Source: a virus
Virus record (IMG/VR): IMGVR_UViG_3300035210_000132
Span: 28,596 to 92,595 of that record
Length of the DNA stretch: 64,000 nucleotides
Direction: 5' to 3' (one strand)
In this document: positions 1-64,000 of the stretch, one piece after another
Layout: the number at the start of each line of letters is the position of its first letter
How positions within the stretch are numbered: the first letter of the stretch is position 1
Program-made: the position numbers and the translations under genes
Notes under the pieces: model-generated
Database searches by the model: none
Seen by the model: the letters and a program-made list of their open reading frames with translations, nothing else
What the model was told of the DNA's origin: nothing

Positions 1-2
1 AG

Positions 3-929
3 GCCAACAAGATCTACGGTTTACCGAAACTTGCTGCCTTTGATATGCGCGAAGTGGTCCTTAGGCACTGGGTGCTAGATGAGATGGTACGCCGGGGACA
101 AATCCTTGGTGGCCAAGTCGGGGTCAGTGTTCAGAACTACAACGACGAGAACGAGCAACGGCAGTTTGCTCAGAGCCTAGCCGCTCTGATCCAAACTAAA
201 CAAGCAGTGTGTCCAGCGAAAGAAGAGGGCATCGACATGAGCACGTTCACACCTCCTCCCCCTCCCCCCATGCCTCCTGGCCCCGGTGGAAATCCTCCGA
301 ACGGGGGTGGTGGCCCTCCCCAGCAGTTTTCTCCTCCTCCCCCTCCGATGGGTGGGCCGATGCCGCCGCCTCCTGGCTATGGAGCTCAGGCCCCCTACCC
401 GCAGCCGGGCTTCCCTCCGCAGCCCCAGCAATTCGCCCCTCCGCAGCCGAGCTTTCCTCCGAATGCGAATGTCCCGGGGGCTATTCCTCCCGGGCCTCCG
501 GTTCACCAGGTAACTCCTCCTGCTCCAACTCCAGGGCCCGGTCGGGGGCGGCGCAAGGCCACCCCGGATCCTCAGCAGGCAGGTCCGCCTCCGGTTGCCG
601 CTCCCGTTCCTCCGATGCCGGGGGCGGTGCCGCAGTACGTGCCCCAGCCCCAGGGGTTCGCCCCTCTCCCGGCTCCGGCGCTACCCCAACAGCAGTTCGT
701 TCCTCCGACTGGCCAGGCTGCTCCCGCACCGGCCAACGACGTCCTGCTGCAGAAGCTCGAACAGCTCACCCAGCTGGTCATGCAACAGGCTTCCACCATC
801 TCTCAAATCTCGAGGAAGCTCGAGATCGTCAGCCTGGTGGCCACGGCTTCGGCTCGTGTGCCCTACCAGCAGCAGACGACTGACGCAGAGACCTTCCTGA
901 AGGCCATCAACATCCCGGTCCCTCAGTAG
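3..929 (+). CDS. Proline-rich low-complexity protein (PPPPPP/PQ-rich core, coiled-coil-like C-terminus). The ORF is probably 5'-partial and continues upstream of the window; the first in-window ATG is at 45.
   Basis: Frame is open from base 3 with no stop. There is no SD before the ATG at 45. ~180 aa of P/G/Q-rich sequence is followed by 'LLQKLEQLTQLVMQQASTISQISRKLEIV'. Stop TAG at 927-929. Confidence 0.5.
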   Translation, partial: ANKIYGLPKLAAFDMREVVLRHWVLDEMVRRGQILGGQVGVSVQNYNDENEQRQFAQSLAALIQTKQAVCPAKEEGIDMSTFTPPPPPPMPPGPGGNPPNGGGGPPQQFSPPPPPMGGPMPPPPGYGAQAPYPQPGFPPQPQQFAPPQPSFPPNANVPGAIPPGPPVHQVTPPAPTPGPGRGRRKATPDPQQAGPPPVAAPVPPMPGAVPQYVPQPQGFAPLPAPALPQQQFVPPTGQAAPAPANDVLLQKLEQLTQLVMQQASTISQISRKLEIVSLVATASARVPYQQQTTDAETFLKAINIPVPQ

Positions 930-940
930 CGGCCACGGCA

Positions 941-977
941 CAGGAACCTGCGTCTGTTAGAGGGGCGCAGGTTCCTG
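941..977. terminator. Perfect 12-bp inverted repeat (CAGGAACCTGCG ... CGCAGGTTCCTG) with a 13-nt loop, immediately 3' of the proline-rich gene. Terminator-like or regulatory hairpin; no U-tract follows.
   Basis: Read directly: arms at 941-952 and 966-977 are exact reverse complements. Confidence 0.35.
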
Positions 978-988
978 GGTTAGATGAG

Positions 989-1189
989 GTGGTACTCGAG
1001 CCGAGGTCGAATACGCTGCCACCAACCCAAGTCCCTATGGTGAGTGTGACCAAAGAACAGCTCCGAAGAATGTCGAGTCAGGAGCTGACTGCCTTCGCTT
1101 GGGAGCACTTGGGTATTCCAATGGACCTGACGCAGGATCGATCCAAGCTGATCACCAAACTGCTAGGTTTGGCTACAAGGCTTTCCTAG
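989..1189 (+). CDS. Small hypothetical protein (66 aa from a GTG start; 50 aa if the internal ATG is used).
   Basis: ORF track only; weak or no SD. Low confidence. Confidence 0.25.
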   Translation: MVLEPRSNTLPPTQVPMVSVTKEQLRRMSSQELTAFAWEHLGIPMDLTQDRSKLITKLLGLATRLS

Positions 1190-1754
1190 AAAGCGCCAGA
1201 CCCCCAGCTAGTACGGTTCCTAAGATCGGCAGCGACAGGTACGTACCGTACGCCCGCAACATCCTCTTCCGATACTGCCCCTGCTGCTCTTTTGTCGCCT
1301 TGGCCTCCTGCAGAAGTGAATCGCCCTTTACTGAGGCGATGGCTTCTGACAGGAGAGTCGGGGCGGCGAGAGCAGCAGGGAGCAGGATCCCCCAGTTCGA
1401 TCCTTTAGCCATCAGCATGGAGGCGGGGATGCCTGATAGCCCTGAGGTCGCATGACTAATACGGGCAGGGAGATTCTGGATCAAACGACCGAGCACGTTC
1501 TCGTGGATCTGGACATGGCCAAGTTCATGCGCCAGCACCTCGTAGTCCTTCCTCGACATGCCGATCTCTTCCTTGCCCCAGTCGAAGTAGCCGCCTCCTC
1601 CGATGTCCGCGTCTTTGGTGATGCGGATCTTGACGGGAGATCCTCGCGAAAGCTTGCGGTAGATCCTTCCTGCAGCTGCCTGAATAGACACCTTGGCAGG
1701 AGCTGAGATCTTCAGCAACTCTTCGGAGAAGGCTAGGTAGTTGGGCCCCATCAC
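1173..1754 (-). CDS. Putative Zn-metallopeptidase-like protein (HExxH motif 'VLAHELGHV') with a hydrophobic C-terminal segment. Last gene of the minus-strand structural operon.
   Basis: HELGH motif in typical hydrophobic context. Its start overlaps the stop of the upstream tail-fibre gene (coupled). Confidence 0.45.
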   Translation of the reverse strand: MMGPNYLAFSEELLKISAPAKVSIQAAAGRIYRKLSRGSPVKIRITKDADIGGGGYFDWGKEEIGMSRKDYEVLAHELGHVQIHENVLGRLIQNLPARISHATSGLSGIPASMLMAKGSNWGILLPAALAAPTLLSEAIASVKGDSLLQEAKATKEQQGQYRKRMLRAYGTYLSLPILGTVLAGGLALSRKAL

Positions 1755-4700
1755 TAGACCATGGGGAAGATAGCAAGGTTGAACCAGAAGTTGGTCAGAG
1801 CAACCGTAGTGAAGTTGAGCTTGGTCAAAACTCCGGTAGTAGGGTGGTGCGTCCAGAGACCCACCATGGGATTGTTAGATGCATCAGCCGTGAAAGCGGG
1901 ATAGAGAGGGTAGCCAGTAGAGGGGGAGGCACTCTGAGGCCAGTAAACCGTCCCGCTCCCGAAACCTATCCAAGTCGTCGGACTACCTGCTGACAGGTGC
2001 AGGGTCAGATTCAGGTAATCTGTAGAAACCGTGGGATTAGCCATGCCATACTTGGCCCAGTTGGCTACCAGCGTCGTATTCGAGCCAGCCAGAGATGCTT
2101 GGAGAATTTGCTGAGGGAAAAGCTTGGCTTGGTAGTCCTTGTTCAGGGTGGTTACTAGCACCCATCCCGACCCCGCCACCCCAATATCAGATGATAAGAG
2201 GAAACCTCCTACGTAGAGGCTAAGGCCCGAGGTGCTCATCTTGTAGCACCAAGAGGGCTTCCCGTAACAGTCGACCATCCATTGTGGGGTGGGGTTATCC
2301 CAGTACGCGTTCACCGCTATCTCGATCCCTGTGGCGGTCGCGTACATACGGAACTTCACCATGCATACTTGACCACCAGAGCTGGTCTGGTTGCCAAGGT
2401 TGGCTTCCCACAAAAGTTTGCGGGGGTTTGGCGTTTGCGTTGTGATCAGTGCCGCGTCTGCAGCCGTGGCCCCTTCAAGGTACTGGGTAGCAGTGAAGTG
2501 GTTGACGGCGTTGGCCTTGACCAAAGCGTTGCTGTCGAAGAGGGTGTGCGCCCAGAACGTAGCATCGGCGAAGGAGCTTCCTGGGGTAGTGACATTCTGG
2601 ACGATCAACCTGCTTGCGTAATTGATGATGGTTCTAGTGGCGTCGTTCGTGGCGTTGTCCGTCTGCCATGCAGTGCCGTTCCACCGAGCGTTTTGTGTGT
2701 ACTCGATACCAGAGGGCCCTGAGTACAGCCGCATATAGACCGTACCAACATAAGGCATCTGCCAGAGCAACTTACGATCGATGATGGAGATGTTGGTGAC
2801 GAGAGCGGCGCTGGTGTCCCTTGTAGTGTTGCTGTCTGATCCCAACGCCCCATTCATGGTCTGGGTAGCCGTGAAGGTATTGGGAGAAGCAGCGCTGATG
2901 CCCGAGGCCGGCTGGGTGGTGATCAAGAACTGCTGGTAGCCGGAGATCCACGCCACATCTGACCAAGAGGCTCCCAGGTCCCCTTGGTATTTTTGCATAG
3001 CGAACCCTTCTTTTCGGAACTGATACCGAAGCGCTGGGTTCGTTATACTGGGGGTCACATCACCTGCCCACACAGTACCTGACAGAATGTTCGCGTTCAG
3101 GGTCACCTCGAAACCGTCAGCACTGTAGAAGAGGCGAATCTTTTGGGTGCTATTGAAATTCATCTCCCAAAGAAGTCGACGAGGATACTGGGGCGTGTCC
3201 GTCTTCATTACAGGGAGATTGGCCCCTACCAGGCCTCCTCCCGAGGTATCCCCGTTGAAGGTCTGAGCAGCCGTCCAGGTGTTGGCACGGCTCGTCCTGG
3301 CCCAATTGCTGGCGATGTAGTTTAGCTGGCTCCTAACCGAGTTTCCCGGAACCGCTGCTCCCGCCTCTAGAAGAGTAAAAGCACCTACCTTAGCTGCTCC
3401 GTCTTCTGTAGCCGAGGCAGTGGATTTCAGATCAACGATGATCTTGTTCAGGGCCTCAGTGAGACTGACATTACCTGGATTGGTAGTGGCAGGAGAATTC
3501 CCCCAGTCGCTACGAGCTGCGACCGAGATCTTGCTGGAGCCAGAATTGTTCTTCCCCAAAGCGGCAACGATGCCGTCGATGGCTGCATCTAGAGTGATGC
3601 CTGGAGTGATGACAGAGTCATCTTGCCAAGGACCAGAACCACTGTATGGAGAGGTGCCTCCCCCTCCCGAATGGGCAGTACCGTCGCTGACGTGGGCGTT
3701 CAGGTCACCGAGTAGAGCGAGGAGCTGGGACTTGACCGAGCCAGCCGCAAGCGTATTGGGTCCGGCGTTTGGGGCCGCTGCTGTGAGAGCAGCAGAACCA
3801 ATACGACTCGCCCCCGTCTCGGCACTTGTCGAGGTCTCGTTATCCCCCAACATCCCGATGAGACTGATGAGGATAGCTTGCAGGTCTGTCCCAGAAATCG
3901 TTTCTGCCGTACGCGCCCAAGTAGGCTGGGCAGCGTTCCAACTGATCGCCGAGGCAGGGTGACCACCGCTGGCAATGTGGTACTCGATGTAGCTCAGGAC
4001 AGCATCAGGAGAGACGTTGAACTCGGCCGCCAAAGCTTGGGCCGCTGCCAGCCGCATAGGCGTCCCTGTCTTTAGGCGCAGGACGACCGTATCAGCATAG
4101 CTCGTCAATAAGCCCCACGAGCTCCCTCCCACATGCTCTAGAGTGAAAACCAGGGAAGAAGCCGGGAGGTAGAATCCGATCGGAATTGTCAGGCTACCGA
4201 AGCCTCCGTTCGGGTTGAGCTCGGTGGGCCGATTAGAAGTGCTCCAGACCAAAGGCTCGTTGCTGGACTTGGCCCTGACTTGTACTCTGGTCTCGTCGAT
4301 GACCCGAGAGACGACGTACTCGCCGTTGTGGTTGAACGGAATACCGTTCGCAGCTCCTGTGATCCGGACGGTGTCCCCAGGCTGGACGTGTAGCGTTACA
4401 AAGGTTGCTCCTGCGCAAGAGAGCACATTGCCCGAGATCACAGCGGAGATGGCGATGGTCGGGTGCTTGGCCTTCTGGGCGTGAGTAGGGGAGACCCCAA
4501 AAATACTCTTGTCGTCCGGGCTACCCCAAGCCAAAAAGCTCGAGGAGGCTGTGTTACGAAAGTCTCCCGTAGTCGGTGCTGAGGAGTAGTGTACGCTCTT
4601 AACCCGATAGCGCCCCCCTCCAACAGTCTGCTGCAAGACTAGGTCAGTCTTCTTTACAGGAGGGCCGCTTACGACCTCCAGCATCTTGAAGATCTCTTCT

Positions 4701-5464
4701 AGCTCGGTGCCGCTTGGAGAGATGCCCGAGACGAAACCGATCGGGATACGTAGATTCGGGTCGTTGATGGTGAAGACGTTGGCTACCGTGCTTTGTGAGC
4801 CTCCTGGGATACCATCGGAGACCGCCACGATGTGGTTGTTGGCCAAGGTGACTATCACGTCCTTCACCACGGCAACTTCTCGATCCAGGTCAGTACGGTA
4901 AGTCTCGAAGTAGTTGATGACCCCCAACAGCGCCCGGTTGAAGACCTCGCTTGATAGGTCCTCATCTTTACCGATGAGCGCCGTGCCTTGTGGATTGTTC
5001 TGACGCCGGACTCCGGGAGTAGAGACCAGCTCTCCTGCGTAGCTGACCGATCCAGGATAAGGATCAACTGTTAGACCCAGAACGATGGCAGCGTCGTTCG
5101 CCGGGTCACCCTGAGCGATGATCTTGAGGTAGTGGGTGCCTCCAGAGTTGCGGTTCTTCAGGGCCAAGAAGCCATCCATATCGATGGCCTCTACGTTGGC
5201 TGAGTCTTTTCCCGAGATCTCGGTTAGGAGGTTGAGGTAAGAGTCTCCCAAGAAAGTAGCCGTCGCGGCCTGCACCACCCCATCGGTATCGGTGTACTCG
5301 AACGTCAGCGACTTACCTGAAATGCCGGGGTAGTAGGGCTCTGTGAAGGACCCCGAGGCATCCGTCCTGCGTACCGAGGCTCTGATGATAGGAGATAGGT
5401 TTCTAGGGATCGAGACATTGCCTACGAGGTTGGCAATGGTCAACTCGTTGGGTTGGAAGCTCAT
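1754..5464 (-). CDS. Tail fibre or tail spike protein, 1236 aa, with three internal ~130-aa repeats each carrying an R(K/R)LLWE motif and a fibre-like 'AAQTFNG' motif.
   Basis: The motifs 'PRRLLWEMNF', 'DRKLLWQMPY' and 'PRKLLWEANL' lie at ~130-aa spacing with conserved downstream blocks. Gly/Ser/Thr-rich beta composition. Sits at the distal end of a tail module. Confidence 0.55.
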   Translation of the reverse strand: MSFQPNELTIANLVGNVSIPRNLSPIIRASVRRTDASGSFTEPYYPGISGKSLTFEYTDTDGVVQAATATFLGDSYLNLLTEISGKDSANVEAIDMDGFLALKNRNSGGTHYLKIIAQGDPANDAAIVLGLTVDPYPGSVSYAGELVSTPGVRRQNNPQGTALIGKDEDLSSEVFNRALLGVINYFETYRTDLDREVAVVKDVIVTLANNHIVAVSDGIPGGSQSTVANVFTINDPNLRIPIGFVSGISPSGTELEEIFKMLEVVSGPPVKKTDLVLQQTVGGGRYRVKSVHYSSAPTTGDFRNTASSSFLAWGSPDDKSIFGVSPTHAQKAKHPTIAISAVISGNVLSCAGATFVTLHVQPGDTVRITGAANGIPFNHNGEYVVSRVIDETRVQVRAKSSNEPLVWSTSNRPTELNPNGGFGSLTIPIGFYLPASSLVFTLEHVGGSSWGLLTSYADTVVLRLKTGTPMRLAAAQALAAEFNVSPDAVLSYIEYHIASGGHPASAISWNAAQPTWARTAETISGTDLQAILISLIGMLGDNETSTSAETGASRIGSAALTAAAPNAGPNTLAAGSVKSQLLALLGDLNAHVSDGTAHSGGGGTSPYSGSGPWQDDSVITPGITLDAAIDGIVAALGKNNSGSSKISVAARSDWGNSPATTNPGNVSLTEALNKIIVDLKSTASATEDGAAKVGAFTLLEAGAAVPGNSVRSQLNYIASNWARTSRANTWTAAQTFNGDTSGGGLVGANLPVMKTDTPQYPRRLLWEMNFNSTQKIRLFYSADGFEVTLNANILSGTVWAGDVTPSITNPALRYQFRKEGFAMQKYQGDLGASWSDVAWISGYQQFLITTQPASGISAASPNTFTATQTMNGALGSDSNTTRDTSAALVTNISIIDRKLLWQMPYVGTVYMRLYSGPSGIEYTQNARWNGTAWQTDNATNDATRTIINYASRLIVQNVTTPGSSFADATFWAHTLFDSNALVKANAVNHFTATQYLEGATAADAALITTQTPNPRKLLWEANLGNQTSSGGQVCMVKFRMYATATGIEIAVNAYWDNPTPQWMVDCYGKPSWCYKMSTSGLSLYVGGFLLSSDIGVAGSGWVLVTTLNKDYQAKLFPQQILQASLAGSNTTLVANWAKYGMANPTVSTDYLNLTLHLSAGSPTTWIGFGSGTVYWPQSASPSTGYPLYPAFTADASNNPMVGLWTHHPTTGVLTKLNFTTVALTNFWFNLAIFPMV

Positions 5465-5523
5465 GAACCACCCGCCTTGTACTCGGAGACCAACTCAGCA
5501 ATTTCTAATTGATTACGCATAAT

Positions 5524-6180
5524 TCAGAAGCGAACCTCCCAGGAAACTTGAAGCACAAAGTTCTGGGTCTTCTTGAGAGGCTCAAAGGACTTGTAGGCAC
5601 AAGGAGCCTGGTAATTGGCCATCGCTAGCGTGCGATCTCTGGACCCTGGCAGGAAGATGACAGGGGAGCTGTTAGGTGACCCATCGGTAAATAGACCGGC
5701 CTCTTGGAGCACCACGGCAGTGGCTGGGGAGAGCTCTTCCTCACTGAACTCCCGTGTGTAGCGGACCGAGGTACCGTAGGATCCGACCGTTTCATAGGGA
5801 TAGGTGGGGATGTTTACTTCGGCTAGAAACAGCCCCCCACTCACACTATCGTAAGAGATGGGGTCGTTCAGCCTAGAGACACTAGCGACCTCAGTCGTGT
5901 AGCCGACACCAAAGCCGATGTAGCGGATACGGTCGGATCGGGCCGCCGTGAGAGGTGTGTAGGCGGAGTAACTTATCATCCTGGCAAGGTACTCACTGCC
6001 AGCCAAGGTCCAGATGTTGTGGCCCTCCCTCCGAGTCCCTGGAACCACTTTACCCCGCTCGCGACAGACGCAAGAGAAGAACCCTGTTACAGGTACACAC
6101 GCCTGCTCACGAGCTATCTTAGCCTTCTGAGGCCCGCTGGTTAGCTCCAAGTGGTCACGAACGAGGACTTCATCTTTCAT
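5524..6180 (-). CDS. Hypothetical virion or tail-associated protein (218 aa).
   Basis: Long ORF in the operon. It overlaps the upstream gene's stop by 11 nt. Confidence 0.6.
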   Translation of the reverse strand: MKDEVLVRDHLELTSGPQKAKIAREQACVPVTGFFSCVCRERGKVVPGTRREGHNIWTLAGSEYLARMISYSAYTPLTAARSDRIRYIGFGVGYTTEVASVSRLNDPISYDSVSGGLFLAEVNIPTYPYETVGSYGTSVRYTREFSEEELSPATAVVLQEAGLFTDGSPNSSPVIFLPGSRDRTLAMANYQAPCAYKSFEPLKKTQNFVLQVSWEVRF

Positions 6181-9100
6181 CTGAAACCTTCCTTCTGATG
6201 CCGTAGTGGAACTCGCCCGTGGCCGAAAGGGTGTCCAGTAGGTACAGCACTGTGTTGCTCACCACCTGCTGAATCATGAAGGTACCAAGACCGTCAAGGC
6301 CTAGTTTGGTACTATCAGGGCCCTCATAGAGTACAAGAAAGTCCCCTGGATTGACCAGAAGTTCGGAGAAGTCTGTTTGCTTTGTGCTGGTCACCCCGCT
6401 GCTGCCACCGTTGGTGACAATCTTGTCGTCGTAGACAAGAGAGGGAATAGCCACCAACTCGAGGGCATCTGGAGGAGACCTATCAAGGAGATCCATGGTG
6501 ATGGGGGCGGATCCTCGATTCGGGCGCAACTCTATCTCGACGTAAGCATCAGTAGAAGCGAAAGAGGGTGTTCCTGTTGTGTACGCTCTGCGTAGGTAGG
6601 GATCAAAACGTAGAACGACTAAACGGGAGTCGCCTACCTGGATGATGTCCCCATAATGCAGGAGAGCCAGAGTCAGCCAATCGTTCTTGTGAGATCCCCT
6701 ATCGACAAAGTCTACGTAGGGAACATGGGCCTCAAAGTCTGCCCAGAAGGCACTCGACTCCGAGAAAGGAGAAGCCCACTTTCTGAACAGCAGAGGCTCT
6801 CTGATAACCCAACCGTAGTACTCCCCGGTGGCTTCTACGGGATCGGGTACCACGGTGACATAAGGGCTGACCGGGCTAGGGACGACCGAGGTTATGGTGT
6901 ACACCCGGCTGACGGTAGGATTGTCTTGAAAGGGAGTGGTAAAGACTAGATGATCTCCTACAGACACACCTGCAGAAAAGATACCCGCACGCACACCTAC
7001 AGTCTCTTGGGTGGCTACTAACCCGTCTCCAATAGTCACTTTCACCAAGCCATCCCAAATGGGGTTCTGGATGGGGCGATAGACAGAGAACCGCTGTTTT
7101 GCGGAGGAGATGAACGACTGATCAGGCAGACCTACCATTTGCAGTTGGGTATCGGACACCAGGCTGGAGATGGGAAATCTTCCTGAGTTGAAGCCTCCGG
7201 ATATCTCCAGAAGGTCCCCAGGCCGAACCAAGGGAGGATCCCAAGACTCGTTCTGAGAGATACGTGGACTGTGAAACCCTCCAGAAGCCGAGCTCGCTTG
7301 CAGAGAACCTGAGGTGGTGACCAGGTCTTCTCCTGAGAGATACCGGGTAAACATCCGACCATCTACCAACAACAAAGAAGCGTTCTCGTCTCCCGCATCC
7401 AGCTTCAACGCAGAAGGCAGCTTCAGCCCTCCCAGGTCGTAAAACTGCATCTGCCGTCCGAAGCTGATGGCATCGACGATTGTCACATCATCGTCTACCG
7501 ACTTCAGCAGGGAGGCCAAAAGCCGTGCATAGTGAGCCTTGGCTCGCTGTAAAAAGATGGCAGACAGATCTGTATCTGAAGCAGATACAAGGTCAGCGTT
7601 TACTACCAAACGAAACGAGTGGTACTGACGCAAGAACGAAGCTGGGTCCTGGATCCGCATCTGCTCCGACCACTCGGGGGTGGCCAGGTATTCTTGGATG
7701 TCTACTCCCTTCGACAGCGGTACGAACTGGTTAACCCGGTCGGCTACTGCGTAGGGAAGTCCAGTGTTGGGGTTGATGGCTAGGCCAGAGTAGTCCGAGA
7801 CCGCGATGGTCCAAGTGTTCGTGGCAGCATCATACTTCTGACGTCCTTGGGGGTAGAGATAGACGTAGGTCAGCCCGGTCGGCTTATCGGACGCATCTCT
7901 GCCCTCTACCAAGATACGTCCGTACCGGACCGAGCCATCTTCACGCAAACGGTAGCTTGGGTTGATCTCTTTGATGATACCGGCAGCTTGCGTAAAGGGC
8001 ATGCCCAGAAGAATGTGCCCAGCCAACTTCAGGTTCGAGATGGTGGGGCCATTCACGAGAGCGTACATCAAGCCGGCTACGGCGCTCTTGTATGGGGCAC
8101 TGGAGTTGGCTTTCTCCAGGTCTTCTCGAGTAAGGCCAACAAGCGTGCCGAAATTCTTCTCGATCGCCTCGCCGTTGTCGAAGTACACCACTTCTGCCCA
8201 CAACCTCTTGGGGGCAGGGTTGTTCTTATTGAAGCGGTTGTTGATTAGACGTAGGTACTTCCCCGCTAGACGACGACGGATGGTGAAGGCCGCCCCAGCA
8301 GAGGTATCTCCGGGGGTCGGGTAGACCCGCAGTTTATCTGCCGCCAGGACTCTACGAATCTCGAACTTCTGGGTCTGGAAGCCCAGGACGACCTCGATGA
8401 CATCTTGCTCATGCACCGAACGATCGATCAGGTCCCCAAAGGGCACGGTGATCTCGTCCAGCCCTGCTGTGACCCCACACACGCCAGTGATGCGGGCCTC
8501 ATCATCGAGCACATAGTCAAGATTCTCAACCAGGAGGTGAGGTTCGTGCGTCACCTCCTTGGTCCCTCCGATAGTAGAGAGGAAAATCTTGCCTTGCCTC
8601 TTTATGACTTCGGGCTGACGAATGTACTCCTGTAGCATGGGTACCGAGGTGATGGTCGAGACCACAGGAAGAGCCTTGTTACGGATAATCTGTACGGGGC
8701 GCGCTCGAATACTGAAGACCCCCAGATCAATGTCATCGTAGGGAGTAAGCTTTTTCTCGTAGTAGGCTCTCTTGAAGACCAGAGAGCGCACGTTTCTGTT
8801 GAGGAGCTCGGCGTCCTCGGCATAGACAGGGCTTCCATCATCTCCCTGACTCAGGCCTACAACCTGGAGATCCTCGGCCAGGGATGCCTGGGTTGCTCTG
8901 TCTAGACCTTCTGCAGGCACACCATCGCGCAAATCCTCTAGGCCCAAGACAAAGCCCAAACAGTTTCTACATACGCTGACCACTTGCGCAAACAGAGTAC
9001 CCGTCTGAGCCAAGTCCGTACGGGTGATTTCTATCTCCAGGGTATCTCCTGGACTTACTCCATGATCCTCGTAGTCATACTCAGTTGAGATCAGAGTAGA

Positions 9101-10252
9101 GCTAAAGCGCCAGGCTTGAGCCTCGAGACCAGCAGGGACCTGGGCGACATCAGCGATGAACACACTATGAGTACTGGAGGCAGGTAGGACTGAGTAAGAA
9201 AGCCCGTTGGCGTTTGCAGGAAAGAGAGTTACGACCCCATCAAGGTTGGTTACCTCAACCTGTGTACTCGAAAGCACCGTAGTGATGCGCCAGTCTCTAG
9301 ATATCCCTGTCAAAGATCCGGCTACTTTTAGAATGCCACCACTCATACTGGAGGTGAAGCCGCTTCCCCTAAAGATCTGCGTTCCGATCAGGACTGAGCC
9401 GTCTCTGTCGTTGTTGACAGAAAGGGTGAAGCTGCTGGAGCGAGCCATAAGGAACGCACGATTCTCGAGACGAAGGACTCTACCGGCGAAGATCTTGGAC
9501 CCGAACCTAGTAGCCGAGAACTGGCCCTCGTTGATAGGAACCGCTACCTGACTGGTGTACCCAGGCTGTTGGGCATTTGGGACTCCGGTGATCGGGTCGA
9601 AGGTGAAAGTAGAGGCCCCAAAGCCGGCTTGGTCTTCTGCCAGTACAAAGTACGTGGCGTCTTTGTTTAACGGCAGACCGAAAGAGAAAGATAGCCACCG
9701 CTTCTGAGCAACTTCTTGTATGTCGCGGATGCTCTTGTTGTAATCGTATTGGTAAAGCTTGAGCATCTCCGCAGAGACGATCTGGATAGCGGCCGACCAG
9801 AAAGTCTCGAACTTCTCTCTCCCCTCTACCTTGTCCCAAAAGTCAGATAAGTAGTTCCAAATGAAGCTGGCGTCGGGAACTACACCACGATGGTAGGGGA
9901 CTAAGATGACCCTGACATCCACGTTGGCGAGCGCTGGGTCTGAATCTAAGCTACCATCTGATACCACAAGCTCGACTACATAAGGGCCTGTGATATCAGG
10001 GGCAAACGTGACGATGGAGGCATCATCTTCCAGGCCAGTGAAGCCATAACGCTCGACTTGAGATCCGATAGGAACCTGGGTAAACCGCCATTTGTAGGTG
10101 AGCCCTTTGCCTTCTGGATCAATGGAGGCGGTGCCATCGAGCTTGACCAGAGAGGTGACCACTGCCTCTTGATCTTCGGGAAGAACAATCGCAGTCGGGG
10201 CTACGTTAGACTCTAGGTCAAACTCGTAGTTTCTGAAGAGATCGTTAGGCAT
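6170..10252 (-). CDS. Large structural protein (1360 aa) with an N-terminal PKD/Ig-like domain. Tail-fibre or baseplate-associated.
   Basis: The N-terminus 'DGTASIDPEGKGLTYKWRF...GPYVVELVVSDGSLDS' fits the PKD-domain pattern. The rest is a long beta-rich protein. Confidence 0.55.
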   Translation of the reverse strand: MPNDLFRNYEFDLESNVAPTAIVLPEDQEAVVTSLVKLDGTASIDPEGKGLTYKWRFTQVPIGSQVERYGFTGLEDDASIVTFAPDITGPYVVELVVSDGSLDSDPALANVDVRVILVPYHRGVVPDASFIWNYLSDFWDKVEGREKFETFWSAAIQIVSAEMLKLYQYDYNKSIRDIQEVAQKRWLSFSFGLPLNKDATYFVLAEDQAGFGASTFTFDPITGVPNAQQPGYTSQVAVPINEGQFSATRFGSKIFAGRVLRLENRAFLMARSSSFTLSVNNDRDGSVLIGTQIFRGSGFTSSMSGGILKVAGSLTGISRDWRITTVLSSTQVEVTNLDGVVTLFPANANGLSYSVLPASSTHSVFIADVAQVPAGLEAQAWRFSSTLISTEYDYEDHGVSPGDTLEIEITRTDLAQTGTLFAQVVSVCRNCLGFVLGLEDLRDGVPAEGLDRATQASLAEDLQVVGLSQGDDGSPVYAEDAELLNRNVRSLVFKRAYYEKKLTPYDDIDLGVFSIRARPVQIIRNKALPVVSTITSVPMLQEYIRQPEVIKRQGKIFLSTIGGTKEVTHEPHLLVENLDYVLDDEARITGVCGVTAGLDEITVPFGDLIDRSVHEQDVIEVVLGFQTQKFEIRRVLAADKLRVYPTPGDTSAGAAFTIRRRLAGKYLRLINNRFNKNNPAPKRLWAEVVYFDNGEAIEKNFGTLVGLTREDLEKANSSAPYKSAVAGLMYALVNGPTISNLKLAGHILLGMPFTQAAGIIKEINPSYRLREDGSVRYGRILVEGRDASDKPTGLTYVYLYPQGRQKYDAATNTWTIAVSDYSGLAINPNTGLPYAVADRVNQFVPLSKGVDIQEYLATPEWSEQMRIQDPASFLRQYHSFRLVVNADLVSASDTDLSAIFLQRAKAHYARLLASLLKSVDDDVTIVDAISFGRQMQFYDLGGLKLPSALKLDAGDENASLLLVDGRMFTRYLSGEDLVTTSGSLQASSASGGFHSPRISQNESWDPPLVRPGDLLEISGGFNSGRFPISSLVSDTQLQMVGLPDQSFISSAKQRFSVYRPIQNPIWDGLVKVTIGDGLVATQETVGVRAGIFSAGVSVGDHLVFTTPFQDNPTVSRVYTITSVVPSPVSPYVTVVPDPVEATGEYYGWVIREPLLFRKWASPFSESSAFWADFEAHVPYVDFVDRGSHKNDWLTLALLHYGDIIQVGDSRLVVLRFDPYLRRAYTTGTPSFASTDAYVEIELRPNRGSAPITMDLLDRSPPDALELVAIPSLVYDDKIVTNGGSSGVTSTKQTDFSELLVNPGDFLVLYEGPDSTKLGLDGLGTFMIQQVVSNTVLYLLDTLSATGEFHYGIRRKVSDER

Positions 10253-12605
10253 CCATGTCCTCAGCGTATGCTATGACGATCGCCTGGGTCCCGAAGAGCT
10301 CCTGACGTAATACGGCATCGCTCTTATTCTTCTTGAAAGACACCTCGAAGCCGCCGCTAAAGAAGCCTCGGACGAACAACCACTCCGAGGTAGCGATGTC
10401 TCCGGTGAAGTGGCCGATAGCTACCGAGGGAATTCCTTCGAACTGCTGCTCAGGTAGCTTGTGAATCTCGGCTTCGGGTAGGTGGATGCGAGGATCAGCC
10501 TCGTTATCTATAAACACCCAGATACCCGCCCTATGTCTTCGCTCGATGCGATAAGTATGGAACTCGGTCCAGTCACAGAAGAACGAAAGAGCCGCACCTT
10601 CTCCATCACGACCTACGACCTCCTGGAACGTCCCCAAACCACTGCGCAGAGAGAGGCACACAAACTTGCCTATGTTGGTGTCGACGAAGGTCAGGGCGTA
10701 TGCATTATTCCCATCATCTAGGATCAAGTACACGCCACTTCTGGTGCGGGTCTTGAAGTCAGTGATACGTACTTTGGCTTCTATGATCCCTCCTCGATTT
10801 ACCGAGAAGGGTACGGGGCGATGGATCTTGGCCACCCCGAGAGGAGGTGTGCTGATCTGATAGACCTCTCCCATCGCATCAGAGGCCCCTCCGTACAGCA
10901 ACTTGGTAAATTTGGGATTCGTGTTGCCATCCGGAGGCTCTCCACTACGAGCTTCCCATTCTTGGTAGAGGTGGCAAAGAGTTAGTTCTTGGAAATCTAG
11001 GGTGCCTGTTACGTCCGAAGTAGCTGAGATGTACCCAAAGGCTACGAAGGGAGTTACCCCAGCAAGTCCCTTGTCTTCCGTCGAAGGCAGGGCCTCCCTG
11101 GAAAAGACGGTGTCAAGTACAGGATGGGTCGTGTCGTCTAGGGAATAGAATTTGACTCGATTGGACCTGGGGTCGACAACAAAGCGGAAGGCACTTTTTG
11201 ACCAGTCGATCACAGGGGAGGGCAATAGGTACTGAGTAGCATCAGAGTCTTTGGCGTCCTTCTTGGCCAGTCCTATGTTCTTGTTGGCGAAGTCGTTGAA
11301 GAGCATCACCTGGAAAAAAGAACGGCCGTCGTAGACCACAAATCCGACCCCTGTGCATGCGCCATCCTGCTTCTTGGGTCGGGCACTCATCCTTGCCTGC
11401 ACCATGAAGCCATCATTGTCAGATCGCAGCAACCCAGGCTCTTCTCGATAGAGAGCAAAAGAGGAGAGCGAGGTGGGCTTGTACATCTGGAAAACTCCAG
11501 AAGCTGCTGAGCCTTTCGCTAAGGCATCCGGGCTAGCAAACAAAGTGCTCGGAGGCGTGAGCCAGCAGCCCACGGACAAGGTGCGGGGATCCTGTGTACC
11601 CAGGGTCTTCAGGAGCTCCGTACCTAGCACCTGGGTGTTGAAGGTCCCTGGTCTTATGTTACCTAGAATAGGGTAGCCGACATCCTTGGTGAGAGCGATG
11701 TTCTTCCATATGGATGAGTCACCTGACTCTCCCTCTTGGCCGTAGAGACCTACGATGTCTCTGGCAGTGCTGAAACGAGCGAAGTAGTGCTCGGGCATGT
11801 CCGGGAGAGAGAGAATAGGAACCCGGAAAAGCCTAGAGGTAACACCGCGATTATCGGCGTAGACCTCTACGTAGCCATAAGCCTCGTTCCAGACCATCGT
11901 GTAGCGCTGATAGCCTGCCTGCCAGTCGTAGGGCATGGTCAAGCTCATGATCGGCTCACCTGTATCCTGCTGGTAGCTGGTGAGCTCTAGGTAGTTGCTG
12001 TTGCCGATCACGCTGAGGAACAGGTACGCCGCCTTGTTTCGAGGCCCGTACTCGAGCCCCAGGACTGTACCCGAGGCAAACTGAGCGAAGACCGTAGAGT
12101 AAGGCAGGGGCATCAGGGGCCCAGGAGTCACAGACTGATTCAAAGGGCCCCGAGAGAGATTGAGATTAGAGGTTAGTGTTTCTGGGCGGAGGACGCCGGA
12201 GATCATAGCGCTGGGGTAACCAGACCCAGCGTCTATAGAAGTGGCGTAGACACTCTTCTGAGGAGTAACCGAAGTTCTGGCGATGCGGAGGCCGTCGTCA
12301 GTAAGAGTGATGTCTGCTGTCGACGAGATGGCCCCCGCCTTGATGGAAACAAGCCTCGTCCTGGGCAGGTTGATGAAAGCATCAACACTGTCAGCATAAG
12401 CATGCACCTTCGCATAACCGACTTCTACGAGGAGCTGGGAAGAGTCAATGTAGCTTTCAGCATCCCGAAAGGTCAGCCGTACTGGATCAAGCAGGCTAAC
12501 ATGTGTGGCATTTGCCGCAGGGACGAGATTGGTGATCCAGGGCTTTCCCCCTGTCAGGCCTTCGCCCCCTAGGGGGAAACCGAGTATGCCGACAAGCTTG
12601 GCCAT
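10245..12605 (-). CDS. Large structural protein (786 aa), probably baseplate or tail.
   Basis: Coupled ORF (8-nt overlap) in the tail module. No motif recognised. Confidence 0.55.
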   Translation of the reverse strand: MAKLVGILGFPLGGEGLTGGKPWITNLVPAANATHVSLLDPVRLTFRDAESYIDSSQLLVEVGYAKVHAYADSVDAFINLPRTRLVSIKAGAISSTADITLTDDGLRIARTSVTPQKSVYATSIDAGSGYPSAMISGVLRPETLTSNLNLSRGPLNQSVTPGPLMPLPYSTVFAQFASGTVLGLEYGPRNKAAYLFLSVIGNSNYLELTSYQQDTGEPIMSLTMPYDWQAGYQRYTMVWNEAYGYVEVYADNRGVTSRLFRVPILSLPDMPEHYFARFSTARDIVGLYGQEGESGDSSIWKNIALTKDVGYPILGNIRPGTFNTQVLGTELLKTLGTQDPRTLSVGCWLTPPSTLFASPDALAKGSAASGVFQMYKPTSLSSFALYREEPGLLRSDNDGFMVQARMSARPKKQDGACTGVGFVVYDGRSFFQVMLFNDFANKNIGLAKKDAKDSDATQYLLPSPVIDWSKSAFRFVVDPRSNRVKFYSLDDTTHPVLDTVFSREALPSTEDKGLAGVTPFVAFGYISATSDVTGTLDFQELTLCHLYQEWEARSGEPPDGNTNPKFTKLLYGGASDAMGEVYQISTPPLGVAKIHRPVPFSVNRGGIIEAKVRITDFKTRTRSGVYLILDDGNNAYALTFVDTNIGKFVCLSLRSGLGTFQEVVGRDGEGAALSFFCDWTEFHTYRIERRHRAGIWVFIDNEADPRIHLPEAEIHKLPEQQFEGIPSVAIGHFTGDIATSEWLFVRGFFSGGFEVSFKKNKSDAVLRQELFGTQAIVIAYAEDMDA

Positions 12606-12608
12606 CTA

Positions 12609-13016
12609 CTACTCCTCAGGCTTGCTGGTCTTGGCTTGAAGGACGGCATTCATCATAGGCAGAAACTGCCTAGCCATCGAAGGGTGCTTACCGAAGCCAT
12701 GGATAAGCTGAGCGCCCTTGGGCCCCACATGAAGAAGCCTGGGCTCTTTGGTAGCAATCTCTAAGAGCTTGAAGTCTGGATCCTCTAACACCCACATACC
12801 TGACTCCTTGGCGACATAGGCCTTTGTGAAGGCGTTGAGGATGTTATCTTGGGCCTGAGCGGTGGCGTAACCGTCGGACCAGATGGGGTTCATCATGATG
12901 AGATTCAGGAAGTCCCCAAAAGTAAGAACCTCCACGCGCCCGTCTTGAGTCAGCTGCACCTTCGTGATCGGGTCATAGAAGACGAGACTCTCTGGAAAAA
13001 TGATCCAGCGGTTCAT
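12609..13016 (-). CDS. Hypothetical protein (135 aa).
   Basis: Tightly packed ORF, 3 nt from the next gene. Confidence 0.55.
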   Translation of the reverse strand: MNRWIIFPESLVFYDPITKVQLTQDGRVEVLTFGDFLNLIMMNPIWSDGYATAQAQDNILNAFTKAYVAKESGMWVLEDPDFKLLEIATKEPRLLHVGPKGAQLIHGFGKHPSMARQFLPMMNAVLQAKTSKPEE

Positions 13017-13024
13017 GAGACCTC

Positions 13025-13921
13025 TTAAGTGGTCAAGATGTCAACGAAGGCTGCACCTTCTAGGGAGACTTGAAGCTTCTGTGAGCTGCTATTGTAACGA
13101 ATACGGGCGTAGCCAGCTTCCCCCACAGGAGCCAGATTGTCCCCTCGGATATCTAGGTGTCCGCCTGCAGCAGTGATGCGGAACCCGGCACCGTCCGTGA
13201 ACCTAAAGGACTCTACCCCATTACTCAAGACTACGAGGTTGCTCAGCCAGCCCCCAGAGGTAGCCTCAGCGTATAGATCCCAGGTGTAGAACTGAGCCAC
13301 CGCCCCGGTCCACTTAGAACCGGTTAGGTGGAGAGCCGGGGTGTCTTGGAGAGGGGTAGGAGCCGTAGCGGAGGTCGGGTTGGCTATGGTGAGAGCAGGA
13401 GTGTTGTAGCCATTACTGCCGACCGCGTCTACGGCCAAGAGAAGGGGAATGCTGATACCGTCGGATCCGGAATTCGCCGAAGCGGAGACCACTCTTCCGT
13501 ACTCATCGACGACGATGTCGGCTTTGGTGTAGGACCCGGCAGGAGAAGGAGAGAGGATGGCCATATCCAAGCTGAGGTCAGTGTTCAAGCCCCCTCCTCC
13601 TGAAAGGGTCTCTCCCGTGTTGATCCTTCTGCTTGTATAGACCGTCTGGTAGTTCGTGTTACCCCTCTTTACGTTCAGAGCTCCCGTAGTAGACATCCAG
13701 AGATAGTCAGAGATGCCTGCAGGGAGGGGGTCGGTAGCTTGAACAGCCATACCAAGAGTCTTGGCTCCTCGAAGAACGCCTTTGACATCCTCAAGAGCCT
13801 GACAAACCTTATTCCAGTCCTCTGCAATGACATACTGACTCCGGTTCGCCGTAGGCGGGAGAACATTCAGATCTGTCTTGGGGAAATCTAGAGACGAGTT
13901 ATCCGTAACGTAGTTAGACAT
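13025..13921 (-). CDS. Tail-fibre-like protein (298 aa).
   Basis: Ser/Gly/Thr/Asn-rich with 'LSGGGGLNTDLSLD' and 'DEYGRVVSASANS' fibre-like segments. SD 'GAGGAGAG' upstream. Confidence 0.5.
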   Translation of the reverse strand: MSNYVTDNSSLDFPKTDLNVLPPTANRSQYVIAEDWNKVCQALEDVKGVLRGAKTLGMAVQATDPLPAGISDYLWMSTTGALNVKRGNTNYQTVYTSRRINTGETLSGGGGLNTDLSLDMAILSPSPAGSYTKADIVVDEYGRVVSASANSGSDGISIPLLLAVDAVGSNGYNTPALTIANPTSATAPTPLQDTPALHLTGSKWTGAVAQFYTWDLYAEATSGGWLSNLVVLSNGVESFRFTDGAGFRITAAGGHLDIRGDNLAPVGEAGYARIRYNSSSQKLQVSLEGAAFVDILTT

Positions 13922-13973
13922 CCAGCTCTCCTCGTGTGCTAGTCTAGCGACGAGGGGAAAGGCTAGTCAACGA

Positions 13974-14234
13974 ATGATCTTTAAGCCGATGCCAAAGGAA
14001 GAGATCCTCAAGGCCTTGCGGGGCCATGAGGACATCATTGATAGGGCCGTTAAGGAGCATGAGGCCTTTTTCAAGCGCCTGTCGTGCCCTTCTTGTGGGG
14101 GGGAGGTGATGCCTGTTGTAAATCCCAAGAGGCTCTTCCGAGAGAGCTCAGTGCTTCCCAGCTACCTAGGCAAGTGCCGGTCCTGCGGCGTAGAGTTCGA
14201 GCCGTACACAGGCATCCAAGTCACGCTTCGCTAA
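13974..14234 (+). CDS. Small Cys4 zinc-ribbon protein (86 aa), encoded antisense inside the minus-strand structural operon, in the gap between the tail-fibre and baseplate-J-like genes.
   Basis: 'CPSCGG...(22 aa)...CRSCG'. This is the only plus-strand ORF in the 44-kb block and it occupies a true intergenic gap (13922..14230). Confidence 0.5.
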   Translation: MIFKPMPKEEILKALRGHEDIIDRAVKEHEAFFKRLSCPSCGGEVMPVVNPKRLFRESSVLPSYLGKCRSCGVEFEPYTGIQVTLR

Positions 14235-17200
14235 GTCCTCGTCAGGTAGATCTGCTCTCCAGAAGGCCTGACCAGCTTCTTGGAGGTATTGGGGCCGGCG
14301 ATGAAGTAAGCCTGCAGGTAGTTCCCCTTGAAGAGGGGAGTTCCTGAGCTTAGCCCGATCGCAGTCTCTGAGCGCATGCCTCTGATACGACGATCAGTGC
14401 CGTGGAACAAGGCGATCAGGAAAATGGGCAGATTGACCTTGAGTGCCCCTAGGTTCTTGATCTTGTCTTGCACGAGGTCCGAGCGAATCTCCGCAACATT
14501 CGGATCGATGTTATTAAGATACTGGATGATAGCAGAGGCCACTTCTGCTTCTGCTGATCCTCCCGAGTAGGAGGCGTCCAGCATGACGTATCCAGGCAGG
14601 AAGTGGCGCACCAGCATATTGGCGTTGGTGACTCGATCTAGGGGTGAGTCGAAGAACGACTGCACGTCGTCGACCAGAGGGGCATAGTTGTAAGTAACCT
14701 GGAGGTTCTGGCCAGCCAAGCTGAACTCGTTCTCTAGGTCTGCTGTGGATCCCACAGGCAAGACCGCGTTGGGCAAGATAATGTCTACCTGCTCCTTGTT
14801 CGAGAAAACGAAGTTCTCATCAGCAACTTCTAGGGTGTAACCACCAATCTTGCGATAACCGGAGAGCACAAACCCATCCGAGAAGCCGACATTCATGGCT
14901 GCGGAAGGGCCGTAACCGACGACAGGAAGATCGACATAGTACAGAGCCCCGTCACGATTGCTACTCATAGCCGTAGAAGAAATGCGAGTGACCCCGGAAC
15001 GTAGGATGCGATAGGGACACTTGTGGGCAAAGTTCCTCTGCCCATTTCCTGTGTCTACCACACCGGGAGCCTCTAACTCCATCTGCTTCTCGCTCGTATC
15101 CAGCAAGGGATGACTCTCGTCAGGTGACCAAGGAAAGCTCGTGACTTTCAGAGTCTTGCTGATGGAGTCATAGAGGCGAAAGCGTGCGAACTGATCCGAG
15201 ATCTCAGTGCCCCCGTCGGAGGTAGGAAGAGGCTCGGTAGAAGGGACCGCATGCAGTACCCAACGAACGAAGACCAGGTCCTCTGGGAAATCGGCCGAAC
15301 GTTCCAGCTCCACAAAATAGTCAGTAGCCAGGGTGAAGTGTGGGTCAGTGCCTACGGACAAGATACGATAGGTACCCAGATAGGTAGCATCGTTGGGTAC
15401 TAGGGCAGCCAACAGCGCCGGGCTCTGAGCTGCGTAGATCGTTATCCAGTCGGTTGCCTTGGCGCCAGAAAGCCCAGAGCCAAAGAGTTTCTTCGTCCCA
15501 GGAAGGACCAGGGCTCCTCGAGCACTAATACCAACATCCCCTACGGTGAATCGGATCCCGCCTCCGTAAGCACTGTCCACAGAAGGAGCTGCTACTTTGA
15601 TCCTCTTGAGGGGCCCGGTCTCCTTCGAGCTGACATAGAGGCGAGCCTTTACCAAATCAGCGCTATCGACGGCAACAGCCAGATAGTGAGCAGAGAACAG
15701 GACGTTGGCATTGAGGTCGGCCGCAACGTGATCTAGGTCTGGGTAGTAGCCACTCACGGTGTGGGTGATGGAAAAGGTATGTTCTACGTCGCTGATCCAA
15801 GTTACACCGTTATCCAAGGAGGTCTGAAAACGAACCCTCTTGCCCAGTACAAGACCTGTGTTTCCCGGACCCCACCCAGCATCGGTGCGCACGAAGGCGG
15901 AGGTATAGCTTGAAAAGTCGATCACGGGAGGAGGTACAGACCCAGACAAGACGGGCAAAACTTCCGTCGTGTGTGTCATGGTCCTGTCGAGTTGGATGCG
16001 CAGTAGCGGAGGGTTGGCTACCCAATCTTGCTGAGTCACCTGGATGATCGTGTAGACCCCCAAATCGGGACCACTGTCGATGTAGAAGAGCTGTCCTCCT
16101 GCCAAGGAGGTAAAGTTATCTGCCCCTCCGTAACCTGGGTACGAAGTACCATCGCTAGGCGGGATCAAGAGCTGCACGATGCTCGACCCGGTTTGGGTCA
16201 GGCATAGCCAGCTAGAGGCCATGTCTCCTCGAGCAGGCAAGTCAAGCAACGCTGGGTAGTACTCGAGGGTGTCCCCGACTCGGATGCCCTTCTTGGCGAA
16301 GGAGGATCCACTGGTCATGGCCACAAACCGATCCTGCTGATTACGCAGACCCAGATCACGGTTCCATAGAGCTGGATGCGTCTGAGCAAATGATTCAGGA
16401 ATAATCTGAGCTGCAGGTAGCTTGGGATCGATACGAAACTTCTTGGATCCGTCGGTAGCTAAAGCAAAGGTAGTGGGGTCTTCTTTGGAGTGGAACTCTA
16501 CGGACACAGGATCCAAGAAGTAGAGACGGAAGTCTCCCTTGGCCGAAGGCCCCACCGAGTAGCTGGTCCGGATGAGAGCATCAAAGAAGGTTTTCAACTC
16601 CCCATCACTGGAAAAAGCTATCCCCAAAGAAGAAAGACAGGTGCGGAGTTTGGTAATAAAGGTAGGGTAGAAACCGGCTCCGTTATCCCAGTCGGCAGCA
16701 TACTCCAGAAAACCAAAGAGCTCATCAGCAGTCCAGTCCGGTGCTACGGACACGTCGTTGATGAAGTTGATGGCGGTTCTGAGTGGGTCAACCTTGAGAG
16801 GAGGATCGACCTGTACTATCGCTACGGACCGGTGACCCTGGTCAGCCTTGCCCCAGAGCTCTAGCACACGAAGGTCGGTGATAAGGTAGTTCCCTTGATT
16901 GGGGCCATCGTAGATCGTCAAAGAGTTACCAACGGCAGCATCGGCTAGGTAACTGGTACGATGAGCTCCTGGAACCGCCGAAGAGAACTTGTTGTCGCGG
17001 TGAGCCACGAGAGCTAGAAGCTTGTCTCTTCTACCGTTCCATAAAAATGGAGGCACGTTGACTTCAGTGGTCTCGACTTGATTGGAGGCGTGGTGTGTGA
17101 TCTTGCGCACCACACCATCAGGCTCTTCCAGGCCAAGCGTATACCGGGCATCGGTCGTGTCGTCGATTGCCCCAGGAAGGACAGGGTCAGGAGTAAGGCC

Positions 17201-19210
17201 TCCATTGGCCCACTCGATCATGTCGGGGAAAACTACCAACTGAGTGTCGTAGGTGATGAGCTCCCTACCGGCTCCTTCCAAAGTACCAACAGGACGAACA
17301 TCCACCGCATCCCCGTAGGGAATGACGATGCCTGTGCCCTGTCCCGTAGAGTCCAGGATCTCCAAGCTCTTCACTCTGACCAGGGGACGGCTAAGGCCTG
17401 TAAGCCTCGTGTATATCTGGTAGCTCAGAAACGACCCCGTAGCAGTAGCGGGCCGGTCTACCGTCACGGTTTTAGAGGCCACCGATAGAATAGAGAACTC
17501 TCCAGCATCGACCCCCTCAAGGATCCTGATCGTATCCCCCTCCTTGACCCCAAAATCCTGGACGTCGGTGTTTATGAAAGTGAAGGTAGTCTCCCCAACT
17601 CCTGTCTTCAGGTCAGAGATAGCACCGGTATTAAAAGGCAGTTTCGGTATGTGAGGTTCGATCAAGTCAACACGTATGTTACGCACGACACGGGCTCTGA
17701 GCTTGACCGAGACTGCTGTTGCGGTGGCAAAGATAGAATCAAGACGAAGGTAGTGAGGAGCAGATGCGCTGACCTCTACTACCCGGTACGTTCCTGCGAA
17801 CCCCGTCCCTGTCTCGATCACCAAGGTGTCCCCATCCACGACTCCTGCAAGAACAAAGTCAGTGGTGGGGGAGTAGGCTCGATTTGAGCTTGCCTCTGGG
17901 ATGGTGAGATCTACCACCGCGATAATGGGGGCCTCATCGGCCACATTGTCCAGTGATCCTTGGATCTCGACATCTTCAGTAGGCCGGATGTAGATGTCGG
18001 TATGTCCCCCCAGATGGACTTTGTTGTCGGGGACGGTAATATTGGTGGCCATCCCTCCAGGAATGCCCGATATCGTCAAGTAGCCAGGTTTGAGCAGAGA
18101 GAAGGATCCTTGTTTCACAACTCCGGAAGCATAAAGAGACCGATCGAGGAGGAGAAGGTACCTTCCTGCCGATGCTGCTAGTACGGTGGTTACCTGGGCG
18201 CTTTGGACACCTTGATTATCCTGGAACCTCACCGTGTCCCCAGGTTGCACCAAGATAGAACCAGAAGGGCCGGGGTCTCGGTACACCACCGAAGCTACCC
18301 ATAACCAGTCACCGTAAATCACAGCGGTTCCAGATAGGTGAAGGAAGCCCTCACCTGTACCCGTCAGGACATCCCGGTTCATACCGCTTTCGCCAGCTCC
18401 TATGACTTGGAGGGCGCGTACACTACTAAACAGGTCCTGGGTCCTAACCGAGGACCCTCTCTTGGTTACCAGCGACTTTTCTGAAAGTGCCTGGTTCACT
18501 CGATCGAGGAATTCTTGATTGTTCTCTCGTGGCCGTCCTGTGCCCACAGGAGCCAGATTCGCTACCTGCACTATGCCGGGAACCTGGTCTATTCCAGAGA
18601 TAGCGTTCTTGTCGACGTTGTACTCGGACCCAGGAGACTCGGCCCTGACCACGATGTCCAGGTAGTAGAAACTTCCCTGACGGTTGAACAGCATCTGCTG
18701 TGCTGTGATCAAGTAATTCTGTACCGGGAAGTAAGCTAACCCGGTATTTGTGTAGAGCCGCTTATCTGTACTGACCCTAGAAAGGGTGGGCTGTGCATAG
18801 TACAGGCGCACGAGGCCAGTAGCGTAATCGCCCTCATCACGGGTCTCGAACCAGTTGGAAGCAAAAGCGTCGGCTTCTCCGTCGGATAAGAGAGATGCAT
18901 TCTTGGCCGACTGGTTGATTTTGACCAGCTCGATCTCTCGCTTGAAGGGCTCGAGCAAGAGCTGTAGAGGTTTGATCAGTACATCTTCGAGAGCTCCGCC
19001 ATCGTCGGTAGCCAGATTGGGGAACTCTTGGGTAACTCGATCGACGATGAACGTCGGGACATCAGTAGAGAAAGGGTCCTCGGCAAACCTCTGGAGAATA
19101 GGTGTGATGACCTGCGCTTGTGCTGGGCTCCCAGAAGATAGATCGAGGGTGGAGTTCCAGGCCAGCAGCCGGTTCTCTAGGAAACTTTTCAGGTCGTCAG
19201 AAAAGGCCAT
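14231..19210 (-). CDS. Baseplate-J-like (gp6/gpJ family) baseplate wedge protein with a very long C-terminal extension (1659 aa).
   Basis: The N-terminal ~300 aa shows the characteristic blocks 'ATGLVRLYYAQPT', 'SFYYLDIVVRAESPGSEYNV' and 'IDQVPGIVQVANLAPVGTGRPRENNQEFLDRV' (compare the gpJ 'I.GV..V.N...GG.DsEsDe.LR.R' motif). Confidence 0.55.
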   Translation of the reverse strand: MAFSDDLKSFLENRLLAWNSTLDLSSGSPAQAQVITPILQRFAEDPFSTDVPTFIVDRVTQEFPNLATDDGGALEDVLIKPLQLLLEPFKREIELVKINQSAKNASLLSDGEADAFASNWFETRDEGDYATGLVRLYYAQPTLSRVSTDKRLYTNTGLAYFPVQNYLITAQQMLFNRQGSFYYLDIVVRAESPGSEYNVDKNAISGIDQVPGIVQVANLAPVGTGRPRENNQEFLDRVNQALSEKSLVTKRGSSVRTQDLFSSVRALQVIGAGESGMNRDVLTGTGEGFLHLSGTAVIYGDWLWVASVVYRDPGPSGSILVQPGDTVRFQDNQGVQSAQVTTVLAASAGRYLLLLDRSLYASGVVKQGSFSLLKPGYLTISGIPGGMATNITVPDNKVHLGGHTDIYIRPTEDVEIQGSLDNVADEAPIIAVVDLTIPEASSNRAYSPTTDFVLAGVVDGDTLVIETGTGFAGTYRVVEVSASAPHYLRLDSIFATATAVSVKLRARVVRNIRVDLIEPHIPKLPFNTGAISDLKTGVGETTFTFINTDVQDFGVKEGDTIRILEGVDAGEFSILSVASKTVTVDRPATATGSFLSYQIYTRLTGLSRPLVRVKSLEILDSTGQGTGIVIPYGDAVDVRPVGTLEGAGRELITYDTQLVVFPDMIEWANGGLTPDPVLPGAIDDTTDARYTLGLEEPDGVVRKITHHASNQVETTEVNVPPFLWNGRRDKLLALVAHRDNKFSSAVPGAHRTSYLADAAVGNSLTIYDGPNQGNYLITDLRVLELWGKADQGHRSVAIVQVDPPLKVDPLRTAINFINDVSVAPDWTADELFGFLEYAADWDNGAGFYPTFITKLRTCLSSLGIAFSSDGELKTFFDALIRTSYSVGPSAKGDFRLYFLDPVSVEFHSKEDPTTFALATDGSKKFRIDPKLPAAQIIPESFAQTHPALWNRDLGLRNQQDRFVAMTSGSSFAKKGIRVGDTLEYYPALLDLPARGDMASSWLCLTQTGSSIVQLLIPPSDGTSYPGYGGADNFTSLAGGQLFYIDSGPDLGVYTIIQVTQQDWVANPPLLRIQLDRTMTHTTEVLPVLSGSVPPPVIDFSSYTSAFVRTDAGWGPGNTGLVLGKRVRFQTSLDNGVTWISDVEHTFSITHTVSGYYPDLDHVAADLNANVLFSAHYLAVAVDSADLVKARLYVSSKETGPLKRIKVAAPSVDSAYGGGIRFTVGDVGISARGALVLPGTKKLFGSGLSGAKATDWITIYAAQSPALLAALVPNDATYLGTYRILSVGTDPHFTLATDYFVELERSADFPEDLVFVRWVLHAVPSTEPLPTSDGGTEISDQFARFRLYDSISKTLKVTSFPWSPDESHPLLDTSEKQMELEAPGVVDTGNGQRNFAHKCPYRILRSGVTRISSTAMSSNRDGALYYVDLPVVGYGPSAAMNVGFSDGFVLSGYRKIGGYTLEVADENFVFSNKEQVDIILPNAVLPVGSTADLENEFSLAGQNLQVTYNYAPLVDDVQSFFDSPLDRVTNANMLVRHFLPGYVMLDASYSGGSAEAEVASAIIQYLNNIDPNVAEIRSDLVQDKIKNLGALKVNLPIFLIALFHGTDRRIRGMRSETAIGLSSGTPLFKGNYLQAYFIAGPNTSKKLVRPSGEQIYLTRT

Positions 19211-19219
19211 GGTCTCTCC

Positions 19220-19870
19220 CTACAAAGTCATCTCAGCTACAGCTTGTTGCCCTGAGACAGCAGCCAGGGCGACGCGACACGAAAGGGTGGTAGTAGAGGC
19301 ATCAAAACCTATAGACTCTACCGAAGCCGACAGCAACCTTTCGCTGTTAGGTATGTTGGTCTTAGCAGCCTGGCGACTCATGATCTGGTCTCGGGCTCGG
19401 TTGACCGACGCCATGGCCGAGGCCTGGATGAGCTTTTGGTTGGTGTTAGAGACCGAGCTTCCTACGAGACGCAGTAGGCCGCCACCTTCCTTGGGATGGA
19501 AACGGTCGGATCCAGGGGTCTGTAGTAACATCCTGCAGAAGATCTGGACCAACCTCTCCAGGCCTTTCATCGTTTTGATGCTACCTGACACCTCGAAGTG
19601 CAGGGTGCTTTCCCTACTAACTGACGGCTTATCAGCAGACACTACTACAGAGCGAATAGGAGAAGCGCGCTCCGAGGTAGGAATCTGAGCTAGGAGTAGC
19701 CCAGACGACTCAACGATGAACTCAGGAGCCTCAACATCGTTGATCAGAACTCGGGATGCCTGGTCGAACTGATAGCCCACCACCACAAGACTGGGAGGAG
19801 AGAGGTCCGCATAAGCTACTTTAACAACTTCTAGGAGATCCCGGATCGTTAGGATCTTGATGTCTATCAT
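19220..19870 (-). CDS. Hypothetical baseplate-associated protein (216 aa).
   Basis: Coupled ORF adjacent to the baseplate-J-like gene. Confidence 0.5.
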   Translation of the reverse strand: MIDIKILTIRDLLEVVKVAYADLSPPSLVVVGYQFDQASRVLINDVEAPEFIVESSGLLLAQIPTSERASPIRSVVVSADKPSVSRESTLHFEVSGSIKTMKGLERLVQIFCRMLLQTPGSDRFHPKEGGGLLRLVGSSVSNTNQKLIQASAMASVNRARDQIMSRQAAKTNIPNSERLLSASVESIGFDASTTTLSCRVALAAVSGQQAVAEMTL

Positions 19871-20211
19871 GATACCTTTTCCGTAGCTTCGTTTTCCTTG
19901 TCGGAGGCCTCTGCCATGGCCTTGGCCTTGTCGTAAACCTTACTGAAGTTCTCCTTCAGAGTGTTCAAGGCATCGAGCTGAGAAGGCCGGGTATCCGTAC
20001 CACTGCCAGACGCAGATAGTAAGGCACGGGGTTCCTTGATGCGGCGTTTGGCTTCATCTATGTAGTGGTCGAAGGTGAAGTTGTTGATGGCCGTGTTGAT
20101 TTCACGACTACGAACCGCTACGTAGACATCGGCTATGGTTGCCCTGAGGTCATCCGCTTCTTTGGTCTCCTGCGGCACGGCCTTCGCATCATCGGGGGTC
20201 TCAGCAGCCAT
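19867..20211 (-). CDS. Hypothetical protein (114 aa), acidic.
   Basis: ATGA-type overlap with the downstream gene. Confidence 0.5.
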   Translation of the reverse strand: MAAETPDDAKAVPQETKEADDLRATIADVYVAVRSREINTAINNFTFDHYIDEAKRRIKEPRALLSASGSGTDTRPSQLDALNTLKENFSKVYDKAKAMAEASDKENEATEKVS

Positions 20212-22457
20212 TATCGCACCACTCCATCTCGGTCGGAAGCAGTCGACCTATTCTGTAGAGGGGCTTCAGTGTTGGTCGCTACTGGCTCTAGATCTCTAAG
20301 GTCTTCCTCTGTGGTAACTGAGGCTAGATCCGTCCTTCCCACCACCTCTATTGCTGCCATCAAACGACTGCCCGTAGAAGCAGTGGTGGTGGCAAGAGAG
20401 AAGAAGTCGAAGAACCGCCCATGGTTCAAGAGATCCAGGCCACGATCTATAGATCGTTCTTCTAGGGCTCGAACGATCTGTTTGGCTACTTCTGCATACT
20501 GCGCCGCATCATCATGAACCTCTATGACCGTCATGGCCTCGAGGAGCACAGTCAGTTTGTCTACTAGAGCTTGTATGTATTTCTTGGCGTCGTTGATCTG
20601 AGCCAGGGTGGGGCGAGATACAAGAGGGCTTAGGACTCTCTGCAAGTTCAGCGCATCGTTGGCGAAGGTACCTGCGCTAGGGGTAATCACCATGAGGAGT
20701 CTTCGTACTGCGTAGACGATCGGGGCGTTGATGATTACCGAGGCTTTGGTACACCTAGGCAAAGGGACGGAAAACCTTAGTCGCGTGCCCTCTACGGTCT
20801 TGATAGGGCTGGAGAGATTGCGGTTGGAGGACAGGTTAATGTCGTTGGTGACAACCAAACTTCCTGGGTAGACATCTACCGTCAGCGGGTCGATGGCTGC
20901 ACCGTCTTCTACCAGCTCCAGGTACGAAGGCTCTGCTGTGACGGTGCCGATAAAGCCCCAGTAGGTTGCCAGTTCTCCCTTGAAGCTAAGAGAAGAGGTT
21001 AAGGGATCCCCCTTCGAGGTGATCTTGAGCCGTCCTCCTTCAGCTACGTCGAAAGTGGCCGTAGGAACGTTAGCTGCGAGTACCGCTGCTACGAACTGAG
21101 GAGAAGGACTGTCTAAGATTTCACCAGTCTGGCCATCCGTGAAGCCTAGGATCGTATGGGCCGAAGGCGTTGCTGCCGTGTACACACCCGCTTCATCATA
21201 AGTACCTGGAACTGAGCCGACCACCGTCATGGAGAAGACCTGACTGAAAGCGACCAATAGAAGTCGATTGCTGCCAGGAGCTACCTCAACTGCAGTACCC
21301 CAAGTAAGGCCGGCATTCAACGCATCCAAGATCTGGGCTAGCGAGGCGCCTCCGAAGGTAGTGGGTAGCGAGACTGAGACCGTTTGCTCTGGTATAGGAT
21401 GCCCTTCGCCATCTAACCCCAGACTACCTCCAGGACCAGCACTGAAGTGCACGTAGAGTTTGTGCAACACCCCTAGGGGGTAGGTATCTAAGAGCGGGCT
21501 ACCGAGGATCCAATACTTACCTGAAGAAGAAAAGTAAGGGAGAGTGACCGTGTAGAAGTCAGGGTCACTCTCTGTCTTCATGATGAAATCCGATCCAGGA
21601 CTAAGGTACAGTAATCCCGAGATCGTGCTGGTCGCGGTAGCCGGTACGGTTTCCGAAGAGACGCGGATGTCTCTCTTGCTGGGTAAGACTCCTGTCTCTA
21701 CGGAGGGGTCGAACAAGGTTCTGGTGTTGGCTATGGACTCTAGGGCTGAAGTGCCTGCTAGGAGCTCTAACGCGGCTGCCGTGTTCGACAGGGTCCTGTC
21801 TTGGACACCTTTAAGAACGCGACGTAAAGAGGACCTTACCCGAGTCACGGTCTGAGTGGCTACGATCTGACTCAGGTCTACCCTCTCGAAACTGGCAACA
21901 CTGTCTACGAGGTATTGTAGATCAGCAGCCATCGTAGTGTGCATCGGACCAAAGTAACTCAAGGTGGCGAAGATGTCTTCCTTAGCCTCAGAACCAGAGC
22001 GCTCGAACTCACTGCGCCGACGCCGCTTCAGAGACTTCCCCAGCTCCACGTTCAAGAACCGCTTAACAGCTGAGGTATACCTCCCATACGCCTTGACATC
22101 AGATCCCAAGCGTCCTATCCGATCGACCTCCACCAGAGCGGTCTGTGCCTCTACCAGATCACTTGTGTCGCTTACTGCAGTATCAGGGTTGTTAACATCG
22201 TCTACCGCCTTGAACAAGAAAGCCAGTACTTCTAGGTCAGCGGTCAAGGTCTGCTGAAGCAGATTCTTGGCCTTCATCACAAAGCTCAAAGCCGCTTGAG
22301 GGAAAAGCAAGAAAGTAACAGCGATAGACTCCAGGATAGCCTGGACCTCTGATGCTTTGTCTGCCGCAGCGTCTTCCCTATTTATGGTAACGGTCCGCTC
22401 TAAGAACTTCCTGACGGCACTTACGCTGTCTACGTCACTACTCTTCGCCATCAGCAA
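20211..22457 (-). CDS. Large structural protein (748 aa). Position is compatible with a baseplate hub or spike role, but this is unverified.
   Basis: Long ORF coupled at both ends; no motif recognised. Confidence 0.5.
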   Translation of the reverse strand: MLMAKSSDVDSVSAVRKFLERTVTINREDAAADKASEVQAILESIAVTFLLFPQAALSFVMKAKNLLQQTLTADLEVLAFLFKAVDDVNNPDTAVSDTSDLVEAQTALVEVDRIGRLGSDVKAYGRYTSAVKRFLNVELGKSLKRRRRSEFERSGSEAKEDIFATLSYFGPMHTTMAADLQYLVDSVASFERVDLSQIVATQTVTRVRSSLRRVLKGVQDRTLSNTAAALELLAGTSALESIANTRTLFDPSVETGVLPSKRDIRVSSETVPATATSTISGLLYLSPGSDFIMKTESDPDFYTVTLPYFSSSGKYWILGSPLLDTYPLGVLHKLYVHFSAGPGGSLGLDGEGHPIPEQTVSVSLPTTFGGASLAQILDALNAGLTWGTAVEVAPGSNRLLLVAFSQVFSMTVVGSVPGTYDEAGVYTAATPSAHTILGFTDGQTGEILDSPSPQFVAAVLAANVPTATFDVAEGGRLKITSKGDPLTSSLSFKGELATYWGFIGTVTAEPSYLELVEDGAAIDPLTVDVYPGSLVVTNDINLSSNRNLSSPIKTVEGTRLRFSVPLPRCTKASVIINAPIVYAVRRLLMVITPSAGTFANDALNLQRVLSPLVSRPTLAQINDAKKYIQALVDKLTVLLEAMTVIEVHDDAAQYAEVAKQIVRALEERSIDRGLDLLNHGRFFDFFSLATTTASTGSRLMAAIEVVGRTDLASVTTEEDLRDLEPVATNTEAPLQNRSTASDRDGVVR

Positions 22458-23046
22458 CCACCAACGTAGTCTCCAGGGCCAGGGTAATAGGATCTTTTCC
22501 TGTACGCTCTAGAAACTCAAACTTCTTGACCTGGTCTCTAGTCAAATTCTTAGCCCACTCCAGTAGTTCTTTTGCAGGCAAACGAAACAGGAAGCAGATG
22601 TTCTCGAAGCTATTAAAGAGCCCAGAGGCTTCAAAGAACCATTTCCTGGCATCCTCTGCATATTTTCTCAGACGGAGATCGGCGGAATCCCTCCACAAGG
22701 CATAGTCGTAAGCAGCTCGGATGATGACCTTGACCCACATAACCCGGCAGGGGGTGTACCTTTCCTCGGAGAAGCTCTCTTGTGGAAGTGCTTGTCGTTT
22801 CTGTTGCAGTGTGAGGGGTAGGATCTTGGCAACAAAAGGAGGAGGGGCCTCAATAACCTCTATAGGAAGGGGTACAGGAGTCACGTAGTGCTCCTGCATC
22901 TCGGACAGTAACCTGACCTCCTTCACCAGCTCCTGACGAGCCTGCCGACCGACACCGTTAGTGAAGCCTATGCAAGAACTCAAGATCAGAATGTTCTCGC
23001 GAACTAAAGCAACGTCCCCCGTCAAGCTGCTGATAGACACTCTCAT
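22438..23046 (-). CDS. Hypothetical protein (202 aa).
   Basis: ORF overlaps both neighbours by a few nt. Confidence 0.5.
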   Translation of the reverse strand: MRVSISSLTGDVALVRENILILSSCIGFTNGVGRQARQELVKEVRLLSEMQEHYVTPVPLPIEVIEAPPPFVAKILPLTLQQKRQALPQESFSEERYTPCRVMWVKVIIRAAYDYALWRDSADLRLRKYAEDARKWFFEASGLFNSFENICFLFRLPAKELLEWAKNLTRDQVKKFEFLERTGKDPITLALETTLVVADGEE

Positions 23047-23954
23047 GGTGTCACCGTCAGGATCAAGGTATCGGAGATAAAAGGCTCGATGGGGTCGAAG
23101 TGAGCAATGGAAGGCAGAAGTCGCTTGACCGAGATGTTGGCTACTCCAGGGCTCAGGGGCTTGATGGTGATCGATCCCACCGACACACTAACATCGGCCA
23201 CAAGCGGGTTGTCGTTGAAGATAGAGACTCCTGCCCAAGCAAAGCTGTTCCAACGATCGACGTTATCGTTCCACAAGACCGATACGGTGTTAGACCTATC
23301 TTCTGTGGCCGAGAGGGGGAGACTAACCGAGAGCGCAGGTAGGAATGTGGCATCTACGGGGACAGGAAAGAGCAGCTTGTGTAGCTCTATGGCTGGTTGA
23401 TCAGGAACCACGATGGCCAGCTTAGCTGGAGGAGAAATGCCGAGGAAAGACTCCAGATAGAGGAAGTAGATTTCGTAGGGCTCTTTGCGCAGTAAATCGA
23501 ATTCGAAATAGCCGTATTCGTCAGAGGCCATCTCGGTCTGTTTTTCCAGGTCTACGATGTTACCGTCGAAAACGATGAGCTTCGTGGACGGGGCTACCAC
23601 CAACCTAGAGCTGTTCCTTCCTCCATCTACACCGACGATCTTTCCTGAGATACGGCATTTCCTAGGATCAGAGCTCTCCGGAAGAAGGCGTTCATGACAG
23701 CGCACCAAGAACGAGTTGGTCAGCAAAGAGTCGACTACGATGCGCTGAGGCTGCTTGGGGAGAATGGTTACGCCTGGTTTATAGAAGCCTATGTCGTAGG
23801 TGCCATCAGGAAGCGAGATGGTAACGGAACCATTGAGGTCAGTAACTCCTGTTGTCTGGAATAGGCCATCTATCCCGTAGAATTCTACATGTACCCCCGT
23901 CACAGGAGAAGAGAGCTGGAGGTCATTCTTGATAAGCAATGTGACCAGGGGCAT
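23043..23954 (-). CDS. Structural protein with two carboxypeptidase-regulatory-like (prealbumin-fold) repeats and a C-terminal Big-like Ig domain (303 aa).
   Basis: 'TDLNGSVTISLPDGTYDIGF' and 'DEYGYFEFDLL...YEIYF' are typical of the CarboxypepD_reg fold. 'SVGSITIKPLSPGVANISV' is Ig-like. Confidence 0.5.
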   Translation of the reverse strand: MPLVTLLIKNDLQLSSPVTGVHVEFYGIDGLFQTTGVTDLNGSVTISLPDGTYDIGFYKPGVTILPKQPQRIVVDSLLTNSFLVRCHERLLPESSDPRKCRISGKIVGVDGGRNSSRLVVAPSTKLIVFDGNIVDLEKQTEMASDEYGYFEFDLLRKEPYEIYFLYLESFLGISPPAKLAIVVPDQPAIELHKLLFPVPVDATFLPALSVSLPLSATEDRSNTVSVLWNDNVDRWNSFAWAGVSIFNDNPLVADVSVSVGSITIKPLSPGVANISVKRLLPSIAHFDPIEPFISDTLILTVTP

Positions 23955-23956
23955 CG

Positions 23957-24904
23957 CTAGGACATCCTGATAGGCATGGGAGGGGCGGTGTTGATGCTAA
24001 ATAGGTCAGGAGAGGTGGAGAGAGCCTCGAGCAAGTCGAACTCATCCTCATTTGGTACAACTAGCTCTCTTTGGTAAGGAGTGCCTTCAAAGAAGATGCG
24101 GTACGTTGCCCCCTTGATGACCTCCTGAGCAGCGTAACCAAAGCTGTCCGTCGTAGCGATGATCCGGTCCACACCAGGAAGAGCGCTGTAGGTCATCCCG
24201 GAGCCCACGTCTACGCGGCTCACAGAAACAGGAACAAAGATGATTCTCTTGCCTATCAAAGGCTTTCCTGCTCCATCAGCCAGATAAGCAAACGCCTTTG
24301 CCTTGAAGCTAGAGACGATGACCGTCTGAGGAGCTCCCTGCTGGGGAGCAGAAAAGGGACTGGCTGCTCCTGTCTTCGTCGAATAGAACCTGGTCCGGTA
24401 CCAATGAAGAGGAGACCCGCCAAAGTCGCGAAAGCGGTAGAGGGAGGTAGTGGGGGTTAGCTTGATGGTGCCGCTCTTACCTGAGATGATCTGAGAAGGA
24501 AGGCCCAGTGTCACCTGGGCACCCCCTGTAACAAAGATGGTTGCCTGGGTACCACTTAGTGGACTGACCAGAGCTAGTTTCCCGTCCGAGGCAAAAGCCA
24601 GTCCAGGTATTTTGGTGTTGATTTGTTTGATGACCGTCTGCAGGTCGATGGGAGTAGGCCCCAGGAAGGGGACAGTGACTGCATCTGAGCCACTGAGAGA
24701 GATCAGTAGACTCTGACCACTCAAGTTCCAGGGACCCTCCACGGTACCGACCTGGGTTGCTGGGGATGGCGTATCGCTTGTAACAGCTATGTAGGGGGCA
24801 GGTGAGCCGGACTGATCTACAGATCGCCAGACCTGGATGACATCATAAAGCGCCACCACTCCCGTTAAGTCGTCTACGACAATATTGAGACTGATGGTTG
24901 CCAT
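23957..24904 (-). CDS. Hypothetical tail protein (315 aa), immediately downstream of the repeat protein.
   Basis: Coupled ORF; beta-rich. Confidence 0.5.
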   Translation of the reverse strand: MATISLNIVVDDLTGVVALYDVIQVWRSVDQSGSPAPYIAVTSDTPSPATQVGTVEGPWNLSGQSLLISLSGSDAVTVPFLGPTPIDLQTVIKQINTKIPGLAFASDGKLALVSPLSGTQATIFVTGGAQVTLGLPSQIISGKSGTIKLTPTTSLYRFRDFGGSPLHWYRTRFYSTKTGAASPFSAPQQGAPQTVIVSSFKAKAFAYLADGAGKPLIGKRIIFVPVSVSRVDVGSGMTYSALPGVDRIIATTDSFGYAAQEVIKGATYRIFFEGTPYQRELVVPNEDEFDLLEALSTSPDLFSINTAPPMPIRMS

Positions 24905-24906
24905 GC

Positions 24907-27900
24907 TTACCTCGGTTTCGGGTCAGGGACTTGTTGCCCAGAGAGCTCTGCGGAGGTGGTGGACCCCTCGGCTACCTTGGGTCCTGGACCTGCTCCTCCT
25001 TCCCCAAACACTACCCCAGATGCATAAGCCTCGGAAGTTCCAAGTACGATCGCAGTCGCCTCGATGAGGTTACGGACAAGGTCGACCGCTAGATTTTCAT
25101 CGAGAGGAAGGAGCTCGGCAATTAAGGCATAAAAGTTGGCAAGAGCCCGCAGTTCTTCTACAAGCTCGACCTGCTCACTCAGATTTACCCGAGCTCCTAA
25201 GGAAGCATTCAGCTCCTCACTGATGGTCAAGAGCTCGGCAACGGCCACAGGGTAGTTCGCCGAAGCCCCAATCGCCTCCAAGACTTGAACCGTCTCCACC
25301 TGCTGCTGGATAAAGTGCGCCAGCAGAGAGACAGATTCCGAGACGATCAGGGTCTCGGATGGCTTCTCCTTGAAGCCCGCACTCGCCGTCATTGTCTCAG
25401 TGATAGAGAGGGTCTCTGAAGGCCTCTGAAAGTAGGTCGCAGCGGCTCGTAGCGACTCTGCCAGAGATACGGTCTCTACCGGCGTCGGCTTGAATCGGGC
25501 CAGGGAGGCCAGAGCTTCGGTGAGTGATATGCCTTCTGAGAGTTGGGCCAAGAGCTTCTTGGCAGCGACCAGAGATTCGGAAACGGGAACACTCTCGGAG
25601 AGGCTAGCGTGCCGACTGGCATGCACGGCCACGGCCTCAAGAAGACCGACCAGCTCTGCTTGGTGCTCATAGTACTTGGCCAGGGTCGAGACTGACTCAG
25701 TGACCACCAAAGTTTGGGTGAGGGCCGTGCGCATCTTCTGCGAGACGGCGAGGAGCTCGGTCAAGCTAGTCGTCTCTGCTAGAGCGACCACGTACTTGTT
25801 GTAGGAAGACAGCGCCTCCGCTAGAAAGACGTTATCCAGAAGCGTCTGCCGGAAGTGCATGACTGCCCTGACGGCTTCAGCTAGGGCAGGAGATTCGGTG
25901 AGATTGAGTCGGGTGGCTACCTTGGCCGTGACCGCTTCGAGCAGCCCCACTGCCTCATTGATGTGTACCGTCTCGGTGGCAGTGACTTCTGAGCCGACCA
26001 GGACCGTGATGGCTTCGATGACCGAGAGGATCTCGGTGATAACGGCATGAGCACGGACCTGGCTGACCAAGCTCTCAAGGATAGTTACATACTCTTGGAG
26101 AAGCGGTTTGGCCCGGAAGGTCGTTCCCAAGCTCTCGTTCAGGGTCATGAGTTGCGAGAAGGTCTGCTTGGCGGCCCAATGCGAGGCCAAGGCCTCACTG
26201 ACAAGGAGGGTCTCCGAGAGGATGAAACCAGCCTTGGATTTGCTAGCCAGGGACTCGGCAACCGATACCGTCTCTGTGAGTTGGGGCTTGGCACCTCGAA
26301 TCGAGTTCAAGAGCTCAGCCAAAGAGACACTTTCCGAGAGGCTCTGCTGCGTGACTCGCTTGCTAGCGAGTAGCTCACTGAGAGGCACCGTCTCCGAGAC
26401 CGGAGCGGCGATGTACCTGCCCACCCGTAGATCTTCGAGGAAGGTGACGATCTCAGAGACATGGGGGAAGGCCGAAGCCTTGGTGATGAGGGCCTCTACC
26501 AGGTTCGGACTCTCTGACAGCGCCTGGAAGGACTTGAGTTTGGAGCTGATGAGCTCGCTAAACGCTACGTTCTCGGAGAGGGCCTGCACCACCCTCTTGG
26601 CGAGGTTCAGGGTCTCTGAGAGCGCCAGGTTCTCACTGAAAGCAATGGTCGAGGCTTTCCTGGCCAGAAGTTGCTCGGTCAATCCTACCGTCTCGGTTAG
26701 GATCGTTGCCAAGATTTTCTTGGAGCTCAGAGACTCAGACAAGCTGAGCGACTCAGCGAGACCAATGAAGGCCTTCCACTTGGACGCCAGAGCTTCAGAG
26801 AGCGTTGCCGTCTCAGAGAGACTAACCTTGGCCACGCGAGCTGCGATAAGCGTCTCGGCTAGAGTGACGCTCTCTGCTAGAACCTGAATCACCACTTTCC
26901 TGGCGTTCAGGGTCTCCGTGAGAGTCACTGTCTCCGAAATTTGAGCGTAGCTACGACGGCTAGCTGCAAGGCTCTCAGAGAGCGAGTCAGTCTCAGTGAG
27001 GCTGGTGATGGCCCTCATCAAGGTCGCCAGGGACTCCGAGACCGTGATGGCAGTCTCAGAAACCGTGATGAACGAGTGTCTCGTAGCAGTCAGGGCTTCC
27101 GTAAGAACAGAACTCTCACTCAAGATCTGCTTCGTCGACCAAAGACTGCTCAAGCCCTCCGAGAAAGGCGTCAGGGTCTCGAAGAGAGCTACCACCGCAT
27201 TGGCGCTCAGGCGCGCGATGGAATTGTAGCCAGCTATGAGAGGCGTGCCTACGGGGTTGCGAAGGACGGCTCTGAAACCGTAGCTGTTGAGAAAGACCTT
27301 GAGGTAGAGATAATCCTGGAGGGCTTGGACGATGTGTTGGGAGACAGATAGACCTTCGCTGACCGACAAGCTCTCACTCAGAAGAGCGGTGTAAGCTGTC
27401 CCCGTGAACAGAGGGGCATCAAAGAAACCAAGGCCGGGAAAGCCCGTGACATCCGCATAGTCATACGCATCTGACCAGCTTCTGGCAACGATATCAGCCT
27501 TCGAGGGGAAGGGCAGTACAGTAGGGCCCAGATAGGTGTCAGCGTAGCTGAGCACGTCTAGGACGGCGGGGGCTCCGGCGCTGTCCAAAGCAAACAAGTA
27601 GAGCTGGGCGCCCTCATTCTGATTCGGGGTCCACGTGACTCCGTACGTTCCTGCGGCCACCACCACCTGAACAGCAACGGTGCATTGAACGAGAGCCGCG
27701 TCTTCGGTCACGGAGTCAACTCGACTCCACCCTGCGCTAGGCGTCATCGTGTGCAGCCCGTTGCCGATCCCGCCGTCACCCCAGCACAGCGCGACCAGCA
27801 CCGCAGGTCCTTCGACGGTAACACTCACAGCGGTTAGGGCAGCTGGGTAGAGACGCTCAACCCAGGTGGCAGCGGCAAGTCGTAGAGCTGAAGTGACCTC

Positions 27901-28899
27901 TACGGCAACCAGAGTTAGCTCGTCGTGGCTGCTTTTGGCAACTGCGACAACATGGTTCGCTCCGCCACTTGCGCCGATCTTGGCGTAGATGGCAGTCCCT
28001 GAAGAAGTCCAGTTCGTATACGTGTGGGAGGCGCCCACCTGAGCATAGAGGTTGCCCTTGTTGTCTGTGGGAACGACTTGCTCAGCTTGGATACCTCGAC
28101 CAACGGCAACGAGTATGGTGCTGCCAGAGGTTTGCGTGGTGCCCGGAGCCGTAGACACCGAAGTAGCAAGATCGTCAAGATATGAAAAACCGAGACGGTG
28201 CACTCCAACTTGCGGCCCGGTAGGGGCCGCCTTGAAACTGACGATCGCCGCGGACCAGGCTGTCTCGGCCAGGTTGGCCGTGTTGGTCCAGGTCCATGCG
28301 GCTGAGTACGTGCCGATGGGCGCGCCGTCACGGAAGCAGATCTCGGCGCCGGCGTCCGTCGTCGTGTTCTGCGCGGCGGCGGCGCTGGTCCACGAGGCGG
28401 GCGGGTCGGTGAAGCCCGTCGAGACGCGACCCCCGTTGGTGGTGCTGGTGCCGAGGGCAGCGAGCAGGATGTCGCCGACCTGTGTCGTTGTGATCGAGTT
28501 CGTGTCGCCGGTCGTGACCGACGTCTCGCCGTGATTCGTGTTGCTGACGTCGACGGCGGTGCAGGGTGGCAGCTCGAGGAGGACCCAGGTGCCCCACGTC
28601 GACACCGCGCCGTAGGACTGCGTGAGCGTGTGCGTGCCCGCGCTCGCCGACTGGCGCCACCAGACGCCGATCTTGGTCGCGTCCGCCCCGGTGTTGCCGG
28701 TGGAGTTGGGTGTGAGGACGGCCGCCCAGACATCGCCCGAAGAATCGGTCGGCGTGGGCCAGGCAGCGTCACCGACAAGGCCACTCGTCGAGACGATCAC
28801 GACCACGAGGGTGTTCCCGGCCGTGACGCCGGAGAGCGAAGCGGTGGGGAGCGACTGGAGGCTCTGGAAGCTGCCGTTGGCCTTCTGGATCCAACTCAC
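24907..28899 (-). CDS. 1330-aa protein made of an N-terminal ~480-aa globular beta-rich domain (its first ~200 aa are encoded by very high-GC DNA), about 34 tandem 20-aa repeats (consensus LSETxxLSExLxxKxxxxxx), and a short Gly-rich C-terminus. Candidate tail tape-measure protein (gene order sheath-tube-chaperones-TMP) or, alternatively, an alpha-helical fibre.
   Basis: Repeats read directly, for example 'LSETATLSEALASKWKAFIG / LAESLSLSESLSSKKILATI / LTETVGLTEQLLARKASTIA ...'. It lies downstream of the 650-aa gene, the two tube-like paralogs and three small ORFs. Confidence 0.6.
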   Translation of the reverse strand: MSWIQKANGSFQSLQSLPTASLSGVTAGNTLVVVIVSTSGLVGDAAWPTPTDSSGDVWAAVLTPNSTGNTGADATKIGVWWRQSASAGTHTLTQSYGAVSTWGTWVLLELPPCTAVDVSNTNHGETSVTTGDTNSITTTQVGDILLAALGTSTTNGGRVSTGFTDPPASWTSAAAAQNTTTDAGAEICFRDGAPIGTYSAAWTWTNTANLAETAWSAAIVSFKAAPTGPQVGVHRLGFSYLDDLATSVSTAPGTTQTSGSTILVAVGRGIQAEQVVPTDNKGNLYAQVGASHTYTNWTSSGTAIYAKIGASGGANHVVAVAKSSHDELTLVAVEVTSALRLAAATWVERLYPAALTAVSVTVEGPAVLVALCWGDGGIGNGLHTMTPSAGWSRVDSVTEDAALVQCTVAVQVVVAAGTYGVTWTPNQNEGAQLYLFALDSAGAPAVLDVLSYADTYLGPTVLPFPSKADIVARSWSDAYDYADVTGFPGLGFFDAPLFTGTAYTALLSESLSVSEGLSVSQHIVQALQDYLYLKVFLNSYGFRAVLRNPVGTPLIAGYNSIARLSANAVVALFETLTPFSEGLSSLWSTKQILSESSVLTEALTATRHSFITVSETAITVSESLATLMRAITSLTETDSLSESLAASRRSYAQISETVTLTETLNARKVVIQVLAESVTLAETLIAARVAKVSLSETATLSEALASKWKAFIGLAESLSLSESLSSKKILATILTETVGLTEQLLARKASTIAFSENLALSETLNLAKRVVQALSENVAFSELISSKLKSFQALSESPNLVEALITKASAFPHVSEIVTFLEDLRVGRYIAAPVSETVPLSELLASKRVTQQSLSESVSLAELLNSIRGAKPQLTETVSVAESLASKSKAGFILSETLLVSEALASHWAAKQTFSQLMTLNESLGTTFRAKPLLQEYVTILESLVSQVRAHAVITEILSVIEAITVLVGSEVTATETVHINEAVGLLEAVTAKVATRLNLTESPALAEAVRAVMHFRQTLLDNVFLAEALSSYNKYVVALAETTSLTELLAVSQKMRTALTQTLVVTESVSTLAKYYEHQAELVGLLEAVAVHASRHASLSESVPVSESLVAAKKLLAQLSEGISLTEALASLARFKPTPVETVSLAESLRAAATYFQRPSETLSITETMTASAGFKEKPSETLIVSESVSLLAHFIQQQVETVQVLEAIGASANYPVAVAELLTISEELNASLGARVNLSEQVELVEELRALANFYALIAELLPLDENLAVDLVRNLIEATAIVLGTSEAYASGVVFGEGGAGPGPKVAEGSTTSAELSGQQVPDPKPR
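25150..27430 (-). repeat. About 2.2 kb of in-frame tandem 60-bp repeats (~34 copies, degenerate) encoding the 20-aa repeat; recurring core GTCTC(N)GAGA on the plus strand.
   Basis: 60-bp spacing of 'accgtctctgtgag', 'cactttccgagag', 'caccgtctccgagac' (26266/26328/26386) and many more. Confidence 0.7.
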
Positions 28900-28932
28900 A
28901 AAAGTACCCCGCCGCCGGCGAGAGCCATAAAA

Positions 28933-29451
28933 CTACCCGTTCGGGTAGATCGTGTTGGGAGTGGTGCCGTAGATGTCGGGGGACCCGGCCTTGTACATGT
29001 TCAAGTAGTGCACTTCGTACCAAGGTGTCGTGACACGGAAGTTCCCTGATCCGTCAGAGGTCGTAGAGTCCTGAAGGCTGTCGTCGGCAGTCCGGAAGAG
29101 CTTGACGATGCAGGTACCCATAGGGCTGCCGTTGCCGTCACGCGACTTGCCCGTGATGACGTAACGGATACGGGTACCAGAAGTGTACTCCGGGGGCTCG
29201 AAGCCTCCAGCAGAGTAGGCATCCCCAAAAGGCAGACCAAGACCTGTCTCACCAGCACCAGAATCTCCTATAAGACCCCCGCGCCCAGGCCAGTAGAGGT
29301 TCCGGAACTCCCCTTCGATCTCTTTTGACCAGGGGTTGAGCTCGAGAAATCCATGGTTGCCCCACGCGGTGCGAATACGGGATTCTGCCCCCGTCAGGTT
29401 GTTGGCCTGGACGATGTTCACGTACAAGGCCGCTCCGACGAACTGACTCAC
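28933..29451 (-). CDS. Hypothetical protein (172 aa). Its position just upstream of the repeat protein is compatible with a tail assembly chaperone.
   Basis: ATGA-type 4-nt overlap with the upstream ORF. Confidence 0.45.
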   Translation of the reverse strand: MSQFVGAALYVNIVQANNLTGAESRIRTAWGNHGFLELNPWSKEIEGEFRNLYWPGRGGLIGDSGAGETGLGLPFGDAYSAGGFEPPEYTSGTRIRYVITGKSRDGNGSPMGTCIVKLFRTADDSLQDSTTSDGSGNFRVTTPWYEVHYLNMYKAGSPDIYGTTPNTIYPNG

Positions 29452-29753
29452 TTGGGCACCGGGGGTTTGCGATCGTCTCGATCATCGATGGCCAGATCGT
29501 GGTAGCCCATATCCCCTCTGGCCTTCCACCCCAGACCCTCTGGAGTCACCAGCTCGACGTCTCGGTTGGGCATGGCGATCTTCTGACCATCTGGCCTCAT
29601 CTGTCCGCGGATGGCGTCTTCGGCATGCTTCAGCATGGCCAGCGCGTAGGCCTTGTTGCCGATGTACCCTTCCACCGAGAGCGCTCCGTTGTCGTGGTGC
29701 TTGATGGTGATGGAAGCCACTACGGTGTCTCTCGTGAGATGGGGATCAGCCAC
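29448..29753 (-). CDS. Hypothetical protein (101 aa, GTG start).
   Basis: Its start overlaps the stop of the 56-aa ORF (GTGGCTGA). Confidence 0.45.
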   Translation of the reverse strand: MADPHLTRDTVVASITIKHHDNGALSVEGYIGNKAYALAMLKHAEDAIRGQMRPDGQKIAMPNRDVELVTPEGLGWKARGDMGYHDLAIDDRDDRKPPVPK

Positions 29754-29916
29754 TGACCGCCGCCTTCTCGAAGATCATGAGCCAGAGGATGTTCCCATCG
29801 TCTCCGGTGTAAGGCGTGGCCAACGTAGTGATGAGGCGCCAGCCATCACTGGCTCTGGAGGTGATGGTGCTTTCGAGTTGCGGCCAGCCCACTTTTTCCA
29901 CTGCGTACTCGTACAT
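29746..29916 (-). CDS. Small protein of 56 aa missed by the ORF track (MYEYAVEKVGWPQLESTITSRASDGWRLITTLATPYTGDDGNILWLMIFEKAAVSG).
   Basis: ATG at 29914-29916 preceded by GGAGGCAGAG, an SD with 5-nt spacing. The SD overlaps the TAG of the upstream gene, and the ORF's TGA overlaps the GTG of the next gene. It fills an otherwise unexplained 170-nt gap. Confidence 0.45.
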   Translation of the reverse strand: MYEYAVEKVGWPQLESTITSRASDGWRLITTLATPYTGDDGNILWLMIFEKAAVSG

Positions 29917-29925
29917 CTCTGCCTC

Positions 29926-30375
29926 CTACTCGTCTGCGACCACGTAGAGATCCGATGCCACGCCCGTAGAGACATTCCAGACGACTATACTTGACGCGAC
30001 GTTGAGGGTATTCCCCTGCGGAGGGATCACAAGCCCTCTTGGGAAGGTCCAGACTACTCCAACGCCAACGATGTTGGTGCTGTTCCATCTCCGCATGTAG
30101 ACGAGCGGCGCTGTGGGACTGGTGTTCCATGCCAACGCCACCTGCAAGACCGACTGTGGATCGTTCGGGTCATCTGGGGAAAACACCGTCTGGGACGAAG
30201 GGGTGACTCCGATCGCCTGAGGCCGAGCCAGAGCAACTGACTGCACCGTTGCAGCGGCCTGAATGTAAGAGACCTCGAGAAGCTTCGGCCGAACGCCCGT
30301 AGGTGCACGAATCTCTGCTGAGGCCTGCCCAGAGGTGGTGTTGGTCGTCCGGACGCTAACGCTGGAGGTTGCCAT
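29926..30375 (-). CDS. Small beta-rich structural protein (149 aa), tandem paralog of 30388..30816. Candidate tail tube protein given that it follows the 650-aa gene.
   Basis: Aligns end to end with its neighbour (M..S..LRT.N.T...A.E.R.G.R.K.LEVS.IQ ... IGVTP ... TW.TSPTAP ... RRWNS ... VGVG.VWTFPRG). SD GAGAGG. Confidence 0.45.
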   Translation of the reverse strand: MATSSVSVRTTNTTSGQASAEIRAPTGVRPKLLEVSYIQAAATVQSVALARPQAIGVTPSSQTVFSPDDPNDPQSVLQVALAWNTSPTAPLVYMRRWNSTNIVGVGVVWTFPRGLVIPPQGNTLNVASSIVVWNVSTGVASDLYVVADE

Positions 30376-30387
30376 GAGGAACCTCTC

Positions 30388-30816
30388 TTACTCGTCGCAA
30401 GCGAAGTTCACATCGAGCGCGACCGATGCTGTGATGTTGAAGATGACCACACTCGAGCTCACCGCCATGACGAAGCCTCTGGGGAAAGTCCAGACCATGC
30501 CGACACCGACGGTGGCTGCGCTGTTCCAGCGTCTCGGGTAAGGGTTCGGCGCGGTAGGACTGGTACCCCAAGTGAGCGCCGCTGTCAAAGTTGACGTGGC
30601 CTCGGCTGGGTCATCCATGACCGGGACTGAAGTCGTACCTGGAGTCACCCCGATCACTGCCGGCTTCCCAAAACCGAAGGAAGACGCTGTACCGGTGACC
30701 TGGATGAGCGAGACCTCGAGCACCTTGACGCGCAGACCGGCGCCCGTGCGCAGCTCACAGGCCGCGTTATTGATGGTGACGTTGCTGGTCCGCAGACCAA
30801 TTGAGCTGATAGGCAC
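30388..30816 (-). CDS. Small beta-rich structural protein (142 aa, GTG start), tandem paralog of 29926..30375. Candidate tail tube protein.
   Basis: Paralogy read directly. SD AGGAG 8 nt upstream of the GTG. Confidence 0.45.
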   Translation of the reverse strand: MPISSIGLRTSNVTINNAACELRTGAGLRVKVLEVSLIQVTGTASSFGFGKPAVIGVTPGTTSVPVMDDPAEATSTLTAALTWGTSPTAPNPYPRRWNSAATVGVGMVWTFPRGFVMAVSSSVVIFNITASVALDVNFACDE

Positions 30817-30847
30817 GACAGATGCTCCTAGCGCTGAGAGTTACTTA

Positions 30848-32800
30848 CTACCCCTCAACTGTAGTTGGGTAGCTGTTATCGGTTCTACCGACATGGGTCG
30901 AGTCCTGCCACATCTCCCAGTACAACAACTCCGTGTCGTTGTAAACGATGGTGCTGAAGATGCCCCCGACACCGGTAGTGACTTTGTAGAGCAATTCGCC
31001 ATCGGAGGCGCGATGAAGGCAGGCAGTCATGCCGGAACCATCGCCGGCGAAGTTCACCGCGTTGCCTCCCGTGGCCCAGGTCTGGGAGTGGTAGGTGCAG
31101 TAGATCGCGTACCCAGCGCAGCAGGTGGTCTTCACCGAGACTCTGTGGTACCGAGCCACTTGGGGGTCGAGAAGGCCTTGAGCCAGCGACGCGGAGTTCG
31201 GGCTGTCGTAGTAGACTCCAACAGCCGGCGTTCTCCTTCTGATGGTCGGGTACTGGTAGCCGTTCCCCACGTTCAGAGGCCCGATGACCCTCCAACCTTC
31301 ACCAGGAGATCCCGGGTCAGTCGACAAGATCTCGGCTAGGGCCACAAAGGTGAGGCCGTTGGTGGTGTCGCACTGAGGCATGGAGAAGTACGCGAGATCA
31401 GCAGCCACGAAACGGTAGTAGGTCTCGGGGATGAAGAAGGTGTTTTGAATCCCCTTCGACTCGACGGCGTCATTACCAGAAGAGGCGTTGCAGAAGTAGA
31501 TCGTGTGGTTGTGCGTGTCAGCTCCCAGAGTGGCCTTGTCGCTCGTGTAGTTCAGGTACAGAACCGCATCCAAGCCGTAGATCGACTGACCCGCCTGCCC
31601 TCTTCTGGCGTTGAACGTGATGCTGTTCGACCCTCGAGCCAGAGAAACTCCTGCTCCTAGAGCTGCTGCACTGTCTACTCTGATGATGCAGTCGAAGCCT
31701 CCCGCACATAGGCTGGCATAACCAGAGTAGGTTCTCTCGCTCTGCGCCCCACAGGAGACGATGAGATCGTTGGCCGTGGCGTACGCCGAGTAGCTGTGGA
31801 CCTTCACGCCACTCTGAAGCAGGGTGATGGTTCCTGGCTCGACAACGTCGAAAGAGAAGACCGAACGGTGCTTGTCTGTGGCTGTGTTGCCGTCCAGAAG
31901 ATCAGGTGCGTTGGCGATGCACATCTGAAGTGAGTTCAAGATGCGCGTGCTGTTCGTGTGGTTGTACTCGTAGATGACGACAAGCACGACCGAGATCCAG
32001 CTCGGTCGGATGCCGTTGGTGCTGGTCGTCCTGAACTTGATCGCATGAGTGGCCGACGTACTCATATCGTCGCGCACCCAGTGCTGGACGCAGTACCGTC
32101 CCGTAGACCCGCTCAAGGTCAGGTTGTGGGTACCATCGTTGACCTCAGACTCGGAGTCGAGCTGCATCCCGAGCTGGGAGTTGGTGGTACTGCCCGGCGT
32201 CTCGTTGTAAGTGATCTCGAAGTATTTCTGCCGGTAGACGACGCTGTTCTCGGGCAAGAAGGTGCTCAGGTTGGGCACCTGGCTGGTTCCGAGCTCCGCA
32301 AGAGAGCTCGACAAAGAACCCGTGTTGGCCGAGTCCAGGGGGATTTTGGCCATCTTGATACGGGTCGTCTGCGCGCTATCGTTGTACTGGTAGGTGATGA
32401 TCAGCTTCGCCGTGGTGTTGATGCGAGAGAAGCCGGTGATGGCCACCCCTACCTGGCACGTCTGTGACGTCCCAGAACCGAAGTTGGCATTGAAGTAAGC
32501 GGTGAAGTCGCGTACCAGAACGAACTCGCGCTCGTTGGTCGTGGACCGGCATGTTGGAGTACGGGTGATGTCAGAGAAGCCAGCCGCTGCCAGATTCACT
32601 CCGATGGTCCAGGAGGTCAGGGTGACAGCAGTGTTCGAGTTGTCGAGGAAGGTGACTTCGACTACCACTGAGACGAAGTTCCGGCTGGCGTTCTCTGGGA
32701 TGTAGACGGTGAGGGCAGACCAGTCGTACCGAACCGTAGACGCCCTAGCGGTCGTGTCGGTCGGGAATGCGTACTCCAAGGTTTTGGTTCTTAGAGCCAC
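30848..32800 (-). CDS. Major structural protein (650 aa), Asn/Ser/Thr/Tyr-rich beta protein with a very strong SD. Candidate tail sheath (layout: large protein followed by two tube-size paralogs) or major capsid protein.
   Basis: The SD TGGAGGGAG immediately upstream of a GTG start implies high expression. A 63-nt intergenic region precedes it. No sheath signature motif was confirmed. Confidence 0.4.
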   Translation of the reverse strand: MALRTKTLEYAFPTDTTARASTVRYDWSALTVYIPENASRNFVSVVVEVTFLDNSNTAVTLTSWTIGVNLAAAGFSDITRTPTCRSTTNEREFVLVRDFTAYFNANFGSGTSQTCQVGVAITGFSRINTTAKLIITYQYNDSAQTTRIKMAKIPLDSANTGSLSSSLAELGTSQVPNLSTFLPENSVVYRQKYFEITYNETPGSTTNSQLGMQLDSESEVNDGTHNLTLSGSTGRYCVQHWVRDDMSTSATHAIKFRTTSTNGIRPSWISVVLVVIYEYNHTNSTRILNSLQMCIANAPDLLDGNTATDKHRSVFSFDVVEPGTITLLQSGVKVHSYSAYATANDLIVSCGAQSERTYSGYASLCAGGFDCIIRVDSAAALGAGVSLARGSNSITFNARRGQAGQSIYGLDAVLYLNYTSDKATLGADTHNHTIYFCNASSGNDAVESKGIQNTFFIPETYYRFVAADLAYFSMPQCDTTNGLTFVALAEILSTDPGSPGEGWRVIGPLNVGNGYQYPTIRRRTPAVGVYYDSPNSASLAQGLLDPQVARYHRVSVKTTCCAGYAIYCTYHSQTWATGGNAVNFAGDGSGMTACLHRASDGELLYKVTTGVGGIFSTIVYNDTELLYWEMWQDSTHVGRTDNSYPTTVEG

Positions 32801-32863
32801 GAACTCCCTCCAAGCTCAGCTCCAGCGGGTTACCCCAGTGCTGCGTTATGATGCAACACTTAG

Positions 32864-33454
32864 TTAGCCTAACGTGATTGTGAATGTTACCTGGATCGTG
32901 TCTCCCACGATGAGCGACCTCTGGGTGAAGCCGAGCACGTGGTTCATGGTACCCGCCGCACCTGCCGTGAAGAGCGCTGCCTTCTGGCAAGCCTGGTTCG
33001 CGGTCGCACAGGTGAATGTCTTATCTAGCGTAGTAGTGTTGGTGCCAGCGCTGTGAGCGTAGGCAGCCACCGCACGAGAGAGGCCGTTGGCGGCGATCTC
33101 AGTCGAGAGAGTTGTCGATGCCGTGGTCTCCCCGACTGTGTCGTTCGACAGAGCGATGTAGTTCAGGCCATTGGCGCCAGGACCGGTACTGTAGCACTGG
33201 GCATGCAGGAAGTCTCGCCCAGCGTTGGTGATGAGGTTCCAGACCTTCTCTGGCTCACCGACCGGCTTGTAGCTTCGGGGATCGGGGACAAGAAGACCCG
33301 TCTTCTCGTCCTTCACCCAGTTGTCTGGGCGCTGCTGTTGGACAAGGAGACTGGCCCGGCCGATGGGGACCCGCTCTCGCAAATACTTGCTATGGAGGAG
33401 GGCGGTGATGGCTCGGTCTTCAGCAGCCTTGATCAAGTCGGTAAGTCTGGACAT
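32864..33454 (-). CDS. Hypothetical structural protein (196 aa). The start is trimmed to the ATG at 33452-33454; the ORF track's 33595 start would overlap the upstream gene by 133 nt.
   Basis: An SD (TAGGAGATGCG) precedes 'MSRLTDLIKAAEDR'. The upstream gene's TAG lies inside this SD. Confidence 0.5.
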   Translation of the reverse strand: MSRLTDLIKAAEDRAITALLHSKYLRERVPIGRASLLVQQQRPDNWVKDEKTGLLVPDPRSYKPVGEPEKVWNLITNAGRDFLHAQCYSTGPGANGLNYIALSNDTVGETTASTTLSTEIAANGLSRAVAAYAHSAGTNTTTLDKTFTCATANQACQKAALFTAGAAGTMNHVLGFTQRSLIVGDTIQVTFTITLG

Positions 33455-33462
33455 CGCATCTC

Positions 33463-33849
33463 CTAAGGATCGGGCGGCTTCTTGTCGAGATACACCAAGA
33501 CTTGCCCGGCGTTGAATCTCCAGAAGTTGTTTGTGCTTACCCGGCGCTCTTCTTTTACCGGGTGTCGGTAGATCATGTTCCCAGAACCATCCCACAGTGC
33601 AAAGAACTTAATGATTCCCCAGTCCGACTGGCCTACAGGGAAGGTGATTTCGTTGGTGCTCTTAGCGCAGCCTTCTAGCGCAGGACCAAACTCAACAAGC
33701 CGTCTCTGGTATTCCGGAGCTGTAACCTCCCCAGAAACATACACATCGCCGGGGTCGGTCAAATGCAATGAAATGTAGATCGGCCCACTCTCACGTAGAG
33801 AGTAGTTGAGGAGGCGGTTCCTTTGGTACAGGCTTAGCGCAGCAGCCAT
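33463..33849 (-). CDS. Small protein (128 aa) resembling the N-terminal 'tail-collar fibre' domain of P2 gpH-like tail fibres (DUF3751-like). Possible fibre adaptor.
   Basis: 'ITFPVGQSDWGIIKFFALWDGSGNMIYRH' matches the pattern seen in gpH 'IPPEVGGFWMRELGLYDDAGTLIAVAN'. The match is weak and was made by eye. Confidence 0.35.
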   Translation of the reverse strand: MAAALSLYQRNRLLNYSLRESGPIYISLHLTDPGDVYVSGEVTAPEYQRRLVEFGPALEGCAKSTNEITFPVGQSDWGIIKFFALWDGSGNMIYRHPVKEERRVSTNNFWRFNAGQVLVYLDKKPPDP

Positions 33850-34380
33850 TTACTGAGGAACTCTCTCGAATACACGAGTACCAGAAGGAGCCCCCAGGTC
33901 GTCCTTCAGATCGAAGCGCATGTACTCGGTAGTGCCATTAAGCTCGTAGAGGATCAGCTGGGTCCCGTTGATTCTCCAGCGACCGATCTGGATCTTCTTG
34001 ATGATGGCGCTATCGGTGGCAGCAGAAGCAGAAGAGGATTGGGCCGCTTGAGAAGCTAGCTTGGCCGCCGTGATGTCATCTACGTAGTCGCCCCAGAAGT
34101 AGACTCCCCACTTGGGTAGGGCGTTGAGGTCGTTCGAGACGGCGTAGACCCGCCACTCCCCTGCCGCATAAGAGCCGGTGGTGATGGTGTAGAGCCACAT
34201 CTTGGTCACAGCGTCCCAGGTCGCCGTGACAGGAGAACCGGTGTACACCGACCCATCGGGCTTACCGATGGTCAGGGTGCAAACATCAGTTCCCGCAGTG
34301 AGGTAATCTCCTGTGACTTTGCTGACGAAGGGAGTCAGCCGGATGCGCAGACTCTCGGTAGACTGGAACTGCCCTTTCAT
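33850..34380 (-). CDS. Hypothetical protein (176 aa).
   Basis: Coupled ORF. Confidence 0.5.
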   Translation of the reverse strand: MKGQFQSTESLRIRLTPFVSKVTGDYLTAGTDVCTLTIGKPDGSVYTGSPVTATWDAVTKMWLYTITTGSYAAGEWRVYAVSNDLNALPKWGVYFWGDYVDDITAAKLASQAAQSSSASAATDSAIIKKIQIGRWRINGTQLILYELNGTTEYMRFDLKDDLGAPSGTRVFERVPQ

Positions 34381-34383
34381 GGC

Positions 34384-34629
34384 TCACGTCCCCTTCTTGT
34401 TGGATCCTACCGTCTCTGGCGCCTTGCCTAAGAACTCGTCGATCGAATCCACTAGGATCTTGGCCGCCCCCTCAGCGTTGATGTCCTGCACCCCGACAGC
34501 CCCGCCTCTGGCCTTGGCCATCGCAGTCAAGAAATCGTACTGAGCGTTAAGGCGCTTGGTTTCTTTGTCGAAATACTCGGTGGCTGCTTTATTTAGCTCT
34601 TCCAGCCTCGCCGTTGCCTTGCCTGACAC
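34384..34629 (-). CDS. Small helical protein (81 aa).
   Basis: ORF 3 nt from its neighbours. Confidence 0.45.
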   Translation of the reverse strand: MSGKATARLEELNKAATEYFDKETKRLNAQYDFLTAMAKARGGAVGVQDINAEGAAKILVDSIDEFLGKAPETVGSNKKGT

Positions 34630-34637
34630 GGGACCTC

Positions 34638-35441
34638 CTACAGGAACTTAGCTGCATCCTGTACGTAGGTCGTGATCTTGCCACGGATGCGAGAGACCTT
34701 GGAAGGATGAATACCTGTCTGTTTGGAGATCTGCCCAGGCTGGAGACGAGGCTTGCCGTTTAGGCCCCACGTATATTCGTAGACCGTTCTCTCTTCTGGC
34801 GTCAAACGGCTGTCGTACTGCAAGATATGAATCGCCTCGAGCTCCTTAGAGTTCAGGAGCTCTGCTGGATCCTGATCCTCGGCGAACTGGGAGGCGATCA
34901 TGTCCTTGCGTGAGAGCTCCTTGGTCAGCTGAGCCACTTGCTTGGGAGACCACTTCAAGTGATCAGCAATGGCTTTCGTGTCTGGCTCAAACCCCAGAGT
35001 GTTCGACAGGTGCTCCTTGGCTTGCTTGAACTCGCGAATCTTGGCGATCTGGCCTTCGGGGATCTTGCCTAGATTCTGGTAGGTTTTGATGAACCTAGAG
35101 CTCTTCTTCAGATTCTGCTGCACCCAGGTGTTGAGCGCCGCCTTGGTCGGATTGAAGGTAGTCATCGCGGTGACGAACTGCTTCCGCATCTCGGCGTTGA
35201 TCGCCGACTTGGGGATCTCGACACCTCGATACTTGTTCGACTCCTTGTGAAGGAGAGGCTTGAAGGACTCGTAGAGGGGCTTTAGGTGCTCTGGTTTGCG
35301 TCCGTTGTTGTTCCAGTGATGCCAGAGGTCCACCTCTTTGCGCTGTGTGGCCTTGAACTGCTCTTTGTCTCTAGGAAGAGCCGCTTCCTTGGCCATCTCG
35401 ATGAACTCATCGAGAAGCGTTAGGTGGAAAATAGGGATCAC
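34638..35441 (-). CDS. RNA polymerase sigma factor, sigma-70 family (267 aa), with regions 2 and 4 recognisable. Located inside the structural (late) operon.
   Basis: Region 2.2-like 'TTFNPTKAALNTWVQQNLKKSSRFIKTY' (compare 'KFDPxxGxxFSTYAxWWIRQAI'). Region 4 HTH 'LTPEERTVYEYTWGLNGKPRLQPGQISKQTGIHPSKVSRIRGKI'. GTG start at 35441; the alternative ATG is at 35396. Confidence 0.65.
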   Translation of the reverse strand: MIPIFHLTLLDEFIEMAKEAALPRDKEQFKATQRKEVDLWHHWNNNGRKPEHLKPLYESFKPLLHKESNKYRGVEIPKSAINAEMRKQFVTAMTTFNPTKAALNTWVQQNLKKSSRFIKTYQNLGKIPEGQIAKIREFKQAKEHLSNTLGFEPDTKAIADHLKWSPKQVAQLTKELSRKDMIASQFAEDQDPAELLNSKELEAIHILQYDSRLTPEERTVYEYTWGLNGKPRLQPGQISKQTGIHPSKVSRIRGKITTYVQDAAKFL

Positions 35442-35944
35442 CCTCCACCAAAAATACGAGAAAGAATTCCTGGTGGCCTAGCTGCCGACGCCGCTCGCAT
35501 GGCCTTGACCTGGGGAGCCAACTGCCCTGGAACGTAGGATGAGGCACCTGCAGACGGATCCGGGATGCGCGTGATTCCTCCTCCTATCCTACCGTTCGAC
35601 ATTGCCCTATTGGCATTCCCAGCCGTGACCTGAGACAGGGTTCGACCAGGGATACCAACAGGCTTGCCTAGCGTGATCGCGATCTTCTGCAACTCGTCGT
35701 TGAAGCTGGGAAAGGCGAGCTTGAAGAAGGGATTGCCTCCGTGCTTGTCTCCCTTGCCCGGAAGCAGGCGCTTTAGGTCACTGGTAGCAGACCTCTCGAA
35801 GGCTCCTGTGTTGTCTAGGACCCCACTCAAGTAGGAGCGGGTAGAGGATCGGTTATCATCTACGTCAGCTACAGCAGCTTCCTGGCTGTTGCAGACCTTT
35901 GCTGCAGTCTCTTCGGCCAATTTCCTGAAGGAGGCTGATACCAT
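35438..35944 (-). CDS. Hypothetical protein (168 aa), Gly-rich C-terminus.
   Basis: Overlaps the sigma gene by 4 nt. Confidence 0.5.
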   Translation of the reverse strand: MVSASFRKLAEETAAKVCNSQEAAVADVDDNRSSTRSYLSGVLDNTGAFERSATSDLKRLLPGKGDKHGGNPFFKLAFPSFNDELQKIAITLGKPVGIPGRTLSQVTAGNANRAMSNGRIGGGITRIPDPSAGASSYVPGQLAPQVKAMRAASAARPPGILSRIFGGG

Positions 35945-35955
35945 GAGATCCCTCT

Positions 35956-36603
35956 TTAGCGAAAGCCTCGTAGGCGTGGAGTGTGGATGCGACCTGCCTC
36001 GAACCTACCTACCCTACTGGCGGTGGCGTTCAACTTGGCCGGAGTTTTTCCTATCCCGCCAAGAAGTGAAGCATGACCTAAAGAAGGAGACACCATGGCC
36101 TGCTTCTCTGCCTCCCCACTCCCAGGCAAGGGAAGGTGGTCATGTCGGTAAGCTCGGTCTGCTACACTGGCTGCGGCGCCACCTCCAGCGAGATAACGAG
36201 AGTTGCGGATAGCTTTGTGGATATTACCAGGGGCGCCATACTGGCCCGTCAGGGTTCGGTGAGCTCCGTACAGGGCTAAGCCATACGCGCCCCCTTTGAG
36301 ACCAGCGATCCCATAATCTCTCGCCTTCTGGTAGAAGTTGCGCTTCTTCTTGCGCGAGGTGATGTCGTAAGAGCCACTGGCTACATCAACCGCCGAAGGT
36401 CCCATGTATCCTAGCTTGATGGCGTATCGGCCTCCCATGTCTTCTATCGCGTTGCTAGGAAGCTGCCCGCCGGGCAGGTACTTCTCATCCCCACGACGAT
36501 CCGCATAAAGCTCGCGTAGATCTGCATCCAGAGGATCCTCTGGAACATCTGCAGCAGCCTTCATGATCTCGGTGGAGAACGCGTAGAAAGACCGGGCGTT
36601 CAT
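35956..36603 (-). CDS. Hypothetical protein (215 aa).
   Basis: ORF in the operon. Confidence 0.5.
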   Translation of the reverse strand: MNARSFYAFSTEIMKAAADVPEDPLDADLRELYADRRGDEKYLPGGQLPSNAIEDMGGRYAIKLGYMGPSAVDVASGSYDITSRKKKRNFYQKARDYGIAGLKGGAYGLALYGAHRTLTGQYGAPGNIHKAIRNSRYLAGGGAAASVADRAYRHDHLPLPGSGEAEKQAMVSPSLGHASLLGGIGKTPAKLNATASRVGRFEAGRIHTPRLRGFR

Positions 36604-36606
36604 AAC

Positions 36607-36837
36607 CTAACCGCCCTGCTGTAGCCGAACTTGCTTGCCGAGCTTCCTGTCTCGATTGGCCCTTCTAGCCGTCTCCCAGACCGCGGCACCAGCGGCGGCA
36701 GGGATCAGGTACTTCCCCTTGCCCTTCATGAGACCCGTAGGGGGAGCTTCGGCAGCGATCTTGCGAAGCTCGTCCTGAAAACCGTCCATCATGGGATCAA
36801 TATACATCTCTTCCTCCGTAGGTGCAGGGTACCGCAA
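36607..36837 (-). CDS. Small protein (76 aa).
   Basis: Chosen over the overlapping plus-strand ORF 36631..36861 because it fits the operon strand and packing. Confidence 0.4.
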   Translation of the reverse strand: MRYPAPTEEEMYIDPMMDGFQDELRKIAAEAPPTGLMKGKGKYLIPAAAGAAVWETARRANRDRKLGKQVRLQQGG

Positions 36838-36862
36838 GACCGAAGTAACGGGAAGGGCTAGT

Positions 36863-39800
36863 TTAACCCTCGAGACCTACGCCAAGACTACCGGTGGCAG
36901 CATGAAGTTGGCCGACGTAGTCACGTACCTTCTCCAGTCTTCCTGGTCTGGGATCTAGATCTCGGTGGATGATGGCTTTCTTTCCATGACCCTTGCGAAA
37001 CCGTGGGATCTTGAGATCTGGATTGGTCAGCAACCCCCGGAGCTGCCCGCCCGCATCGTAGACGGCCGCAGAGTGAAAGCCTGGGGTACCTGACACCAGA
37101 GCAATAGCATCTCCGGCATTGATGTACTCTAGATCAGCAGAACCGAGGATCTCTTCTAGAGTAGCTATGGGTCTTCTAGTGTAGTCCTGGATAAAGCGGT
37201 TGACGTCGAGACCCTTGCGCTTCACTTCTCCGTAGATGTACGCCAGCTCGTCTACAGCCGACTCAATGTCAGGTACATCAGCAATGCTATCGGCTAGAGC
37301 AGAATCCATGATCTTCTTGATCTCGTTCTCGTCCCCTGTACACGCTCTGATGTCGGCGAGAAGCTTCTTCTGCTTCTCTCTGGAGGTACCAAAACTCGCC
37401 AGGCCGTCGTTGGGAGTTACGTAGAGCGCCTGATCTACGATAGAACCGCAACCGAAGAACTTCTCGTAGATCTCTTTGCCGATGAACCAATTCGAGTAGA
37501 GGTTGCTGAACCAGGGAGGACGTAGACCCTCCTCGATGGGAATGGTCTTGCTGCTGCGCTTCCGGTAGGTGGCCTTCTCGTAGATCGTGGCCTTCCTCCA
37601 GTAGTAGATGACATCTGCCTTCGCTACCGGAGCTCCGTTGATCAGAAGCTTACCTGTACCTGGGTCGGTCTGAAACTCTTTGACCAACACAGCGTCCGAG
37701 GTCTTGACTTTCTTGTTCTTGGGAGGAGTTACTCCCTTGGTCGCAAGATTCTTGCCTACCAGGGCCACTGCCTGAGCGGTCAGCGTGACGGGGTCTCCGG
37801 CACAAGCAACCTGTACTATCTTTCCGCCCAAAGGTCCCTTAGAACCTGGACCTAGCTTGCCTCCAGGAGAAGGAATCAAGATCTGGGTCTCTCCCTTTGG
37901 CGCGTTACCTTTGATGACGTGCCCCCTAATAGAAAGATAGCTGTCTGAAGTTACGGGAACGGTCTCTGGCGTCTTAGTAGCCGAGCGCAGGTCGTTCAGC
38001 CCGGCGAAGCTGTCTACTACTTTGGGTAGGCTCGCGGGACGGCTCTCTAGCGGGATCTGCTCTTGTCCTGCCGCCCCCTCGTCCTCTTGATCTTGACGTT
38101 GAGCAAGAGACACAGCTACCTGGGCCAGATTTTGAGGCGTGATGTCACGAAGGAAGTTCAGCATCTTCCAGTTGCCTTCGGCGATCAACTTTTCTGCGTC
38201 TAGCTCTGTGGGCACAATCTCGGTGATGGGGGTGTTGGTGATCTCTGAAGAGATGGTATCCAAGAAGTCATCGTCAGTAATGCGATGCGTACGAGCATGC
38301 GTCATGGTGATGGAGGTGTGGCCACCCTCTTGGCTCACCGAATGGGACATGCCTGCGATCATGCCTATGTACTGAGTAGGCGCATTGAACTTACGAGCAG
38401 CCGTACGAACGAACTCAGACATGTCGTCTTTGAAGTTCTCCGGGACTGCCTGCAGCACCTCGTCGCGCCGCTCTGGGGTCAGGATGAAAGGCTTGTCCAA
38501 GATCACAGTGGGGAAGCCGCATACCAGCCAGGGAGTGAACTTGGCTGAGATCTCACAAGACCGGGCAGAGAAGCGATACCTCAGGTAGTTGAAATTGGCC
38601 GTCCTTTGAGCGTACTCAGATGCAGGTCCTGAGATCTGGGTGTTCTTATTGTTCTTGTTGATCTTCTCGACGATGTAGTTGACCTCATGCATCGTCTCGA
38701 ACTTCGGCAGGATGCCTGAGTAGATCTCCCAAGGAAGCAAGACACGGATGGAGCTGTTGCCCTGCTTCTTCGCCATCTCCATGAGCTGCGTAGTAGTGGG
38801 GGCAAAATGGTAAACGTCTAGTAGTCCGTAAGTCCCTTGATTGATACCAAAGGTCAGATCCGTAGATAGACGGAGCCTGGTGCACTCCTGGAGAAAGCTC
38901 CGCGAGAATTGGAACTGGGTGTACTGATCCGGGAACAGGACGTTGCATCTTGGCGCTGCAGCGAAGAAGCAGTCGGGGCGAAAGATCTGGGTCCCTAGCA
39001 TAGGGAGTTCCCCTTCTACGTACACATCCTTTTGCCCTGTGACTTTGCCGTCTCCCTGCAAAGCCTTCATGAGAAAGTCGTAGACCTTGGCCCAAACTTT
39101 ACGGTTACTGGAAAAAACTGGGGGGTCTTGGGGCACAGGCTCTTTGAAGAACACCTTGCTGCCTTTGTTATCCTCAAAGAATACTTTGTTGCCCTTGGTC
39201 TTACTACCACTCTTGCTGGCTGGAGTGCTGTTCTGGCGAATAAGGTTAGGCGCCAGCGAGCCCATAACAATGAGGTTGGCTTTATTCAGCTCAGCTGCCG
39301 TGGGAGAGAACTGTACATCTCTAAGGTCTTTAACCTCTCCTTTTGCGAGCTCCAAAAAATCGGCAGTTTTAGCAGGAATAGAAGTTTTCTTTGGAGGCGC
39401 CGGGACACTAGCAGCAGCTTGATTGAATAGCTGTTCTGGTGCAGAAGGCTGATACCCTGTAGTAGCATTGGTGATCAGCTGTTCAGCCGCCAAGTACTTT
39501 ATGTTCTGCTGCAGCTGCTCGATCCTACTATTTTTTGTCATAGCCAAGATAGCTTCTATTTCATCAGCTACTTGGATACCTAGGACCGTTTCTTTCCTTT
39601 CTTGGCCATCCGCTTTATATTTCCAATCCCTGTAAGTGGCAACTTTGACTGCAAGTGCACGGATCTTGTCCGACAGCTCGTCAGATAGGCCAGAACCCGA
39701 ATAGGTGTTCATTTTCTTGGTCGTACTGTCCTTGGACTTGGTGTACATCGCACAAGGATTAGGGACGACCTCGTAGTAGACATAGGTGAAGAGCAGCTTT

Positions 39801-40642
39801 ATCATGTCCCGGAAGGTCACCAGAGAGCCCATGCTGGACATGCCTCGCGTGAGCCAGTCCATGAAGGTCTTCTCTTCGAAAAGCCGGGTAGCTGTATCAT
39901 CATTCTCTTCTGCTACGATCTGCTGCAGGATGTGGTTCTTGAGCTCAGCAATCGTGAAGAAGTCGTTGACGCCACTGGTGTGGTTGGCGACCCCTCCCAT
40001 GGCCTCGAGGAGAGAGATGATACCTCCCATCAAGCCCTTGATCTTGGTTAGTCCTGGGGTCTGAGGAGCGGATCGCAGGTATTCGTCCATGACCGACGTA
40101 TGCCCTGAGGTCAGGTCGTCGAACATGTTATCGGCTCCGGCCCAGACCGCTGCCGAGGTACCAAGAAAGCCACTGCCTGAGTACGAGACGAAGAACTGGT
40201 AAGTGGTGTCCCAGTAGGTCGAGAAGTCAGAGCACTGCAGGACAGCCTGGCGACCCACCGGGCTCTTCGCCATCATGATGCCGATGATCTCACCGCAAAA
40301 GAAGAGCTTGTAGCCCCGGAGATCTAGGTCAAAACGATCCCCTGAGACGTCTTGGGAGCTTATCAGGTCTTTAGCAGCGTCGACTTCAATGTGATAGAGA
40401 GACGCCAACACTTGCGGATCAGTCGTCGTCGAAGGCGTACCTGCGACATCCAGGGTATAGTCCCAGAAGAAGAGATGGACCATGGTACGAGGCTTGAGAC
40501 TCAAGATCCCATCAGTGGGCACGACTTGGATGGAAGCCGTAGCGGGAGCGTTGATGCCCATCTGTACTTGGGCTGAAATGACGGGGACCTCGATGCCCTC
40601 GAGGAAAAGCCTAAGCCCTAGCCTCTGTCCTGTCATCGTCAT
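36863..40642 (-). CDS. Very large virion protein (1259 aa), mixed alpha/beta. No motif recognised; possibly a portal or other multi-domain structural protein.
   Basis: Long ORF. Its start overlaps the stop of the 407-aa gene by 1 nt. Confidence 0.55.
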   Translation of the reverse strand: MTMTGQRLGLRLFLEGIEVPVISAQVQMGINAPATASIQVVPTDGILSLKPRTMVHLFFWDYTLDVAGTPSTTTDPQVLASLYHIEVDAAKDLISSQDVSGDRFDLDLRGYKLFFCGEIIGIMMAKSPVGRQAVLQCSDFSTYWDTTYQFFVSYSGSGFLGTSAAVWAGADNMFDDLTSGHTSVMDEYLRSAPQTPGLTKIKGLMGGIISLLEAMGGVANHTSGVNDFFTIAELKNHILQQIVAEENDDTATRLFEEKTFMDWLTRGMSSMGSLVTFRDMIKLLFTYVYYEVVPNPCAMYTKSKDSTTKKMNTYSGSGLSDELSDKIRALAVKVATYRDWKYKADGQERKETVLGIQVADEIEAILAMTKNSRIEQLQQNIKYLAAEQLITNATTGYQPSAPEQLFNQAAASVPAPPKKTSIPAKTADFLELAKGEVKDLRDVQFSPTAAELNKANLIVMGSLAPNLIRQNSTPASKSGSKTKGNKVFFEDNKGSKVFFKEPVPQDPPVFSSNRKVWAKVYDFLMKALQGDGKVTGQKDVYVEGELPMLGTQIFRPDCFFAAAPRCNVLFPDQYTQFQFSRSFLQECTRLRLSTDLTFGINQGTYGLLDVYHFAPTTTQLMEMAKKQGNSSIRVLLPWEIYSGILPKFETMHEVNYIVEKINKNNKNTQISGPASEYAQRTANFNYLRYRFSARSCEISAKFTPWLVCGFPTVILDKPFILTPERRDEVLQAVPENFKDDMSEFVRTAARKFNAPTQYIGMIAGMSHSVSQEGGHTSITMTHARTHRITDDDFLDTISSEITNTPITEIVPTELDAEKLIAEGNWKMLNFLRDITPQNLAQVAVSLAQRQDQEDEGAAGQEQIPLESRPASLPKVVDSFAGLNDLRSATKTPETVPVTSDSYLSIRGHVIKGNAPKGETQILIPSPGGKLGPGSKGPLGGKIVQVACAGDPVTLTAQAVALVGKNLATKGVTPPKNKKVKTSDAVLVKEFQTDPGTGKLLINGAPVAKADVIYYWRKATIYEKATYRKRSSKTIPIEEGLRPPWFSNLYSNWFIGKEIYEKFFGCGSIVDQALYVTPNDGLASFGTSREKQKKLLADIRACTGDENEIKKIMDSALADSIADVPDIESAVDELAYIYGEVKRKGLDVNRFIQDYTRRPIATLEEILGSADLEYINAGDAIALVSGTPGFHSAAVYDAGGQLRGLLTNPDLKIPRFRKGHGKKAIIHRDLDPRPGRLEKVRDYVGQLHAATGSLGVGLEG

Positions 40643-41865
40643 CAGACGGGGGCCTTCGGAAGGTACTTCGACACCTGCAGAATCTGCTTGCCTGTGGCCA
40701 CTGAAGCGATCGTGTTCACGTTGACTGCTCCAAAAGACACTGAGCCTACGGTGGCTGCGATGTCGTCTTTGATGGGGATGGCCTTGGCGACTTCGAGGAG
40801 TTGTGACCCTCCGGGTAGTCCCTTGACCCCATCCCCGAGCCTTCCAATCGTAGAGTTGACGGTATCGAAGGGCAGCTTCGCTATCTGCTTGTCGATCTCC
40901 GAAGAGATCTTCTTCTCTGCGATAGCGATACCGGCCTTGGCTGCCTGTACCGCTATGGTCTTGACCAGGGAGACCAGCAAGGACTCCTTAGGGCCACTCA
41001 AGGCCGGAGTAGTCGAAGCAGGATAAGGAGAGTTGACAAAGTCACGAGAGATGAACTCATCCGAGTTGTCGCTGAGATAGGTACTGGTTACCTGCGCTCT
41101 TTTGGTGTCTGTCAAAGAGGCACCGTAGGCAGTTTGGGCGGCCTCCAAGTAAACCCCCTTATCAAACTCAGTCTTAGCCTGGGACCCAGTGTCGACTGTA
41201 GCTTTTGGGGCACTAGGCAACCACTTGGCCTTCGGGTTTCCTATGTTGGAGATGTTCTGGTAATTCGTCAGAAAGAGCTCGAACTGGAAGTGGACTAGAT
41301 TCCTCTCCTGGGACGATTCCTGGGCAGCTGCCTTGGTCATGTACCCTTCGACCACGATCTCGTCCCAGGACAAGTAGACTCGGCTGTTGGAGCGCACACA
41401 AGAAGTCCCACGAAGGTACCTCTCGTAGTTCTCCCACCACTCGGCTCTCCAGTTGAAGTCATCGGTGTTGAGGAGGACTCCCGTGATGCTCAGACTTCTA
41501 GGCTGCTCCCCGAAGAAGAAGATAAAGGGATCTCCGAAAGTCGTGATGATCTGCTGTTTCTCTACCCGCTGCTCGACTATCTGCTGGATCAGGAAGTTGG
41601 AGTTGTAGGCCCCTGTCCCTGAATTATCTTCCGCTGCCGCATCGAACAGGGGCATGGGGGTGCCATCGGCCTTCCTGACCTGGAGCATGGCATAGGTATC
41701 CTCTTTGATCTGGATGCCTCGCATGGGCCGTCGAACCATATGAGGAGAGAGCATCCCGTAGCCAGGAGTGGTTGGGTTCCCGATGACCCCTTGCTTCTGC
41801 TCATCGGCAACAGCGTTGAAGCGCTTGCCGAAAGCATCGGGCTCGATCACGACGAAGGTAGACAT
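40642..41865 (-). CDS. Structural protein (407 aa).
   Basis: Coupled ORF with a conserved-looking core 'FGDPFIFFFGEQPRSLSITGVLLNTDDFNWRAEWWENYERYL'. Function not recognised. Confidence 0.55.
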   Translation of the reverse strand: MSTFVVIEPDAFGKRFNAVADEQKQGVIGNPTTPGYGMLSPHMVRRPMRGIQIKEDTYAMLQVRKADGTPMPLFDAAAEDNSGTGAYNSNFLIQQIVEQRVEKQQIITTFGDPFIFFFGEQPRSLSITGVLLNTDDFNWRAEWWENYERYLRGTSCVRSNSRVYLSWDEIVVEGYMTKAAAQESSQERNLVHFQFELFLTNYQNISNIGNPKAKWLPSAPKATVDTGSQAKTEFDKGVYLEAAQTAYGASLTDTKRAQVTSTYLSDNSDEFISRDFVNSPYPASTTPALSGPKESLLVSLVKTIAVQAAKAGIAIAEKKISSEIDKQIAKLPFDTVNSTIGRLGDGVKGLPGGSQLLEVAKAIPIKDDIAATVGSVSFGAVNVNTIASVATGKQILQVSKYLPKAPV

Positions 41866-41867
41866 GG

Positions 41868-42074
41868 TTACTCCGATAGGGCTCCGGTACGAAGGAGGTA
41901 GTCTTTCAGGTTCCGGGTAATCTTGGGAAACACATCCCTGCCTGTGATCACCCGGTAACCTTCAGCCTTCATGGACAAGGTAAGCAGGTCTTCCATGAGC
42001 AGGCCATCCATGACCCTAACGGTCAGGCAGGTATCGCCTTCCAAGAACACTCGGTTGGTGACTTCTTTTCGCAT
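41868..42074 (-). CDS. Small protein (68 aa).
   Basis: ORF 2 nt from its neighbours. Confidence 0.4.
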   Translation of the reverse strand: MRKEVTNRVFLEGDTCLTVRVMDGLLMEDLLTLSMKAEGYRVITGRDVFPKITRNLKDYLLRTGALSE

Positions 42075-42075
42075 G

Positions 42076-42258
42076 CTACTTGCCGAAGGCTTTTCTTTCG
42101 GCTGCCTTTACAGGGCCTGGGCCTTTGAGCCCTTCTGGCGTACTCTGAAAGCTCTTCATCGCGTTCTCTATGGTCTGGGTAGCATTGTGGTTGAGGTCTC
42201 GTACTACCTTCCAGTAAGACTGATCCTTGACGGGAAAGAACTTGTCGAGAGATGACAT
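42076..42258 (-). CDS. Small protein (60 aa).
   Basis: ORF in a tight array. Confidence 0.4.
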   Translation of the reverse strand: MSSLDKFFPVKDQSYWKVVRDLNHNATQTIENAMKSFQSTPEGLKGPGPVKAAERKAFGK

Positions 42259-42266
42259 AGGTCCTC

Positions 42267-45200
42267 CTACGAGATGGTCTTTAGCTTCTCAAAGACAATA
42301 TTTAGGGCACTCGAAGCTGTGATGGCTTGCGCGTTGAGCTGGTTGAACAAGGACTTGACCGACTCTTCACTGACCCCGGCTGCCCCTGCTTTGGAGCCGG
42401 GGGTACTGAGGTGGCTGTGAACACCTTTATCTTTTATTAGCTTACTAATGTTGGCCATCTCGTCTGCATCGATCCGATTGTCCTTGTTGACATCCAGAGC
42501 TTGCCCTTCTTTGTAGAGGTCAGACCCAGCCAACCCTAGAGAGTCACCAACCGCCTCATCGAACGAGAGGGTTCTCTTCTTACCTCTCCGGTCGGTACCC
42601 TTCAACGTCTTACTGACCCCCTTCAACCTGACATTTTCCTCACCCAAGCGCAGAACATCAGGGGCAATATCTTTGTAGGCCGACATGGTTGCCCCTCTAC
42701 TCCTCTCATCCATCTCAGCGTAAGCTTCTCCTGCGGCTTGCAGAGCAAGACGAGAGTCTGAGAGGTTGGAGAGGGTAGCGGACTTGTATGTCTTGCCCAT
42801 CTGAGATAGGGCCTCTGAGAAAGCGGCACTCTTACCCTTAGTGGTTTTGGATAGGTTGGTGGCTACGTTAGAGCCTGTACCACCTGAAGCGAGTTCCGCG
42901 CCATGCCCCTGCAGCTTACTGATATTTTCTTTAGTCGCCGTAGCAGCGGTGAACTGAAGATAACCCTGCATAGCCTCTCGTACTTCTTTGGTCATGCCGG
43001 GTATAGCCGAGTGCAGTTTATTCCTCAGTCCTGACTTATCTTCATTGAATTTTTTGATATCCTCATCAGTCATCCCGTTCTTTTTTAGGAAGTCTACTTG
43101 AGCTTGGTTGAACTCTCCTCTTTGACTGAGGATGCTCTCGAAGATATCCGAAGATGCTGGGTCAAGGCTCTTCTCAATAGCCCTTCCTATTCCCGTATCC
43201 TCGTTGATTAGATCCTTGATCTGAGCCCAGGAAGCCGCCCCTTTTTCTCCTTTTAGGCTATGCCCTAACTGGGTATCAAGAGCCTTCGTAGACCTGGCTA
43301 GTTCCTGCCAGTCGTAGGAGGCCAAGGATCCAGAGTAACTTTTGCTTAGCTCCTTGGCTCCTGGCATGTAGCGGTTATTCTCAGGAGCCAAGGCTGTAAG
43401 AACTTCTATGGCTTTGCTTGGATCTCCTCCAGTGGCCTTTTCCCATAAGGCTTTCGTGGGAGACCCGAAAACGTTAGCAGCGGTCTGCACAAGACTACCC
43501 TCACTGCTACCACTAAGCCTATCCACCAGGTATTTGGCCTGACCTTCAGGGGATAGATTTTTTAGATCTTCGTCAAAAGAAGCCTCGTAGAGGCGCTTTT
43601 TAAGATCAGCAACTCCCTCGGGTCCTACCGAAGCTTCTAGTCTGGAGGCCAAGCTCTTCTTATTGGCGTCCAGAGAATTTAGGTAGCTAACCTGATCTGC
43701 TACATCTTGTTCGGTTACTACTACTTTGTAGTCGCCGTGCCCAGATAGCATCCCTGCACCCACGCCTATCCCTATGCCCAAACCAACAGGATTTCCTGTC
43801 GCGAAACCCGCTGCGACGGCGAAGGCGGCGTTAGCGCGTCGATCCCACTTACCTCTATCCTCTAGCATGGCTACATTTTCGTCGGTCATGGCCATGGGTC
43901 CGGAGTAGCCCTCGGCAGTCAAACTCATAAACCTACCACCAAACAGGGCTTTTCGTTCGTCAAGAGAGCGTTGATTTGGATCAACTACTCCGATGCCCTT
44001 CAGTATGTCGGTGTCTAAGCCATATTTCGAGGAGTCATAAATGGTGGTGGCGTCAGTATGGGTACGCTTACCGACAGCACTCAAGTAACTCAGTGCAGAG
44101 GCGTCGCCACGAGAAGCGTCGTTAAATAGACGAGACCCTCGCTTTGTGACCTCGACTTTATAAGACCCAGTCATGGTGTCGACAAAGTCTTCGGCCCAGT
44201 CACCGATATAATCTCTGACTGCAACTCCCAAGTCCTTGGCGAAATCGACTCCGGTGATATGACTGAGTTTGGTCGAGATCTTTTTCTTGACCGCTTCCCA
44301 GGAGTTCTCTCCTAGAGCTTGGTTACGGGCTGCCTGTTCTGCCGCCATGCGACGCTGGGAAGAGAGTTCTAGGCCCACAGTCTTGAGGTTCGGCATGACC
44401 TGCTGCAGCAGGGTGGCTTCTTCTTCCGTAGCTCCGAACCGCTGCATGACCAGGTTCATGGCATCTTCGTTGTGCCATCCACGCTCTCCCAGAAGATGCT
44501 GCAACTGGGAGGCGATCATTTCTGGTCCTGCTTCCCCTACCATGTTGGCTGTAAGCCGGGCTCGCTTGGCTACAAAAGAGAGTTTGGCCTCGCGGGTGTT
44601 GGCCTTCTGATGGGCTATTTGTAGGAGCTCTCCCTTGCTGAGCCCCCCAGAGCGAAATCTTTCCAGTAGCTCCTGGTCCATAGCCCCCGTGTAGCGGCCA
44701 TCTACCACCTCGCCCATCGCCAAGGTCATCGCTGTGCCGACCCCAGAGCGAGCCATCTTATAGCCCAGGTTGTTCAGGCTCACGGCCATGTCCTGCAGGC
44801 CTTCCGCGCCCTCCTTACCTGTCATCTCCACAATCTGAGAGTTGGAGAGTATCCCTAGCTGATTGGCCATACCCAACTGGTTGGCCGTCCGGGTAATAGC
44901 ACGCGCTCCAATCTGACGGCTACCTCCACGAGAATGACTAACCTCGCCCCCAAACTGCTGAAGGCGACTGACCTGCTCTTGGGTCATGCCCGTAACACTA
45001 GCCGTAACCTGCTTCAGTATCTGGTTGCCTCGGATCTCCTGATCGGTATAGAAGCCCGAGAGACGTGATTCAGAAAAGGACTGCAGGGCTCCTTCCATGG
45101 TCGTGCCCATCATCTTCGCCATGTCGCGAAGTGTGGTGACCATCTTCTGGAACTTGCCTGTGAAGTCTCCTACCGTCTTGAGGCCTTGCATGAGCCCCAT

Positions 45201-45821
45201 CTGACCCATCTTGTCCATGAGCTGATTCAGCTCACCGAATGAGGTCAGCATCTCGGGCATGCGTTCCATGTGGCGCACCATGTTACCGATGGCGGCCGTG
45301 TCCATGCGCGAGAAGCCTTGGCCTTGAAATCCAGAGGGATTCTGAAAACGGAACTGGCCTAAGGTCCTCTCGAGCTGGGATTGCTCCTGGGCCCCCTCCA
45401 TCATGTTGCCGAAGATGTGGCTTCCTATGGCCCCAACTCCCATACCAAGGACACCGCCTGCCACTGCGCTGCGTACGACTCCGGCGGTACCCATGCCCAA
45501 GCCGTGGGCTGCAAGACCGGCACTCATGCCGAAGCTGATCCCTTGGGTCATCGGGCTGAAGACAGCCTGACCGATACCTCCTACAACTGACGTACCCAGG
45601 TTGGCGAGACCTCTGAGGTCTCGAGCCGCTCCGTAGTTGAAGCCTGGTCCCGGACCTGCTCCGTAAGCGGATCCTCCCTGAAGAGGTGACCCCATGAAGC
45701 CAGGACCCGACTGCCCTCCGTAAGCCCCGGGCATCTGAGCAGACAGGGGAGGAGCCATGGGAGTAGAAAGCATCTGCCCCTGCTGGGCATGCATTGCGGA
45801 GATCTGCCAGGAAGATAACAA
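42267..45821 (-). CDS. 1184-aa Gly/Met/Gln-rich, mostly alpha-helical protein with glycine-zipper hydrophobic segments. Resembles a tape-measure or ejection (internal virion) protein. First gene of the minus-strand structural operon (TTG start; the first ATG is 9 codons in).
   Basis: Segments such as 'GISFGMSAGLAAHGLGMGTAGVV...GGVLGMGVGAIG' and 'AFAVAAGFATGNPVGLGIGIGVGAGMLSG' are typical of membrane-inserting segments in tape-measure-like proteins. GGAG lies 9 nt upstream of the TTG, and an in-frame TAG just upstream fixes the 5' limit. Confidence 0.5.
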   Translation of the reverse strand: MLSSWQISAMHAQQGQMLSTPMAPPLSAQMPGAYGGQSGPGFMGSPLQGGSAYGAGPGPGFNYGAARDLRGLANLGTSVVGGIGQAVFSPMTQGISFGMSAGLAAHGLGMGTAGVVRSAVAGGVLGMGVGAIGSHIFGNMMEGAQEQSQLERTLGQFRFQNPSGFQGQGFSRMDTAAIGNMVRHMERMPEMLTSFGELNQLMDKMGQMGLMQGLKTVGDFTGKFQKMVTTLRDMAKMMGTTMEGALQSFSESRLSGFYTDQEIRGNQILKQVTASVTGMTQEQVSRLQQFGGEVSHSRGGSRQIGARAITRTANQLGMANQLGILSNSQIVEMTGKEGAEGLQDMAVSLNNLGYKMARSGVGTAMTLAMGEVVDGRYTGAMDQELLERFRSGGLSKGELLQIAHQKANTREAKLSFVAKRARLTANMVGEAGPEMIASQLQHLLGERGWHNEDAMNLVMQRFGATEEEATLLQQVMPNLKTVGLELSSQRRMAAEQAARNQALGENSWEAVKKKISTKLSHITGVDFAKDLGVAVRDYIGDWAEDFVDTMTGSYKVEVTKRGSRLFNDASRGDASALSYLSAVGKRTHTDATTIYDSSKYGLDTDILKGIGVVDPNQRSLDERKALFGGRFMSLTAEGYSGPMAMTDENVAMLEDRGKWDRRANAAFAVAAGFATGNPVGLGIGIGVGAGMLSGHGDYKVVVTEQDVADQVSYLNSLDANKKSLASRLEASVGPEGVADLKKRLYEASFDEDLKNLSPEGQAKYLVDRLSGSSEGSLVQTAANVFGSPTKALWEKATGGDPSKAIEVLTALAPENNRYMPGAKELSKSYSGSLASYDWQELARSTKALDTQLGHSLKGEKGAASWAQIKDLINEDTGIGRAIEKSLDPASSDIFESILSQRGEFNQAQVDFLKKNGMTDEDIKKFNEDKSGLRNKLHSAIPGMTKEVREAMQGYLQFTAATATKENISKLQGHGAELASGGTGSNVATNLSKTTKGKSAAFSEALSQMGKTYKSATLSNLSDSRLALQAAGEAYAEMDERSRGATMSAYKDIAPDVLRLGEENVRLKGVSKTLKGTDRRGKKRTLSFDEAVGDSLGLAGSDLYKEGQALDVNKDNRIDADEMANISKLIKDKGVHSHLSTPGSKAGAAGVSEESVKSLFNQLNAQAITASSALNIVFEKLKTIS

Positions 45822-45899
45822 GGGCCGCTACTCCGTCTAGGTGTGGGCCCTCATTGTAGGAGGGTACCTAGGGGAAGGGCAAGAGTTTGGGGCTAGGGC

Positions 45900-45945
45900 A
45901 AAAAAAGGGCCCGCCTGGGTTCCAGTCCAAGCGGGCCTTCTACAC
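45900..45945 (-). terminator. Rho-independent terminator on the minus strand: a GC-rich hairpin (GGCCCGCCTGG / CCAAGCGGGCC) followed by a T7 run (A7 on the plus strand at 45900-45906). It terminates the RHH gene upstream of the structural operon.
   Basis: Read directly; this is the only clear hairpin plus U-tract in the window. Confidence 0.6.
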
Positions 45946-45973
45946 ACCGGGAGGTCACCCGGTAGAGGTTGTT

Positions 45974-46264
45974 CTAAGCACTTTGTTGCGTGTACGACTC
46001 TACACTTGTGCCTACGCCCTTGGCCTCTCTAAGCTGGCCAAGGATGATGTCTAGAAGCAGGTCAGTACACATGGACTTCTCGTACCGGGAGAGAGGTGCA
46101 CCAGTGATGGCTCCTTTCTGCCGACGTTGAAGGCTGAGATCGTAGGTCTTGAGGTCGCCGCTCAATAGAAACCTGGCGATATAGCTCTCCCACTGATTCG
46201 GGTCAGCGGGAAGGCTCTCAAGCAGGTCATCTGGGAGAATGACTTTGATTTGATAGGCGCTCAT
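45974..46264 (-). CDS. Ribbon-helix-helix (CopG/Arc-like) DNA-binding protein (~96 aa from the ATG at 46262-46264). Candidate transcriptional regulator at the early/late boundary.
   Basis: The N-terminal strand 'YQIKVILPDDLLESL' matches the RHH beta-strand pattern (xIxVxLPDELxExL). It has its own terminator and sits in a divergent promoter region. Confidence 0.5.
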   Translation of the reverse strand: MSAYQIKVILPDDLLESLPADPNQWESYIARFLLSGDLKTYDLSLQRRQKGAITGAPLSRYEKSMCTDLLLDIILGQLREAKGVGTSVESYTQQSA

Positions 46265-46303
46265 GGCGTCATTCCTGGTGTGGTGGTCCCTGCCCCATTT
46301 CAT

Positions 46304-46465
46304 AGCTTATGTTGGTGATTCTAGCAAGCAACTATACGTAGGAGCACGGATTTTCTCTCTGTGATGATGCACTTTTTTCATAGGTCCTAGTCTGCATTTG
46401 TGACGGGACTTGCGGCATAAGGACACTGAGACCACCGTGATTATCTTTCGGGCTGGAGAAAGAAA
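46304..46465. promoter_or_regulatory. AT-richer intergenic region with divergent promoters for the RHH gene (minus) and the ligase (plus). Contains TTGTGA / TTGCGG -35-like elements and the SD GGAGAAAGAAA before the ligase ATG.
   Basis: Local drop in GC. No confident -10 assignment was possible. Confidence 0.3.
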
Positions 46466-47974
46466 ATGCCAAAGCTTTCAAGCGGTTCCGTAAGTTATGT
46501 AGGGCTTTCTTTTGAGGAACGACAGAGGCGCTGGAAGGGGGAGCTCAGGGAGTTTCGACAGCATCATGGGCGAGGTGAGAGGGAGTCGGTTTGGGAGATC
46601 TGGGTAGTAGGCGACAGGGTGTTTTCTCGGTTTGGGTTACTGGGGGGTGCCCAGCAGGTGACGAGTTACGTCGGTAAGACGAAGAACGAAGGTAGGTCTA
46701 ACGAGGTCACTACAGAAGAAGATGCCCTCGCCGAGGCCCGCCGCGATGTCCGCAAGAAGTGGGAGTACGAGGGTTACGATGAGTACGAGGACGGGGCGAA
46801 CATCGACTCCCGGAATAACGGGCTATCGGTACAAGCTCTCCTCACCAACTTGCCAGGGTCGTTCTGCCTCTACAAGCCCGAGAACAACCTCTATGACCAG
46901 AAGAAGCTGCTCAGCAAGGCTAAGGAAGGCAAGGTCTGGTACACGTTCAAGAGAGATGGCGTCGCCAAGTTGATCGTCGTCGATTACTACGGCGAGGTCA
47001 GGATCTACTCGAGGCGGGCTAGAGCCTGGCAAGACAAAGAAGGACCTACCGAACTCCCTGATGGCACGTTGGACTACAGCACCATGATTCCCTGGGCAGC
47101 TCGCTTTCCCCACCTGATCGAGGCAGTCAAAGACCTGAACCTGCCCAAGGGAACGATGATGGCGACCGAGCTCGTAGCTCGGAACAAAGACAACTTCCCC
47201 TATATCTCTGGGCTGACTAAGGGCTACACCCAGAGAGCCCTCGACGACATGAAGGCGAACGGGTTTCCTATTCTTTACTGGTGGGATCTTCCGTTCTTCG
47301 GCGGAGAGGACTTGGTGAGCACCGTCCCCTTCAAGCAGCGCGTGTTCTTGCTGCAGCAGCTCATCATGCAGGGAGGCAAAACTGCCCTCGAGAACATTCA
47401 GCCGCTGAACTACAGCACCAACGGGGCCTTTGCCAGTCCCGAGGCTGCTGTGGACTACGCCAAGAGCATCGGAGCCGAGGGCTTCGTGGTCGTGGATCCG
47501 GATAGTATCTATGGGGATAAAGGCTGGAACCTGAAAGGCAAGCCAGACCGCCCCTCCATGTGCGCCAAGCTCAAGCCGGCCTACGAGGACGACTTCGTGG
47601 TGATGTGGGATCCCGACCGAGACACCAGCTCGACACGAACCCTTGGTGAGTGGGGTACGGGAGACAACGAAGCGAATAAGATCGTCAAGCTACCCGATGG
47701 TCGTATGGTGAAGCACGGGGGTGTGGGATCCGTAGGTCTCTGGCAGTACAACGCAGCCGGGGAGCTCATCTTCATCTGCAAGTGTGCCTCTGGGATGGAC
47801 TATACGTTCCAGGCCAGTCTCACCCCAGCGGACTTCCCGGCTGTCTGGGAGGTTCGCTACAACGAGAGGACCTATGTGAGTGAGGGAGACAAGACTAACG
47901 CTCTGAAGTTCCCAAGAGTCTTGCGGGTGCGAGACGACAAGGCCATGGCCGAGTGTATCAACACCAGACTCTAG
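46466..47974 (+). CDS. ATP-dependent polynucleotide ligase of the covalent nucleotidyltransferase superfamily (502 aa), with KxDG motif I and DNA-ligase-like motifs III, IV and V. DNA ligase is likely; RNA ligase is not excluded.
   Basis: Motif I 'FKRDGVAKLIVV', motif III 'MMATELVARN', motif IV 'AEGFVVVD', motif V 'CAKLKP'. A ~160-aa N-terminal extension precedes motif I. Strong SD. Confidence 0.6.
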   Translation: MPKLSSGSVSYVGLSFEERQRRWKGELREFRQHHGRGERESVWEIWVVGDRVFSRFGLLGGAQQVTSYVGKTKNEGRSNEVTTEEDALAEARRDVRKKWEYEGYDEYEDGANIDSRNNGLSVQALLTNLPGSFCLYKPENNLYDQKKLLSKAKEGKVWYTFKRDGVAKLIVVDYYGEVRIYSRRARAWQDKEGPTELPDGTLDYSTMIPWAARFPHLIEAVKDLNLPKGTMMATELVARNKDNFPYISGLTKGYTQRALDDMKANGFPILYWWDLPFFGGEDLVSTVPFKQRVFLLQQLIMQGGKTALENIQPLNYSTNGAFASPEAAVDYAKSIGAEGFVVVDPDSIYGDKGWNLKGKPDRPSMCAKLKPAYEDDFVVMWDPDRDTSSTRTLGEWGTGDNEANKIVKLPDGRMVKHGGVGSVGLWQYNAAGELIFICKCASGMDYTFQASLTPADFPAVWEVRYNERTYVSEGDKTNALKFPRVLRVRDDKAMAECINTRL

Positions 47975-48159
47975 ATTCGGGAGGAGGTGTACTTGGTACC
48001 GCAACCCGTACAGCGGAACACGACACCTCCCTTGCCATCAGGGACCTGCACCGCGATCCCTTTGCAGCTACCACAACGCAGCTGACTGCCATCAGGCCTG
48101 GGCCCAGCAATGACTTCGCGCTTCCGTAGGTCTTTTGTACCGCTAATAGTCATGTTCAT
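47971..48159 (-). CDS. Small Cys4 zinc-ribbon protein (62 aa), convergent with the ligase gene (their stops overlap).
   Basis: 'CGSC...(17)...CTGCG'. Confidence 0.45.
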   Translation of the reverse strand: MNMTISGTKDLRKREVIAGPRPDGSQLRCGSCKGIAVQVPDGKGGVVFRCTGCGTKYTSSRI

Positions 48160-48162
48160 CTC

Positions 48163-48861
48163 CTAGGCCCCACCGAAGACATCGACCCCATCAGGGATCG
48201 CTACTCCAGGCCCTCCAAGGGTTGCCGCAACAGAACGCTCCTCCCGGGTAGCGTTCTTCATCTCCTCCTCGACTCGATCCTGCTCTTCCACCTCTAGGGC
48301 GGCCTTCTCCGCCTCTTCCTTAGCTGTCTGTTCTGCCGCCTGCTGCGCTACTCGCTCCTGCGCATCTTTCTCTAGGGTCTCACTCACCCGCTCGAAGGCT
48401 GCCACCGTGACTTCTTTGTACCACCGGACTGCCTCTTCTTTGATAGCCCCTGCCTCGGTCTCGGTGGTGTCTAGGCTCATGTTAGCAGTACCAGCAAGCT
48501 TCCTAAGGAAGAAGTCGACCTGGGAGAGTTGCCCAAAGACTTCCTGGGAGATCTCTGCTAGGGCCAGGACATTGCGATCCATGCCCGTCAGCGTCCGATC
48601 GCACTCCTGAGAAATCACCTGCATCCTCCCCATCATCTGGCCTATCTCTGAAGACACAGCGGCTACCACCCGCTTCATGAGATCCTCACAGGCCTGCACC
48701 GCTGCCGCCATGCTGTTGTGCTTGGTGGCCATCTCCTTCATCTTGTTCTCGAAGGCATGGGTGAGAGCATCTTGCTTCTCCACCAAGATCTTCACGCTGC
48801 TCTCGTAGTCGTGCTTGACGGTACGTTTGATGACCTTCTTCTGTCGGAGCTTGTTGCTCAT
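48163..48861 (-). CDS. Coiled-coil protein with an acidic C-terminus (232 aa).
   Basis: Heptad-like helical sequence. The C-terminus 'EEAEKAALEVEEQDRVEEEMK' is strongly acidic. Confidence 0.5.
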   Translation of the reverse strand: MSNKLRQKKVIKRTVKHDYESSVKILVEKQDALTHAFENKMKEMATKHNSMAAAVQACEDLMKRVVAAVSSEIGQMMGRMQVISQECDRTLTGMDRNVLALAEISQEVFGQLSQVDFFLRKLAGTANMSLDTTETEAGAIKEEAVRWYKEVTVAAFERVSETLEKDAQERVAQQAAEQTAKEEAEKAALEVEEQDRVEEEMKNATREERSVAATLGGPGVAIPDGVDVFGGA

Positions 48862-49145
48862 GCTTTAGCCTTGGCCTCTCCAATCACAACAACTTCTTGG
48901 TTCTCAATAGTGTTAATCTGTTCCTGGAGTTCAGCGATGGGACCATCCCCAATCGCCTGGAGCACCGACTCGACCATCTCCTCGGGCACGATCTCGACAG
49001 CACAGTTGGGGACACGGACAGCGCTGGCCTTGCGTCCGTCCTTGCTGATGAACTTCTCATCGACCAGGTAGTGGATAGCCTCCCAGACAGCGAGACGGTG
49101 CTTGAGCTTGGTGATTTCCTCGACCTGTTCCTTTAGCGTGGCCAT
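48858..49145 (-). CDS. Small hypothetical protein (95 aa).
   Basis: ATGA-type overlap. Confidence 0.45.
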   Translation of the reverse strand: MATLKEQVEEITKLKHRLAVWEAIHYLVDEKFISKDGRKASAVRVPNCAVEIVPEEMVESVLQAIGDGPIAELQEQINTIENQEVVVIGEAKAKA

Positions 49146-49732
49146 GTCGGTTCCGTGTAGTTCGAGAGCTTGAACTCAAGGCTGGGGCCGGTATGCCAGA
49201 AGTCCAGGGATGGCCAGGCCCTGGCTTTACCGTTTAGGACAGTAACAGAAGCTGCCTGGATACGACGAAGAGCCAGATCCCGAACTGCATAGGTGACCGC
49301 TTCCAAGAGACCCGGGAATATCTTCTTCACCTGGTTAACCTCTAGCTGGTTCTCGGGATGGTTGACTCGGGTCAGCCACACCATGAGTTCTAGGTTGTCC
49401 GAGTAGACAGGAAAGCCTAGAAGCTTAGCAACGCTGGTGTCGGGAACAGACGGCTTGGGGCCTAGCCACTCGATGATCATCCCTTTGATGATCTCCGTAA
49501 GAGGCAGCTTATAAGCCAAGAACTCCTGGACACTGAGCTGCTTACGGCAGTAGTTATCCGCTTCCTGGAGTTGGATGGTAATAAGCTCTCTTGTTCTCTC
49601 GATTCTGTGACAGGCGAGATGGGGATAGCCCTCTTGATGGAGAAACGTGGTGATGAGCTGCTGGACCTTTTTCGGATCCTTGTCGAGGTACTCAAGGGTC
49701 TTCTGGTTCAGGTACGAGACGGCATTTTCCAT
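49133..49732 (-). CDS. Hypothetical protein (199 aa).
   Basis: ORF in the early-gene array. Confidence 0.5.
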   Translation of the reverse strand: MENAVSYLNQKTLEYLDKDPKKVQQLITTFLHQEGYPHLACHRIERTRELITIQLQEADNYCRKQLSVQEFLAYKLPLTEIIKGMIIEWLGPKPSVPDTSVAKLLGFPVYSDNLELMVWLTRVNHPENQLEVNQVKKIFPGLLEAVTYAVRDLALRRIQAASVTVLNGKARAWPSLDFWHTGPSLEFKLSNYTEPTWPR

Positions 49733-49929
49733 GGTGCAAAACCTCGCAAATCACGGTGATAAGCAAGATGCAGAAAGCGCGTGGACTGTACCAGGCCGGG
49801 CGTACCTGCAATATTTTGCAAACAGCCGAGATAAGAGCACTGGATACAAACCGGGGAAGATCACTGCACTGGGCGTACTGGATAGTCCGGGAAAGCAGTG
49901 CAGTCGAGGGTCTGGTTGTGAGCGCGACA
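49733..49929. promoter_or_regulatory. AT-richer ~200-nt intergenic region upstream of the 199-aa gene. Contains TGCAA-TATTT-TGCAA repeat elements; candidate promoter or operator.
   Basis: 'ctgcaatattttgcaaac' at 49805-49822. The ORFs predicted here are low-complexity and unconvincing. Confidence 0.3.
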
Positions 49930-50106
49930 CTACTGGGCTCCTCGCTTTACTACTTCCCAGGCCCCATGAATCGAGCATCCTACCATCCTAGCGATCTCAG
50001 GATAGCTCTTTCCATTGTTTCTTAGATCCAAGATTTTCTGCCGACGGTCACTTCGAATCTTTGGGCTACGCTTGGTCTTAAAACGAGCTGCCCACTTATA
50101 GCTCAT
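49930..50106 (-). CDS. 58-aa helix-turn-helix DNA-binding protein missed by the ORF track (MSYKWAARFKTKRSPKIRSDRRQKILDLRNNGKSYPEIARMVGCSIHGAWEVVKRGAQ).
   Basis: Strong SD GAGGGGG 8 nt upstream of the ATG at 50104-50106. 'RRQKILDLRNNGKSYPEIARMVGCSIHGAW' is a classic HTH of the sigma-region-4 or resolvase type. Confidence 0.55.
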   Translation of the reverse strand: MSYKWAARFKTKRSPKIRSDRRQKILDLRNNGKSYPEIARMVGCSIHGAWEVVKRGAQ

Positions 50107-50151
50107 TTCAGGTACCCCCTCTAACGCTGGACAGTAGCTTCCTTCATTCTT

Positions 50152-50607
50152 TTAGCCCATAACCAGTCCGGCCAGACGAGCGAAGGCTTCTTTCTTTAGC
50201 TGTGGAAGCGACCCCTGAGCCTTGAGCTCTAGCTGTACCATACGCACGTGCTTGCAGTCTCGGGTCTTCTGGCCCTTCTTCCACGACTTCGCGTAAGTCC
50301 AGTCACCGCAGTTGCAGGAGTAGCGGTCTGCTTCTGGATGGTACTTGACTGTGTAGTGCTTACCAGAGACCTGACTGGGTACCTGGAACGACGGCACGCC
50401 CTTGGCCTGCTTGTGCCTGGCGATGTTCTCGGAGAAGCGCTTGAGCTTGCTGTCCGAACGTGGATCTTCCTTTACGGCCTGCACGAAATCCTTGGAGCGC
50501 AGGTTCTTCTGGAAGGTCTTCCACTGGGGCGAGCCGAAGTGGCTGTCGAGAAATTCCTGGGACGCCCCAGCAATCTTGACCAGGGCCTCGAACAGCTGCT
50601 TCTTCAT
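50152..50607 (-). CDS. SWIM zinc-finger protein (151 aa).
   Basis: 'CNCGDW...(17)...CKHV' fits the CxCxnCxH SWIM signature. Confidence 0.55.
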   Translation of the reverse strand: MKKQLFEALVKIAGASQEFLDSHFGSPQWKTFQKNLRSKDFVQAVKEDPRSDSKLKRFSENIARHKQAKGVPSFQVPSQVSGKHYTVKYHPEADRYSCNCGDWTYAKSWKKGQKTRDCKHVRMVQLELKAQGSLPQLKKEAFARLAGLVMG

Positions 50608-51221
50608 GCCTTGAATAATGCCGTGAAACGGTCTACGAGAGAAGCTCCTGTCGAGGTGTCCTGGATGATGTGCTTCAGGGGGTACAAGAAAGCCCCACGA
50701 AGTCTTCGAGCTTCCTCCATGCCCTTGACCTCCGCCTGAGTGCGGTAGCGGATGTCGAGCGGGTGGTACTTGCAGTAGACGTCGGCGTCACTGTTCAGCT
50801 TGCGGAAGAGCAGTTCGGTGAGCTCAGACAGTTCCTGGATACTGCCGTAGAAAGGCATCTGGCCAGTCAGGTGCATAGACGGGATGCGTCTCTTGCACCC
50901 AGTGCACAGGGCCACATCGGCGATGATGTTCATGGATCCGATGGGAGCACCGCAACCATGAGGCGTGGGCTCTTTAGCTTGTGCCATGCGCTTCAGGGTC
51001 GGCAGCACCGAAGGCGGAGTGGTGTTGCTTTCTTCAAACAGCCGGTGGTCCAGGCACAGGTACATCTGACCATCGCCACCACCATGGAAGAACTTCCCGG
51101 ACTCCATGAGGAGCACCAGGGCCTTGAAGTCCTTCTTGGTGGTCCGATCAGGGCCAAAGTGGATCTCGATCTTGAACTTGGCCCGGATCTCTCCGAACTC
51201 CGTACTGAGATCGTCACTCAC
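50604..51221 (-). CDS. Hypothetical protein (205 aa) with a possible Cys-rich metal site ('HGCGAP...CTGCKR').
   Basis: ORF with ATGA-type overlap. Confidence 0.5.
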   Translation of the reverse strand: MSDDLSTEFGEIRAKFKIEIHFGPDRTTKKDFKALVLLMESGKFFHGGGDGQMYLCLDHRLFEESNTTPPSVLPTLKRMAQAKEPTPHGCGAPIGSMNIIADVALCTGCKRRIPSMHLTGQMPFYGSIQELSELTELLFRKLNSDADVYCKYHPLDIRYRTQAEVKGMEEARRLRGAFLYPLKHIIQDTSTGASLVDRFTALFKA

Positions 51222-51706
51222 TTGACTTCCCCTCCTGGGCGGCTGATGCGGAAGTCGCTCTTACCCCCGACGGTGTAGGCGCCTTTGCCTAGGGGTGTGG
51301 GCAGTCGATCACCCGTTACCCCAGTGAACTCCATCTCCTCGAGCTCCCCTGCCCGTACCTTGGACAAGGTCCCCGGGTCCTCTCCCCGAACCACTCGATT
51401 GAGGTAGTCCAGGGAGGTGCTCATGTCCAAAGACTGGATCGAGACGTTCCAACCAAACACCAGCTTCTTCTCTTTCAAGAAATATAGACGACAGATGTGA
51501 GCCTGCCAGCTATAGGGCCGCCCTTGCTCTATCTCGGTGGCCAGGAGCAACCGCCTCACCAGACCGACCCACTCGTCGTCCTTACCAGGCAGCACTCTAC
51601 AGAGCACTCGAACCTGACTCTCTCCGTAAGTGCTGTTCACCGCTTGAGCCAGCCCGGTTGCTTCCAACGCTCTGGCTAGACGATCTGCGTAGGCCTTCGA
51701 GCTCAT
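51218..51706 (-). CDS. Hypothetical protein (162 aa).
   Basis: ORF. Confidence 0.5.
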   Translation of the reverse strand: MSSKAYADRLARALEATGLAQAVNSTYGESQVRVLCRVLPGKDDEWVGLVRRLLLATEIEQGRPYSWQAHICRLYFLKEKKLVFGWNVSIQSLDMSTSLDYLNRVVRGEDPGTLSKVRAGELEEMEFTGVTGDRLPTPLGKGAYTVGGKSDFRISRPGGEVK

Positions 51707-51707
51707 A

Positions 51708-52028
51708 TTACTCCTCTTTCACGAGACTAAGAGCACGTTTTACCGTATCAAGATTGGGGACCTTGCCCTCATGGACCAGCCTCTCGAGTTCGGAGATCTC
51801 CAGGATCTTCTTCTCAATCAACTGGGTTGAGAGCTCGAGGGCTCCGATGCATGCCCAGGTACCCGACCAGCGCTCCAAGCCAGCCGCCCGTGAAGGGCTC
51901 TCCTCAGAGCTCTCGAGTAGCCGCTTGCGGATGAGATCATACGCTGACATGAACGCCAGAAGATCCTTGCGAAGCTCTCGCCTCTCTTCCACCAGAGTAC
52001 TCAAGCTGTATCCTACTAGCTCCGCCAT
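51708..52028 (-). CDS. Small helical protein (106 aa).
   Basis: ORF. Confidence 0.45.
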   Translation of the reverse strand: MAELVGYSLSTLVEERRELRKDLLAFMSAYDLIRKRLLESSEESPSRAAGLERWSGTWACIGALELSTQLIEKKILEISELERLVHEGKVPNLDTVKRALSLVKEE

Positions 52029-52327
52029 TTCTCCAGAACCTCAGCAGGAGCGTGAAAACCCAAGACGAAGTCGCCGTAGGAGATCTTGGCCCTGAACCCT
52101 TGACTGCTACTCAAGGAGATTTCGTACTGCACTCCTCCTGGCCTTGCTTGGTTGCTAACTTCCTGGGCAGGTTGACTGTAGTCGACCACCTTGATGGAGG
52201 GCGACCAGCCCGGATGCTGATCCGCGTAGCAGTAGTGACAGAGGAGCTTCTTCGTGTCGAAGTCGAACTCGGTCTGCTCCTTGAGCAGGTCGCGACGACC
52301 ACATTGAGGATTTTCACACCACGCCAT
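52016..52327 (-). CDS. Small zinc-binding protein (103 aa).
   Basis: 'CENPQCG...(21)...CHYC'. Preferred over the overlapping 52111..52362 ORF. Confidence 0.45.
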   Translation of the reverse strand: MAWCENPQCGRRDLLKEQTEFDFDTKKLLCHYCYADQHPGWSPSIKVVDYSQPAQEVSNQARPGGVQYEISLSSSQGFRAKISYGDFVLGFHAPAEVLEKWRS

Positions 52328-52358
52328 GATGTCTCCCTTTCCAGCCAGCCCGACTGGT

Positions 52359-52799
52359 TCAATCGACGGTCACAAGCAAAGCGATTACTCGGTCTTGGTT
52401 AAAAATTAGATCGATGTCCAAGACCGTCTTGGTATCCCACGTCATAGGGTCCTCTGTAGAGACCCTAACTCGAACCCCTCTAGTCAAGTTCGCCATGTTC
52501 CTAGATACCAAGAGTACGAGACGGTCCATGGTGTCTAGGTAGCCCTTGAGGGATGCATTACCCGGGAGCATCACCACCACTTCGCGCTTGGCGTCTACTT
52601 CCAAGCGCGTTTCCCTAACCTCGTTGGCGTCTTCGAGAAGCTTCTCGATGTCTTCGGCGAAATCAGCCAAGGCGAGTTTTGCCAAGTCCCCTGCTTTGTC
52701 AGAAGCCCCTACATCGAGCTGGCCCCAGCTCTCCAGCAACCGAAGGACGTGAACATCGATGATCCCAGAGGCGATCATCTTCTCTGTCAATGGCTTCAT
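52359..52799 (-). CDS. Hypothetical protein (146 aa).
   Basis: ORF. Confidence 0.5.
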   Translation of the reverse strand: MKPLTEKMIASGIIDVHVLRLLESWGQLDVGASDKAGDLAKLALADFAEDIEKLLEDANEVRETRLEVDAKREVVVMLPGNASLKGYLDTMDRLVLLVSRNMANLTRGVRVRVSTEDPMTWDTKTVLDIDLIFNQDRVIALLVTVD

Positions 52800-53320
52800 G
52801 GAATCACCGCCTTAAGGGAAAACTGCAGCTCACCCTCATCGTCAGAGCCGCACAACACGAAAACGTCTTCTTCGATGGCGGTGTCAACCTGCACCGGTAC
52901 CCCAAAGAACGCTAGGTTGGTGATGGGGATCTGGACGCGAAGCCACTGTTGGAACAAGAACCGATTGCCGAGGAGCAGGTGACTCAGGCTCAAGCCTTCG
53001 TTGTGGATGATCTGACTCATCTCCCACAAATGAGCAAAAGCTGGGCGAGACCGTGACTCCTCCTCGATCACGTACTCTGTCATCGGCTTGGCCTTGATCT
53101 GGTCGTAGACCGAGACGGTGGCCTGGTCCGGAGCTTTATCCTTGGGCACCATCTTCTCAAAGAGGATGGGCTTGCCTATCTCCAGGGTCAGCTTCTGAGT
53201 ATAGGGGTTCTCCTTGAGAACGGCCCTGATGGCCGTGACAATGTCATCTACCCCCTTACCCAGAAAGGGAATACTGTCCTTGACCCGAACCCACCCGGGT
53301 TTATCAGAATTGCGGGACAC
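52796..53320 (-). CDS. Hypothetical protein (174 aa).
   Basis: ORF with ATGA-type overlap. Confidence 0.5.
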   Translation of the reverse strand: MSRNSDKPGWVRVKDSIPFLGKGVDDIVTAIRAVLKENPYTQKLTLEIGKPILFEKMVPKDKAPDQATVSVYDQIKAKPMTEYVIEEESRSRPAFAHLWEMSQIIHNEGLSLSHLLLGNRFLFQQWLRVQIPITNLAFFGVPVQVDTAIEEDVFVLCGSDDEGELQFSLKAVIP

Positions 53321-53486
53321 TGCCAGCCTCGACGTTCTTCTTCAGCTCCGTGAAGTAGTCCACGATGAGCTGGGTGACGTTGGTATTATGCTCGTGCGCG
53401 TACCGCTTGGCCCAATAACTCAGGTCCATAGGAAGCCGTATGTTCAGACGGATCTTCTCCGCCTTCCTCTTGTTTGGCCGAGCCAT
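53304..53486 (-). CDS. Ribbon-helix-helix (Arc/CopG-like) DNA-binding protein (60 aa).
   Basis: 'IRLNIRLPMDLSYWAKRYAHEHNTNVTQLIVDYF' shows the canonical RHH strand plus helix pattern. Confidence 0.55.
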   Translation of the reverse strand: MARPNKRKAEKIRLNIRLPMDLSYWAKRYAHEHNTNVTQLIVDYFTELKKNVEAGSVPQF

Positions 53487-53495
53487 CAGGTGGTC

Positions 53496-53843
53496 CTAAG
53501 AAAACGCCCCCAGCTGCACATCTTCTTCGATGACGGCCATGACATCCTCAGCACGAATCATGAAGACGGGGTTATCTCCCTCTGCATCGAAGCCTTGTAC
53601 TGCATCCTTGAGAAAGCCGCGGTAGCAAACACGCATCCCTGGTTCGAGGTCGTAGCCGATCTTGCCCCGAATCTCGTCCCGGTCGCCTACCCGTAGAAGA
53701 TGCCCAGTACCTTCCATGACCCTCTCGATGCCCGTGATGGCCTCGGTCAAGTAGATCCCTCCCTTGGTCTTCTTGACGCGAGGGTCGCCTTTGACGATCA
53801 GCCACAGGTGCAGCGGTCTAGTGTCTTTCCAACGCAGGCCCAT
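53496..53843 (-). CDS. groES: GroES-like co-chaperonin (Hsp10 family; functional analogue of T4 gp31), 115 aa.
   Basis: Aligns with E. coli GroES at 'RPLH..LIVK', 'KTKGGIYLT', 'LRVGDR' and the C-terminal 'PVFMIRAEDVMAVIEE'. Confidence 0.7.
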   Translation of the reverse strand: MGLRWKDTRPLHLWLIVKGDPRVKKTKGGIYLTEAITGIERVMEGTGHLLRVGDRDEIRGKIGYDLEPGMRVCYRGFLKDAVQGFDAEGDNPVFMIRAEDVMAVIEEDVQLGAFS

Positions 53844-54125
53844 CTAGACCTCCGAAACCGCGTCCACCGACAGCTTCAGGGCAGCCATGATGTCGCGCTT
53901 GGCCCAGGCTTGAGCAGGGCGTAGGCTAACCGCGTTCTCGTTCAGGTAGTAGATCTCTCCTCCTGGGATGACCAGGACGATCTTGATCATCTCTTTGCCG
54001 AAACCGTCCCGCATCTTGACGATGGCCGTCTTGATCTCCTTGATGCCCAACACCCTAGCGCCCGATAGATCTTCCTCTGGCAGAGGAGTTGCTCCCGTCT
54101 TCTGGTACTGATCCTGTGTCGCCAT
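53844..54125 (-). CDS. Hypothetical protein (93 aa). The start is set at the ATG at 54123-54125, which has a perfect SD AAGGAG 7 nt upstream.
   Basis: SD read directly. Overlaps the 3' end of the next gene by ~70 nt in a different frame. Confidence 0.5.
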   Translation of the reverse strand: MATQDQYQKTGATPLPEEDLSGARVLGIKEIKTAIVKMRDGFGKEMIKIVLVIPGGEIYYLNENAVSLRPAQAWAKRDIMAALKLSVDAVSEV

Positions 54126-54411
54126 AACCAATCTCCTTCTTGGGGGTCAATGCTGGGGCGAAGGCACTCAGGTCCATCGGAGCCAGCTTTCCTGTGGAGC
54201 AGCCGCACTTCCGTGCGACTACCTTCTTGATGACGTCTACTTGGTAACTGACCGGCTGCGTGCATACGGGACAGATGTGCTTCTGATCCCCTAAGGGGGT
54301 CAGAGTAAATTGGGGGCCAGGCGCCACCAGCTGGGTGAGTAGCTCCAGCACCAAATCAAGCTTGTGCTCAAGGCGCATCTGGGCTTCGGACAGGGCATCA
54401 TCTGCTGCCAT
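54055..54411 (-). CDS. Small zinc-finger protein (118 aa). This is the C-terminal part of the 219-aa track ORF, starting at 'MAADD'.
   Basis: The ATG at 54409-54411 lies 2 nt after the upstream TAG, preceded by the SD GAGGT. 'CPVC...(14)...CGC'. Confidence 0.45.
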   Translation of the reverse strand: MAADDALSEAQMRLEHKLDLVLELLTQLVAPGPQFTLTPLGDQKHICPVCTQPVSYQVDVIKKVVARKCGCSTGKLAPMDLSAFAPALTPKKEIGYGDTGSVPEDGSNSSARGRSIGR

Positions 54412-54413
54412 AA

Positions 54414-54848
54414 CTACCTCGCCTCGGTTACTTTGAACACGGTCGCCCCCAAGGTAGAGGACGCAAAGTGGATGACCTTGGTACCAAGGGTCAAAGATAT
54501 GATCAGAGACCGCTGAGGGTCGGATGACGCTTTCAGGTCGACCTCGGTGATGGTGGATCCAAGCAGGAGCTTGCGTAGATCCTTCGGACCGCAACGCTTC
54601 TCGTTGGGGAGCCCAGCGCCGAACGATGCCTGGAAGAGCTGCAAAGCACTGATGTGCTGCGACCCCTTCACCTTGATGTTGCCGGCGGCGTAGATCTTGA
54701 CCTTGCCCCCGCAAGCTTCATGATTCGGACAACGCATGCTCTTCTTCAGCAGGTGAGCATTCGGGTCAGAGTCAGGAACCACAAAGGCTGCTGAGCAGCC
54801 CTTGCAGATGTAGATGCGAACAGGCGAGGCCACCGATCCGCGGTTCAT
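54414..54848 (-). CDS. Zinc-finger protein (144 aa).
   Basis: 'CKGC...(22)...CPNHEACGG'. Confidence 0.5.
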   Translation of the reverse strand: MNRGSVASPVRIYICKGCSAAFVVPDSDPNAHLLKKSMRCPNHEACGGKVKIYAAGNIKVKGSQHISALQLFQASFGAGLPNEKRCGPKDLRKLLLGSTITEVDLKASSDPQRSLIISLTLGTKVIHFASSTLGATVFKVTEAR

Positions 54849-55186
54849 ATCTGATCTACCCCATCATCAGGCGACTCCTGAGCCTCGTCTGAGTCACCCC
54901 CTTCGTCGGTCAACTGACTTTGTTGCTCGGCTACCCCGTTCCCCTCGGCGTACATGATCTTGATAACTTCCTGGGCAGCTTCAGGAGAGATGGGGATCCT
55001 GAGTGCCCCTTTGTTCAAAACGAGAAGGAACTGCACCACCCCGTCATTGTCGAAGTCACTCTCTTGCGCTAAGCCCGTAACCTTGAGGTCTTTCATATGG
55101 TCACCTTTGGTGCAGGGGGAGGAACGGGACGGGGTACCTGCACCCCAGGATGGGCAATCTTCTCGAGCAGCCGCAAAAGAGTACAA
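54845..55186 (-). CDS. Small acidic protein (113 aa; possibly starts at an internal Met).
   Basis: Acidic C-terminus 'DEGGDSDEAQESPDDG'. Confidence 0.4.
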   Translation of the reverse strand: MYSFAAAREDCPSWGAGTPSRSSPCTKGDHMKDLKVTGLAQESDFDNDGVVQFLLVLNKGALRIPISPEAAQEVIKIMYAEGNGVAEQQSQLTDEGGDSDEAQESPDDGVDQI

Positions 55187-55244
55187 GGCTCTTTAGGGCC
55201 TACTACATAGGCCTTGCAGGAATCACGGCACAAGCGCAACCCAT

Positions 55245-55661
55245 CTAGAAAGCAGTACCTCTGGGACGGCGCCGGGCTTTCTCCACCGGGTCGAGCTGAG
55301 TCAACTTGCCCTCCTCGGTCATCGACAGCCGCTTGGCCTGCTCCTTCTGGCCTTGCTTCAGGCGAGCCTTGACGCTCTTCCTGGTCATATCTTCTAGTGG
55401 GGTCACCGACAGCACCCCCCGGTTGATTTCCTTCATCAGCTGGTTGCGCCACTTAGAGGACTCCTCGGCCTTGGTGTTCCGATCGAAGGGGAAGTAGGCC
55501 TCCTTGAGCTGGTCGAAGACCTCCTTGATGACCTTCTCCTCGGCATCTTTCTGCGCCAGTAGGCTTTGTACCAGCGCTCGAGATTTCTGGAACTCGATCT
55601 TCTGCCGCATCTGCCATACGAGAATGAAGACTATCTCCAAAGGGGTGCCGGGCTCCGGCAA
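55245..55661 (-). CDS. Basic helical protein (138 aa).
   Basis: ORF. Confidence 0.45.
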   Translation of the reverse strand: MPEPGTPLEIVFILVWQMRQKIEFQKSRALVQSLLAQKDAEEKVIKEVFDQLKEAYFPFDRNTKAEESSKWRNQLMKEINRGVLSVTPLEDMTRKSVKARLKQGQKEQAKRLSMTEEGKLTQLDPVEKARRRPRGTAF

Positions 55662-55714
55662 CTTCGCCGCCTTCTCGTATAGTATGTTTGCCCGCGCCCA
55701 TCCCAGTGGAGTCT

Positions 55715-56608
55715 CTAAAAACCCTTGATGTTGTCCACCACCAGAAGGCGTTGAACACGTCGGCTGAACCAGGCGTAGTTGACGCTCAAGTCAGCAAGCA
55801 GGGTAAAGGGCAACTTCGAGATGAGCTTGAGCTTGGCCTCAAAAGCTTCTTTGTCCGGCTCCCCACTCTTGTCCAGATGGGAGGGGAAAGGCCGACCATT
55901 CAGGGCGTAGATGCCTGCCGTCAGATTCAGGAGCGAGTAGCGATCCATGATGTACTGCTCACTGCCACGCTCACTCGACATCCAGCGCTTGATGAAGAGA
56001 TCTTCGCTGCCTGACACCGAGCGATACACCGGCTCGAGCTTCCCTGGGATGATAGGTACTTTCTGGCGGATCTCCCCCTGAAGGATGAGGTCCTCCACCT
56101 GCATCTCGTCACAGCGTTTCTCGATGGCCTCACGACGGACCCGGTTAGCCGTCAGGCTACGTACTTTCCTTCCGAACTCATCGGTCTCGTACTGGGTGTC
56201 AATCTCGTCGATCTCTTCTTCTACTTTCTTGAGATCGTCCTCCTTCGCAGGCTTTTCCGCGTTTGCCTCGAGGACCTCCCGGACTTGCTGGGCTGTGTCA
56301 GGACGGAGCACTGAAGATCCAGGGGGCCTGGGGGGGTTCACGAATTCCCCCGTCTCGGGCTTGGGTTCCTGGGTACGAGGCACCTTGGGTTGGTTCGCGG
56401 CGTAAGCCGACCCGATTCCGGGGATGAAGCCTCCGGATGACTGCAGACGAGCTTGTTCCTCGGCCGTGAGGACTTTGCGGGCTGACTCCGATACCACCCT
56501 ACCGGGAATAGGGTCCTGGTCGAACCGAGGAAGGGGAGGGAGATTGGAATGAGGAGCTCTGGTTTTCGCAGCCGCCATTTTGGCGGCGTAGTCGTCATCA
56601 TCAGACAT
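55715..56608 (-). CDS. Hypothetical protein (297 aa) with an acidic N-terminus.
   Basis: ORF. Confidence 0.5.
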   Translation of the reverse strand: MSDDDDYAAKMAAAKTRAPHSNLPPLPRFDQDPIPGRVVSESARKVLTAEEQARLQSSGGFIPGIGSAYAANQPKVPRTQEPKPETGEFVNPPRPPGSSVLRPDTAQQVREVLEANAEKPAKEDDLKKVEEEIDEIDTQYETDEFGRKVRSLTANRVRREAIEKRCDEMQVEDLILQGEIRQKVPIIPGKLEPVYRSVSGSEDLFIKRWMSSERGSEQYIMDRYSLLNLTAGIYALNGRPFPSHLDKSGEPDKEAFEAKLKLISKLPFTLLADLSVNYAWFSRRVQRLLVVDNIKGF

Positions 56609-56610
56609 GG

Positions 56611-56937
56611 TTACTCGTCTCCGCCGAAGTTACGGCTGGGGTCGCGAAAAGCAGCTCCGGTGTACTGCACCGCAGGAAGATCATCAGCGGGAGCAGGAAG
56701 GCCAGCAGGAGGCGGTGCCTCTAGGAAGTCAGGCTTGGCCGCCCCCATGGATCCCCCAGACCAGCGATTACCACACTTACGACAGTCGAAGAAGGTCTCG
56801 TACTGATTCTGCCTTCCGTCGTATTCAGCGCTCTTGCACTTGGGACAACGAACGACGGCCTGGAGACCGCTACCTTCTTTCTTGAACGGGTGATCGAACA
56901 TCCTAACCTCCGGAGTACGTTGTCTGTACAGCATCAC
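56611..56937 (-). CDS. Zinc-ribbon protein (108 aa).
   Basis: 'CPKCKSAEY...(17)...CRKCGNRW' is a CxxC-x17-CxxC ribbon. Confidence 0.5.
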   Translation of the reverse strand: MMLYRQRTPEVRMFDHPFKKEGSGLQAVVRCPKCKSAEYDGRQNQYETFFDCRKCGNRWSGGSMGAAKPDFLEAPPPAGLPAPADDLPAVQYTGAAFRDPSRNFGGDE

Positions 56938-56945
56938 AAAGTCAA

Positions 56946-57236
56946 CTACTTTGTGGCTGGCCTAGAAATTCCCCTATGAGCCTCTACGGTTATCGCCACT
57001 CCTCTCCTGATCTCCTCGGATAAAGTAGCCCGTACCAGTGGCTCTACGATCCCCTCGGAGAAGTCACGGTGGCAGCCCACCCAGACCGAATAATGGGAGG
57101 GCATGTAATCGGTCGCAGGACGAATCGACACTCCAGCAAAGAGGACCCCGGAGGACTCGGGCAGAGCCAGAAGCCGCTTCTCCATAGATCGTGCCAAATC
57201 CGCTTCTTCCTCGGTCACCAGGACAACTACTTTCAT
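56946..57236 (-). CDS. Hypothetical protein (96 aa), first gene of the minus-strand early block.
   Basis: ORF. A 70-nt divergent intergenic region follows. Confidence 0.45.
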   Translation of the reverse strand: MKVVVLVTEEEADLARSMEKRLLALPESSGVLFAGVSIRPATDYMPSHYSVWVGCHRDFSEGIVEPLVRATLSEEIRRGVAITVEAHRGISRPATK

Positions 57237-57307
57237 AGCCTAGATCCCTACCACCAACCTCCAAGAAAACCAATCTTCTCACAGCAACCTAGTCGGACCA
57301 GGCTGGA

Positions 57308-57547
57308 TTGATGGCAATGTTGGCTGAGGATCTAGTTAAGGCGGAGCTTAGACGTCTGCGCTTCTTGGATCGAGAGCACCGGCGTATCAGTGAAGAAGCA
57401 GAGTCCCTCTCCAGAGAAGTAAGAGACAAGGCACGGGCCATCTCGAAACAGCTTCGCGAGCTGCTGGGGCAAGCTAGGCAGAGTCCTGAGAAAGAACGCG
57501 CCTGGACACTCTGCCAGCAGTTGGTAGAGCAGCTTGCTCATCTGTAG
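57308..57547 (+). CDS. Small coiled-coil protein (79 aa), first plus-strand gene of the late cluster.
   Basis: ORF; helical and charged. Confidence 0.4.
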   Translation: MMAMLAEDLVKAELRRLRFLDREHRRISEEAESLSREVRDKARAISKQLRELLGQARQSPEKERAWTLCQQLVEQLAHL

Positions 57548-57624
57548 GCTACGAAGTCCTTCTCTCTTAGTAGTGACGCACGTAACATCGCGTCTAGGGC
57601 TACATCTATAAGGAGGCAAGGTTA

Positions 57625-58314
57625 ATGGAAACGTTTCGAGCGTTCTGGGCAAGTTGGGGTCCGTGGATCACTGTGAGTCTAATTCCGACCTTGATCACAG
57701 GATTGTCACTGTCACCAGCTACAGCTGGGACCGTGAGTACCGTTCAGAAGGTCTGGGATCTCATCAAGCAGGTCCTGGCTTTCCTCTCCGTGGCGACCTT
57801 CAAGGATCAGCCGGGAACCTTCCAACTCCCAGTGGTCGGAGGACTCAAGATGACGAAACAGCTGCGCATGGCCAAGAAGCCCGTTACTCCCAACAGTGGC
57901 AACCTCGGAGGACCCGGACTGGCCTTGGTGATCTGCTTTGCCCTGATCCAGAACGCTTGCTGCGCCTGGACGGGGACCTGTAAGACGGTTCCAGGGCAGA
58001 TAGCTACAGATGTGATCGATTGTGGCAAGGACTCTATCAAGGCTGAAGTCGCACATCTTCTACCTACGGTTGTTGCTATCTTGACCGGAGGTGCACCGGA
58101 CTGGTCGAGTCAGCTCGATGCCCTGAAGATCATGGGCTTCGAGGCCTTGTCCTGTGCCATCGCAGCTGCTGCCCAAGATCTCCAGAACCTGATGGCTGCT
58201 CCTGGGCCTTCGGGAGTGCTGAGCTCGACCAGCACCAAGGCCGCTTCTGACAAGCACAAAGCCGATACCTGGCTGAAGACCTACAAGGTCACGTTCAGCA
58301 ACGTGGAGAAGTAG
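57625..58314 (+). CDS. Membrane protein with 3-4 predicted TM segments (229 aa). Holin-like candidate.
   Basis: SD AAGGAGG 9 nt upstream. TM-like segments 'WASWGPWITVSLIPTLITGLSL', 'GLALVICFALIQNACCAW' and 'LLPTVVAILTGGA'. Immediately precedes the peptidase gene. Confidence 0.5.
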   Translation: METFRAFWASWGPWITVSLIPTLITGLSLSPATAGTVSTVQKVWDLIKQVLAFLSVATFKDQPGTFQLPVVGGLKMTKQLRMAKKPVTPNSGNLGGPGLALVICFALIQNACCAWTGTCKTVPGQIATDVIDCGKDSIKAEVAHLLPTVVAILTGGAPDWSSQLDALKIMGFEALSCAIAAAAQDLQNLMAAPGPSGVLSSTSTKAASDKHKADTWLKTYKVTFSNVEK

Positions 58315-58315
58315 C

Positions 58316-59110
58316 ATGCCTCTGCATCAGGAGATCAACGGCAAGCTCCGCAACATGTATGGCTGGCGTAGAGATCTCCCCGATCACCGGGACGAGAACT
58401 ACAAGGTCATCTTCGACCGCAAGGTTATGCCCAGGATGCTTGATCTATCGGCTAACTGCCCCAGGACCGAGGATCAAGGTGGCTTGGGCAGCTGTACCGC
58501 CAACGCCGCGACTTCAGCCATGGAGTTCCTCTACAAGAAGGTAGGCAAGTCCCAGCCCGAGCTCTCTCGCCGATTCCTGTACTTCGCTACCCGAGTCTGG
58601 ATCGCCCACGGTCTCCCTGGGGATGATAGTGGGGCCCAGATCCGTGATGTCATGAAGGCTCTGGCCAAGTACGGAGTCTGCCTGGAGACCACCTGGCCCT
58701 ACGATATCGATCAGTTTTCAGTCTCTCCTTCGCAACAAGCGCGGGAAGATGCCCTGACGCACCAGATCACCAAGTACTCCCGCCTGCCCAACGTCTCGAC
58801 CATCCGGGCTTGCATGGCCCAGGGCTATCCGGCAGTAGGAGGATTCTCGGTCCCTGCCAGCATGATGGATGAGGAGACCAGCAAGACGGGGATCGTCAAG
58901 CTACCAGGAAAGAACGAAGAGTTCATCGGAGGACATTGTGTGTTCTTCGTCGGCTACGACGACTACAAGCAACTCCTCAAGTTCCAGAATTCTTGGGGAG
59001 AGAGCTGGGGAGACGACGGCTTCGGCTACCTGCCCTATGACTATGTCACCAACTGGCTTGCCAGTGACTTCTGGTCTATCCAGGACGAGGAATTCGCAGC
59101 CGCTGCCTAG
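58316..59110 (+). CDS. Papain-like cysteine peptidase, MEROPS C1 family type (264 aa).
   Basis: Catalytic-Cys block 'QGGLGSCTANAATSAMEF', His block 'GGHCVFFVGYDD' and the Asn/Trp block 'NSWGESWGDDGFGYLPY' match C1A signatures. Confidence 0.65.
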   Translation: MPLHQEINGKLRNMYGWRRDLPDHRDENYKVIFDRKVMPRMLDLSANCPRTEDQGGLGSCTANAATSAMEFLYKKVGKSQPELSRRFLYFATRVWIAHGLPGDDSGAQIRDVMKALAKYGVCLETTWPYDIDQFSVSPSQQAREDALTHQITKYSRLPNVSTIRACMAQGYPAVGGFSVPASMMDEETSKTGIVKLPGKNEEFIGGHCVFFVGYDDYKQLLKFQNSWGESWGDDGFGYLPYDYVTNWLASDFWSIQDEEFAAAA

Positions 59111-59121
59111 GAGACTTATAA

Positions 59122-59520
59122 ATGAACGTCCTCTACGACAAAGGTCGCCAGGGTTTCCTGGATGGCTTGATCTCATGGACCAGCAATGTCATCAAGGCGG
59201 TCCTGGTCGACACAGCATCGTACACGGTCAACCTCGCCACGGATCAGTACCTGAGTATCATCCCAGGCGGGGCGAAGCTTGCGACCTCGAGCGCCTTCAC
59301 CAACAAGACCAGTGTTGCTGGGGCAGCTGATGCTGACGACCTGCTCTTCCCGGCAGTTATGGGAGGGAGCACAGCCAGAGCCGTGGTGATCTACCAGGAC
59401 ACAGGGGATCCGGCTACCAGCCGGCTCATTGCCTTCGAGAACGTGGCCAACACACTGCCCCTGGCTACTTCGGGAAGTGACGTCCTGATCGAGTGGGCTT
59501 CTTACATCTTCAAGCTCTAG
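59122..59520 (+). CDS. P2 gpH N-terminal-like 'tail-collar fibre' domain protein (132 aa). Candidate fibre or baseplate adaptor.
   Basis: 'LLFPAVMGGSTARAVVIYQDTGDPATSRLIAFEN' compared with gpH 'IPPEVGGFWMRELGLYDDAGTLIAVAN'. SD AGGAG. Confidence 0.4.
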   Translation: MNVLYDKGRQGFLDGLISWTSNVIKAVLVDTASYTVNLATDQYLSIIPGGAKLATSSAFTNKTSVAGAADADDLLFPAVMGGSTARAVVIYQDTGDPATSRLIAFENVANTLPLATSGSDVLIEWASYIFKL

Positions 59521-59531
59521 AGGAGTAGCAG

Positions 59532-60578
59532 ATGCCAGGCTCGATCCCATCTCAGATCAAGACGTGGGAACACAACGTCAACCTCCTGGTGTCAAGCACT
59601 GGGGTGGACGGCAGCACCGACAAGTCCATCCTCCTCACTATCAAAAATGCCCTGATCGGCTTCGCAAACGTTCCCTGCGTGGTCAAGGGATCCTCCAACG
59701 GCTCTAGTGCCGGAGCTATGGATGGAGTAGATCGCTGGGGCAGCATAGCCAGTATCAACCAGGGAGGTGTGGGCTCTAACCACTCCTGGATCGTTCTTGA
59801 ATTCCCTGGAGTCAACAACGGATCTGGAGGGAAGCTCCAAGTCTGCTTCGAGTACACCACCCTTGGCGCTGGTAACATCGACAACTGGATCCTGAAGATC
59901 TCTCCTGCGGCTGGCTTCACAGGAGGTTCTGTAAACACAGCACCTTCGGCTACCGACGTCATTTCCCTCCAGACGGTCTCCATCGCCTTCGCCTACAACT
60001 ACCCCGGGGTACCGAAGCCCCATCGCCTGCACTTCTTTCATTCTACGGACGGCGCCATCACTCACCTGGTCATCTCTGCCAACAACACGTCCCTTTGCCA
60101 CTTCATGTTTGCGGCAGTGACGCCTACAGTCGATGCGGTCACCACAGGACAGCCCGCTGGCTGGAACTACCCCTGTATCGTCTCCGCTGAAGCGGCTAGC
60201 GCAGGAGGAACAAACAACCTAACGCCTGCCAACTATACCACCTACGGGCTCAAGCACGCCAGCATCCACAACGGCCTCGGACTGGCCTGTGGCTTCGAGT
60301 GGGAGGGAGGATCTTCCTTCATTGCTGCAGGGGGCATGGCAGAAGTGCCGAACGATATTACGGGACAGTACCCCATGCTGCCTTATGGCATCTGGTCCAA
60401 TACAGGAGGCGGGAATGGAAGATACGGCTACGTACAAGATATGTGGTTTATTTCTTCCACGGCGTTTGCCTCTATCGGTTCGACCATCGGCGCAGACGAC
60501 AACCATCGTCGCTGGGCCGTGTTTGGATGTCTCGTACTACCATGGCTAAACGATAGCACGCTTCCTCTAGGGAGTTGA
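59532..60578 (+). CDS. Structural/adhesin-like protein (348 aa), tandem paralog A.
   Basis: Shares N-terminal ('MPGSIP..KT.E...IGFANVPC.VKGSSNG..AGAMDGVDRW') and C-terminal ('DDNHR.WAVFGCLVLPW.ND.T.P') blocks with the next gene. SD GAGGAG. Confidence 0.55.
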   Translation: MPGSIPSQIKTWEHNVNLLVSSTGVDGSTDKSILLTIKNALIGFANVPCVVKGSSNGSSAGAMDGVDRWGSIASINQGGVGSNHSWIVLEFPGVNNGSGGKLQVCFEYTTLGAGNIDNWILKISPAAGFTGGSVNTAPSATDVISLQTVSIAFAYNYPGVPKPHRLHFFHSTDGAITHLVISANNTSLCHFMFAAVTPTVDAVTTGQPAGWNYPCIVSAEAASAGGTNNLTPANYTTYGLKHASIHNGLGLACGFEWEGGSSFIAAGGMAEVPNDITGQYPMLPYGIWSNTGGGNGRYGYVQDMWFISSTAFASIGSTIGADDNHRRWAVFGCLVLPWLNDSTLPLGS

Positions 60579-60580
60579 AC

Positions 60581-61600
60581 ATGCCTGGCTCAATCCCGAC
60601 TCCCCTCAAGACCTACGAGATTCACGCCAACAACTCCTTCGTCAATAACAACAGTTCACCCAACGATCCTAGGAATGATCTGTTTACTGTCAAGAGCGCT
60701 CTCATAGGGTTCGCCAATGTACCTTGTATTGTCAAGGGCAGCAGCAATGGTGCTGGTGCTGGTGCTATGGATGGTGTCGATCGTTGGGCAGGCACAGGAA
60801 ACCTGAACTGGGCTCTTGCTGGATCGAACCACTCGTGGATTGTTCTTGAGTTTCCAAGGATCAACGATGGAGCAGGACACAAACTACAGCTGTGCTTTGA
60901 TCTGAACTTTAGCTCTCCTTCAGCGAATATAACTATTGTAGTTTCTCCAAAAGGTTTTTCGGGTGGAAGCGCCACGGCCAGACCGACTGCTTCAGACGAG
61001 GTCAGCCTTGGCACCATCGTCCTTCCTAGCGGATCAGGAACAGTGCGTTGGCAATCCATTCACGCTACAGATGGAACAACTACACACATCATATTTTCCT
61101 CTAGTAACGTCGTCGTAGCTTGGTGGATGTTTTCCACAGTTATCCCTACCATCGATGCTGTAACCACGGGACAGCCGACAGGCTGGGACTACCCCTTCGT
61201 AGTCTGGGTAGAGGCAGCTTCCAATCTTTCGAATCCAGTGATGACCCCTGCCAACATTATCTCGTACCAACCTAGACACGCTGGAAGCCACGCAGGAATA
61301 GACCTGGGGCTGGCTCTGACCATAGAGGGTGGTGCCACTACCATCAACAGTGGGGGATCTGGGGCATCCCAGCACGCCATCACTTCTCAATACCCGATGT
61401 TGCCACATGGTGTCTGGTGCAACGTAGTGGGGGCAAGAGGGCGGCTAGGGTACATCCCAGACCTCTGGTTCGTATCTACGACCGCCTTTTCCCAGATTGG
61501 ATCTACCTTAGGAGAAGATGACAACCACCGGAAATGGGCCGTTTTCGGGTGCTTGGTACTGCCCTGGACCAACGATACTACCGTACCAGCGGGAGCGTAG
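60581..61600 (+). CDS. Structural/adhesin-like protein (339 aa from the ATG at 60581), tandem paralog B.
   Basis: Start moved from the track's TTG (60575) to the ATG that aligns with paralog A's 'MPGSIP' and has the SD GGGAG 6 nt upstream. Confidence 0.55.
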   Translation: MPGSIPTPLKTYEIHANNSFVNNNSSPNDPRNDLFTVKSALIGFANVPCIVKGSSNGAGAGAMDGVDRWAGTGNLNWALAGSNHSWIVLEFPRINDGAGHKLQLCFDLNFSSPSANITIVVSPKGFSGGSATARPTASDEVSLGTIVLPSGSGTVRWQSIHATDGTTTHIIFSSSNVVVAWWMFSTVIPTIDAVTTGQPTGWDYPFVVWVEAASNLSNPVMTPANIISYQPRHAGSHAGIDLGLALTIEGGATTINSGGSGASQHAITSQYPMLPHGVWCNVVGARGRLGYIPDLWFVSTTAFSQIGSTLGEDDNHRKWAVFGCLVLPWTNDTTVPAGA

Positions 61601-61603
61601 TAG

Positions 61604-63811
61604 ATGGCCAACTTCACAAATCTTGAGAAGCAAACCTACGTTGGTTTCTACTCAGGCATCCCTGACGTCTATAAATCCCTGGCGGTCGTAGCTGTACAAT
61701 CCTCTAAGAAAGACCGCTTTGGTAGGGCCCCCAGTTGCGACCTTCTAGGCCCTACCAACGGAACCACCATCAACAAGACTACTCCATTGGTCTTTCGCAT
61801 CACCGACCCTGATGCTGAGGCCTCTACTGCCAGTGTTGTCCTGACCATCTCGAGAACCCCGAATGCGGAGACTGTAGATATGATCCGAGCCGGCACCAGG
61901 GTCTACTCGGAAGGCGGTACCAAGGCGACGGTCACCGTTACCTTCACCAGATCCGAAAACATCTCTTATCGGTCGGTGCGCTACGCAGCGGGGACACGCT
62001 TCTACAACGCCTTTGCTAGCCGAGCCTACCTGATCAACAAAGAGGTCTATCTGTCCTCGACCTCAGCTGCCGGCTACCCTTCGAGTGTGACCTGTACTGC
62101 CGAGGCATATGGCTACGACCCCTACATCTGGGGAGAGATTCCAGCAGGAGCCAAGATCTTCACCGACCCTGATGGTTCTTCGGATGTGGTAGGCACACAG
62201 ATTGTCTACTACCCTCAAACAGAAGATCAGGGCTGGGTTCAATGGCAACCCAACCATGCCTACTCCCTTGGAGATCAGATCGGGCACAATGGAAACGTCT
62301 ATCTTTGCTACCAGGCGGGTGTTTCTGGAACTCAAGGTCCGTCGGGGCTACTGAACATCGCAGACGGTACCGTGTGGTGGTCCTATCGCTTCGAGGACAC
62401 CAAGAGCCGTATCACCATGGCCATCGCGCATGCCCAGAGCACACCCCCAGCAGGAAAGATCCCAGCTGGCTACCGACTGCAGGCCGGTAGTGGGCAGTAC
62501 TTCCGAGTTATTTCTGATACGGTAGTTGGGGCAGGCGTCACGAGCTACAATGTCGCTTGCCAGGCTGAGGAAGCCGGTATAGACGGGAACGTTCCCGCCA
62601 ACACCATCAGACTCCAGCCCGCCCAAACCCTACCAGCAGGATCGAACTTCGACCCCAACTGGACAGTAGACAACGCTGCCCCTGCTAGCGGGGGTACGGG
62701 AGCCACAGACTCGGTCAGCTTCTACACCAGAGAAGTCGGTGTGCTTCTTCCAGGATCCGATGTCTGTTACGTTTGGGCCGATGCCGAGGTACCAGGAAGT
62801 CTGGGAAATGCTCCGGCGGGATCGTTGACCCAGCTGCGCTTCGAAGGGGTCGCGTATAGCATCGCGGGCCTGACCTGCACCAACACCCTACCCGCCTCAG
62901 GGGGAGAAGACTCGTCAGCTCTAGAGAGAGCTCTTCCTTGTATCAAGTTCAACATCTCTGGTCGAGTAGAGAGCGTTCACGACGGCACGACCTTCATGCC
63001 AGGTTATGCTGACTTGTCTGCCATCGAGTCAGTTCCAGGGGGCTATCTCTACAGTGTAAAAAGAACGGGAGGGTGGACGGACACCTCTATCACACTCTAC
63101 CCCGCTGCCTACGATGTTTCTGGTAATGAGATGGCTCCCATCTCGGTGGGGTCTTGGGCAGTTTCCATCCCTTCTCTGTCTGTCACTCTGGTGTCTCCGA
63201 CCAACGGCGCCGAGCTCCTCACCAACGCAGACCCTCTCGTAGTCGACCTGGTAGGCGACATCGTTACGGGCGAAGTCGTGGTCAACAGCGAGCTCGTGTA
63301 CGCTGCCGGAGCGTTTCAGACAGGCTTCTTGGCAAGCTCGACCAAAGTCGCTGTCACCGACGGCTACCGGTTGTCGATCGTGAGAGACGCTGGCTGGGTG
63401 CTGAACCCGACCATGTCGGTGCTCTTGATCGACACTCGAGGCAACCACCAGACGGCGTACTACACCTGGCTCTGGGGAGCGTCGATCACAGGAACTCCTC
63501 CTGTCATCACCATCATCTCTCCTCCTGCTAATGACCATGGGCGCAGCATCTACGCCAATACCTTCCTGGTCTTCGAGGTCACGGATCCCGATGACAACCT
63601 ACGGGGCTTCTACCCCATCATCTACTATCCAGATGGCAGCGACGCCCTGGTTCATGATGGCACGAGTTTCAGGCCCAACTTCGCGACGTACTCGACTCGG
63701 GATGTGATCACCCACGGCTACCGCTTCCGCATACGGCCAAACGGCGGCTGGGCAAAGTCCCCATCACTCTTCCCTGTGGGCTACGATGAGGTCGGCCTGG
63801 AGATTCCATGA
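61604..63811 (+). CDS. Large beta-rich protein (735 aa) with a CBM5/12-like (chitin-binding type 3) motif. Candidate receptor-binding or glycan-binding tail protein.
   Basis: 'WVQWQPNHAYSLGDQIGHNGNVYLCYQAGVSG' fits the CBM5/12 'W....Y..GD.V..NG..Y.C.Q' pattern. SD GGGAG. Confidence 0.5.
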   Translation: MANFTNLEKQTYVGFYSGIPDVYKSLAVVAVQSSKKDRFGRAPSCDLLGPTNGTTINKTTPLVFRITDPDAEASTASVVLTISRTPNAETVDMIRAGTRVYSEGGTKATVTVTFTRSENISYRSVRYAAGTRFYNAFASRAYLINKEVYLSSTSAAGYPSSVTCTAEAYGYDPYIWGEIPAGAKIFTDPDGSSDVVGTQIVYYPQTEDQGWVQWQPNHAYSLGDQIGHNGNVYLCYQAGVSGTQGPSGLLNIADGTVWWSYRFEDTKSRITMAIAHAQSTPPAGKIPAGYRLQAGSGQYFRVISDTVVGAGVTSYNVACQAEEAGIDGNVPANTIRLQPAQTLPAGSNFDPNWTVDNAAPASGGTGATDSVSFYTREVGVLLPGSDVCYVWADAEVPGSLGNAPAGSLTQLRFEGVAYSIAGLTCTNTLPASGGEDSSALERALPCIKFNISGRVESVHDGTTFMPGYADLSAIESVPGGYLYSVKRTGGWTDTSITLYPAAYDVSGNEMAPISVGSWAVSIPSLSVTLVSPTNGAELLTNADPLVVDLVGDIVTGEVVVNSELVYAAGAFQTGFLASSTKVAVTDGYRLSIVRDAGWVLNPTMSVLLIDTRGNHQTAYYTWLWGASITGTPPVITIISPPANDHGRSIYANTFLVFEVTDPDDNLRGFYPIIYYPDGSDALVHDGTSFRPNFATYSTRDVITHGYRFRIRPNGGWAKSPSLFPVGYDEVGLEIP

Positions 63812-64000
63812 GCCCGAGCATCTACGAGTGGTACCTGGTCACCGATGTCCTGCACTGCCTGATGGAGGCTATTCCCTCGGCAGAGCTCTTCCCGACGCCT
63901 ACGATCTACCGTGATCACAAAGACATCCCCTTTGCGCCCATCCCATCAGCAGAGGACTTTCCTCTTCCTACGGTCCGGCTCTACGCAACTTCAGTAGCCA
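63808..64000 (+). CDS. 3'-partial gene (at least 64 codons, MSPSIYEWYLVTDVLHCLMEAIPSAELFPTPTIYRDHKDIPFAPIP...) that continues beyond the window.
   Basis: The ATG at 63808 overlaps the TGA of the upstream gene (ATGA coupling). The frame is open to the end of the window. Confidence 0.45.
   Translation, partial: MSPSIYEWYLVTDVLHCLMEAIPSAELFPTPTIYRDHKDIPFAPIPSAEDFPLPTVRLYATSVA

Follow-up and report, generated by a model that had tools for sequence, protein, structure and literature searches.

Probable in-frame fusion of a module from a high-GC phage to the gene of a likely fibre or minor-tail-type protein in a phage-like genome of about 56% GC

Background

Tailed phages are mosaic, and the shuffling of tail-fibre domains is the classic case of module exchange in genes for tail fibres and other virion-surface proteins. 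The gene described here lies at 24907–28899 on the minus strand of a 64,000-nucleotide stretch of viral DNA, which was analysed as a whole and is referred to as the window. It shares with such exchanges a discrete module with a separate history, joints at a domain boundary, and a location in an array of virion-protein genes. Usually it is the C-terminal receptor-binding tip that varies, whereas here it is an N-terminal module, which appears to have been added before a resident paralogous copy rather than to have replaced one. Also unusual is the size of the gap between donor type and recipient, about 70–73% against 56% GC, which shows no erosion.

By fold, the model of this module resembles over its full length actinophage "minor tail proteins" (phrog_2106) of Mycobacterium and Gordonia phages in BFVD (Foldseek E 1e-6 to 1e-5, TM-scores 0.52–0.70 over about 225 columns), although the identity is only 11–16%. 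Tape measure proteins are similar to the 1330-aa protein encoded here in being long with an internally periodic region, and in that the gene is in a contractile-tail-type array upstream of a Baseplate_J-like gene. The repeats differ, however, in having an even-lag periodicity instead of a heptad pattern.

Among family members, P0004 (970 aa, metagenomic contig L005), P0100, P0099, P0109, and P0126 have the same module at residue 1, as the window protein does. They also share with it a second copy of the module or a long repeat array, the repeats being of roughly 20 residues and rich in Ser/Thr-Glu motifs, although in sequence these repeats bear no relation to the ones in the window protein. 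The whole P0004 gene is uniformly high in GC, unlike the gene in the window.

Results and Discussion

Organization of the gene

The 1330-aa virion-type protein, taken from the open reading frame list and its translation, starts at a GTG codon at 28899 on the minus strand. Its order of parts is module copy 1, module copy 2, a linker, 36 repeats of 20 aa, and a Gly/Pro-rich tail. Copy 1 occupies codons 1–225 (28225–28899, minus strand), as delimited by GC3, the change point, homology, and the AlphaFold2 (AF2) model, and its N-terminal MSWIQKANG aligns with residue 1 of its homologues. A short junction, aa 226–232 (PTGPQVG; 28204–28224, minus strand), was placed by codon-by-codon listing and DNA alignment. 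Copy 2 covers aa 233–434 (27598–28203, minus strand), based on a family HMM match over aa 254–434, and is followed by a non-repetitive linker seen in the translation, aa 435–573 (27181–27597, minus strand), which has no family match.

About 36 tandem 20-residue repeats follow at aa 574–1293 (25021–27180, minus strand), with the consensus LSETVSLSESLASKxKAxxx and a register slip of 6 residues near aa 960–990. They were identified from an in-register listing and from identity autocorrelation, which peaks at lags 20 and 40 and also at even lags. AF2 models of four non-overlapping repeat blocks are all-helical at low confidence (pLDDT 55) and are not interpretable; the hydrophobicity spectrum, with harmonics of 20 only, does not settle between alpha and beta.

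Composition of the island

The earlier note on this DNA had described a sharp GC island in the N-terminal part of the repeat protein. This is borne out by the GC and GC3 profiles, the total GC being 0.69 in the island and 0.557 in the 64-kb window. The extent given, 27900–28899, was too long: the island is real but spans about 675 nt (28225–28899) rather than 1000 nt, with 27900–28200 at background (0.545–0.595). In 200-nt windows GC is 0.68–0.71 across 28200–28800 and 0.52–0.60 on either side, and 28001–29000 (GC 0.653) is the top 1-kb bin of the window. Both flanks are of native composition, in one co-directional gene array.

Codons 1–225 have GC1 of 0.54, GC2 of 0.63, and GC3 of 0.907, while the remainder of the gene has 0.61, 0.47, and 0.66, respectively. 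Synonymous sites account for about 60% of the position-summed GC excess; the other 40% or so, at GC2, comes from a Thr/Ala/Ser/Gly-rich composition and not from codon choice. The sliding-window profile proposed as a check on the island deviates significantly here: GC3 is 0.907 against 0.643 for the window (binomial P = 7e-20), ranking 1/1997 among 225-codon windows, where the best non-island value is 0.827. In 60-codon windows the island has GC3 of 0.85–0.97 and all other genes 0.64 ± 0.09, with a maximum of 0.867. The maximum likelihood change point is at codon 225 (28225; support codons 210–230, 2*deltalnL = 64), where GC3 steps from 0.907 to 0.62.

The comparison of codon usage with other genes that was also suggested gives the same picture. 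The codon log-likelihood ratio of a 73% GC model to a window model is +0.24 per codon in the island, −0.39 in the remainder of the gene, and below zero for each of the 51 other genes (mean −0.40, maximum −0.11), such that only the island fits the 73% GC model.

The module family and its nearest relatives

A homology search with the N-terminal segment alone, as had been proposed, finds a large phage family. Copy 1 matches P0001 at 100% coverage (phmmer 2.4e-40), with 97 hits in all, and a profile search extends the family to 1654 cluster representatives (50% identity clusters). The island encodes a complete all-beta module of about 228 aa, modelled by AF2 with 14 strands (pLDDT 92.6). For the most part, homologues either are stand-alone proteins of 230–260 aa or, as longer virion-associated phage proteins, have the module at their extreme N terminus (residue 1); the match begins within the first 20 or so residues in most of the top 150 representatives, and the ends of the homologues align with the end of the island. 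The signature residues of the family are GVTAGNxL, D52, G55, AGTH (G88, H90), E109, D117, TDP(P), and G169. All are present in copy 1, including the conserved His90/Glu109/Asp117, except at the G169 position, which is Ser.

Copy 1 has no significant PHROG match, a PDB sequence search returns chance hits only, and no solved structure closely matches its fold. Within BFVD there are full-length fold matches to proteins of uncultured Caudovirales and to actinophage minor tail proteins, with TM-scores up to 0.83.

The closest relative is P0004, which is 61% identical over residues 1–229 only and unrelated thereafter (BLASTP of copy 1 against P0004 residues 1–236, 1e-73). The DNA is 67% identical from the start codon, which is likewise GTG in P0004, to the FK codons, with no alignment beyond that span. 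It is in the aa 226–232 junction that GC3 falls and that both DNA and protein homology to P0004 stop. The P0004 contig is 73% GC, with GC3 of 0.91–0.97 in each gene. Indeed, the three closest relatives (61, 48, and 46% identity) are all on contigs of 69–73% GC with GC3 of 0.89–0.95, while remoter relatives are on contigs of 53–67% GC. P0002, a family member on another phage contig, L001, has the opposite anomaly, with GC3 of 0.47 against 0.69 in its neighbours, so the module travels between genomes of different GC.

The second copy of the module

Copy 2 opens with a GTG codon (aa 233) and has a native GC3 of 0.62. Its kinship to the family is detected only by local hmmsearch (i-E 5.7e-9, HMM positions 22–211) and by phmmer against the retrieved members (P0172, 6e-5; P0017, 1e-4), an hhalign comparison with the family profile not being significant. 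Among PHROGs, copy 2 weakly matches phrog_2106 (minor tail protein; E = 0.0044). Where the family has the conserved His, Glu, and Asp, copy 2 has N, A, and R. Copy 2 is a divergent resident paralogue of the module.

Origin of the island

The coincidence of the GC3 boundary with the module boundary and the end of homology, the 69–73% GC contigs of the relatives, and the codon fit provide good support for the earlier suggestion that a domain was acquired or swapped from a higher-GC donor. Probably, a gene of a phage-like genome of about 56% GC received, by in-frame fusion, a module of a high-GC phage, and its product is most likely a fibre or minor-tail-type protein. The module of about 228 residues would have arrived by recombination with a phage of a lineage of about 70% GC, the 5' joint lying on the start codon or a little upstream of it and the 3' joint in the short linker past the last strand of the module (aa 226–232). 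The incoming unit would have been joined in frame to a resident gene. That gene may once have begun at the present GTG codon 233, and a very divergent module copy of its own would already have preceded the array of 20-residue repeats. That donor-type synonymous codon usage is kept indicates that the insert is recent in compositional terms, not having been ameliorated. At only 61% identity, P0004 identifies neither the donor nor a date for the event.

No relatives of the whole 1330-aa protein were found in IMG/VR or the JGI metagenomes, nor were any of the recipient gene or contig found in viral, metagenome, and phage collections. Against cultured phages there is no match by megablast for 24000–30000, nor by tblastn for the island and the neighbouring 1259-aa protein. 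No sister genome without the island was found either.

It is improbable that there was no transfer and that the GC excess comes from a Thr/Ala/Ser/Gly/Pro-rich beta domain, or from local codon selection for high expression or 5' mRNA properties. The raised GC2 (0.63 against 0.47) would fit this, as would the gene at 30848–32800, where GC3 reaches 0.83 with no sign of transfer, which indicates that some GC3 heterogeneity is native to this genome. However, the biggest contributor to the excess is GC3 (+0.25), and the adjacent paralogous domain is similar in amino acid composition (A15 V13 T10 G10) and yet retains the native GC3. The codon log-likelihood ratio, with usage in the island like that of a 73% GC genome, and the location of the intragenic step on a homology boundary disfavour this explanation.

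An assembly chimera, in which some 700 nt from a GC-richer genome of the same sample were joined in by the assembler, is just as improbable. Cultured phages give no match to the window, which apparently derives from an uncultured source, and a second copy of the contig was not found, both of which would be compatible with a chimera. It would, however, take two junctions within 700 nt, both preserving the frame, one of them right on a start codon and the second inside an inter-domain linker, between flanks that are both native and belong to a single co-directional gene array.

The presence of two copies of the same family in tandem might instead suggest that the resident module was recently duplicated within the gene and that one copy then underwent GC-biased drift or gene conversion. 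This is very unlikely. The copies have no detectable BLASTP similarity to each other (E > 1), and copy 1 is therefore not a recent internal duplication; a protein encoded on an unrelated contig shares 61% identity with it, and copy 1 has the family signature residues that are absent from copy 2.

The long Arg/Pro-rich open reading frames that had been noted in other frames all exist, although not all have that composition. The largest, 27915–28784 (minus strand, 289 aa), is Arg/Pro-rich (R19% P17%), two others, 28328–28660(−) and 28531–29049(+), are Arg-rich, and the two at 28052–28534(+) and 28622–28930(+) are Val/Ala/Pro-rich. Stop density within the island is lower in 4/5 alternative frames, and in the two sense frames it is about five-fold lower, at 3 per kb against about 15. 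These reading frames are a by-product of the high GC3, and are not genes. The length of the alternative frames notwithstanding, it is hardly credible that a real overlapping or antisense gene, or the target of a diversity-generating retroelement, constrains the composition of the island, since the longest frame is of low complexity, the GC-by-position patterns are those of the annotated frame shifted, the strong protein homology is in the annotated frame, and there is no second island copy, template repeat, or meaningful flanking repeat in the 64 kb.

When the island is compared by BLAST with the whole window, the matches are due to chance and none exceeds 25 nt, and no direct or inverted repeats flank it. 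A retroelement target and a transposon-like origin were both rejected on the lack of flanking repeats and of a second island copy.

Function of the protein and its N-terminal module

The protein had been described as positioned like a tape measure. That description is not supported, as the 1330-aa protein has no match in Pfam, PHROGs, or NCBIfam, to tape measure families or to any other, and its first 435 or so residues are two beta-sandwich modules. By composition, a better tape measure candidate is the Gly/Ala/Met-rich protein of 1184 aa encoded at 42267–45821. A Baseplate_J-like gene is 5.7 kb downstream of the 1330-aa gene, and the adjacent genes have no recognizable family. The 1330-aa protein is most likely a fibre or minor-tail-type surface protein.

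Relatives of the module are found in fibre or minor-tail contexts and in head-proximal ones. The family member in a Variovorax prophage adjoins a Gp80 fibre protein, on the context of which in GP4 nothing useful was found in the literature, and the downstream neighbours of the family members on L001 and L005 are unrelated to each other. It had been suggested that the island is a host-range or receptor module. The weak resemblance of the fold to fibre tips, lectins, and TNF-like jelly rolls is in keeping with this, although the strictly N-terminal position is unusual for a receptor-binding tip; on the model, a receptor-binding role is plausible. With His90/Glu109/Asp117, copy 1 would supply an intact ligand-binding or catalytic head, and a new head would change what the virion binds.

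A more speculative reading, possible but doubtful, is one of "module rejuvenation", in which an intact copy of this very widespread module, its His/Glu/Asp site preserved, was captured across a GC gap of about 15 points and set before a decayed resident paralogue. The family, with its shafts of Ser/Thr-Glu repeats of about 20 residues, might then define a class of phage surface fibres or adhesins (or enzymes) not described before, in which the N-terminal head is an exchangeable specificity unit.

Conclusions

The island is a clear example, though an ordinary one, of how a phage gains a ready-made domain from a distant relative among phages, and the exchange of modules in phage structural genes is already well known as a general phenomenon. 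The intragenic mosaicism is clean, such that the recombination joints can be placed within about 20 codons, and the type of donor, at about 70% GC, can be inferred although the recipient has no close relative. The island also reveals a large family of phage proteins with no entry in Pfam or NCBIfam, no significant PHROG match, and no solved structure. The family has a conserved polar signature, His/Glu/Asp, and the architecture of module plus 20-residue repeats recurs in it. Should the module decide the binding target of the virion, recent changes of host range could be recognized from such islands straight from sequence.

A GC-rich segment at the start of the 1330-aa gene

The gene at 24907..28899, on the minus strand with a GTG start, encodes 1330 aa, and the GC content of its beginning stands well apart from that of its surroundings. 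In 200-nt windows GC is 0.68–0.71 from 28200 to 28800, against 0.52–0.60 on either flank, and 28001-29000 is the richest of the 64 1-kb bins (0.653). The second-highest bin is 1-1000 (0.637), where ORF 45-929 has GC1 of 0.75 and no family match; the lowest, 39001-40000 and 43001-44000 (0.49–0.50), lie inside genes encoding 1259 aa and 1184 aa.

In codons 1-225, the island, GC1, GC2 and GC3 are 0.54, 0.63 and 0.907, compared with 0.61, 0.47 and 0.66 in the remainder of the gene, and the excess is therefore mostly synonymous, with a lesser share from a composition rich in Thr, Ala, Ser and Gly. GC3 in 60-codon windows is 0.64 ± 0.09 across the 52 candidate genes; windows outside the island reach 0.867 at most, and those within it have values of 0.85–0.97. 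Indeed, 204 of the 225 island codons are GC-ending (binomial P = 7e-20), and the island ranks first by GC3 among 1997 sliding 225-codon windows. The unrelated runner-up (0.827) is within 30848-32800 (minus strand), a 650-aa gene that ranks second in the window by GC3 (overall value 0.76, at most 0.83 in 225-codon windows). This gene shows no sign of transfer despite its high GC3 and may be a structural gene with high expression; its product has a 30%-identical relative on IMG/VR contig L004.

Bernoulli change-point analysis places the GC3 step at codon 225, window position 28225 (support interval codons 210-230; 2*deltalnL = 64). The GC and GC3 profiles across the window thus bear out the sharp island that the earlier note had described in the N-terminus of this repeat protein, but not its full extent of 27900-28899: some 675 nt (28225-28899) are GC-rich, while 27900-28200 is background.

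Codon usage and the boundary of the island

The closest relative of the island, P0004 (970 aa), is encoded on the 7.4-kb contig L005, which has 73% GC and GC3 of 0.91–0.97 in every gene. The three nearest relatives (61%, 48% and 46% identity) are on contigs of 69–73% GC and the more distant ones (29–40% identity) on contigs of 53–67% GC. Synonymous codons were compared by a log-likelihood ratio between a model of L005, trained with the homologous domain left out, and a model of the window. The ratio is +0.24 per codon for the island and -0.39 for the rest of its gene, is negative for all of the other 51 genes (mean -0.40, maximum -0.11), and is +0.36 to +0.47 for the L005 genes. No other part of the window shares this high-GC codon usage. 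That composition or selection produced the GC excess without transfer is improbable, given this ratio and the native GC3 (0.62) of the adjoining paralogous module, copy 2 (27598-28203, minus strand, aa 233-434).

P0004 is 61% identical to residues 1-229 and unrelated beyond. In DNA, the two genes align at 67% identity between the GTG start, which both use, and the Phe-Lys codons at the module's end, and nothing upstream or downstream of this span aligns. Stand-alone homologues stop where the homology to P0004 stops, which matches the GC3 change point, and the compositional step falls where both the module and the homology end. An assembly chimera would need two in-frame junctions within 700 nt, one at the start codon and the other in a linker, and is likewise improbable.

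The family to which the module belongs

Residues 1-232 have few direct homologues, while a profile of these residues retrieves 97 proteins from a word-indexed database and, when searched exhaustively, 1654 cluster representatives. Most members are 230–260 aa long and consist of the module alone; where the protein is longer, the match mostly starts no more than ~20 residues from the N-terminus. Pfam and NCBIfam have no match to the module, and PHROGs no significant one. AlphaFold2, run on an alignment of 67 sequences, models it confidently as all-beta, with 14 strands (pLDDT 92.6, pTM 0.91), and for this model Foldseek finds nothing in the PDB at E <= 1e-3. Searched against predicted viral structures, the model has full-length matches (TM 0.6–0.83) to uncultured Caudovirales proteins, and "minor tail proteins" from Mycobacterium and Gordonia phages match as well. 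The family signature comprises GVTAGNxL, D52, G55, AGTH (G88, H90), E109, D117, TDPP and G169.

A stand-alone member, P0002 (6517-7209 of another phage contig, L001), has GC3 of 0.47 where its 14 neighbours average 0.69. This anomaly is opposite to that of the island, which suggests that the module often travels between genomes differing in composition.

The resident copy and the repeat array

Copy 2 is very divergent, but its aa 254-434 match the family HMM (i-E 5.7e-9), collinear with HMM positions 22-211, and it is matched by two family members using phmmer. Extrapolation of the alignment has copy 2 beginning at about aa 233, a GTG codon, which is consistent with a former gene start there. 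Pairwise comparison shows no similarity between copies 1 and 2; copy 1 therefore does not stem from a recent duplication, and internal duplication of the resident module is very unlikely to be its source. Copy 1 retains His90, Glu109 and Asp117 of the family, where copy 2 has Asn, Ala and Arg, respectively. These are the polar residues that the family conserves most strongly, and copy 2, having lost them, may have degenerated to a purely structural role.

A linker follows, then approximately 36 repeats of exactly 20 residues (consensus LSETVSLSESLASKxKAxxx). In the array, residue identity correlates at even lags, the hydrophobicity spectrum has harmonics of 20 only, and AF2 predicts helices at low confidence (pLDDT 55). 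Several further members of the family (among them P0004, P0099, P0100, P0109 and P0126) likewise combine an N-terminal module with long arrays of ~20-residue repeats, and some repeat-bearing members also carry a second module copy. The overall architecture of the 1330-aa protein is therefore typical of the family.

Long ORFs in other frames are present because the density of off-frame stops falls in the island; the drop affects all but one of the five alternative frames and is about five-fold in both sense frames. The spurious ORFs noted earlier do exist; only the longest (27915-28784) is Arg/Pro-rich as claimed, two more being Arg-rich and two, 28052-28534 and 28622-28930 on the plus strand, Val/Ala/Pro-rich. 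An overlapping gene or a DGR target is the least credible explanation of the island, with no evidence of a real product from these ORFs, no template copy of the island in the 64-kb window, and no repeats flanking it.

Genomic context of the 1330-aa gene

Phage-like but highly divergent, the window matches no cultured phage in either DNA or protein. There are two Baseplate_J-like genes (phrog_6) on opposite strands, 14231-19210 (minus) and 61604-63811 (plus), the latter with a weak CBM_5_12 match just under the Pfam cut-off; they could be two baseplate modules or include a diverged paralogue. The right half of the window has just two recognisable enzymes, an ATP-dependent DNA ligase (46466-47974, plus strand, PHROG E = 1e-17) and a papain-family cysteine protease (58316-59110, plus strand, Pfam E = 1.8e-13). 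Just upstream of the 1330-aa gene is a tandem duplication on the minus strand, 30388-30816 and 29926-30375, encoding paralogues of 142 aa and 149 aa (47% identity, E = 1e-44).

The comparison with a tape measure made in the earlier note is not supported, as the 1330-aa product has no tape-measure family match and its ~435 N-terminal residues are beta-sandwich modules. The 1184-aa product of 42267-45821 (minus strand), which is Gly/Ala/Met-rich with hydrophobic Gly-rich stretches, has no family match but appears from its sequence to be the better candidate, resembling a tape measure or ejection protein more than the 1330-aa protein does. Downstream of it are 40642-41865 and 36863-40642. The gene at 34638-35441 (minus strand), which separates this putative tape-measure/hub block from the structural block downstream, encodes a protein that resembles sigma-70 region 3 and has a helix-turn-helix; it may be a late sigma factor of the phage.

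Elsewhere, family members follow a capsid gene, lie between portal and capsid genes or, in a Variovorax prophage, adjoin a podophage fibre protein of the Gp80 type, and copy 2 weakly matches phrog_2106, a minor tail protein. These contexts and this match lead us, with moderate confidence, to regard the 1330-aa protein as fibre-like or a minor virion-surface protein.

Probable gain of the module

In-frame gain of a complete module by recombination with a phage from a lineage of ~70% GC is the best-supported explanation of the island, because of its composition, the coincidence of the boundaries, and the contigs on which its nearest relatives are found. The higher-GC donor proposed from the sequence is supported by the codon-usage comparison together with the same boundaries and high-GC contigs. 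The incoming unit would have run from the start codon to the inter-domain linker, taking in the whole module, and been joined in frame ahead of the resident paralogous module. From these data we infer the direction, mechanism and timing of the transfer, "recent" meaning only that the island has not ameliorated.

Module exchange in phage virion genes is an already known kind of event, of which this is a sharp new instance, in a module family that is very large yet unannotated. The new copy would bring an intact binding or catalytic site, lost from the resident copy, and this putative site may alter what the virion binds.

What the first reader, a model, noticed from the sequence alone, without database searches (positions are those of the whole stretch)
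34638..35441. Sigma-70-family factor encoded inside the structural-gene operon
Regions 2.2 and 4.2 are readable in this 267-aa protein, which sits between hypothetical virion genes. A phage-encoded sigma placed within the late module implies autoregulatory late transcription and a non-host promoter consensus for the structural and late genes. That consensus might be deducible from the few intergenic regions: upstream of 45821, 32800, 5464, 57625 and 46466.
Basis: partly seen in the sequence, partly recalled or inferred. Interest (0 to 1): 0.6.

Follow-up and report, generated by a model that had tools for sequence, protein, structure and literature searches.

The report
Phage sigma factor inside tail-gene operon
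A large uncultured phage encodes a true but very divergent sigma factor in the middle of its tail genes, and because its relatives also encode their own bacterial-type RNA polymerase, the sigma probably steers the phage's polymerase (perhaps carried inside the virus particle) and not the host's.

Summary
Window 34638-35441 (-) encodes a 267-aa sigma-70-family protein with sigma2, sigma3 and sigma4 domains. Support: Pfam Sigma70_r3 above its cutoff, a family profile matching RpoS/RpoD in the PDB at 4e-10, and an AF2 model whose top 50 Foldseek matches are all sigma factors. The gene is translationally coupled to its neighbours inside a 45-kb tail/baseplate operon. That position is conserved in about 200-kb metagenomic relatives and in the distant isolates Salmonella phage Arash and Vibrio phage D69.

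I found no robust shared promoter motif. Relatives of this phage encode a single-chain beta-beta' RNA polymerase of about 2,100 aa plus an SNF2 helicase next to the portal gene. Arash encodes a split version of the same polymerase. In Arash, published virion mass spectrometry lists the orthologous sigma (24 peptides) and the polymerase, but its second sigma is absent from the parts of that table I read.

Best reading: this is the specificity subunit of the phage's own polymerase, made late and probably packaged for early transcription in the next infection. Packaging, and a polymerase in this exact genome, are inferred. The contig covers only about half the genome. I rate it a new variant of a known kind, interest about 0.65.

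The parts
34638..35441 (-). Sigma-70-family gene, 267 aa, GTG start
   Evidence: ORF. Pfam Sigma70_r3 above cutoff. Family profile vs PDB gives RpoS at 4.4e-10. AF2 model with Foldseek hits all sigma factors. 140 homologues.
35295..35441 (-). N-terminal extension, residues 1-49. It holds a conserved helix (consensus ILDEFLxLxKEA, D11 invariant), a variable linker and a W40/W43 helix.
   Evidence: Alignment A1. Helices H7-20 and H26-45 in the AF2 model. The extension is absent from Arash gp10 and D69 gp11.
35067..35294 (-). Sigma2 domain, residues ~50-125 (regions 2.1-2.4). E84 aligns with sigma-70 E407 and W106 with Y430. W433/W434 are replaced by Q109/N110.
   Evidence: HMM alignment to RpoS. 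Helices H50-69, H78-94, H103-111 and H114-122. Residue numbering in E. coli sigma-70 is from my own knowledge.
34908..35057 (-). Sigma3 domain, residues ~129-178. It is preceded by the family signature R116, Y121-Q122-N123 and E129.
   Evidence: Pfam Sigma70_r3 over residues 134-174. Invariant columns in A1 and A3.
34851..34907 (-). Region 3.2-like linker, residues ~179-197, low confidence and acidic
   Evidence: pLDDT 53-67 with no helix. Gapped, variable columns in A1.
34644..34850 (-). Sigma4 domain, residues ~198-266, with helix-turn-helix PGQIxKxTGxHPSKVSRIR
   Evidence: Profile alignment to RpoS region 4. Weak HTH_24 hit over residues 229-251. Helices H198-207, H215-225, H235-242 and H246-266.
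35438..35944 (-). 168-aa Gly-rich protein. Its stop overlaps the sigma start. Carries the motif SFNDELQKIA.
   Evidence: Orthologue in L002.
35956..36603 (-). 215-aa Gly-rich protein with N-terminal motif AFSTEIMKAA
   Evidence: Orthologues in L002 and L007.
36607..36837 (-). 76-aa protein (66 aa in the contig's own gene call) with motif GFQDELRKIA
   Evidence: Orthologues with the motif in L002, L007 and L008.
34384..34629 (-). 81-aa protein immediately downstream of sigma, conserved partner gene. Its C-terminus reads SIDEFLGKAPE.
   Evidence: a gene of 77-84 aa follows sigma in every relative read.
36863..40642 (-). 1259-aa virion-type protein. Its N-terminus is homologous to Arash gp8, annotated there as a cell-wall hydrolase and structural protein.
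   Evidence: Arash virion MS.
40642..41865 (-). 407-aa protein homologous to Arash gp6 and D69 gp7 (structural)
42267..45821 (-). 1184-aa first gene of the operon, positional counterpart of Arash gp4
   Evidence: Conserved in L002, L008 and L009. Synteny.
19220..19870 (-). 216-aa protein homologous to Arash gp12 (structural)
14231..19210 (-). 1659-aa Baseplate_J-like protein homologous to Arash gp13 and D69 gp14
   Evidence: Pfam Baseplate_J at 2.1e-5, above cutoff..
45853..45882 (-). Candidate promoter of the 45-kb operon, TTGCCC-18-TACAAT. It ends 31 nt before the start codon.
   Evidence: A consensus match only, function untested.
45908..45937 (-). Strong intrinsic-terminator-like hairpin (11 pairs, 9 G-C, then T7) that closes the upstream transcription unit
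13941..13970 (-). Candidate internal promoter TTGACT-18-TAGACT, 19 nt before gene 13025-13921, inside a 309-nt gap

Best explanation
Shown: the gene encodes a complete but highly divergent sigma-70-family initiation factor (sigma2, sigma3, linker, sigma4). It belongs to a large, phage-only sigma family. In this family the gene is fixed in the tail/baseplate operon, and here it is translationally coupled to its neighbours.

Shown for relatives only: the lineage consists of jumbo phages of about 200 kb. These encode a single-chain bacterial-type beta-beta' RNA polymerase of about 2,100 aa and an SNF2 helicase next to the portal gene.

Inferred:
- The sigma is the promoter-specificity subunit of that phage polymerase, not a hijacker of host core.
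- It is made late together with tail proteins, so it is probably incorporated into the virion, as its Arash orthologue and the Arash polymerase appear to be.
- It is then delivered with the DNA so that the phage polymerase can start early transcription in the next cell. A different factor, such as the second sigma seen in Arash, would take over later.
- Its DNA-contact residues differ from housekeeping sigmas, so its promoter should be distinct. I could not define that promoter.
For: Sigma identity.

Position in the operon: 4-nt start/stop overlap with the upstream gene within a tightly packed 45-kb minus-strand operon. The gene order 1184-aa, small genes, 407-aa, 1259-aa, 66-aa, 215-aa, 168-aa, SIGMA, 81-aa is the same in every relative read. 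The position between the gp8-like and gp12/gp13-like genes is kept in Arash and D69, whose sigmas are only 33% identical.

The family is phage-only. There was no match in 185,579 species-representative bacterial and archaeal genomes. There are 315 clusters at 50% identity with E<=1e-30.

Co-occurrence with a phage polymerase:
- Arash gp206 is a beta plus beta'-N fusion (Rpb2_6 2.8e-56, Rpb1_2 6e-16), gp216 is beta'-C and gp217 is SNF2.
- The three D69-type Vibrio phages have the same polymerase at 56% identity. These four are the only isolates in INPHARED that carry this sigma family.
- In the window's own clade, polymerases of 2,050-2,110 aa sit on contigs whose lengths are identical to those carrying sigma and PolA homologues: 185,667, 182,991 and 81,209 bp.
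- The 182,991-bp contig reads portal-like gene, RNR, RNAP (with NADFDGD), further genes, SNF2.
- IMGVR_UViG_3300009431_000002 carries both the sigma and the polymerase on one named contig.

Virion association: in purified Arash virions Gp10 sigma gave 24 unique peptides and 467 spectra, comparable to the neighbouring baseplate proteins. The polymerase gave the most spectra. A term search of the paper's main text for 'Gp196', the second sigma, found no occurrence, and it is missing between Gp194 and Gp197 in the part of Table 2 that I read (PMC10585845).

Interface: the phage polymerase keeps its clamp helices and flap tip, but the residues that contact sigma are diverged. This fits a co-adapted, private sigma-core interface.
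Against: No polymerase gene was seen in the window or in the 82.6 kb of its 99.8-kb contig that I could read. Its presence in this exact genome rests on relatives whose sigmas are 60-68% identical.

The contig-length matches are indirect for the closest clade. The direct same-contig case has a sigma only 34-35% identical to the window's.

The Arash virion list holds 116 of 252 proteins, including ribonucleotide reductases. It came from a sucrose-gradient preparation, so carry-over is possible.

Nothing here shows packaging in this clade, sigma-polymerase binding or any promoter. The two best candidate promoters in the window look sigma-70-like.
Confidence: 0.45

Rival explanations
1. The partner is the same (the phage's own beta-beta' polymerase) but the timing differs. 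The sigma is not packaged. It accumulates in the infected cell and directs the phage polymerase to late promoters, including that of its own operon (positive feedback).
For: The gene is co-expressed with late genes. Candidate TTGNNN-N18-TANNNT sites lie upstream of the structural operon, an internal late gene, a LigD_N gene and the polymerase gene of a relative. The Arash virion list is generous and could include abundant late cytoplasmic proteins.
Against: There is a bootstrap problem. The operon has essentially one entry promoter, and the sigma gene lies 10 kb inside it. If the polymerase is packaged, it needs an initiation factor on arrival. Arash has a second sigma, encoded outside the structural genes and absent from the virion-list passages I read, which fits the intracellular role better. 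From general knowledge, known late-switch sigmas are early or middle genes.
Confidence: 0.25
2. The sigma binds host core RNA polymerase and redirects it to non-host late promoters, in the way T4 gp55 or SPO1 gp34 do.
For: This is the usual role of phage sigmas. Reviews state that sigma-encoding jumbo phages lack their own polymerase (PMC7598289 and PMC7824862). E84 aligns with the core-binding E407 of sigma-70 (numbering from my own knowledge). No polymerase gene lies in the window itself.
Against: Every genome of this sigma family that could be checked also encodes a beta-beta' polymerase. No non-host consensus emerged from the intergenic regions. The gene's position is unlike that of known late-switch sigmas.
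Confidence: 0.2
3. The sigma fold has been exapted. The protein would be a structural or DNA-binding virion component, or a decoy that sequesters host core or a host factor, with no role in promoter-specific initiation.
For: The DNA-melting aromatic pair W433/W434 is lost and the -35-contact residues are replaced (numbering from my own knowledge). The gene lies among baseplate genes. The N-terminal helix motif is shared with neighbouring Gly-rich proteins.
Against: All three sigma domains and the linker are retained, with strong conservation across 315 or more clusters at 50% identity. The family co-occurs consistently with a polymerase that has no other recognisable specificity factor. ECF sigmas also lack the W-W pair and are functional (general knowledge).
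Confidence: 0.07

Closest known systems
Salmonella phage Arash Gp10 (WGL32461.1, annotated 'RNA polymerase sigma factor RpoS') and Vibrio phage D69 VPHD69_0011
   Same: Homologous: 33% identity, E 8.5e-19 and 1e-19. They share the signature R..xxYQN..xxE. The slot is the same, between the gp8-like gene and the gp12/gp13 baseplate genes. These genomes also encode a beta/beta' polymerase and an SNF2 helicase.
   Different: They are shorter (229-234 aa) and lack the N-terminal LDEFL helix, and their sigma4 is more diverged. Their polymerase is split into beta-beta'N plus beta'C instead of one chain. Their genomes are about 180 kb. Arash Gp10 has virion MS evidence, which the window protein lacks.
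Bacterial group 2/3 sigma factors (RpoS, SigB/SigF, FliA)
   Same: Same sigma2-sigma3-sigma4 architecture. They are the best sequence-profile and fold matches.
   Different: About 15-19% identity. Curated family cutoffs are not reached. Region 2.3 lacks the conserved W-W pair and the region 4.2 contact residues differ. The family was not found in any representative bacterial genome.
Phage sigmas that retarget host core: T4 gp55 (with gp33), SPO1 gp28 and gp33/34, phiEco32 gp36, and the sigmas of 'group 2' jumbo phages
   Same: All are phage-encoded members or derivatives of the sigma-70 family that change promoter specificity (general knowledge; PMC7824862).
   Different: Those phages have no polymerase of their own, and their sigma genes are early or middle genes. 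Here the gene lies in the late tail operon and the lineage has its own polymerase. No PHROG family was matched.
phiKZ gp68 and AR9 gp226, the specificity subunits of phage non-virion multisubunit polymerases
   Same: On the best reading, the same job: a promoter-recognition subunit for a phage-encoded beta/beta'-type polymerase (PMC13282480 and PMC7598289).
   Different: Those proteins have no recognisable sequence similarity to sigma and act with a non-virion enzyme split into four or five pieces. This one is a recognisable sigma-70-family protein and its partner would be a single-chain polymerase.
Virion-packaged transcription machinery: N4 vRNAP, phiKZ-type vRNAP, crAss-like gp66
   Same: The logic is the same: a late gene in or next to the structural genes, whose product is packaged and injected to transcribe early genes (general knowledge).
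   Different: Those are polymerases that need no separate sigma. A packaged sigma-70-family factor has not, to my knowledge, been characterised.

Membership tests
Sigma-70 family (Pfam Sigma70_r2/r3/r4; NCBIfam TIGR02937) | Sigma3 domain (region 3) | tested here: met
   PF04539 scores 26.3 bits against a gathering cutoff of 25.3, residues 134-174. The same domain is precomputed on many homologues.
Sigma-70 family (Pfam Sigma70_r2/r3/r4; NCBIfam TIGR02937) | Sigma2 domain (regions 2.1-2.4) | tested here: met
   Pfam r2 gives no hit for the window protein. However, the family profile aligns without large gaps to RpoS residues 101-200, the AF2 model has the four-helix sigma2 unit, and full-length Foldseek alignments are to sigma factors. 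Arash gp10 shows a weak r2 hit.
Sigma-70 family (Pfam Sigma70_r2/r3/r4; NCBIfam TIGR02937) | Sigma4 domain with region 4.2 helix-turn-helix | tested here: met
   Pfam r4 gives no hit, only HTH_24 at 0.003. The profile alignment runs to RpoS residue 326 through region 4.2. SigK and SigBFG models match residues 193-262. Four helices are predicted at pLDDT 79-91.
Sigma-70 family (Pfam Sigma70_r2/r3/r4; NCBIfam TIGR02937) | Whole-protein score above the curated family cutoff | tested here: not met
   TIGR02937 scores 27.2 bits against a cutoff of 42.9. All other NCBIfam sigma models fall far below their cutoffs.
Sigma-70 family (Pfam Sigma70_r2/r3/r4; NCBIfam TIGR02937) | Binds RNA polymerase core and confers promoter-specific initiation | not testable with these tools
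   Needs biochemistry or complex prediction.
Group 1/2 (RpoD/RpoS-like) sigmas | Conserved region 2.3 aromatic residues (sigma-70 Y430, W433, W434) and region 4.2 R584/E585/R588 contacts | tested here: not met
   In the alignment, W106 aligns with Y430, but W433/W434 align with Q109/N110. R584, E585, R586, R588 and Q589 align with P, S, K, S and R. E. coli numbering is from my own knowledge.
ECF (group 4) sigmas | Only sigma2 and sigma4, no sigma3 domain | tested here: not met
   Sigma3 is present.
Arash Gp10 / D69 gp11 'tail-module' phage sigma family | Sequence homology with the shared signature R116, Y121-Q122-N123, E129 | tested here: met
   BLASTP E 8.5e-19 and 1e-19. Invariant columns in A3. 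The A1 HMM hits Arash and D69 at 2.7e-30 and 4e-28.
Arash Gp10 / D69 gp11 'tail-module' phage sigma family | Gene sits between the gp6/gp8-like genes and the gp12/gp13 (Baseplate_J) genes | tested here: met
   In the window about 14 kb of extra genes lie between the sigma and the gp12-like gene.
Arash Gp10 / D69 gp11 'tail-module' phage sigma family | Genome also encodes a bacterial-type beta/beta' polymerase | tested here: inconclusive
Not seen in the 82.6 kb read of the window's own 99.8-kb contig.
Arash Gp10 / D69 gp11 'tail-module' phage sigma family | Protein present in the virion | not testable with these tools
   Only published MS for Arash is available (PMC10585845).
T4 gp55-type late sigma | Similarity to gp55-like phage families | tested here: not met
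   No PHROG hit better than E 0.065, and none to a sigma family.

The most novel reading that the evidence does not exclude
The sigma is a bona fide virion component. It would be loaded, perhaps through the N-terminal helix it shares with its neighbouring small proteins, together with the phage's single-chain beta-beta' polymerase. Both would be injected as a ready-made, sigma-dependent viral holoenzyme that transcribes early genes. If so, this would be the first sigma-70-family factor shown to work with a viral polymerase and the first shown to be delivered from one cell to the next inside a virus particle. It would also overturn the stated rule that polymerase-encoding phages have no sigma and sigma-encoding phages have no polymerase.
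Probability: 0.4. Interest if true: 0.85.

Novelty: new variant of a known kind. Interest (0 to 1): 0.65.

Why it matters
Reviews of large phages draw a clean line. Phages with their own multisubunit polymerase have no sigma. Phages with a sigma have no polymerase and borrow the host's (PMC7598289 and PMC7824862).

This window belongs to a widespread lineage that appears to have both. I counted 315 sigma clusters at 50% identity and 264 IMG/VR loci with the polymerase. The sigma gene is also parked among tail genes.

If the pairing is real, three things follow:
- It is a natural, compact and orthogonal transcription system made of one polymerase chain plus one small sigma.
- It bears on how sigma-dependent initiation relates to viral polymerases.
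- It points to a new kind of cargo that a phage may inject.

It can be tested now, because Salmonella phage Arash and the Vibrio D69-type phages are in culture and carry the orthologous gene set.

Tried and rejected
- Close relatives among deposited phages: megablast of 16 kb found none. tblastn of the 1184-aa protein found none.
- PHROGs on the sigma and nine neighbours gave almost nothing. Pfam on 39 window proteins left most unannotated.
- Promoter discovery: sigma-70-type scans were not enriched. The direct-repeat search gave no motif. k-mer enrichment in 26 upstream regions gave only the ribosome-binding site. A post-hoc TTG-N21-TA pattern is enriched at spacer 18, but with only 4 sites. 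I kept this as a lead, not a result.
- Polymerase in the window: the HMM of the Arash-type polymerase, run with no filters, gave nothing. No DxD[GAS]D motif occurs in any of the 47 window proteins translated.
- Finding the polymerase on the sigma-bearing contigs with Arash-based patterns failed, because only relatives at 49% identity or more were returned. That scan still yielded L072.
- Prophage or bacterial origin: none found in GTDB representative genomes.
- Source names from cluster members were uninformative.
- Rfam and tRNA scans found nothing.
- Left flank through gene 45-929: not on record.
- Record-level confirmation that sigma P0021/P0037 and polymerase P0482/P0468 share one contig was not displayed, because similar places were collapsed in the output. 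Only the same sample series and identical longest-contig lengths support it.
- The idea that one of the large unannotated window proteins is a hidden polymerase was rejected.
Full report

Yes. The minus-strand ORF 34638-35441 encodes 267 aa from a GTG start. The GTG overlaps the TGA of the upstream 168-aa gene (GTGA at 35441-35438). The next gene starts 8 nt after the sigma stop, behind a GGAGG that overlaps that stop. An independent gene caller on the source contig gives the same protein.

- Pfam Sigma70_r3 passes its gathering score (26.3 vs 25.3 bits).
- 14 of 15 weak NCBIfam hits are sigma families, but none reaches its curated cutoff. PHROGs has nothing.
- A 24-sequence family alignment (A1) used as a profile against PDB sequences gives RpoS at 4.4e-10 and RpoD at about 1e-6, over profile positions 59-267, that is regions 2 through 4.
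- An AlphaFold2 model (mean pLDDT 77.6) shows the expected helices for sigma2, sigma3, a disordered acidic linker and sigma4. All of its top 50 Foldseek PDB matches are sigma factors.

So it is a sigma-70-family protein with a sigma3 domain, which rules out the ECF group. It is very divergent. In the alignment the region-2.3 W-W pair of housekeeping sigmas is replaced by Q-N, and the region-4.2 contact residues are different (E. coli numbering is from my own knowledge).

**2. Context in the window**

- The gene lies about 10 kb inside a nearly gap-free 45-kb minus-strand operon, from 45821 down to about 1173.
- The operon starts behind a strong terminator-like hairpin (45937-45908) and a TTGCCC-18-TACAAT site (45882-45853).
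- Most products match nothing in Pfam or PHROGs.
- The 1659-aa protein carries Baseplate_J. The 128-aa protein matches the podophage GP4 fibre protein Gp80.
- No tRNA or Rfam family is present.

**3. Relatives**

No deposited phage is close at the DNA level. The protein has 140 homologues at 45-70% identity in metagenomes, on contigs up to 211 kb. An exhaustive profile search finds 315 clusters at 50% identity with E<=1e-30. None is found in 185,579 representative bacterial and archaeal genomes, so the family looks phage-only.

Gene order around the sigma is the same in every relative read: a 1122-1186-aa gene, small genes, 407-472 aa, 1110-1259 aa, 65-68 aa, 212-264 aa, 168-201 aa, SIGMA, 77-84 aa.

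PolA homologues of the window's contig sit on contigs with exactly the same lengths as the sigma homologues, for example 211,514, 202,211, 199,380 and 185,667 bp. The clade therefore has genomes of about 200-215 kb, and the window's 99.8-kb contig is about half a genome.

**4. The bridge to cultured phages**

tblastn finds a 33%-identical homologue in three Vibrio phages of the D69 type, 186 kb. The 407-aa neighbour hits a structural protein of Salmonella phage Arash, 180.8 kb.

Local comparisons show a collinear, distantly homologous module:
- Window 407-aa protein ~ Arash gp6.
- Window 1259-aa protein (N-terminus) ~ gp8.
- Window sigma ~ gp10 (33% identity, E 8.5e-19).
- Window 216-aa protein ~ gp12.
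- Window 1659-aa protein ~ gp13.

An alignment across all clades shares the signature R116, Y121-Q122-N123, E129. Among 50,697 deposited phage records only Arash and the three Vibrio phages carry this sigma family.

**5. What Arash adds**

The Arash paper (PMC10585845) reports MS of sucrose-gradient-purified virions.
- Gp10 'sigma factor RpoS' has 100% coverage, 24 unique peptides and 467 spectra. That is similar to its baseplate neighbours.
- The most-detected protein is Gp206, annotated as the RNA polymerase beta subunit. Gp216 and the helicase Gp217 are also abundant.
- Arash's second sigma, gp196, has no occurrence in a term search of the paper's main text. It is also missing between Gp194 and Gp197 in the part of Table 2 that I read. 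I did not read the whole table.
- Caveat: the authors list 116 of 252 proteins, including ribonucleotide reductases, and themselves allow for carry-over.

I checked the polymerase annotations. Gp206 is a genuine beta plus beta'-N-terminal fusion (Rpb2_6 2.8e-56, Rpb1_2 6e-16, catalytic AADYDGD). Gp216 is the beta' C-terminal part and Gp217 is an SNF2 helicase. The Vibrio phages have the same polymerase at 56% identity.

**6. Does the window's own clade have a polymerase?**

It is not in the window. An unfiltered HMM search of all six frames of the window, both flanks and five relatives' sigma loci found nothing. No DxD[GAS]D motif occurs in any of the 47 window proteins translated. The Pfam tables of the flanks are negative.

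Arash-based searches returned only close relatives at 49% identity or more. A generic rpoB-motif scan of IMG/VR was truncated, but it brought in L072. L072 carries a 36%-identical Arash-type polymerase, followed by a protein that is 43% identical to the gene just upstream of the sigma in L009 and 40% identical to a LigD_N protein on the window's contig.

Using the L072 polymerase as query returned single-chain beta-beta' proteins of about 2,050-2,110 aa. Their longest-contig lengths coincide with those of sigma and PolA homologues of the window clade:
- 185,667 bp: P0425 (polymerase), P0045 (sigma), P0134 (PolA).
- 182,991 bp: P0482, P0021, P0163.
- 81,209 bp: P0468, P0037, P0185.
- Five more lengths are shared with PolA homologues only.

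The sigmas on these three contigs are 60-68% identical to the window's.

On the 182,991-bp contig the order is: portal-like gene (30% to the Arash portal), RNR, polymerase (2,099 aa, NADFDGD, 32% to gp206 plus 25% to gp216), further genes, GNAT/C39 peptidase, SNF2 (39% to gp217). The same neighbourhood recurs in five other contigs.

A direct, named same-contig case is IMGVR_UViG_3300009431_000002. It has the sigma at 191-202 kb and the polymerase at 142-150 kb. 264 IMG/VR loci encode relatives of this polymerase.

The polymerase keeps the clamp helices and the flap tip, but the residues that contact sigma in bacteria are changed.

**7. Mechanism**

Shown:
- A complete sigma-70-family protein.
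- Co-transcription and translational coupling with tail/baseplate genes.
- Conservation of that position across very distant phages.
- Co-occurrence of this sigma family with a phage beta-beta' polymerase wherever it could be checked.

Inferred:
- The sigma is the specificity subunit of the phage polymerase.
- It is packaged and acts at the start of the next infection.

The argument for packaging has four strands:
- The Arash MS data.
- A packaged core polymerase needs an initiation factor on arrival.
- Arash has a second sigma, outside the structural genes and not seen in the virion data I read, that could serve later stages.
- Known late-switch sigmas are early or middle genes (general knowledge).

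The main weaknesses are the generous Arash list, the absence of any direct data for this clade, and the fact that the polymerase in this exact genome is inferred from relatives.

**8. The promoter question**

Post hoc, TTGNNN-N18-TANNNT occurs 4 times in 6.5 kb of upstream DNA from this clade, 0.62 per kb against 0.07 per kb in coding sequence. Spacer 18 is the best of nine spacers tried. The four sites are:
- Before the structural operon (45882-45853).
- Before gene 13025-13921 (13970-13941).
- Before the LigD_N gene on the same contig.
- Before the polymerase gene of a relative.

That is suggestive at most. It looks sigma-70-like and not 'non-host', and I cannot say which holoenzyme would use it.

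**9. Comparison and novelty**

Phage sigmas are well known, and the Arash orthologue was already annotated as a sigma and listed in a virion proteome. The new points are:
- A large phage-only sigma family whose gene is fixed in the tail/baseplate operon.
- Its systematic co-occurrence with a bacterial-type phage polymerase, against the dichotomy stated in reviews.
- The resulting possibility of a virion-delivered sigma.

Full-text searches found no paper that analyses this.

Verdict: new variant of a known kind, interest 0.65.

Noticed in passing
window 34384-36837 (-): genes 36607-36837, 35956-36603, 35438-35944, 34638-35441, 34384-34629: A short helix motif recurs here: [FL]x[DT]E[LIF]x[KM][IA]A (GFQDELRKIA, AFSTEIMKAA, SFNDELQKIA, LLDEFIEMA). 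Among the predicted proteins of window 1-46.5 kb the regex hits only these four consecutive genes, including the sigma N-terminus. The 81-aa downstream protein ends with the similar SIDEFLGKAPE. The motif is conserved in orthologues of the three upstream proteins in L002, L007 and L008. It could be a shared docking or packaging signal. The regex was built after seeing the sequences.
   Followed up: partly
L224 10001-16300 (ena:ERZ27271344:k119_569572), L229-L233, L278: Relatives of the window phage encode a single polypeptide of about 2,100 aa that fuses the beta and complete beta' subunits of a bacterial-type RNA polymerase. It has GDKIVGRHGNKG and NADFDGD. It sits near a portal-like gene and is followed by a C39 peptidase (fused to GNAT in L224). 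An SNF2 helicase follows in L224. 264 IMG/VR loci carry relatives of it.
   Followed up: partly
window 45853-45882 (-), 13941-13970 (-); L013 17019-17128 (-); L224 9782-10000 (+): TTGNNN-N18-TANNNT sites lie 19-95 nt upstream of gene starts. They are about 9-fold enriched over coding sequence, with spacer 18 the best of nine tried. Only four sites, and the pattern was chosen post hoc.
   Followed up: partly
window intergenic regions, e.g. 45837, 45868, 45893, 13939-13963: The tetranucleotide CTAG is about three times denser in intergenic DNA (15 in 1,564 nt, 9.6 per kb) than in the window overall (3.0 per kb). Three CCTAG copies lie in the 60 nt before the structural operon.
   Followed up: no
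window 13922-14230: A 309-nt gap with no convincing ORF on the operon strand sits inside an otherwise gap-free operon, between the Baseplate_J-like gene and the next gene. It has no Rfam match.
   Followed up: partly
window 57625-63811 (+), continuing in L013 to about 13841: A second structural-looking cluster lies on the opposite strand. It holds a papain-family protease (58316-59110, PF00112 1.8e-13) and a second Baseplate_J-like protein with a CBM_5_12 module (61604-63811). Outside the window it continues with two Laminin_G_3 proteins and two PG_binding_1 proteins.
   Followed up: no
window 46466-47974 (+): An ATP-dependent DNA ligase (DNA_ligase_A_M 5.3e-9) is transcribed divergently from the structural operon. 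A separate LigD_N phosphoesterase-domain protein lies on the same contig (L013 15579-17018).
   Followed up: no
L009 7639-9861; L072 8665-10665; L013 15579-17018: A LigD_N-like protein moves around in this phage group. It lies immediately upstream of the sigma in L009, about 4.7 kb downstream of the polymerase in L072, and elsewhere on the window's contig. The copies are 40-44% identical.
   Followed up: partly
window 33463-33849 (-) and 32864-33595 (-): The 128-aa protein matches Pfam Gp80 (fibre I of podophage GP4, 2.4e-17) and PHROG 240 'head protein'. The listed 243-aa ORF overlaps it by 133 nt. The contig's own gene call is shorter at 196 aa.
   Followed up: no
L012 657-1694 (Arash gp196): Arash has a second sigma of a different type (345 aa, Sigma70_r2 6e-10). 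The tail-module sigma HMM does not hit it. It is encoded outside the structural genes, and a term search of the paper's main text finds no mention of it.
   Followed up: partly
L229 4794-8450 and 25662-26339: In one relative the ribonucleotide reductase carries a LAGLIDADG insertion, and a 1,798-aa gene carries two intein/LAGLIDADG elements. D181 and D148 have a homing endonuclease inside the polymerase gene region.
   Followed up: no

Follow-up and report, generated by a model that had tools for sequence, protein, structure and literature searches.

A divergent Cpn10/GroES-family protein encoded in a clade of large uncultured phages

The minus-strand gene at positions 53496..53843 of the window (the whole 64,000-nucleotide stretch analysed, from IMG/VR record IMGVR_UViG_3300035210_000132) encodes a real but very divergent protein of the Cpn10/GroES family, as judged from sequence profiles and a structure model. 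The protein is homologous to Cpn10 and is predicted to adopt the same fold, its GroEL-binding loop motif is conserved among its relatives, and the gene lies in a phage context with no neighboring GroEL gene. It is probably a co-chaperonin of a clade of large phages that works with the GroEL of the host. Phage GroES genes are already well documented, which makes the basic finding an ordinary one: Marine et al. (2017, PMC5649160) report a small-subunit chaperonin gene for 165/2178 phage genomes and describe GroES-only viral contigs as abundant. The gene is a divergent further example of these.

Gene, sequence homology and predicted fold

The gene and the elements immediately upstream of it are as follows.

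53496..53843 (including the stop codon), minus strand: Cpn10/GroES-like CDS, 115 aa (ORF, Pfam, family profile, Foldseek, hhalign)
53849..53853, minus strand: Shine-Dalgarno site GGAGG, spacer to the ATG 5 nt (read from the sequence)
53844..54131, minus strand: 95-aa ORF abutting the GroES-like gene upstream (tblastn homologues in 28 loci, order conserved)

In the ORF listing of the window, a minus-strand ORF with an ATG start spans 53496..53843 exactly. Its translation (MGLRWKDTRPLHLWLIVKGDPRVKKTKGGIYLTEAITGIERVMEGTGHLLRVGDRDEIRGKIGYDLEPGMRVCYRGFLKDAVQGFDAEGDNPVFMIRAEDVMAVIEEDVQLGAFS; 115 aa, predicted size 12.9 kDa) contains all of the motifs quoted in the earlier note (TRPLHLWLIVK, KTKGGIYLT, and PVFMIRAEDVMAVIEE), and six-frame translation of the window identified it as the sole Cpn10-like ORF. 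The TAG stop codon of the upstream 95-aa ORF, for which no PHROG match was found, abuts the ATG of the GroES-like gene, suggesting translational coupling. The GC content of the gene is 57%, the same as that of the window; this and the GGAGG site count in favor of a gene that, by its sequence, is real and expressed-looking. A promoter and terminator scan near the gene gave a site count no higher than in shuffled sequence.

Taken singly, the 115-aa sequence gives borderline support for Cpn10 membership. Pfam Cpn10 (PF00166) is matched at E=2.4e-4 over profile positions 3-93 of 93, with a score of 21.5 bits that exceeds the gathering score of 21.1 bits by 0.4 bit only. The match to PHROG 3188 ("co-chaperonin GroES") is weak (E=1.6e-4), and phmmer of the single sequence against GroES entries in the PDB reached an E-value of about 0.5 only. 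The NCBIfam GroES models (NF0015xx), which define the cellular GroES equivalogs, return E=1.9e-5 and a best score of 24.6 bits, far under their cut-offs of 96-133 bits.

Evidence at the level of the family is strong. A database search with the protein yielded 168 homologues with identities of 49-74%, and 52 of these were used to build a family alignment. Fifty of the 52 aligned members match Pfam Cpn10 (best E=2.3e-10). The family profile matched chloroplast Cpn20/Cpn23 in the PDB at 5.6e-10 and bacterial GroES at 6.6e-5 to 1e-3, end to end (E. coli GroES ~1e-4). Aligned by hhalign to canonical-length Cpn10 sequences including E. coli GroES, the family gave a probability of 99.65% and E=3.7e-25; the canonical-type alignment drew partly on distant matches of the family profile, so that the two alignments are not fully independent. 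Because of this family-level evidence, the Cpn10 homology is settled, although the single sequence is borderline.

The AlphaFold2 model of the protein (pLDDT 78, pTM 0.73) predicts the small β-barrel and flexible mobile loop of GroES. Low-confidence residues are confined to the loop (21-40) and the C-terminal tail, with pLDDT <50 at residues 26-28, 31-33, and 36-40. A Foldseek search of the PDB returned GroES/Cpn10 chains for all of the best 29 matches (probability 0.99-1.00), at modest TM-scores of 0.5-0.67 on target length. T4 gp31 (1g31_A) follows at rank 30 with 9% identity, and GroES-like domains of dehydrogenases rank lower. An alcohol dehydrogenase-type GroES-like domain (PF08240, ADH_N) was considered and rejected: the protein is a stand-alone 115 aa, a weak ADH_N match occurs in only 1/52 members (E=0.0059), and in the Foldseek ranking dehydrogenase structures lie under all Cpn10 matches.

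The resemblance to bacterial GroES/Cpn10 (E. coli GroES, PDB entry 1AON chain O) thus comprises homology over the full length and a predicted β-barrel with a disordered loop, and a Pro close to the N-terminus and the C-terminal strand D-[VI]-L-A-[VI] are likewise conserved. The earlier note had proposed a GroES-like co-chaperonin from the letters alone and had named a missing Cpn10 profile match or a non-GroES predicted fold as findings that would count against it. Neither arose, and its assignment is borne out, as regards Cpn10 homology, by the Pfam match, the family profile, the profile-profile alignment, and the predicted fold.

Mobile loop, roof segment and C-terminal tail

Three segments of the protein bear on its relation to GroES and to known phage co-chaperonins.

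53703..53774, minus strand: predicted mobile loop, residues 24-47 (KKTKGGIYLTEAITGIERVMEGTG; alignments and low pLDDT)
53748..53762, minus strand: GGIYL, residues 28-32, counterpart of the GroES GGIVL GroEL-binding motif (alignments)
53499..53525, minus strand: C-terminal extension EDVQLGAFS, residues 107-115 (family-conserved, absent from canonical GroES)

GGIYL is placed on E. coli GGIVL in three alignments, including that of hhalign. Within the family alignment, Gly28 and Gly29 are invariant and Ile30 and Leu32 are at least 90% conserved, and the mobile-loop check proposed in the earlier note accordingly finds a conserved G-G-I-x-L GroEL-binding motif. The loop glycine and hydrophobic tripeptide that accompany PF00166 membership are therefore recognizable in the sequence, with a middle position that is often Glu or His in the family. 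Among 119 motif-bearing proteins, the tripeptide reads IEL in 59, IHL in 16, IVL in 15, IIL in 9, and IYL in 8; Glu in about half of the family is unlike cellular GroES. Polar residues in the tripeptide are recorded for 23% of viral GroES by Marine et al. (2017, PMC5649160).

In the same three alignments the mobile loop is 4 residues longer than that of E. coli GroES, with the extra length in its distal half. The loop ends in a family-specific ERVMEGTG that is near-invariant (98/123 family proteins), and a further motif, RGFLKDA, follows the central strand as a family feature. The roof segment (residues about 54-66) is kept. By hhalign it lacks 2 residues relative to E. coli GroES (some members lack another 3), and it is predicted to be helical at high pLDDT. 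The family tail comprises 9-10 residues (..D-V-Q-M-G-A-F-S), of which Gly112 is invariant and Met111 at least 90% conserved; canonical GroES sequences stop before it, and its pLDDT is low. Together with an identity of about 20-30%, the lack of an adjacent groEL, and the finding of members only in viral and metagenomic contigs, the longer loop with ERVMEGTG, the shorter, predicted-helical roof segment, and the conserved C-terminal extension set the family apart from bacterial GroES.

Known phage co-chaperonins offer a second comparison. T4 gp31 and RB49 CocO are phage co-chaperonins required for folding of the major capsid protein. Gp31 is 12 kDa in size, with a mobile loop of 22 residues versus 16 in GroES and no roof, and forms a cage that is 8% larger (PMC6318259). 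Like gp31 and CocO, the present protein is phage-encoded and stand-alone, about 12-13 instead of 10 kDa in size, with a GroES-like fold and a lengthened loop (here by the 4-residue insertion), and no phage GroEL was found with it. Unlike both, which lack roof loops, it has a shortened roof segment. Its Cpn10 homology is detectable by sequence, unlike that of gp31 and CocO, and it shows no detectable sequence relationship to the gp31/CocO type (no tblastn match at E<=1 in the phage collection; 9% structural-alignment identity to gp31). Further parallels are the GroES-only virioplankton contigs of Marine et al. (2017, PMC5649160), in which a viral Cpn10 likewise occurs without viral GroEL, identity to cellular GroES is low, and a polar tripeptide residue is frequent; neither the C-terminal extension nor ERVMEGTG is among the features noted in the excerpted text.

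The strong conservation of ERVMEGTG, RGFLKDA, and the C-terminal tail, all missing from canonical GroES, also fits a Cpn10 fold that has been repurposed, for example as a decoy that serves the takeover of the host by blocking or re-tuning its GroEL, or for another partner bound via the MGAFS tail. The frequent polar Glu or His in the middle of the tripeptide, the score far under the NCBIfam GroES cut-offs, and the position of the gene in a block of small ORFs away from recognizable morphogenesis genes would agree with this. Such repurposing is nevertheless improbable, given that the essentials of GroES are kept (N- and C-terminal strands, flexible loop, and a G-G-I-x-L motif in which Ile and Leu are at least 90% conserved), that other viral GroES, too, commonly have a polar residue in the tripeptide (PMC5649160), and that nothing points to another partner. 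A co-chaperonin of the GroES type is the preferred reading.

Distribution and genomic context

The family was found only in viral and metagenomic contigs. The identical protein is also encoded on a 199,134-bp JGI contig and a 99,818-bp Logan contig, and homologues occur on contigs up to about 217 kb, including two IMG/VR contigs, and in 38 metagenome loci. Several contig-name prefixes belong to what we take to be soil, rhizosphere, and sediment projects. An exhaustive search of 1.84 billion representative proteins with the profile returned only 290 matches at E<=1e-3, which grade from family members through 105-145-aa proteins sharing the C-terminal extension to canonical 95-100-aa GroES (~1e-6). 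One of the intermediates, the more distant relative P0140, reaches by tblastn the annotated GroES of the jumbo phages Xanthomonas phage Xoo-sp13 and Erwinia phage Hallingskeid, which with PHROG 3188 belong to the same comparison group as the GroES-only viral contigs. The 115-aa protein itself gave no tblastn match (E<=1) in 50,697 phage records, and a contig scan found no family member among 185,579 species-representative (GTDB) genomes.

Further features of the window place the gene in its surroundings.

53304..53486, minus strand: 60-aa ribbon-helix-helix/Arc-like ORF, directly downstream of the GroES-like gene (phrog_582 Arc-like repressor, E=0.0019; weak DUF6364)
14231-19210, minus strand: Baseplate_J-like protein, 1659 aa (domain search)
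19220-19870: baseplate PHROG match
58316-59110, plus strand: papain-family cysteine protease (Peptidase_C1, E=1.8e-13), adjoining the second baseplate cluster
61604-63811, plus strand: Baseplate_J-like protein, 735 aa, with a CBM_5_12 carbohydrate-binding module, followed by Laminin_G_3 proteins
1754-5464, 6170-10252, 10245-12605, 20211-22457, 24907-28899, 36863-40642, and 42267-45821, minus strand: seven large ORFs, 748-1360 aa

In every long locus, the GroES-like gene is one of about 17 small ORFs that make up the same co-directional block, situated between divergently transcribed peptidase/baseplate genes and a ligase and structural region; an ATP-dependent DNA ligase is also encoded in the window. 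The 60-aa Arc-like ORF is syntenic in 25 related loci, some relatives having an extra gene between it and the GroES-like gene, and is the one neighboring small ORF for which searches of PHROGs and Pfam gave a match. With a median identity of 55%, the GroES-like gene is among the best conserved of its block, in which the medians of other small genes are 30-50%. Constant synteny and high relative identity argue for an old core gene of the clade and not a recent capture, and it is quite likely that the gene has been vertically inherited as a core gene of this clade of uncultured large phages (contigs of roughly 137-217 kb).

The JGI annotation of the gene, "co-chaperonin GroES (HSP10)", would suit an ordinary bacterial groES, either part of host DNA or a recent acquisition of the phage. 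The chance of this is very remote: no groEL lies downstream, identity to cellular GroES is 20-30% with scores far under the NCBIfam cut-offs, the family was not encountered in the scan of GTDB species-representative genomes, the synteny of phage genes is kept across contigs sharing only about 50% identity, and the composition of the gene is the same as that of the surrounding DNA. By divergence, distribution, synteny, and composition, the ordinary bacterial groES is effectively refuted.

That the gene is phage-encoded, as the earlier note had it, is upheld by the baseplate and replication genes and by two IMG/VR contigs carrying family members. The 10-kb flanks of the window (L043 and L044; Logan SRR10968280_5283) encode PolA, RecA, HU, a dNMP kinase, ThyX, and LigD_N, as well as a D12 DNA methyltransferase, an HNH endonuclease, and two PG_binding_1 proteins; the replication genes presumably form a self-sufficient module, of a kind we associate with large phages. 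In the window, genes for terminase, portal, and HK97 capsid proteins were not recognized, so that the designation "phage" rests on the tail, baseplate, and replication genes and on membership in IMG/VR. None of the seven large ORFs has a significant match in Pfam or PHROGs, one showing sub-threshold PKD matches only, and the three of them searched by tblastn (1184, 1259, and 748 aa) gave no match in the 50,697 phage records. As neither the GroES-like protein nor these three ORFs have matches there, no place can be assigned to the clade among known phages. The window resembles a segment of a large tailed phage very remote from described ones.

Several other features of this region may be recorded. 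The two Baseplate_J-like genes are on opposite strands about 45 kb apart, and the pair may indicate two baseplate or fiber modules. The Peptidase_C1 gene is conserved in related contigs (54-56% identity); to our knowledge, papain-family proteases are uncommon in phage genomes. Two conserved small ORFs on the minus strand, 54414-54848 and 52016-52327, belong to the block of the GroES-like gene and contain Cys-x2-Cys pairs (e.g., CKGC...CPNHEAC and CENPQC...CHYC) that suggest zinc ribbons, and have no family match.

GroEL, candidate clients and proposed role

A tblastn search with E. coli GroEL found no GroEL in the window, in loci L001-L004, or in 42 family loci (325 kb). The Cpn60 Pfam model gave no match to the large window ORFs searched, including all nine of at least 650 aa, or to the called genes of the 10-kb flanks. 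No groES-groEL operon was found in the window, its 10-kb flanks, or the 42 family loci, the gene downstream being the 60-aa ribbon-helix-helix ORF. The portion of the genome inspected for GroEL amounts to about 84 kb of roughly 199 kb.

Alternatively, the phage could encode a GroEL-like chaperonin of its own in another part of the roughly 199-kb genome, with the present protein as its partner. Some 115 kb lie beyond the inspected sequence, both chaperonin subunits are encoded by some viruses (PMC5649160), and a divergent loop with a near-invariant ERVMEGTG could reflect co-evolution with a partner other than host GroEL. This is quite unlikely in view of the negative tblastn searches of the window, L001-L004, and 325 kb of family loci, and of the negative Cpn60 searches of large ORFs and flanks. 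Moreover, in the same study, viral GroES and GroEL genes are adjacent where both are reported, and the loop glycine is replaced in viral GroES paired with viral GroEL; here the neighbors are conserved small ORFs with no such match, and the glycine is invariant in the family.

The PG_binding_1 lysin-like proteins and the canonical Shine-Dalgarno site point to a bacterial host. GroEL is present in almost all bacteria. With no GroEL in the searched sequence, the likeliest role of the protein is that of a phage co-chaperonin capping host GroEL, and GroES-only viral contigs of this kind are common (PMC5649160). Co-chaperonin activity of the 115-aa protein is something we infer from homology alone. 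The protein would form a GroES-like heptameric lid, with the flexible loop presenting G-G-I-x-L to the apical domains of host GroEL, and the phage would thereby have its own co-chaperonin during infection, by which phage proteins, as the presumed clients, could be folded. The longer loop, shortened roof, and conserved tail are plausibly adaptations that alter the geometry of the cage or the affinity for GroEL, as in T4 gp31.

The earlier note had taken the gene as a hint of a major capsid protein that is large, possibly a 650-aa protein, or otherwise GroEL-demanding.

30848-32800, minus strand: 650-aa protein (structure model and Foldseek)

This suggestion is not supported. The model of the protein (pLDDT 88.8, pTM 0.91) is compact and all-β, with several jelly-roll-like domains, and a Foldseek search of the PDB and BFVD gave no HK97-fold capsid protein among the matches. 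Those obtained are to local jelly rolls only, at TM <=0.19 and with no global structural match; they include reelin repeats, PNGase F, a single-chain TNF trimer, the STIV triple jelly roll, secovirus coat proteins, and C1q-domain phage proteins. Searches of the PDB by phmmer and by profile found nothing. Homologues of about 640 aa occur on contigs up to 420 kb, some with an extra C-terminal Laminin_G_3 domain, and the 735-kb uncultured phage LR756501 carries a 28%-identical counterpart. With an all-β jelly-roll model and no HK97 match, the 650-aa protein does not qualify as an evident major capsid protein, and it was rejected as such on the combined model, Foldseek, and sequence searches. By its model, a surface protein of some kind, such as a fiber or decoration protein, is more likely than a tailed-phage major capsid protein. 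Directly downstream of its gene lie two tandem minus-strand paralogues, 29926-30375 and 30388-30816 (149 and 142 aa, 47% identical, E=1e-44), both of which end in ..DE.

None of the window's genes was recognized as that of a major capsid protein. A 407-aa ORF considered as a capsid candidate has a partial 28% match to a "structural protein" of Salmonella phage Arash, and gave nothing in searches of the PDB.

With these results, the idea that the co-chaperonin has the 650-aa protein as its capsid substrate is corrected. The GroES-like gene is one of the few in this very divergent, uncultured clade of large phages to which a function can be assigned. It is interesting to speculate that ERVMEGTG, the acidic tripeptide residue, and the MGAFS tail together mark a Cpn10 lineage with a mode of action unlike both GroES and gp31, carried as a core gene by a ~200-kb soil/sediment phage clade with almost no similarity to known phages. 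Such a lineage is doubtful; if real, it might involve, for instance, an interaction with host GroEL that is re-tuned or serves to hijack it, or a specific phage client recruited via the tail. The subfamily defined by its longer loop and conserved C-terminal tail could show how phages re-tune the GroEL cage of their hosts.
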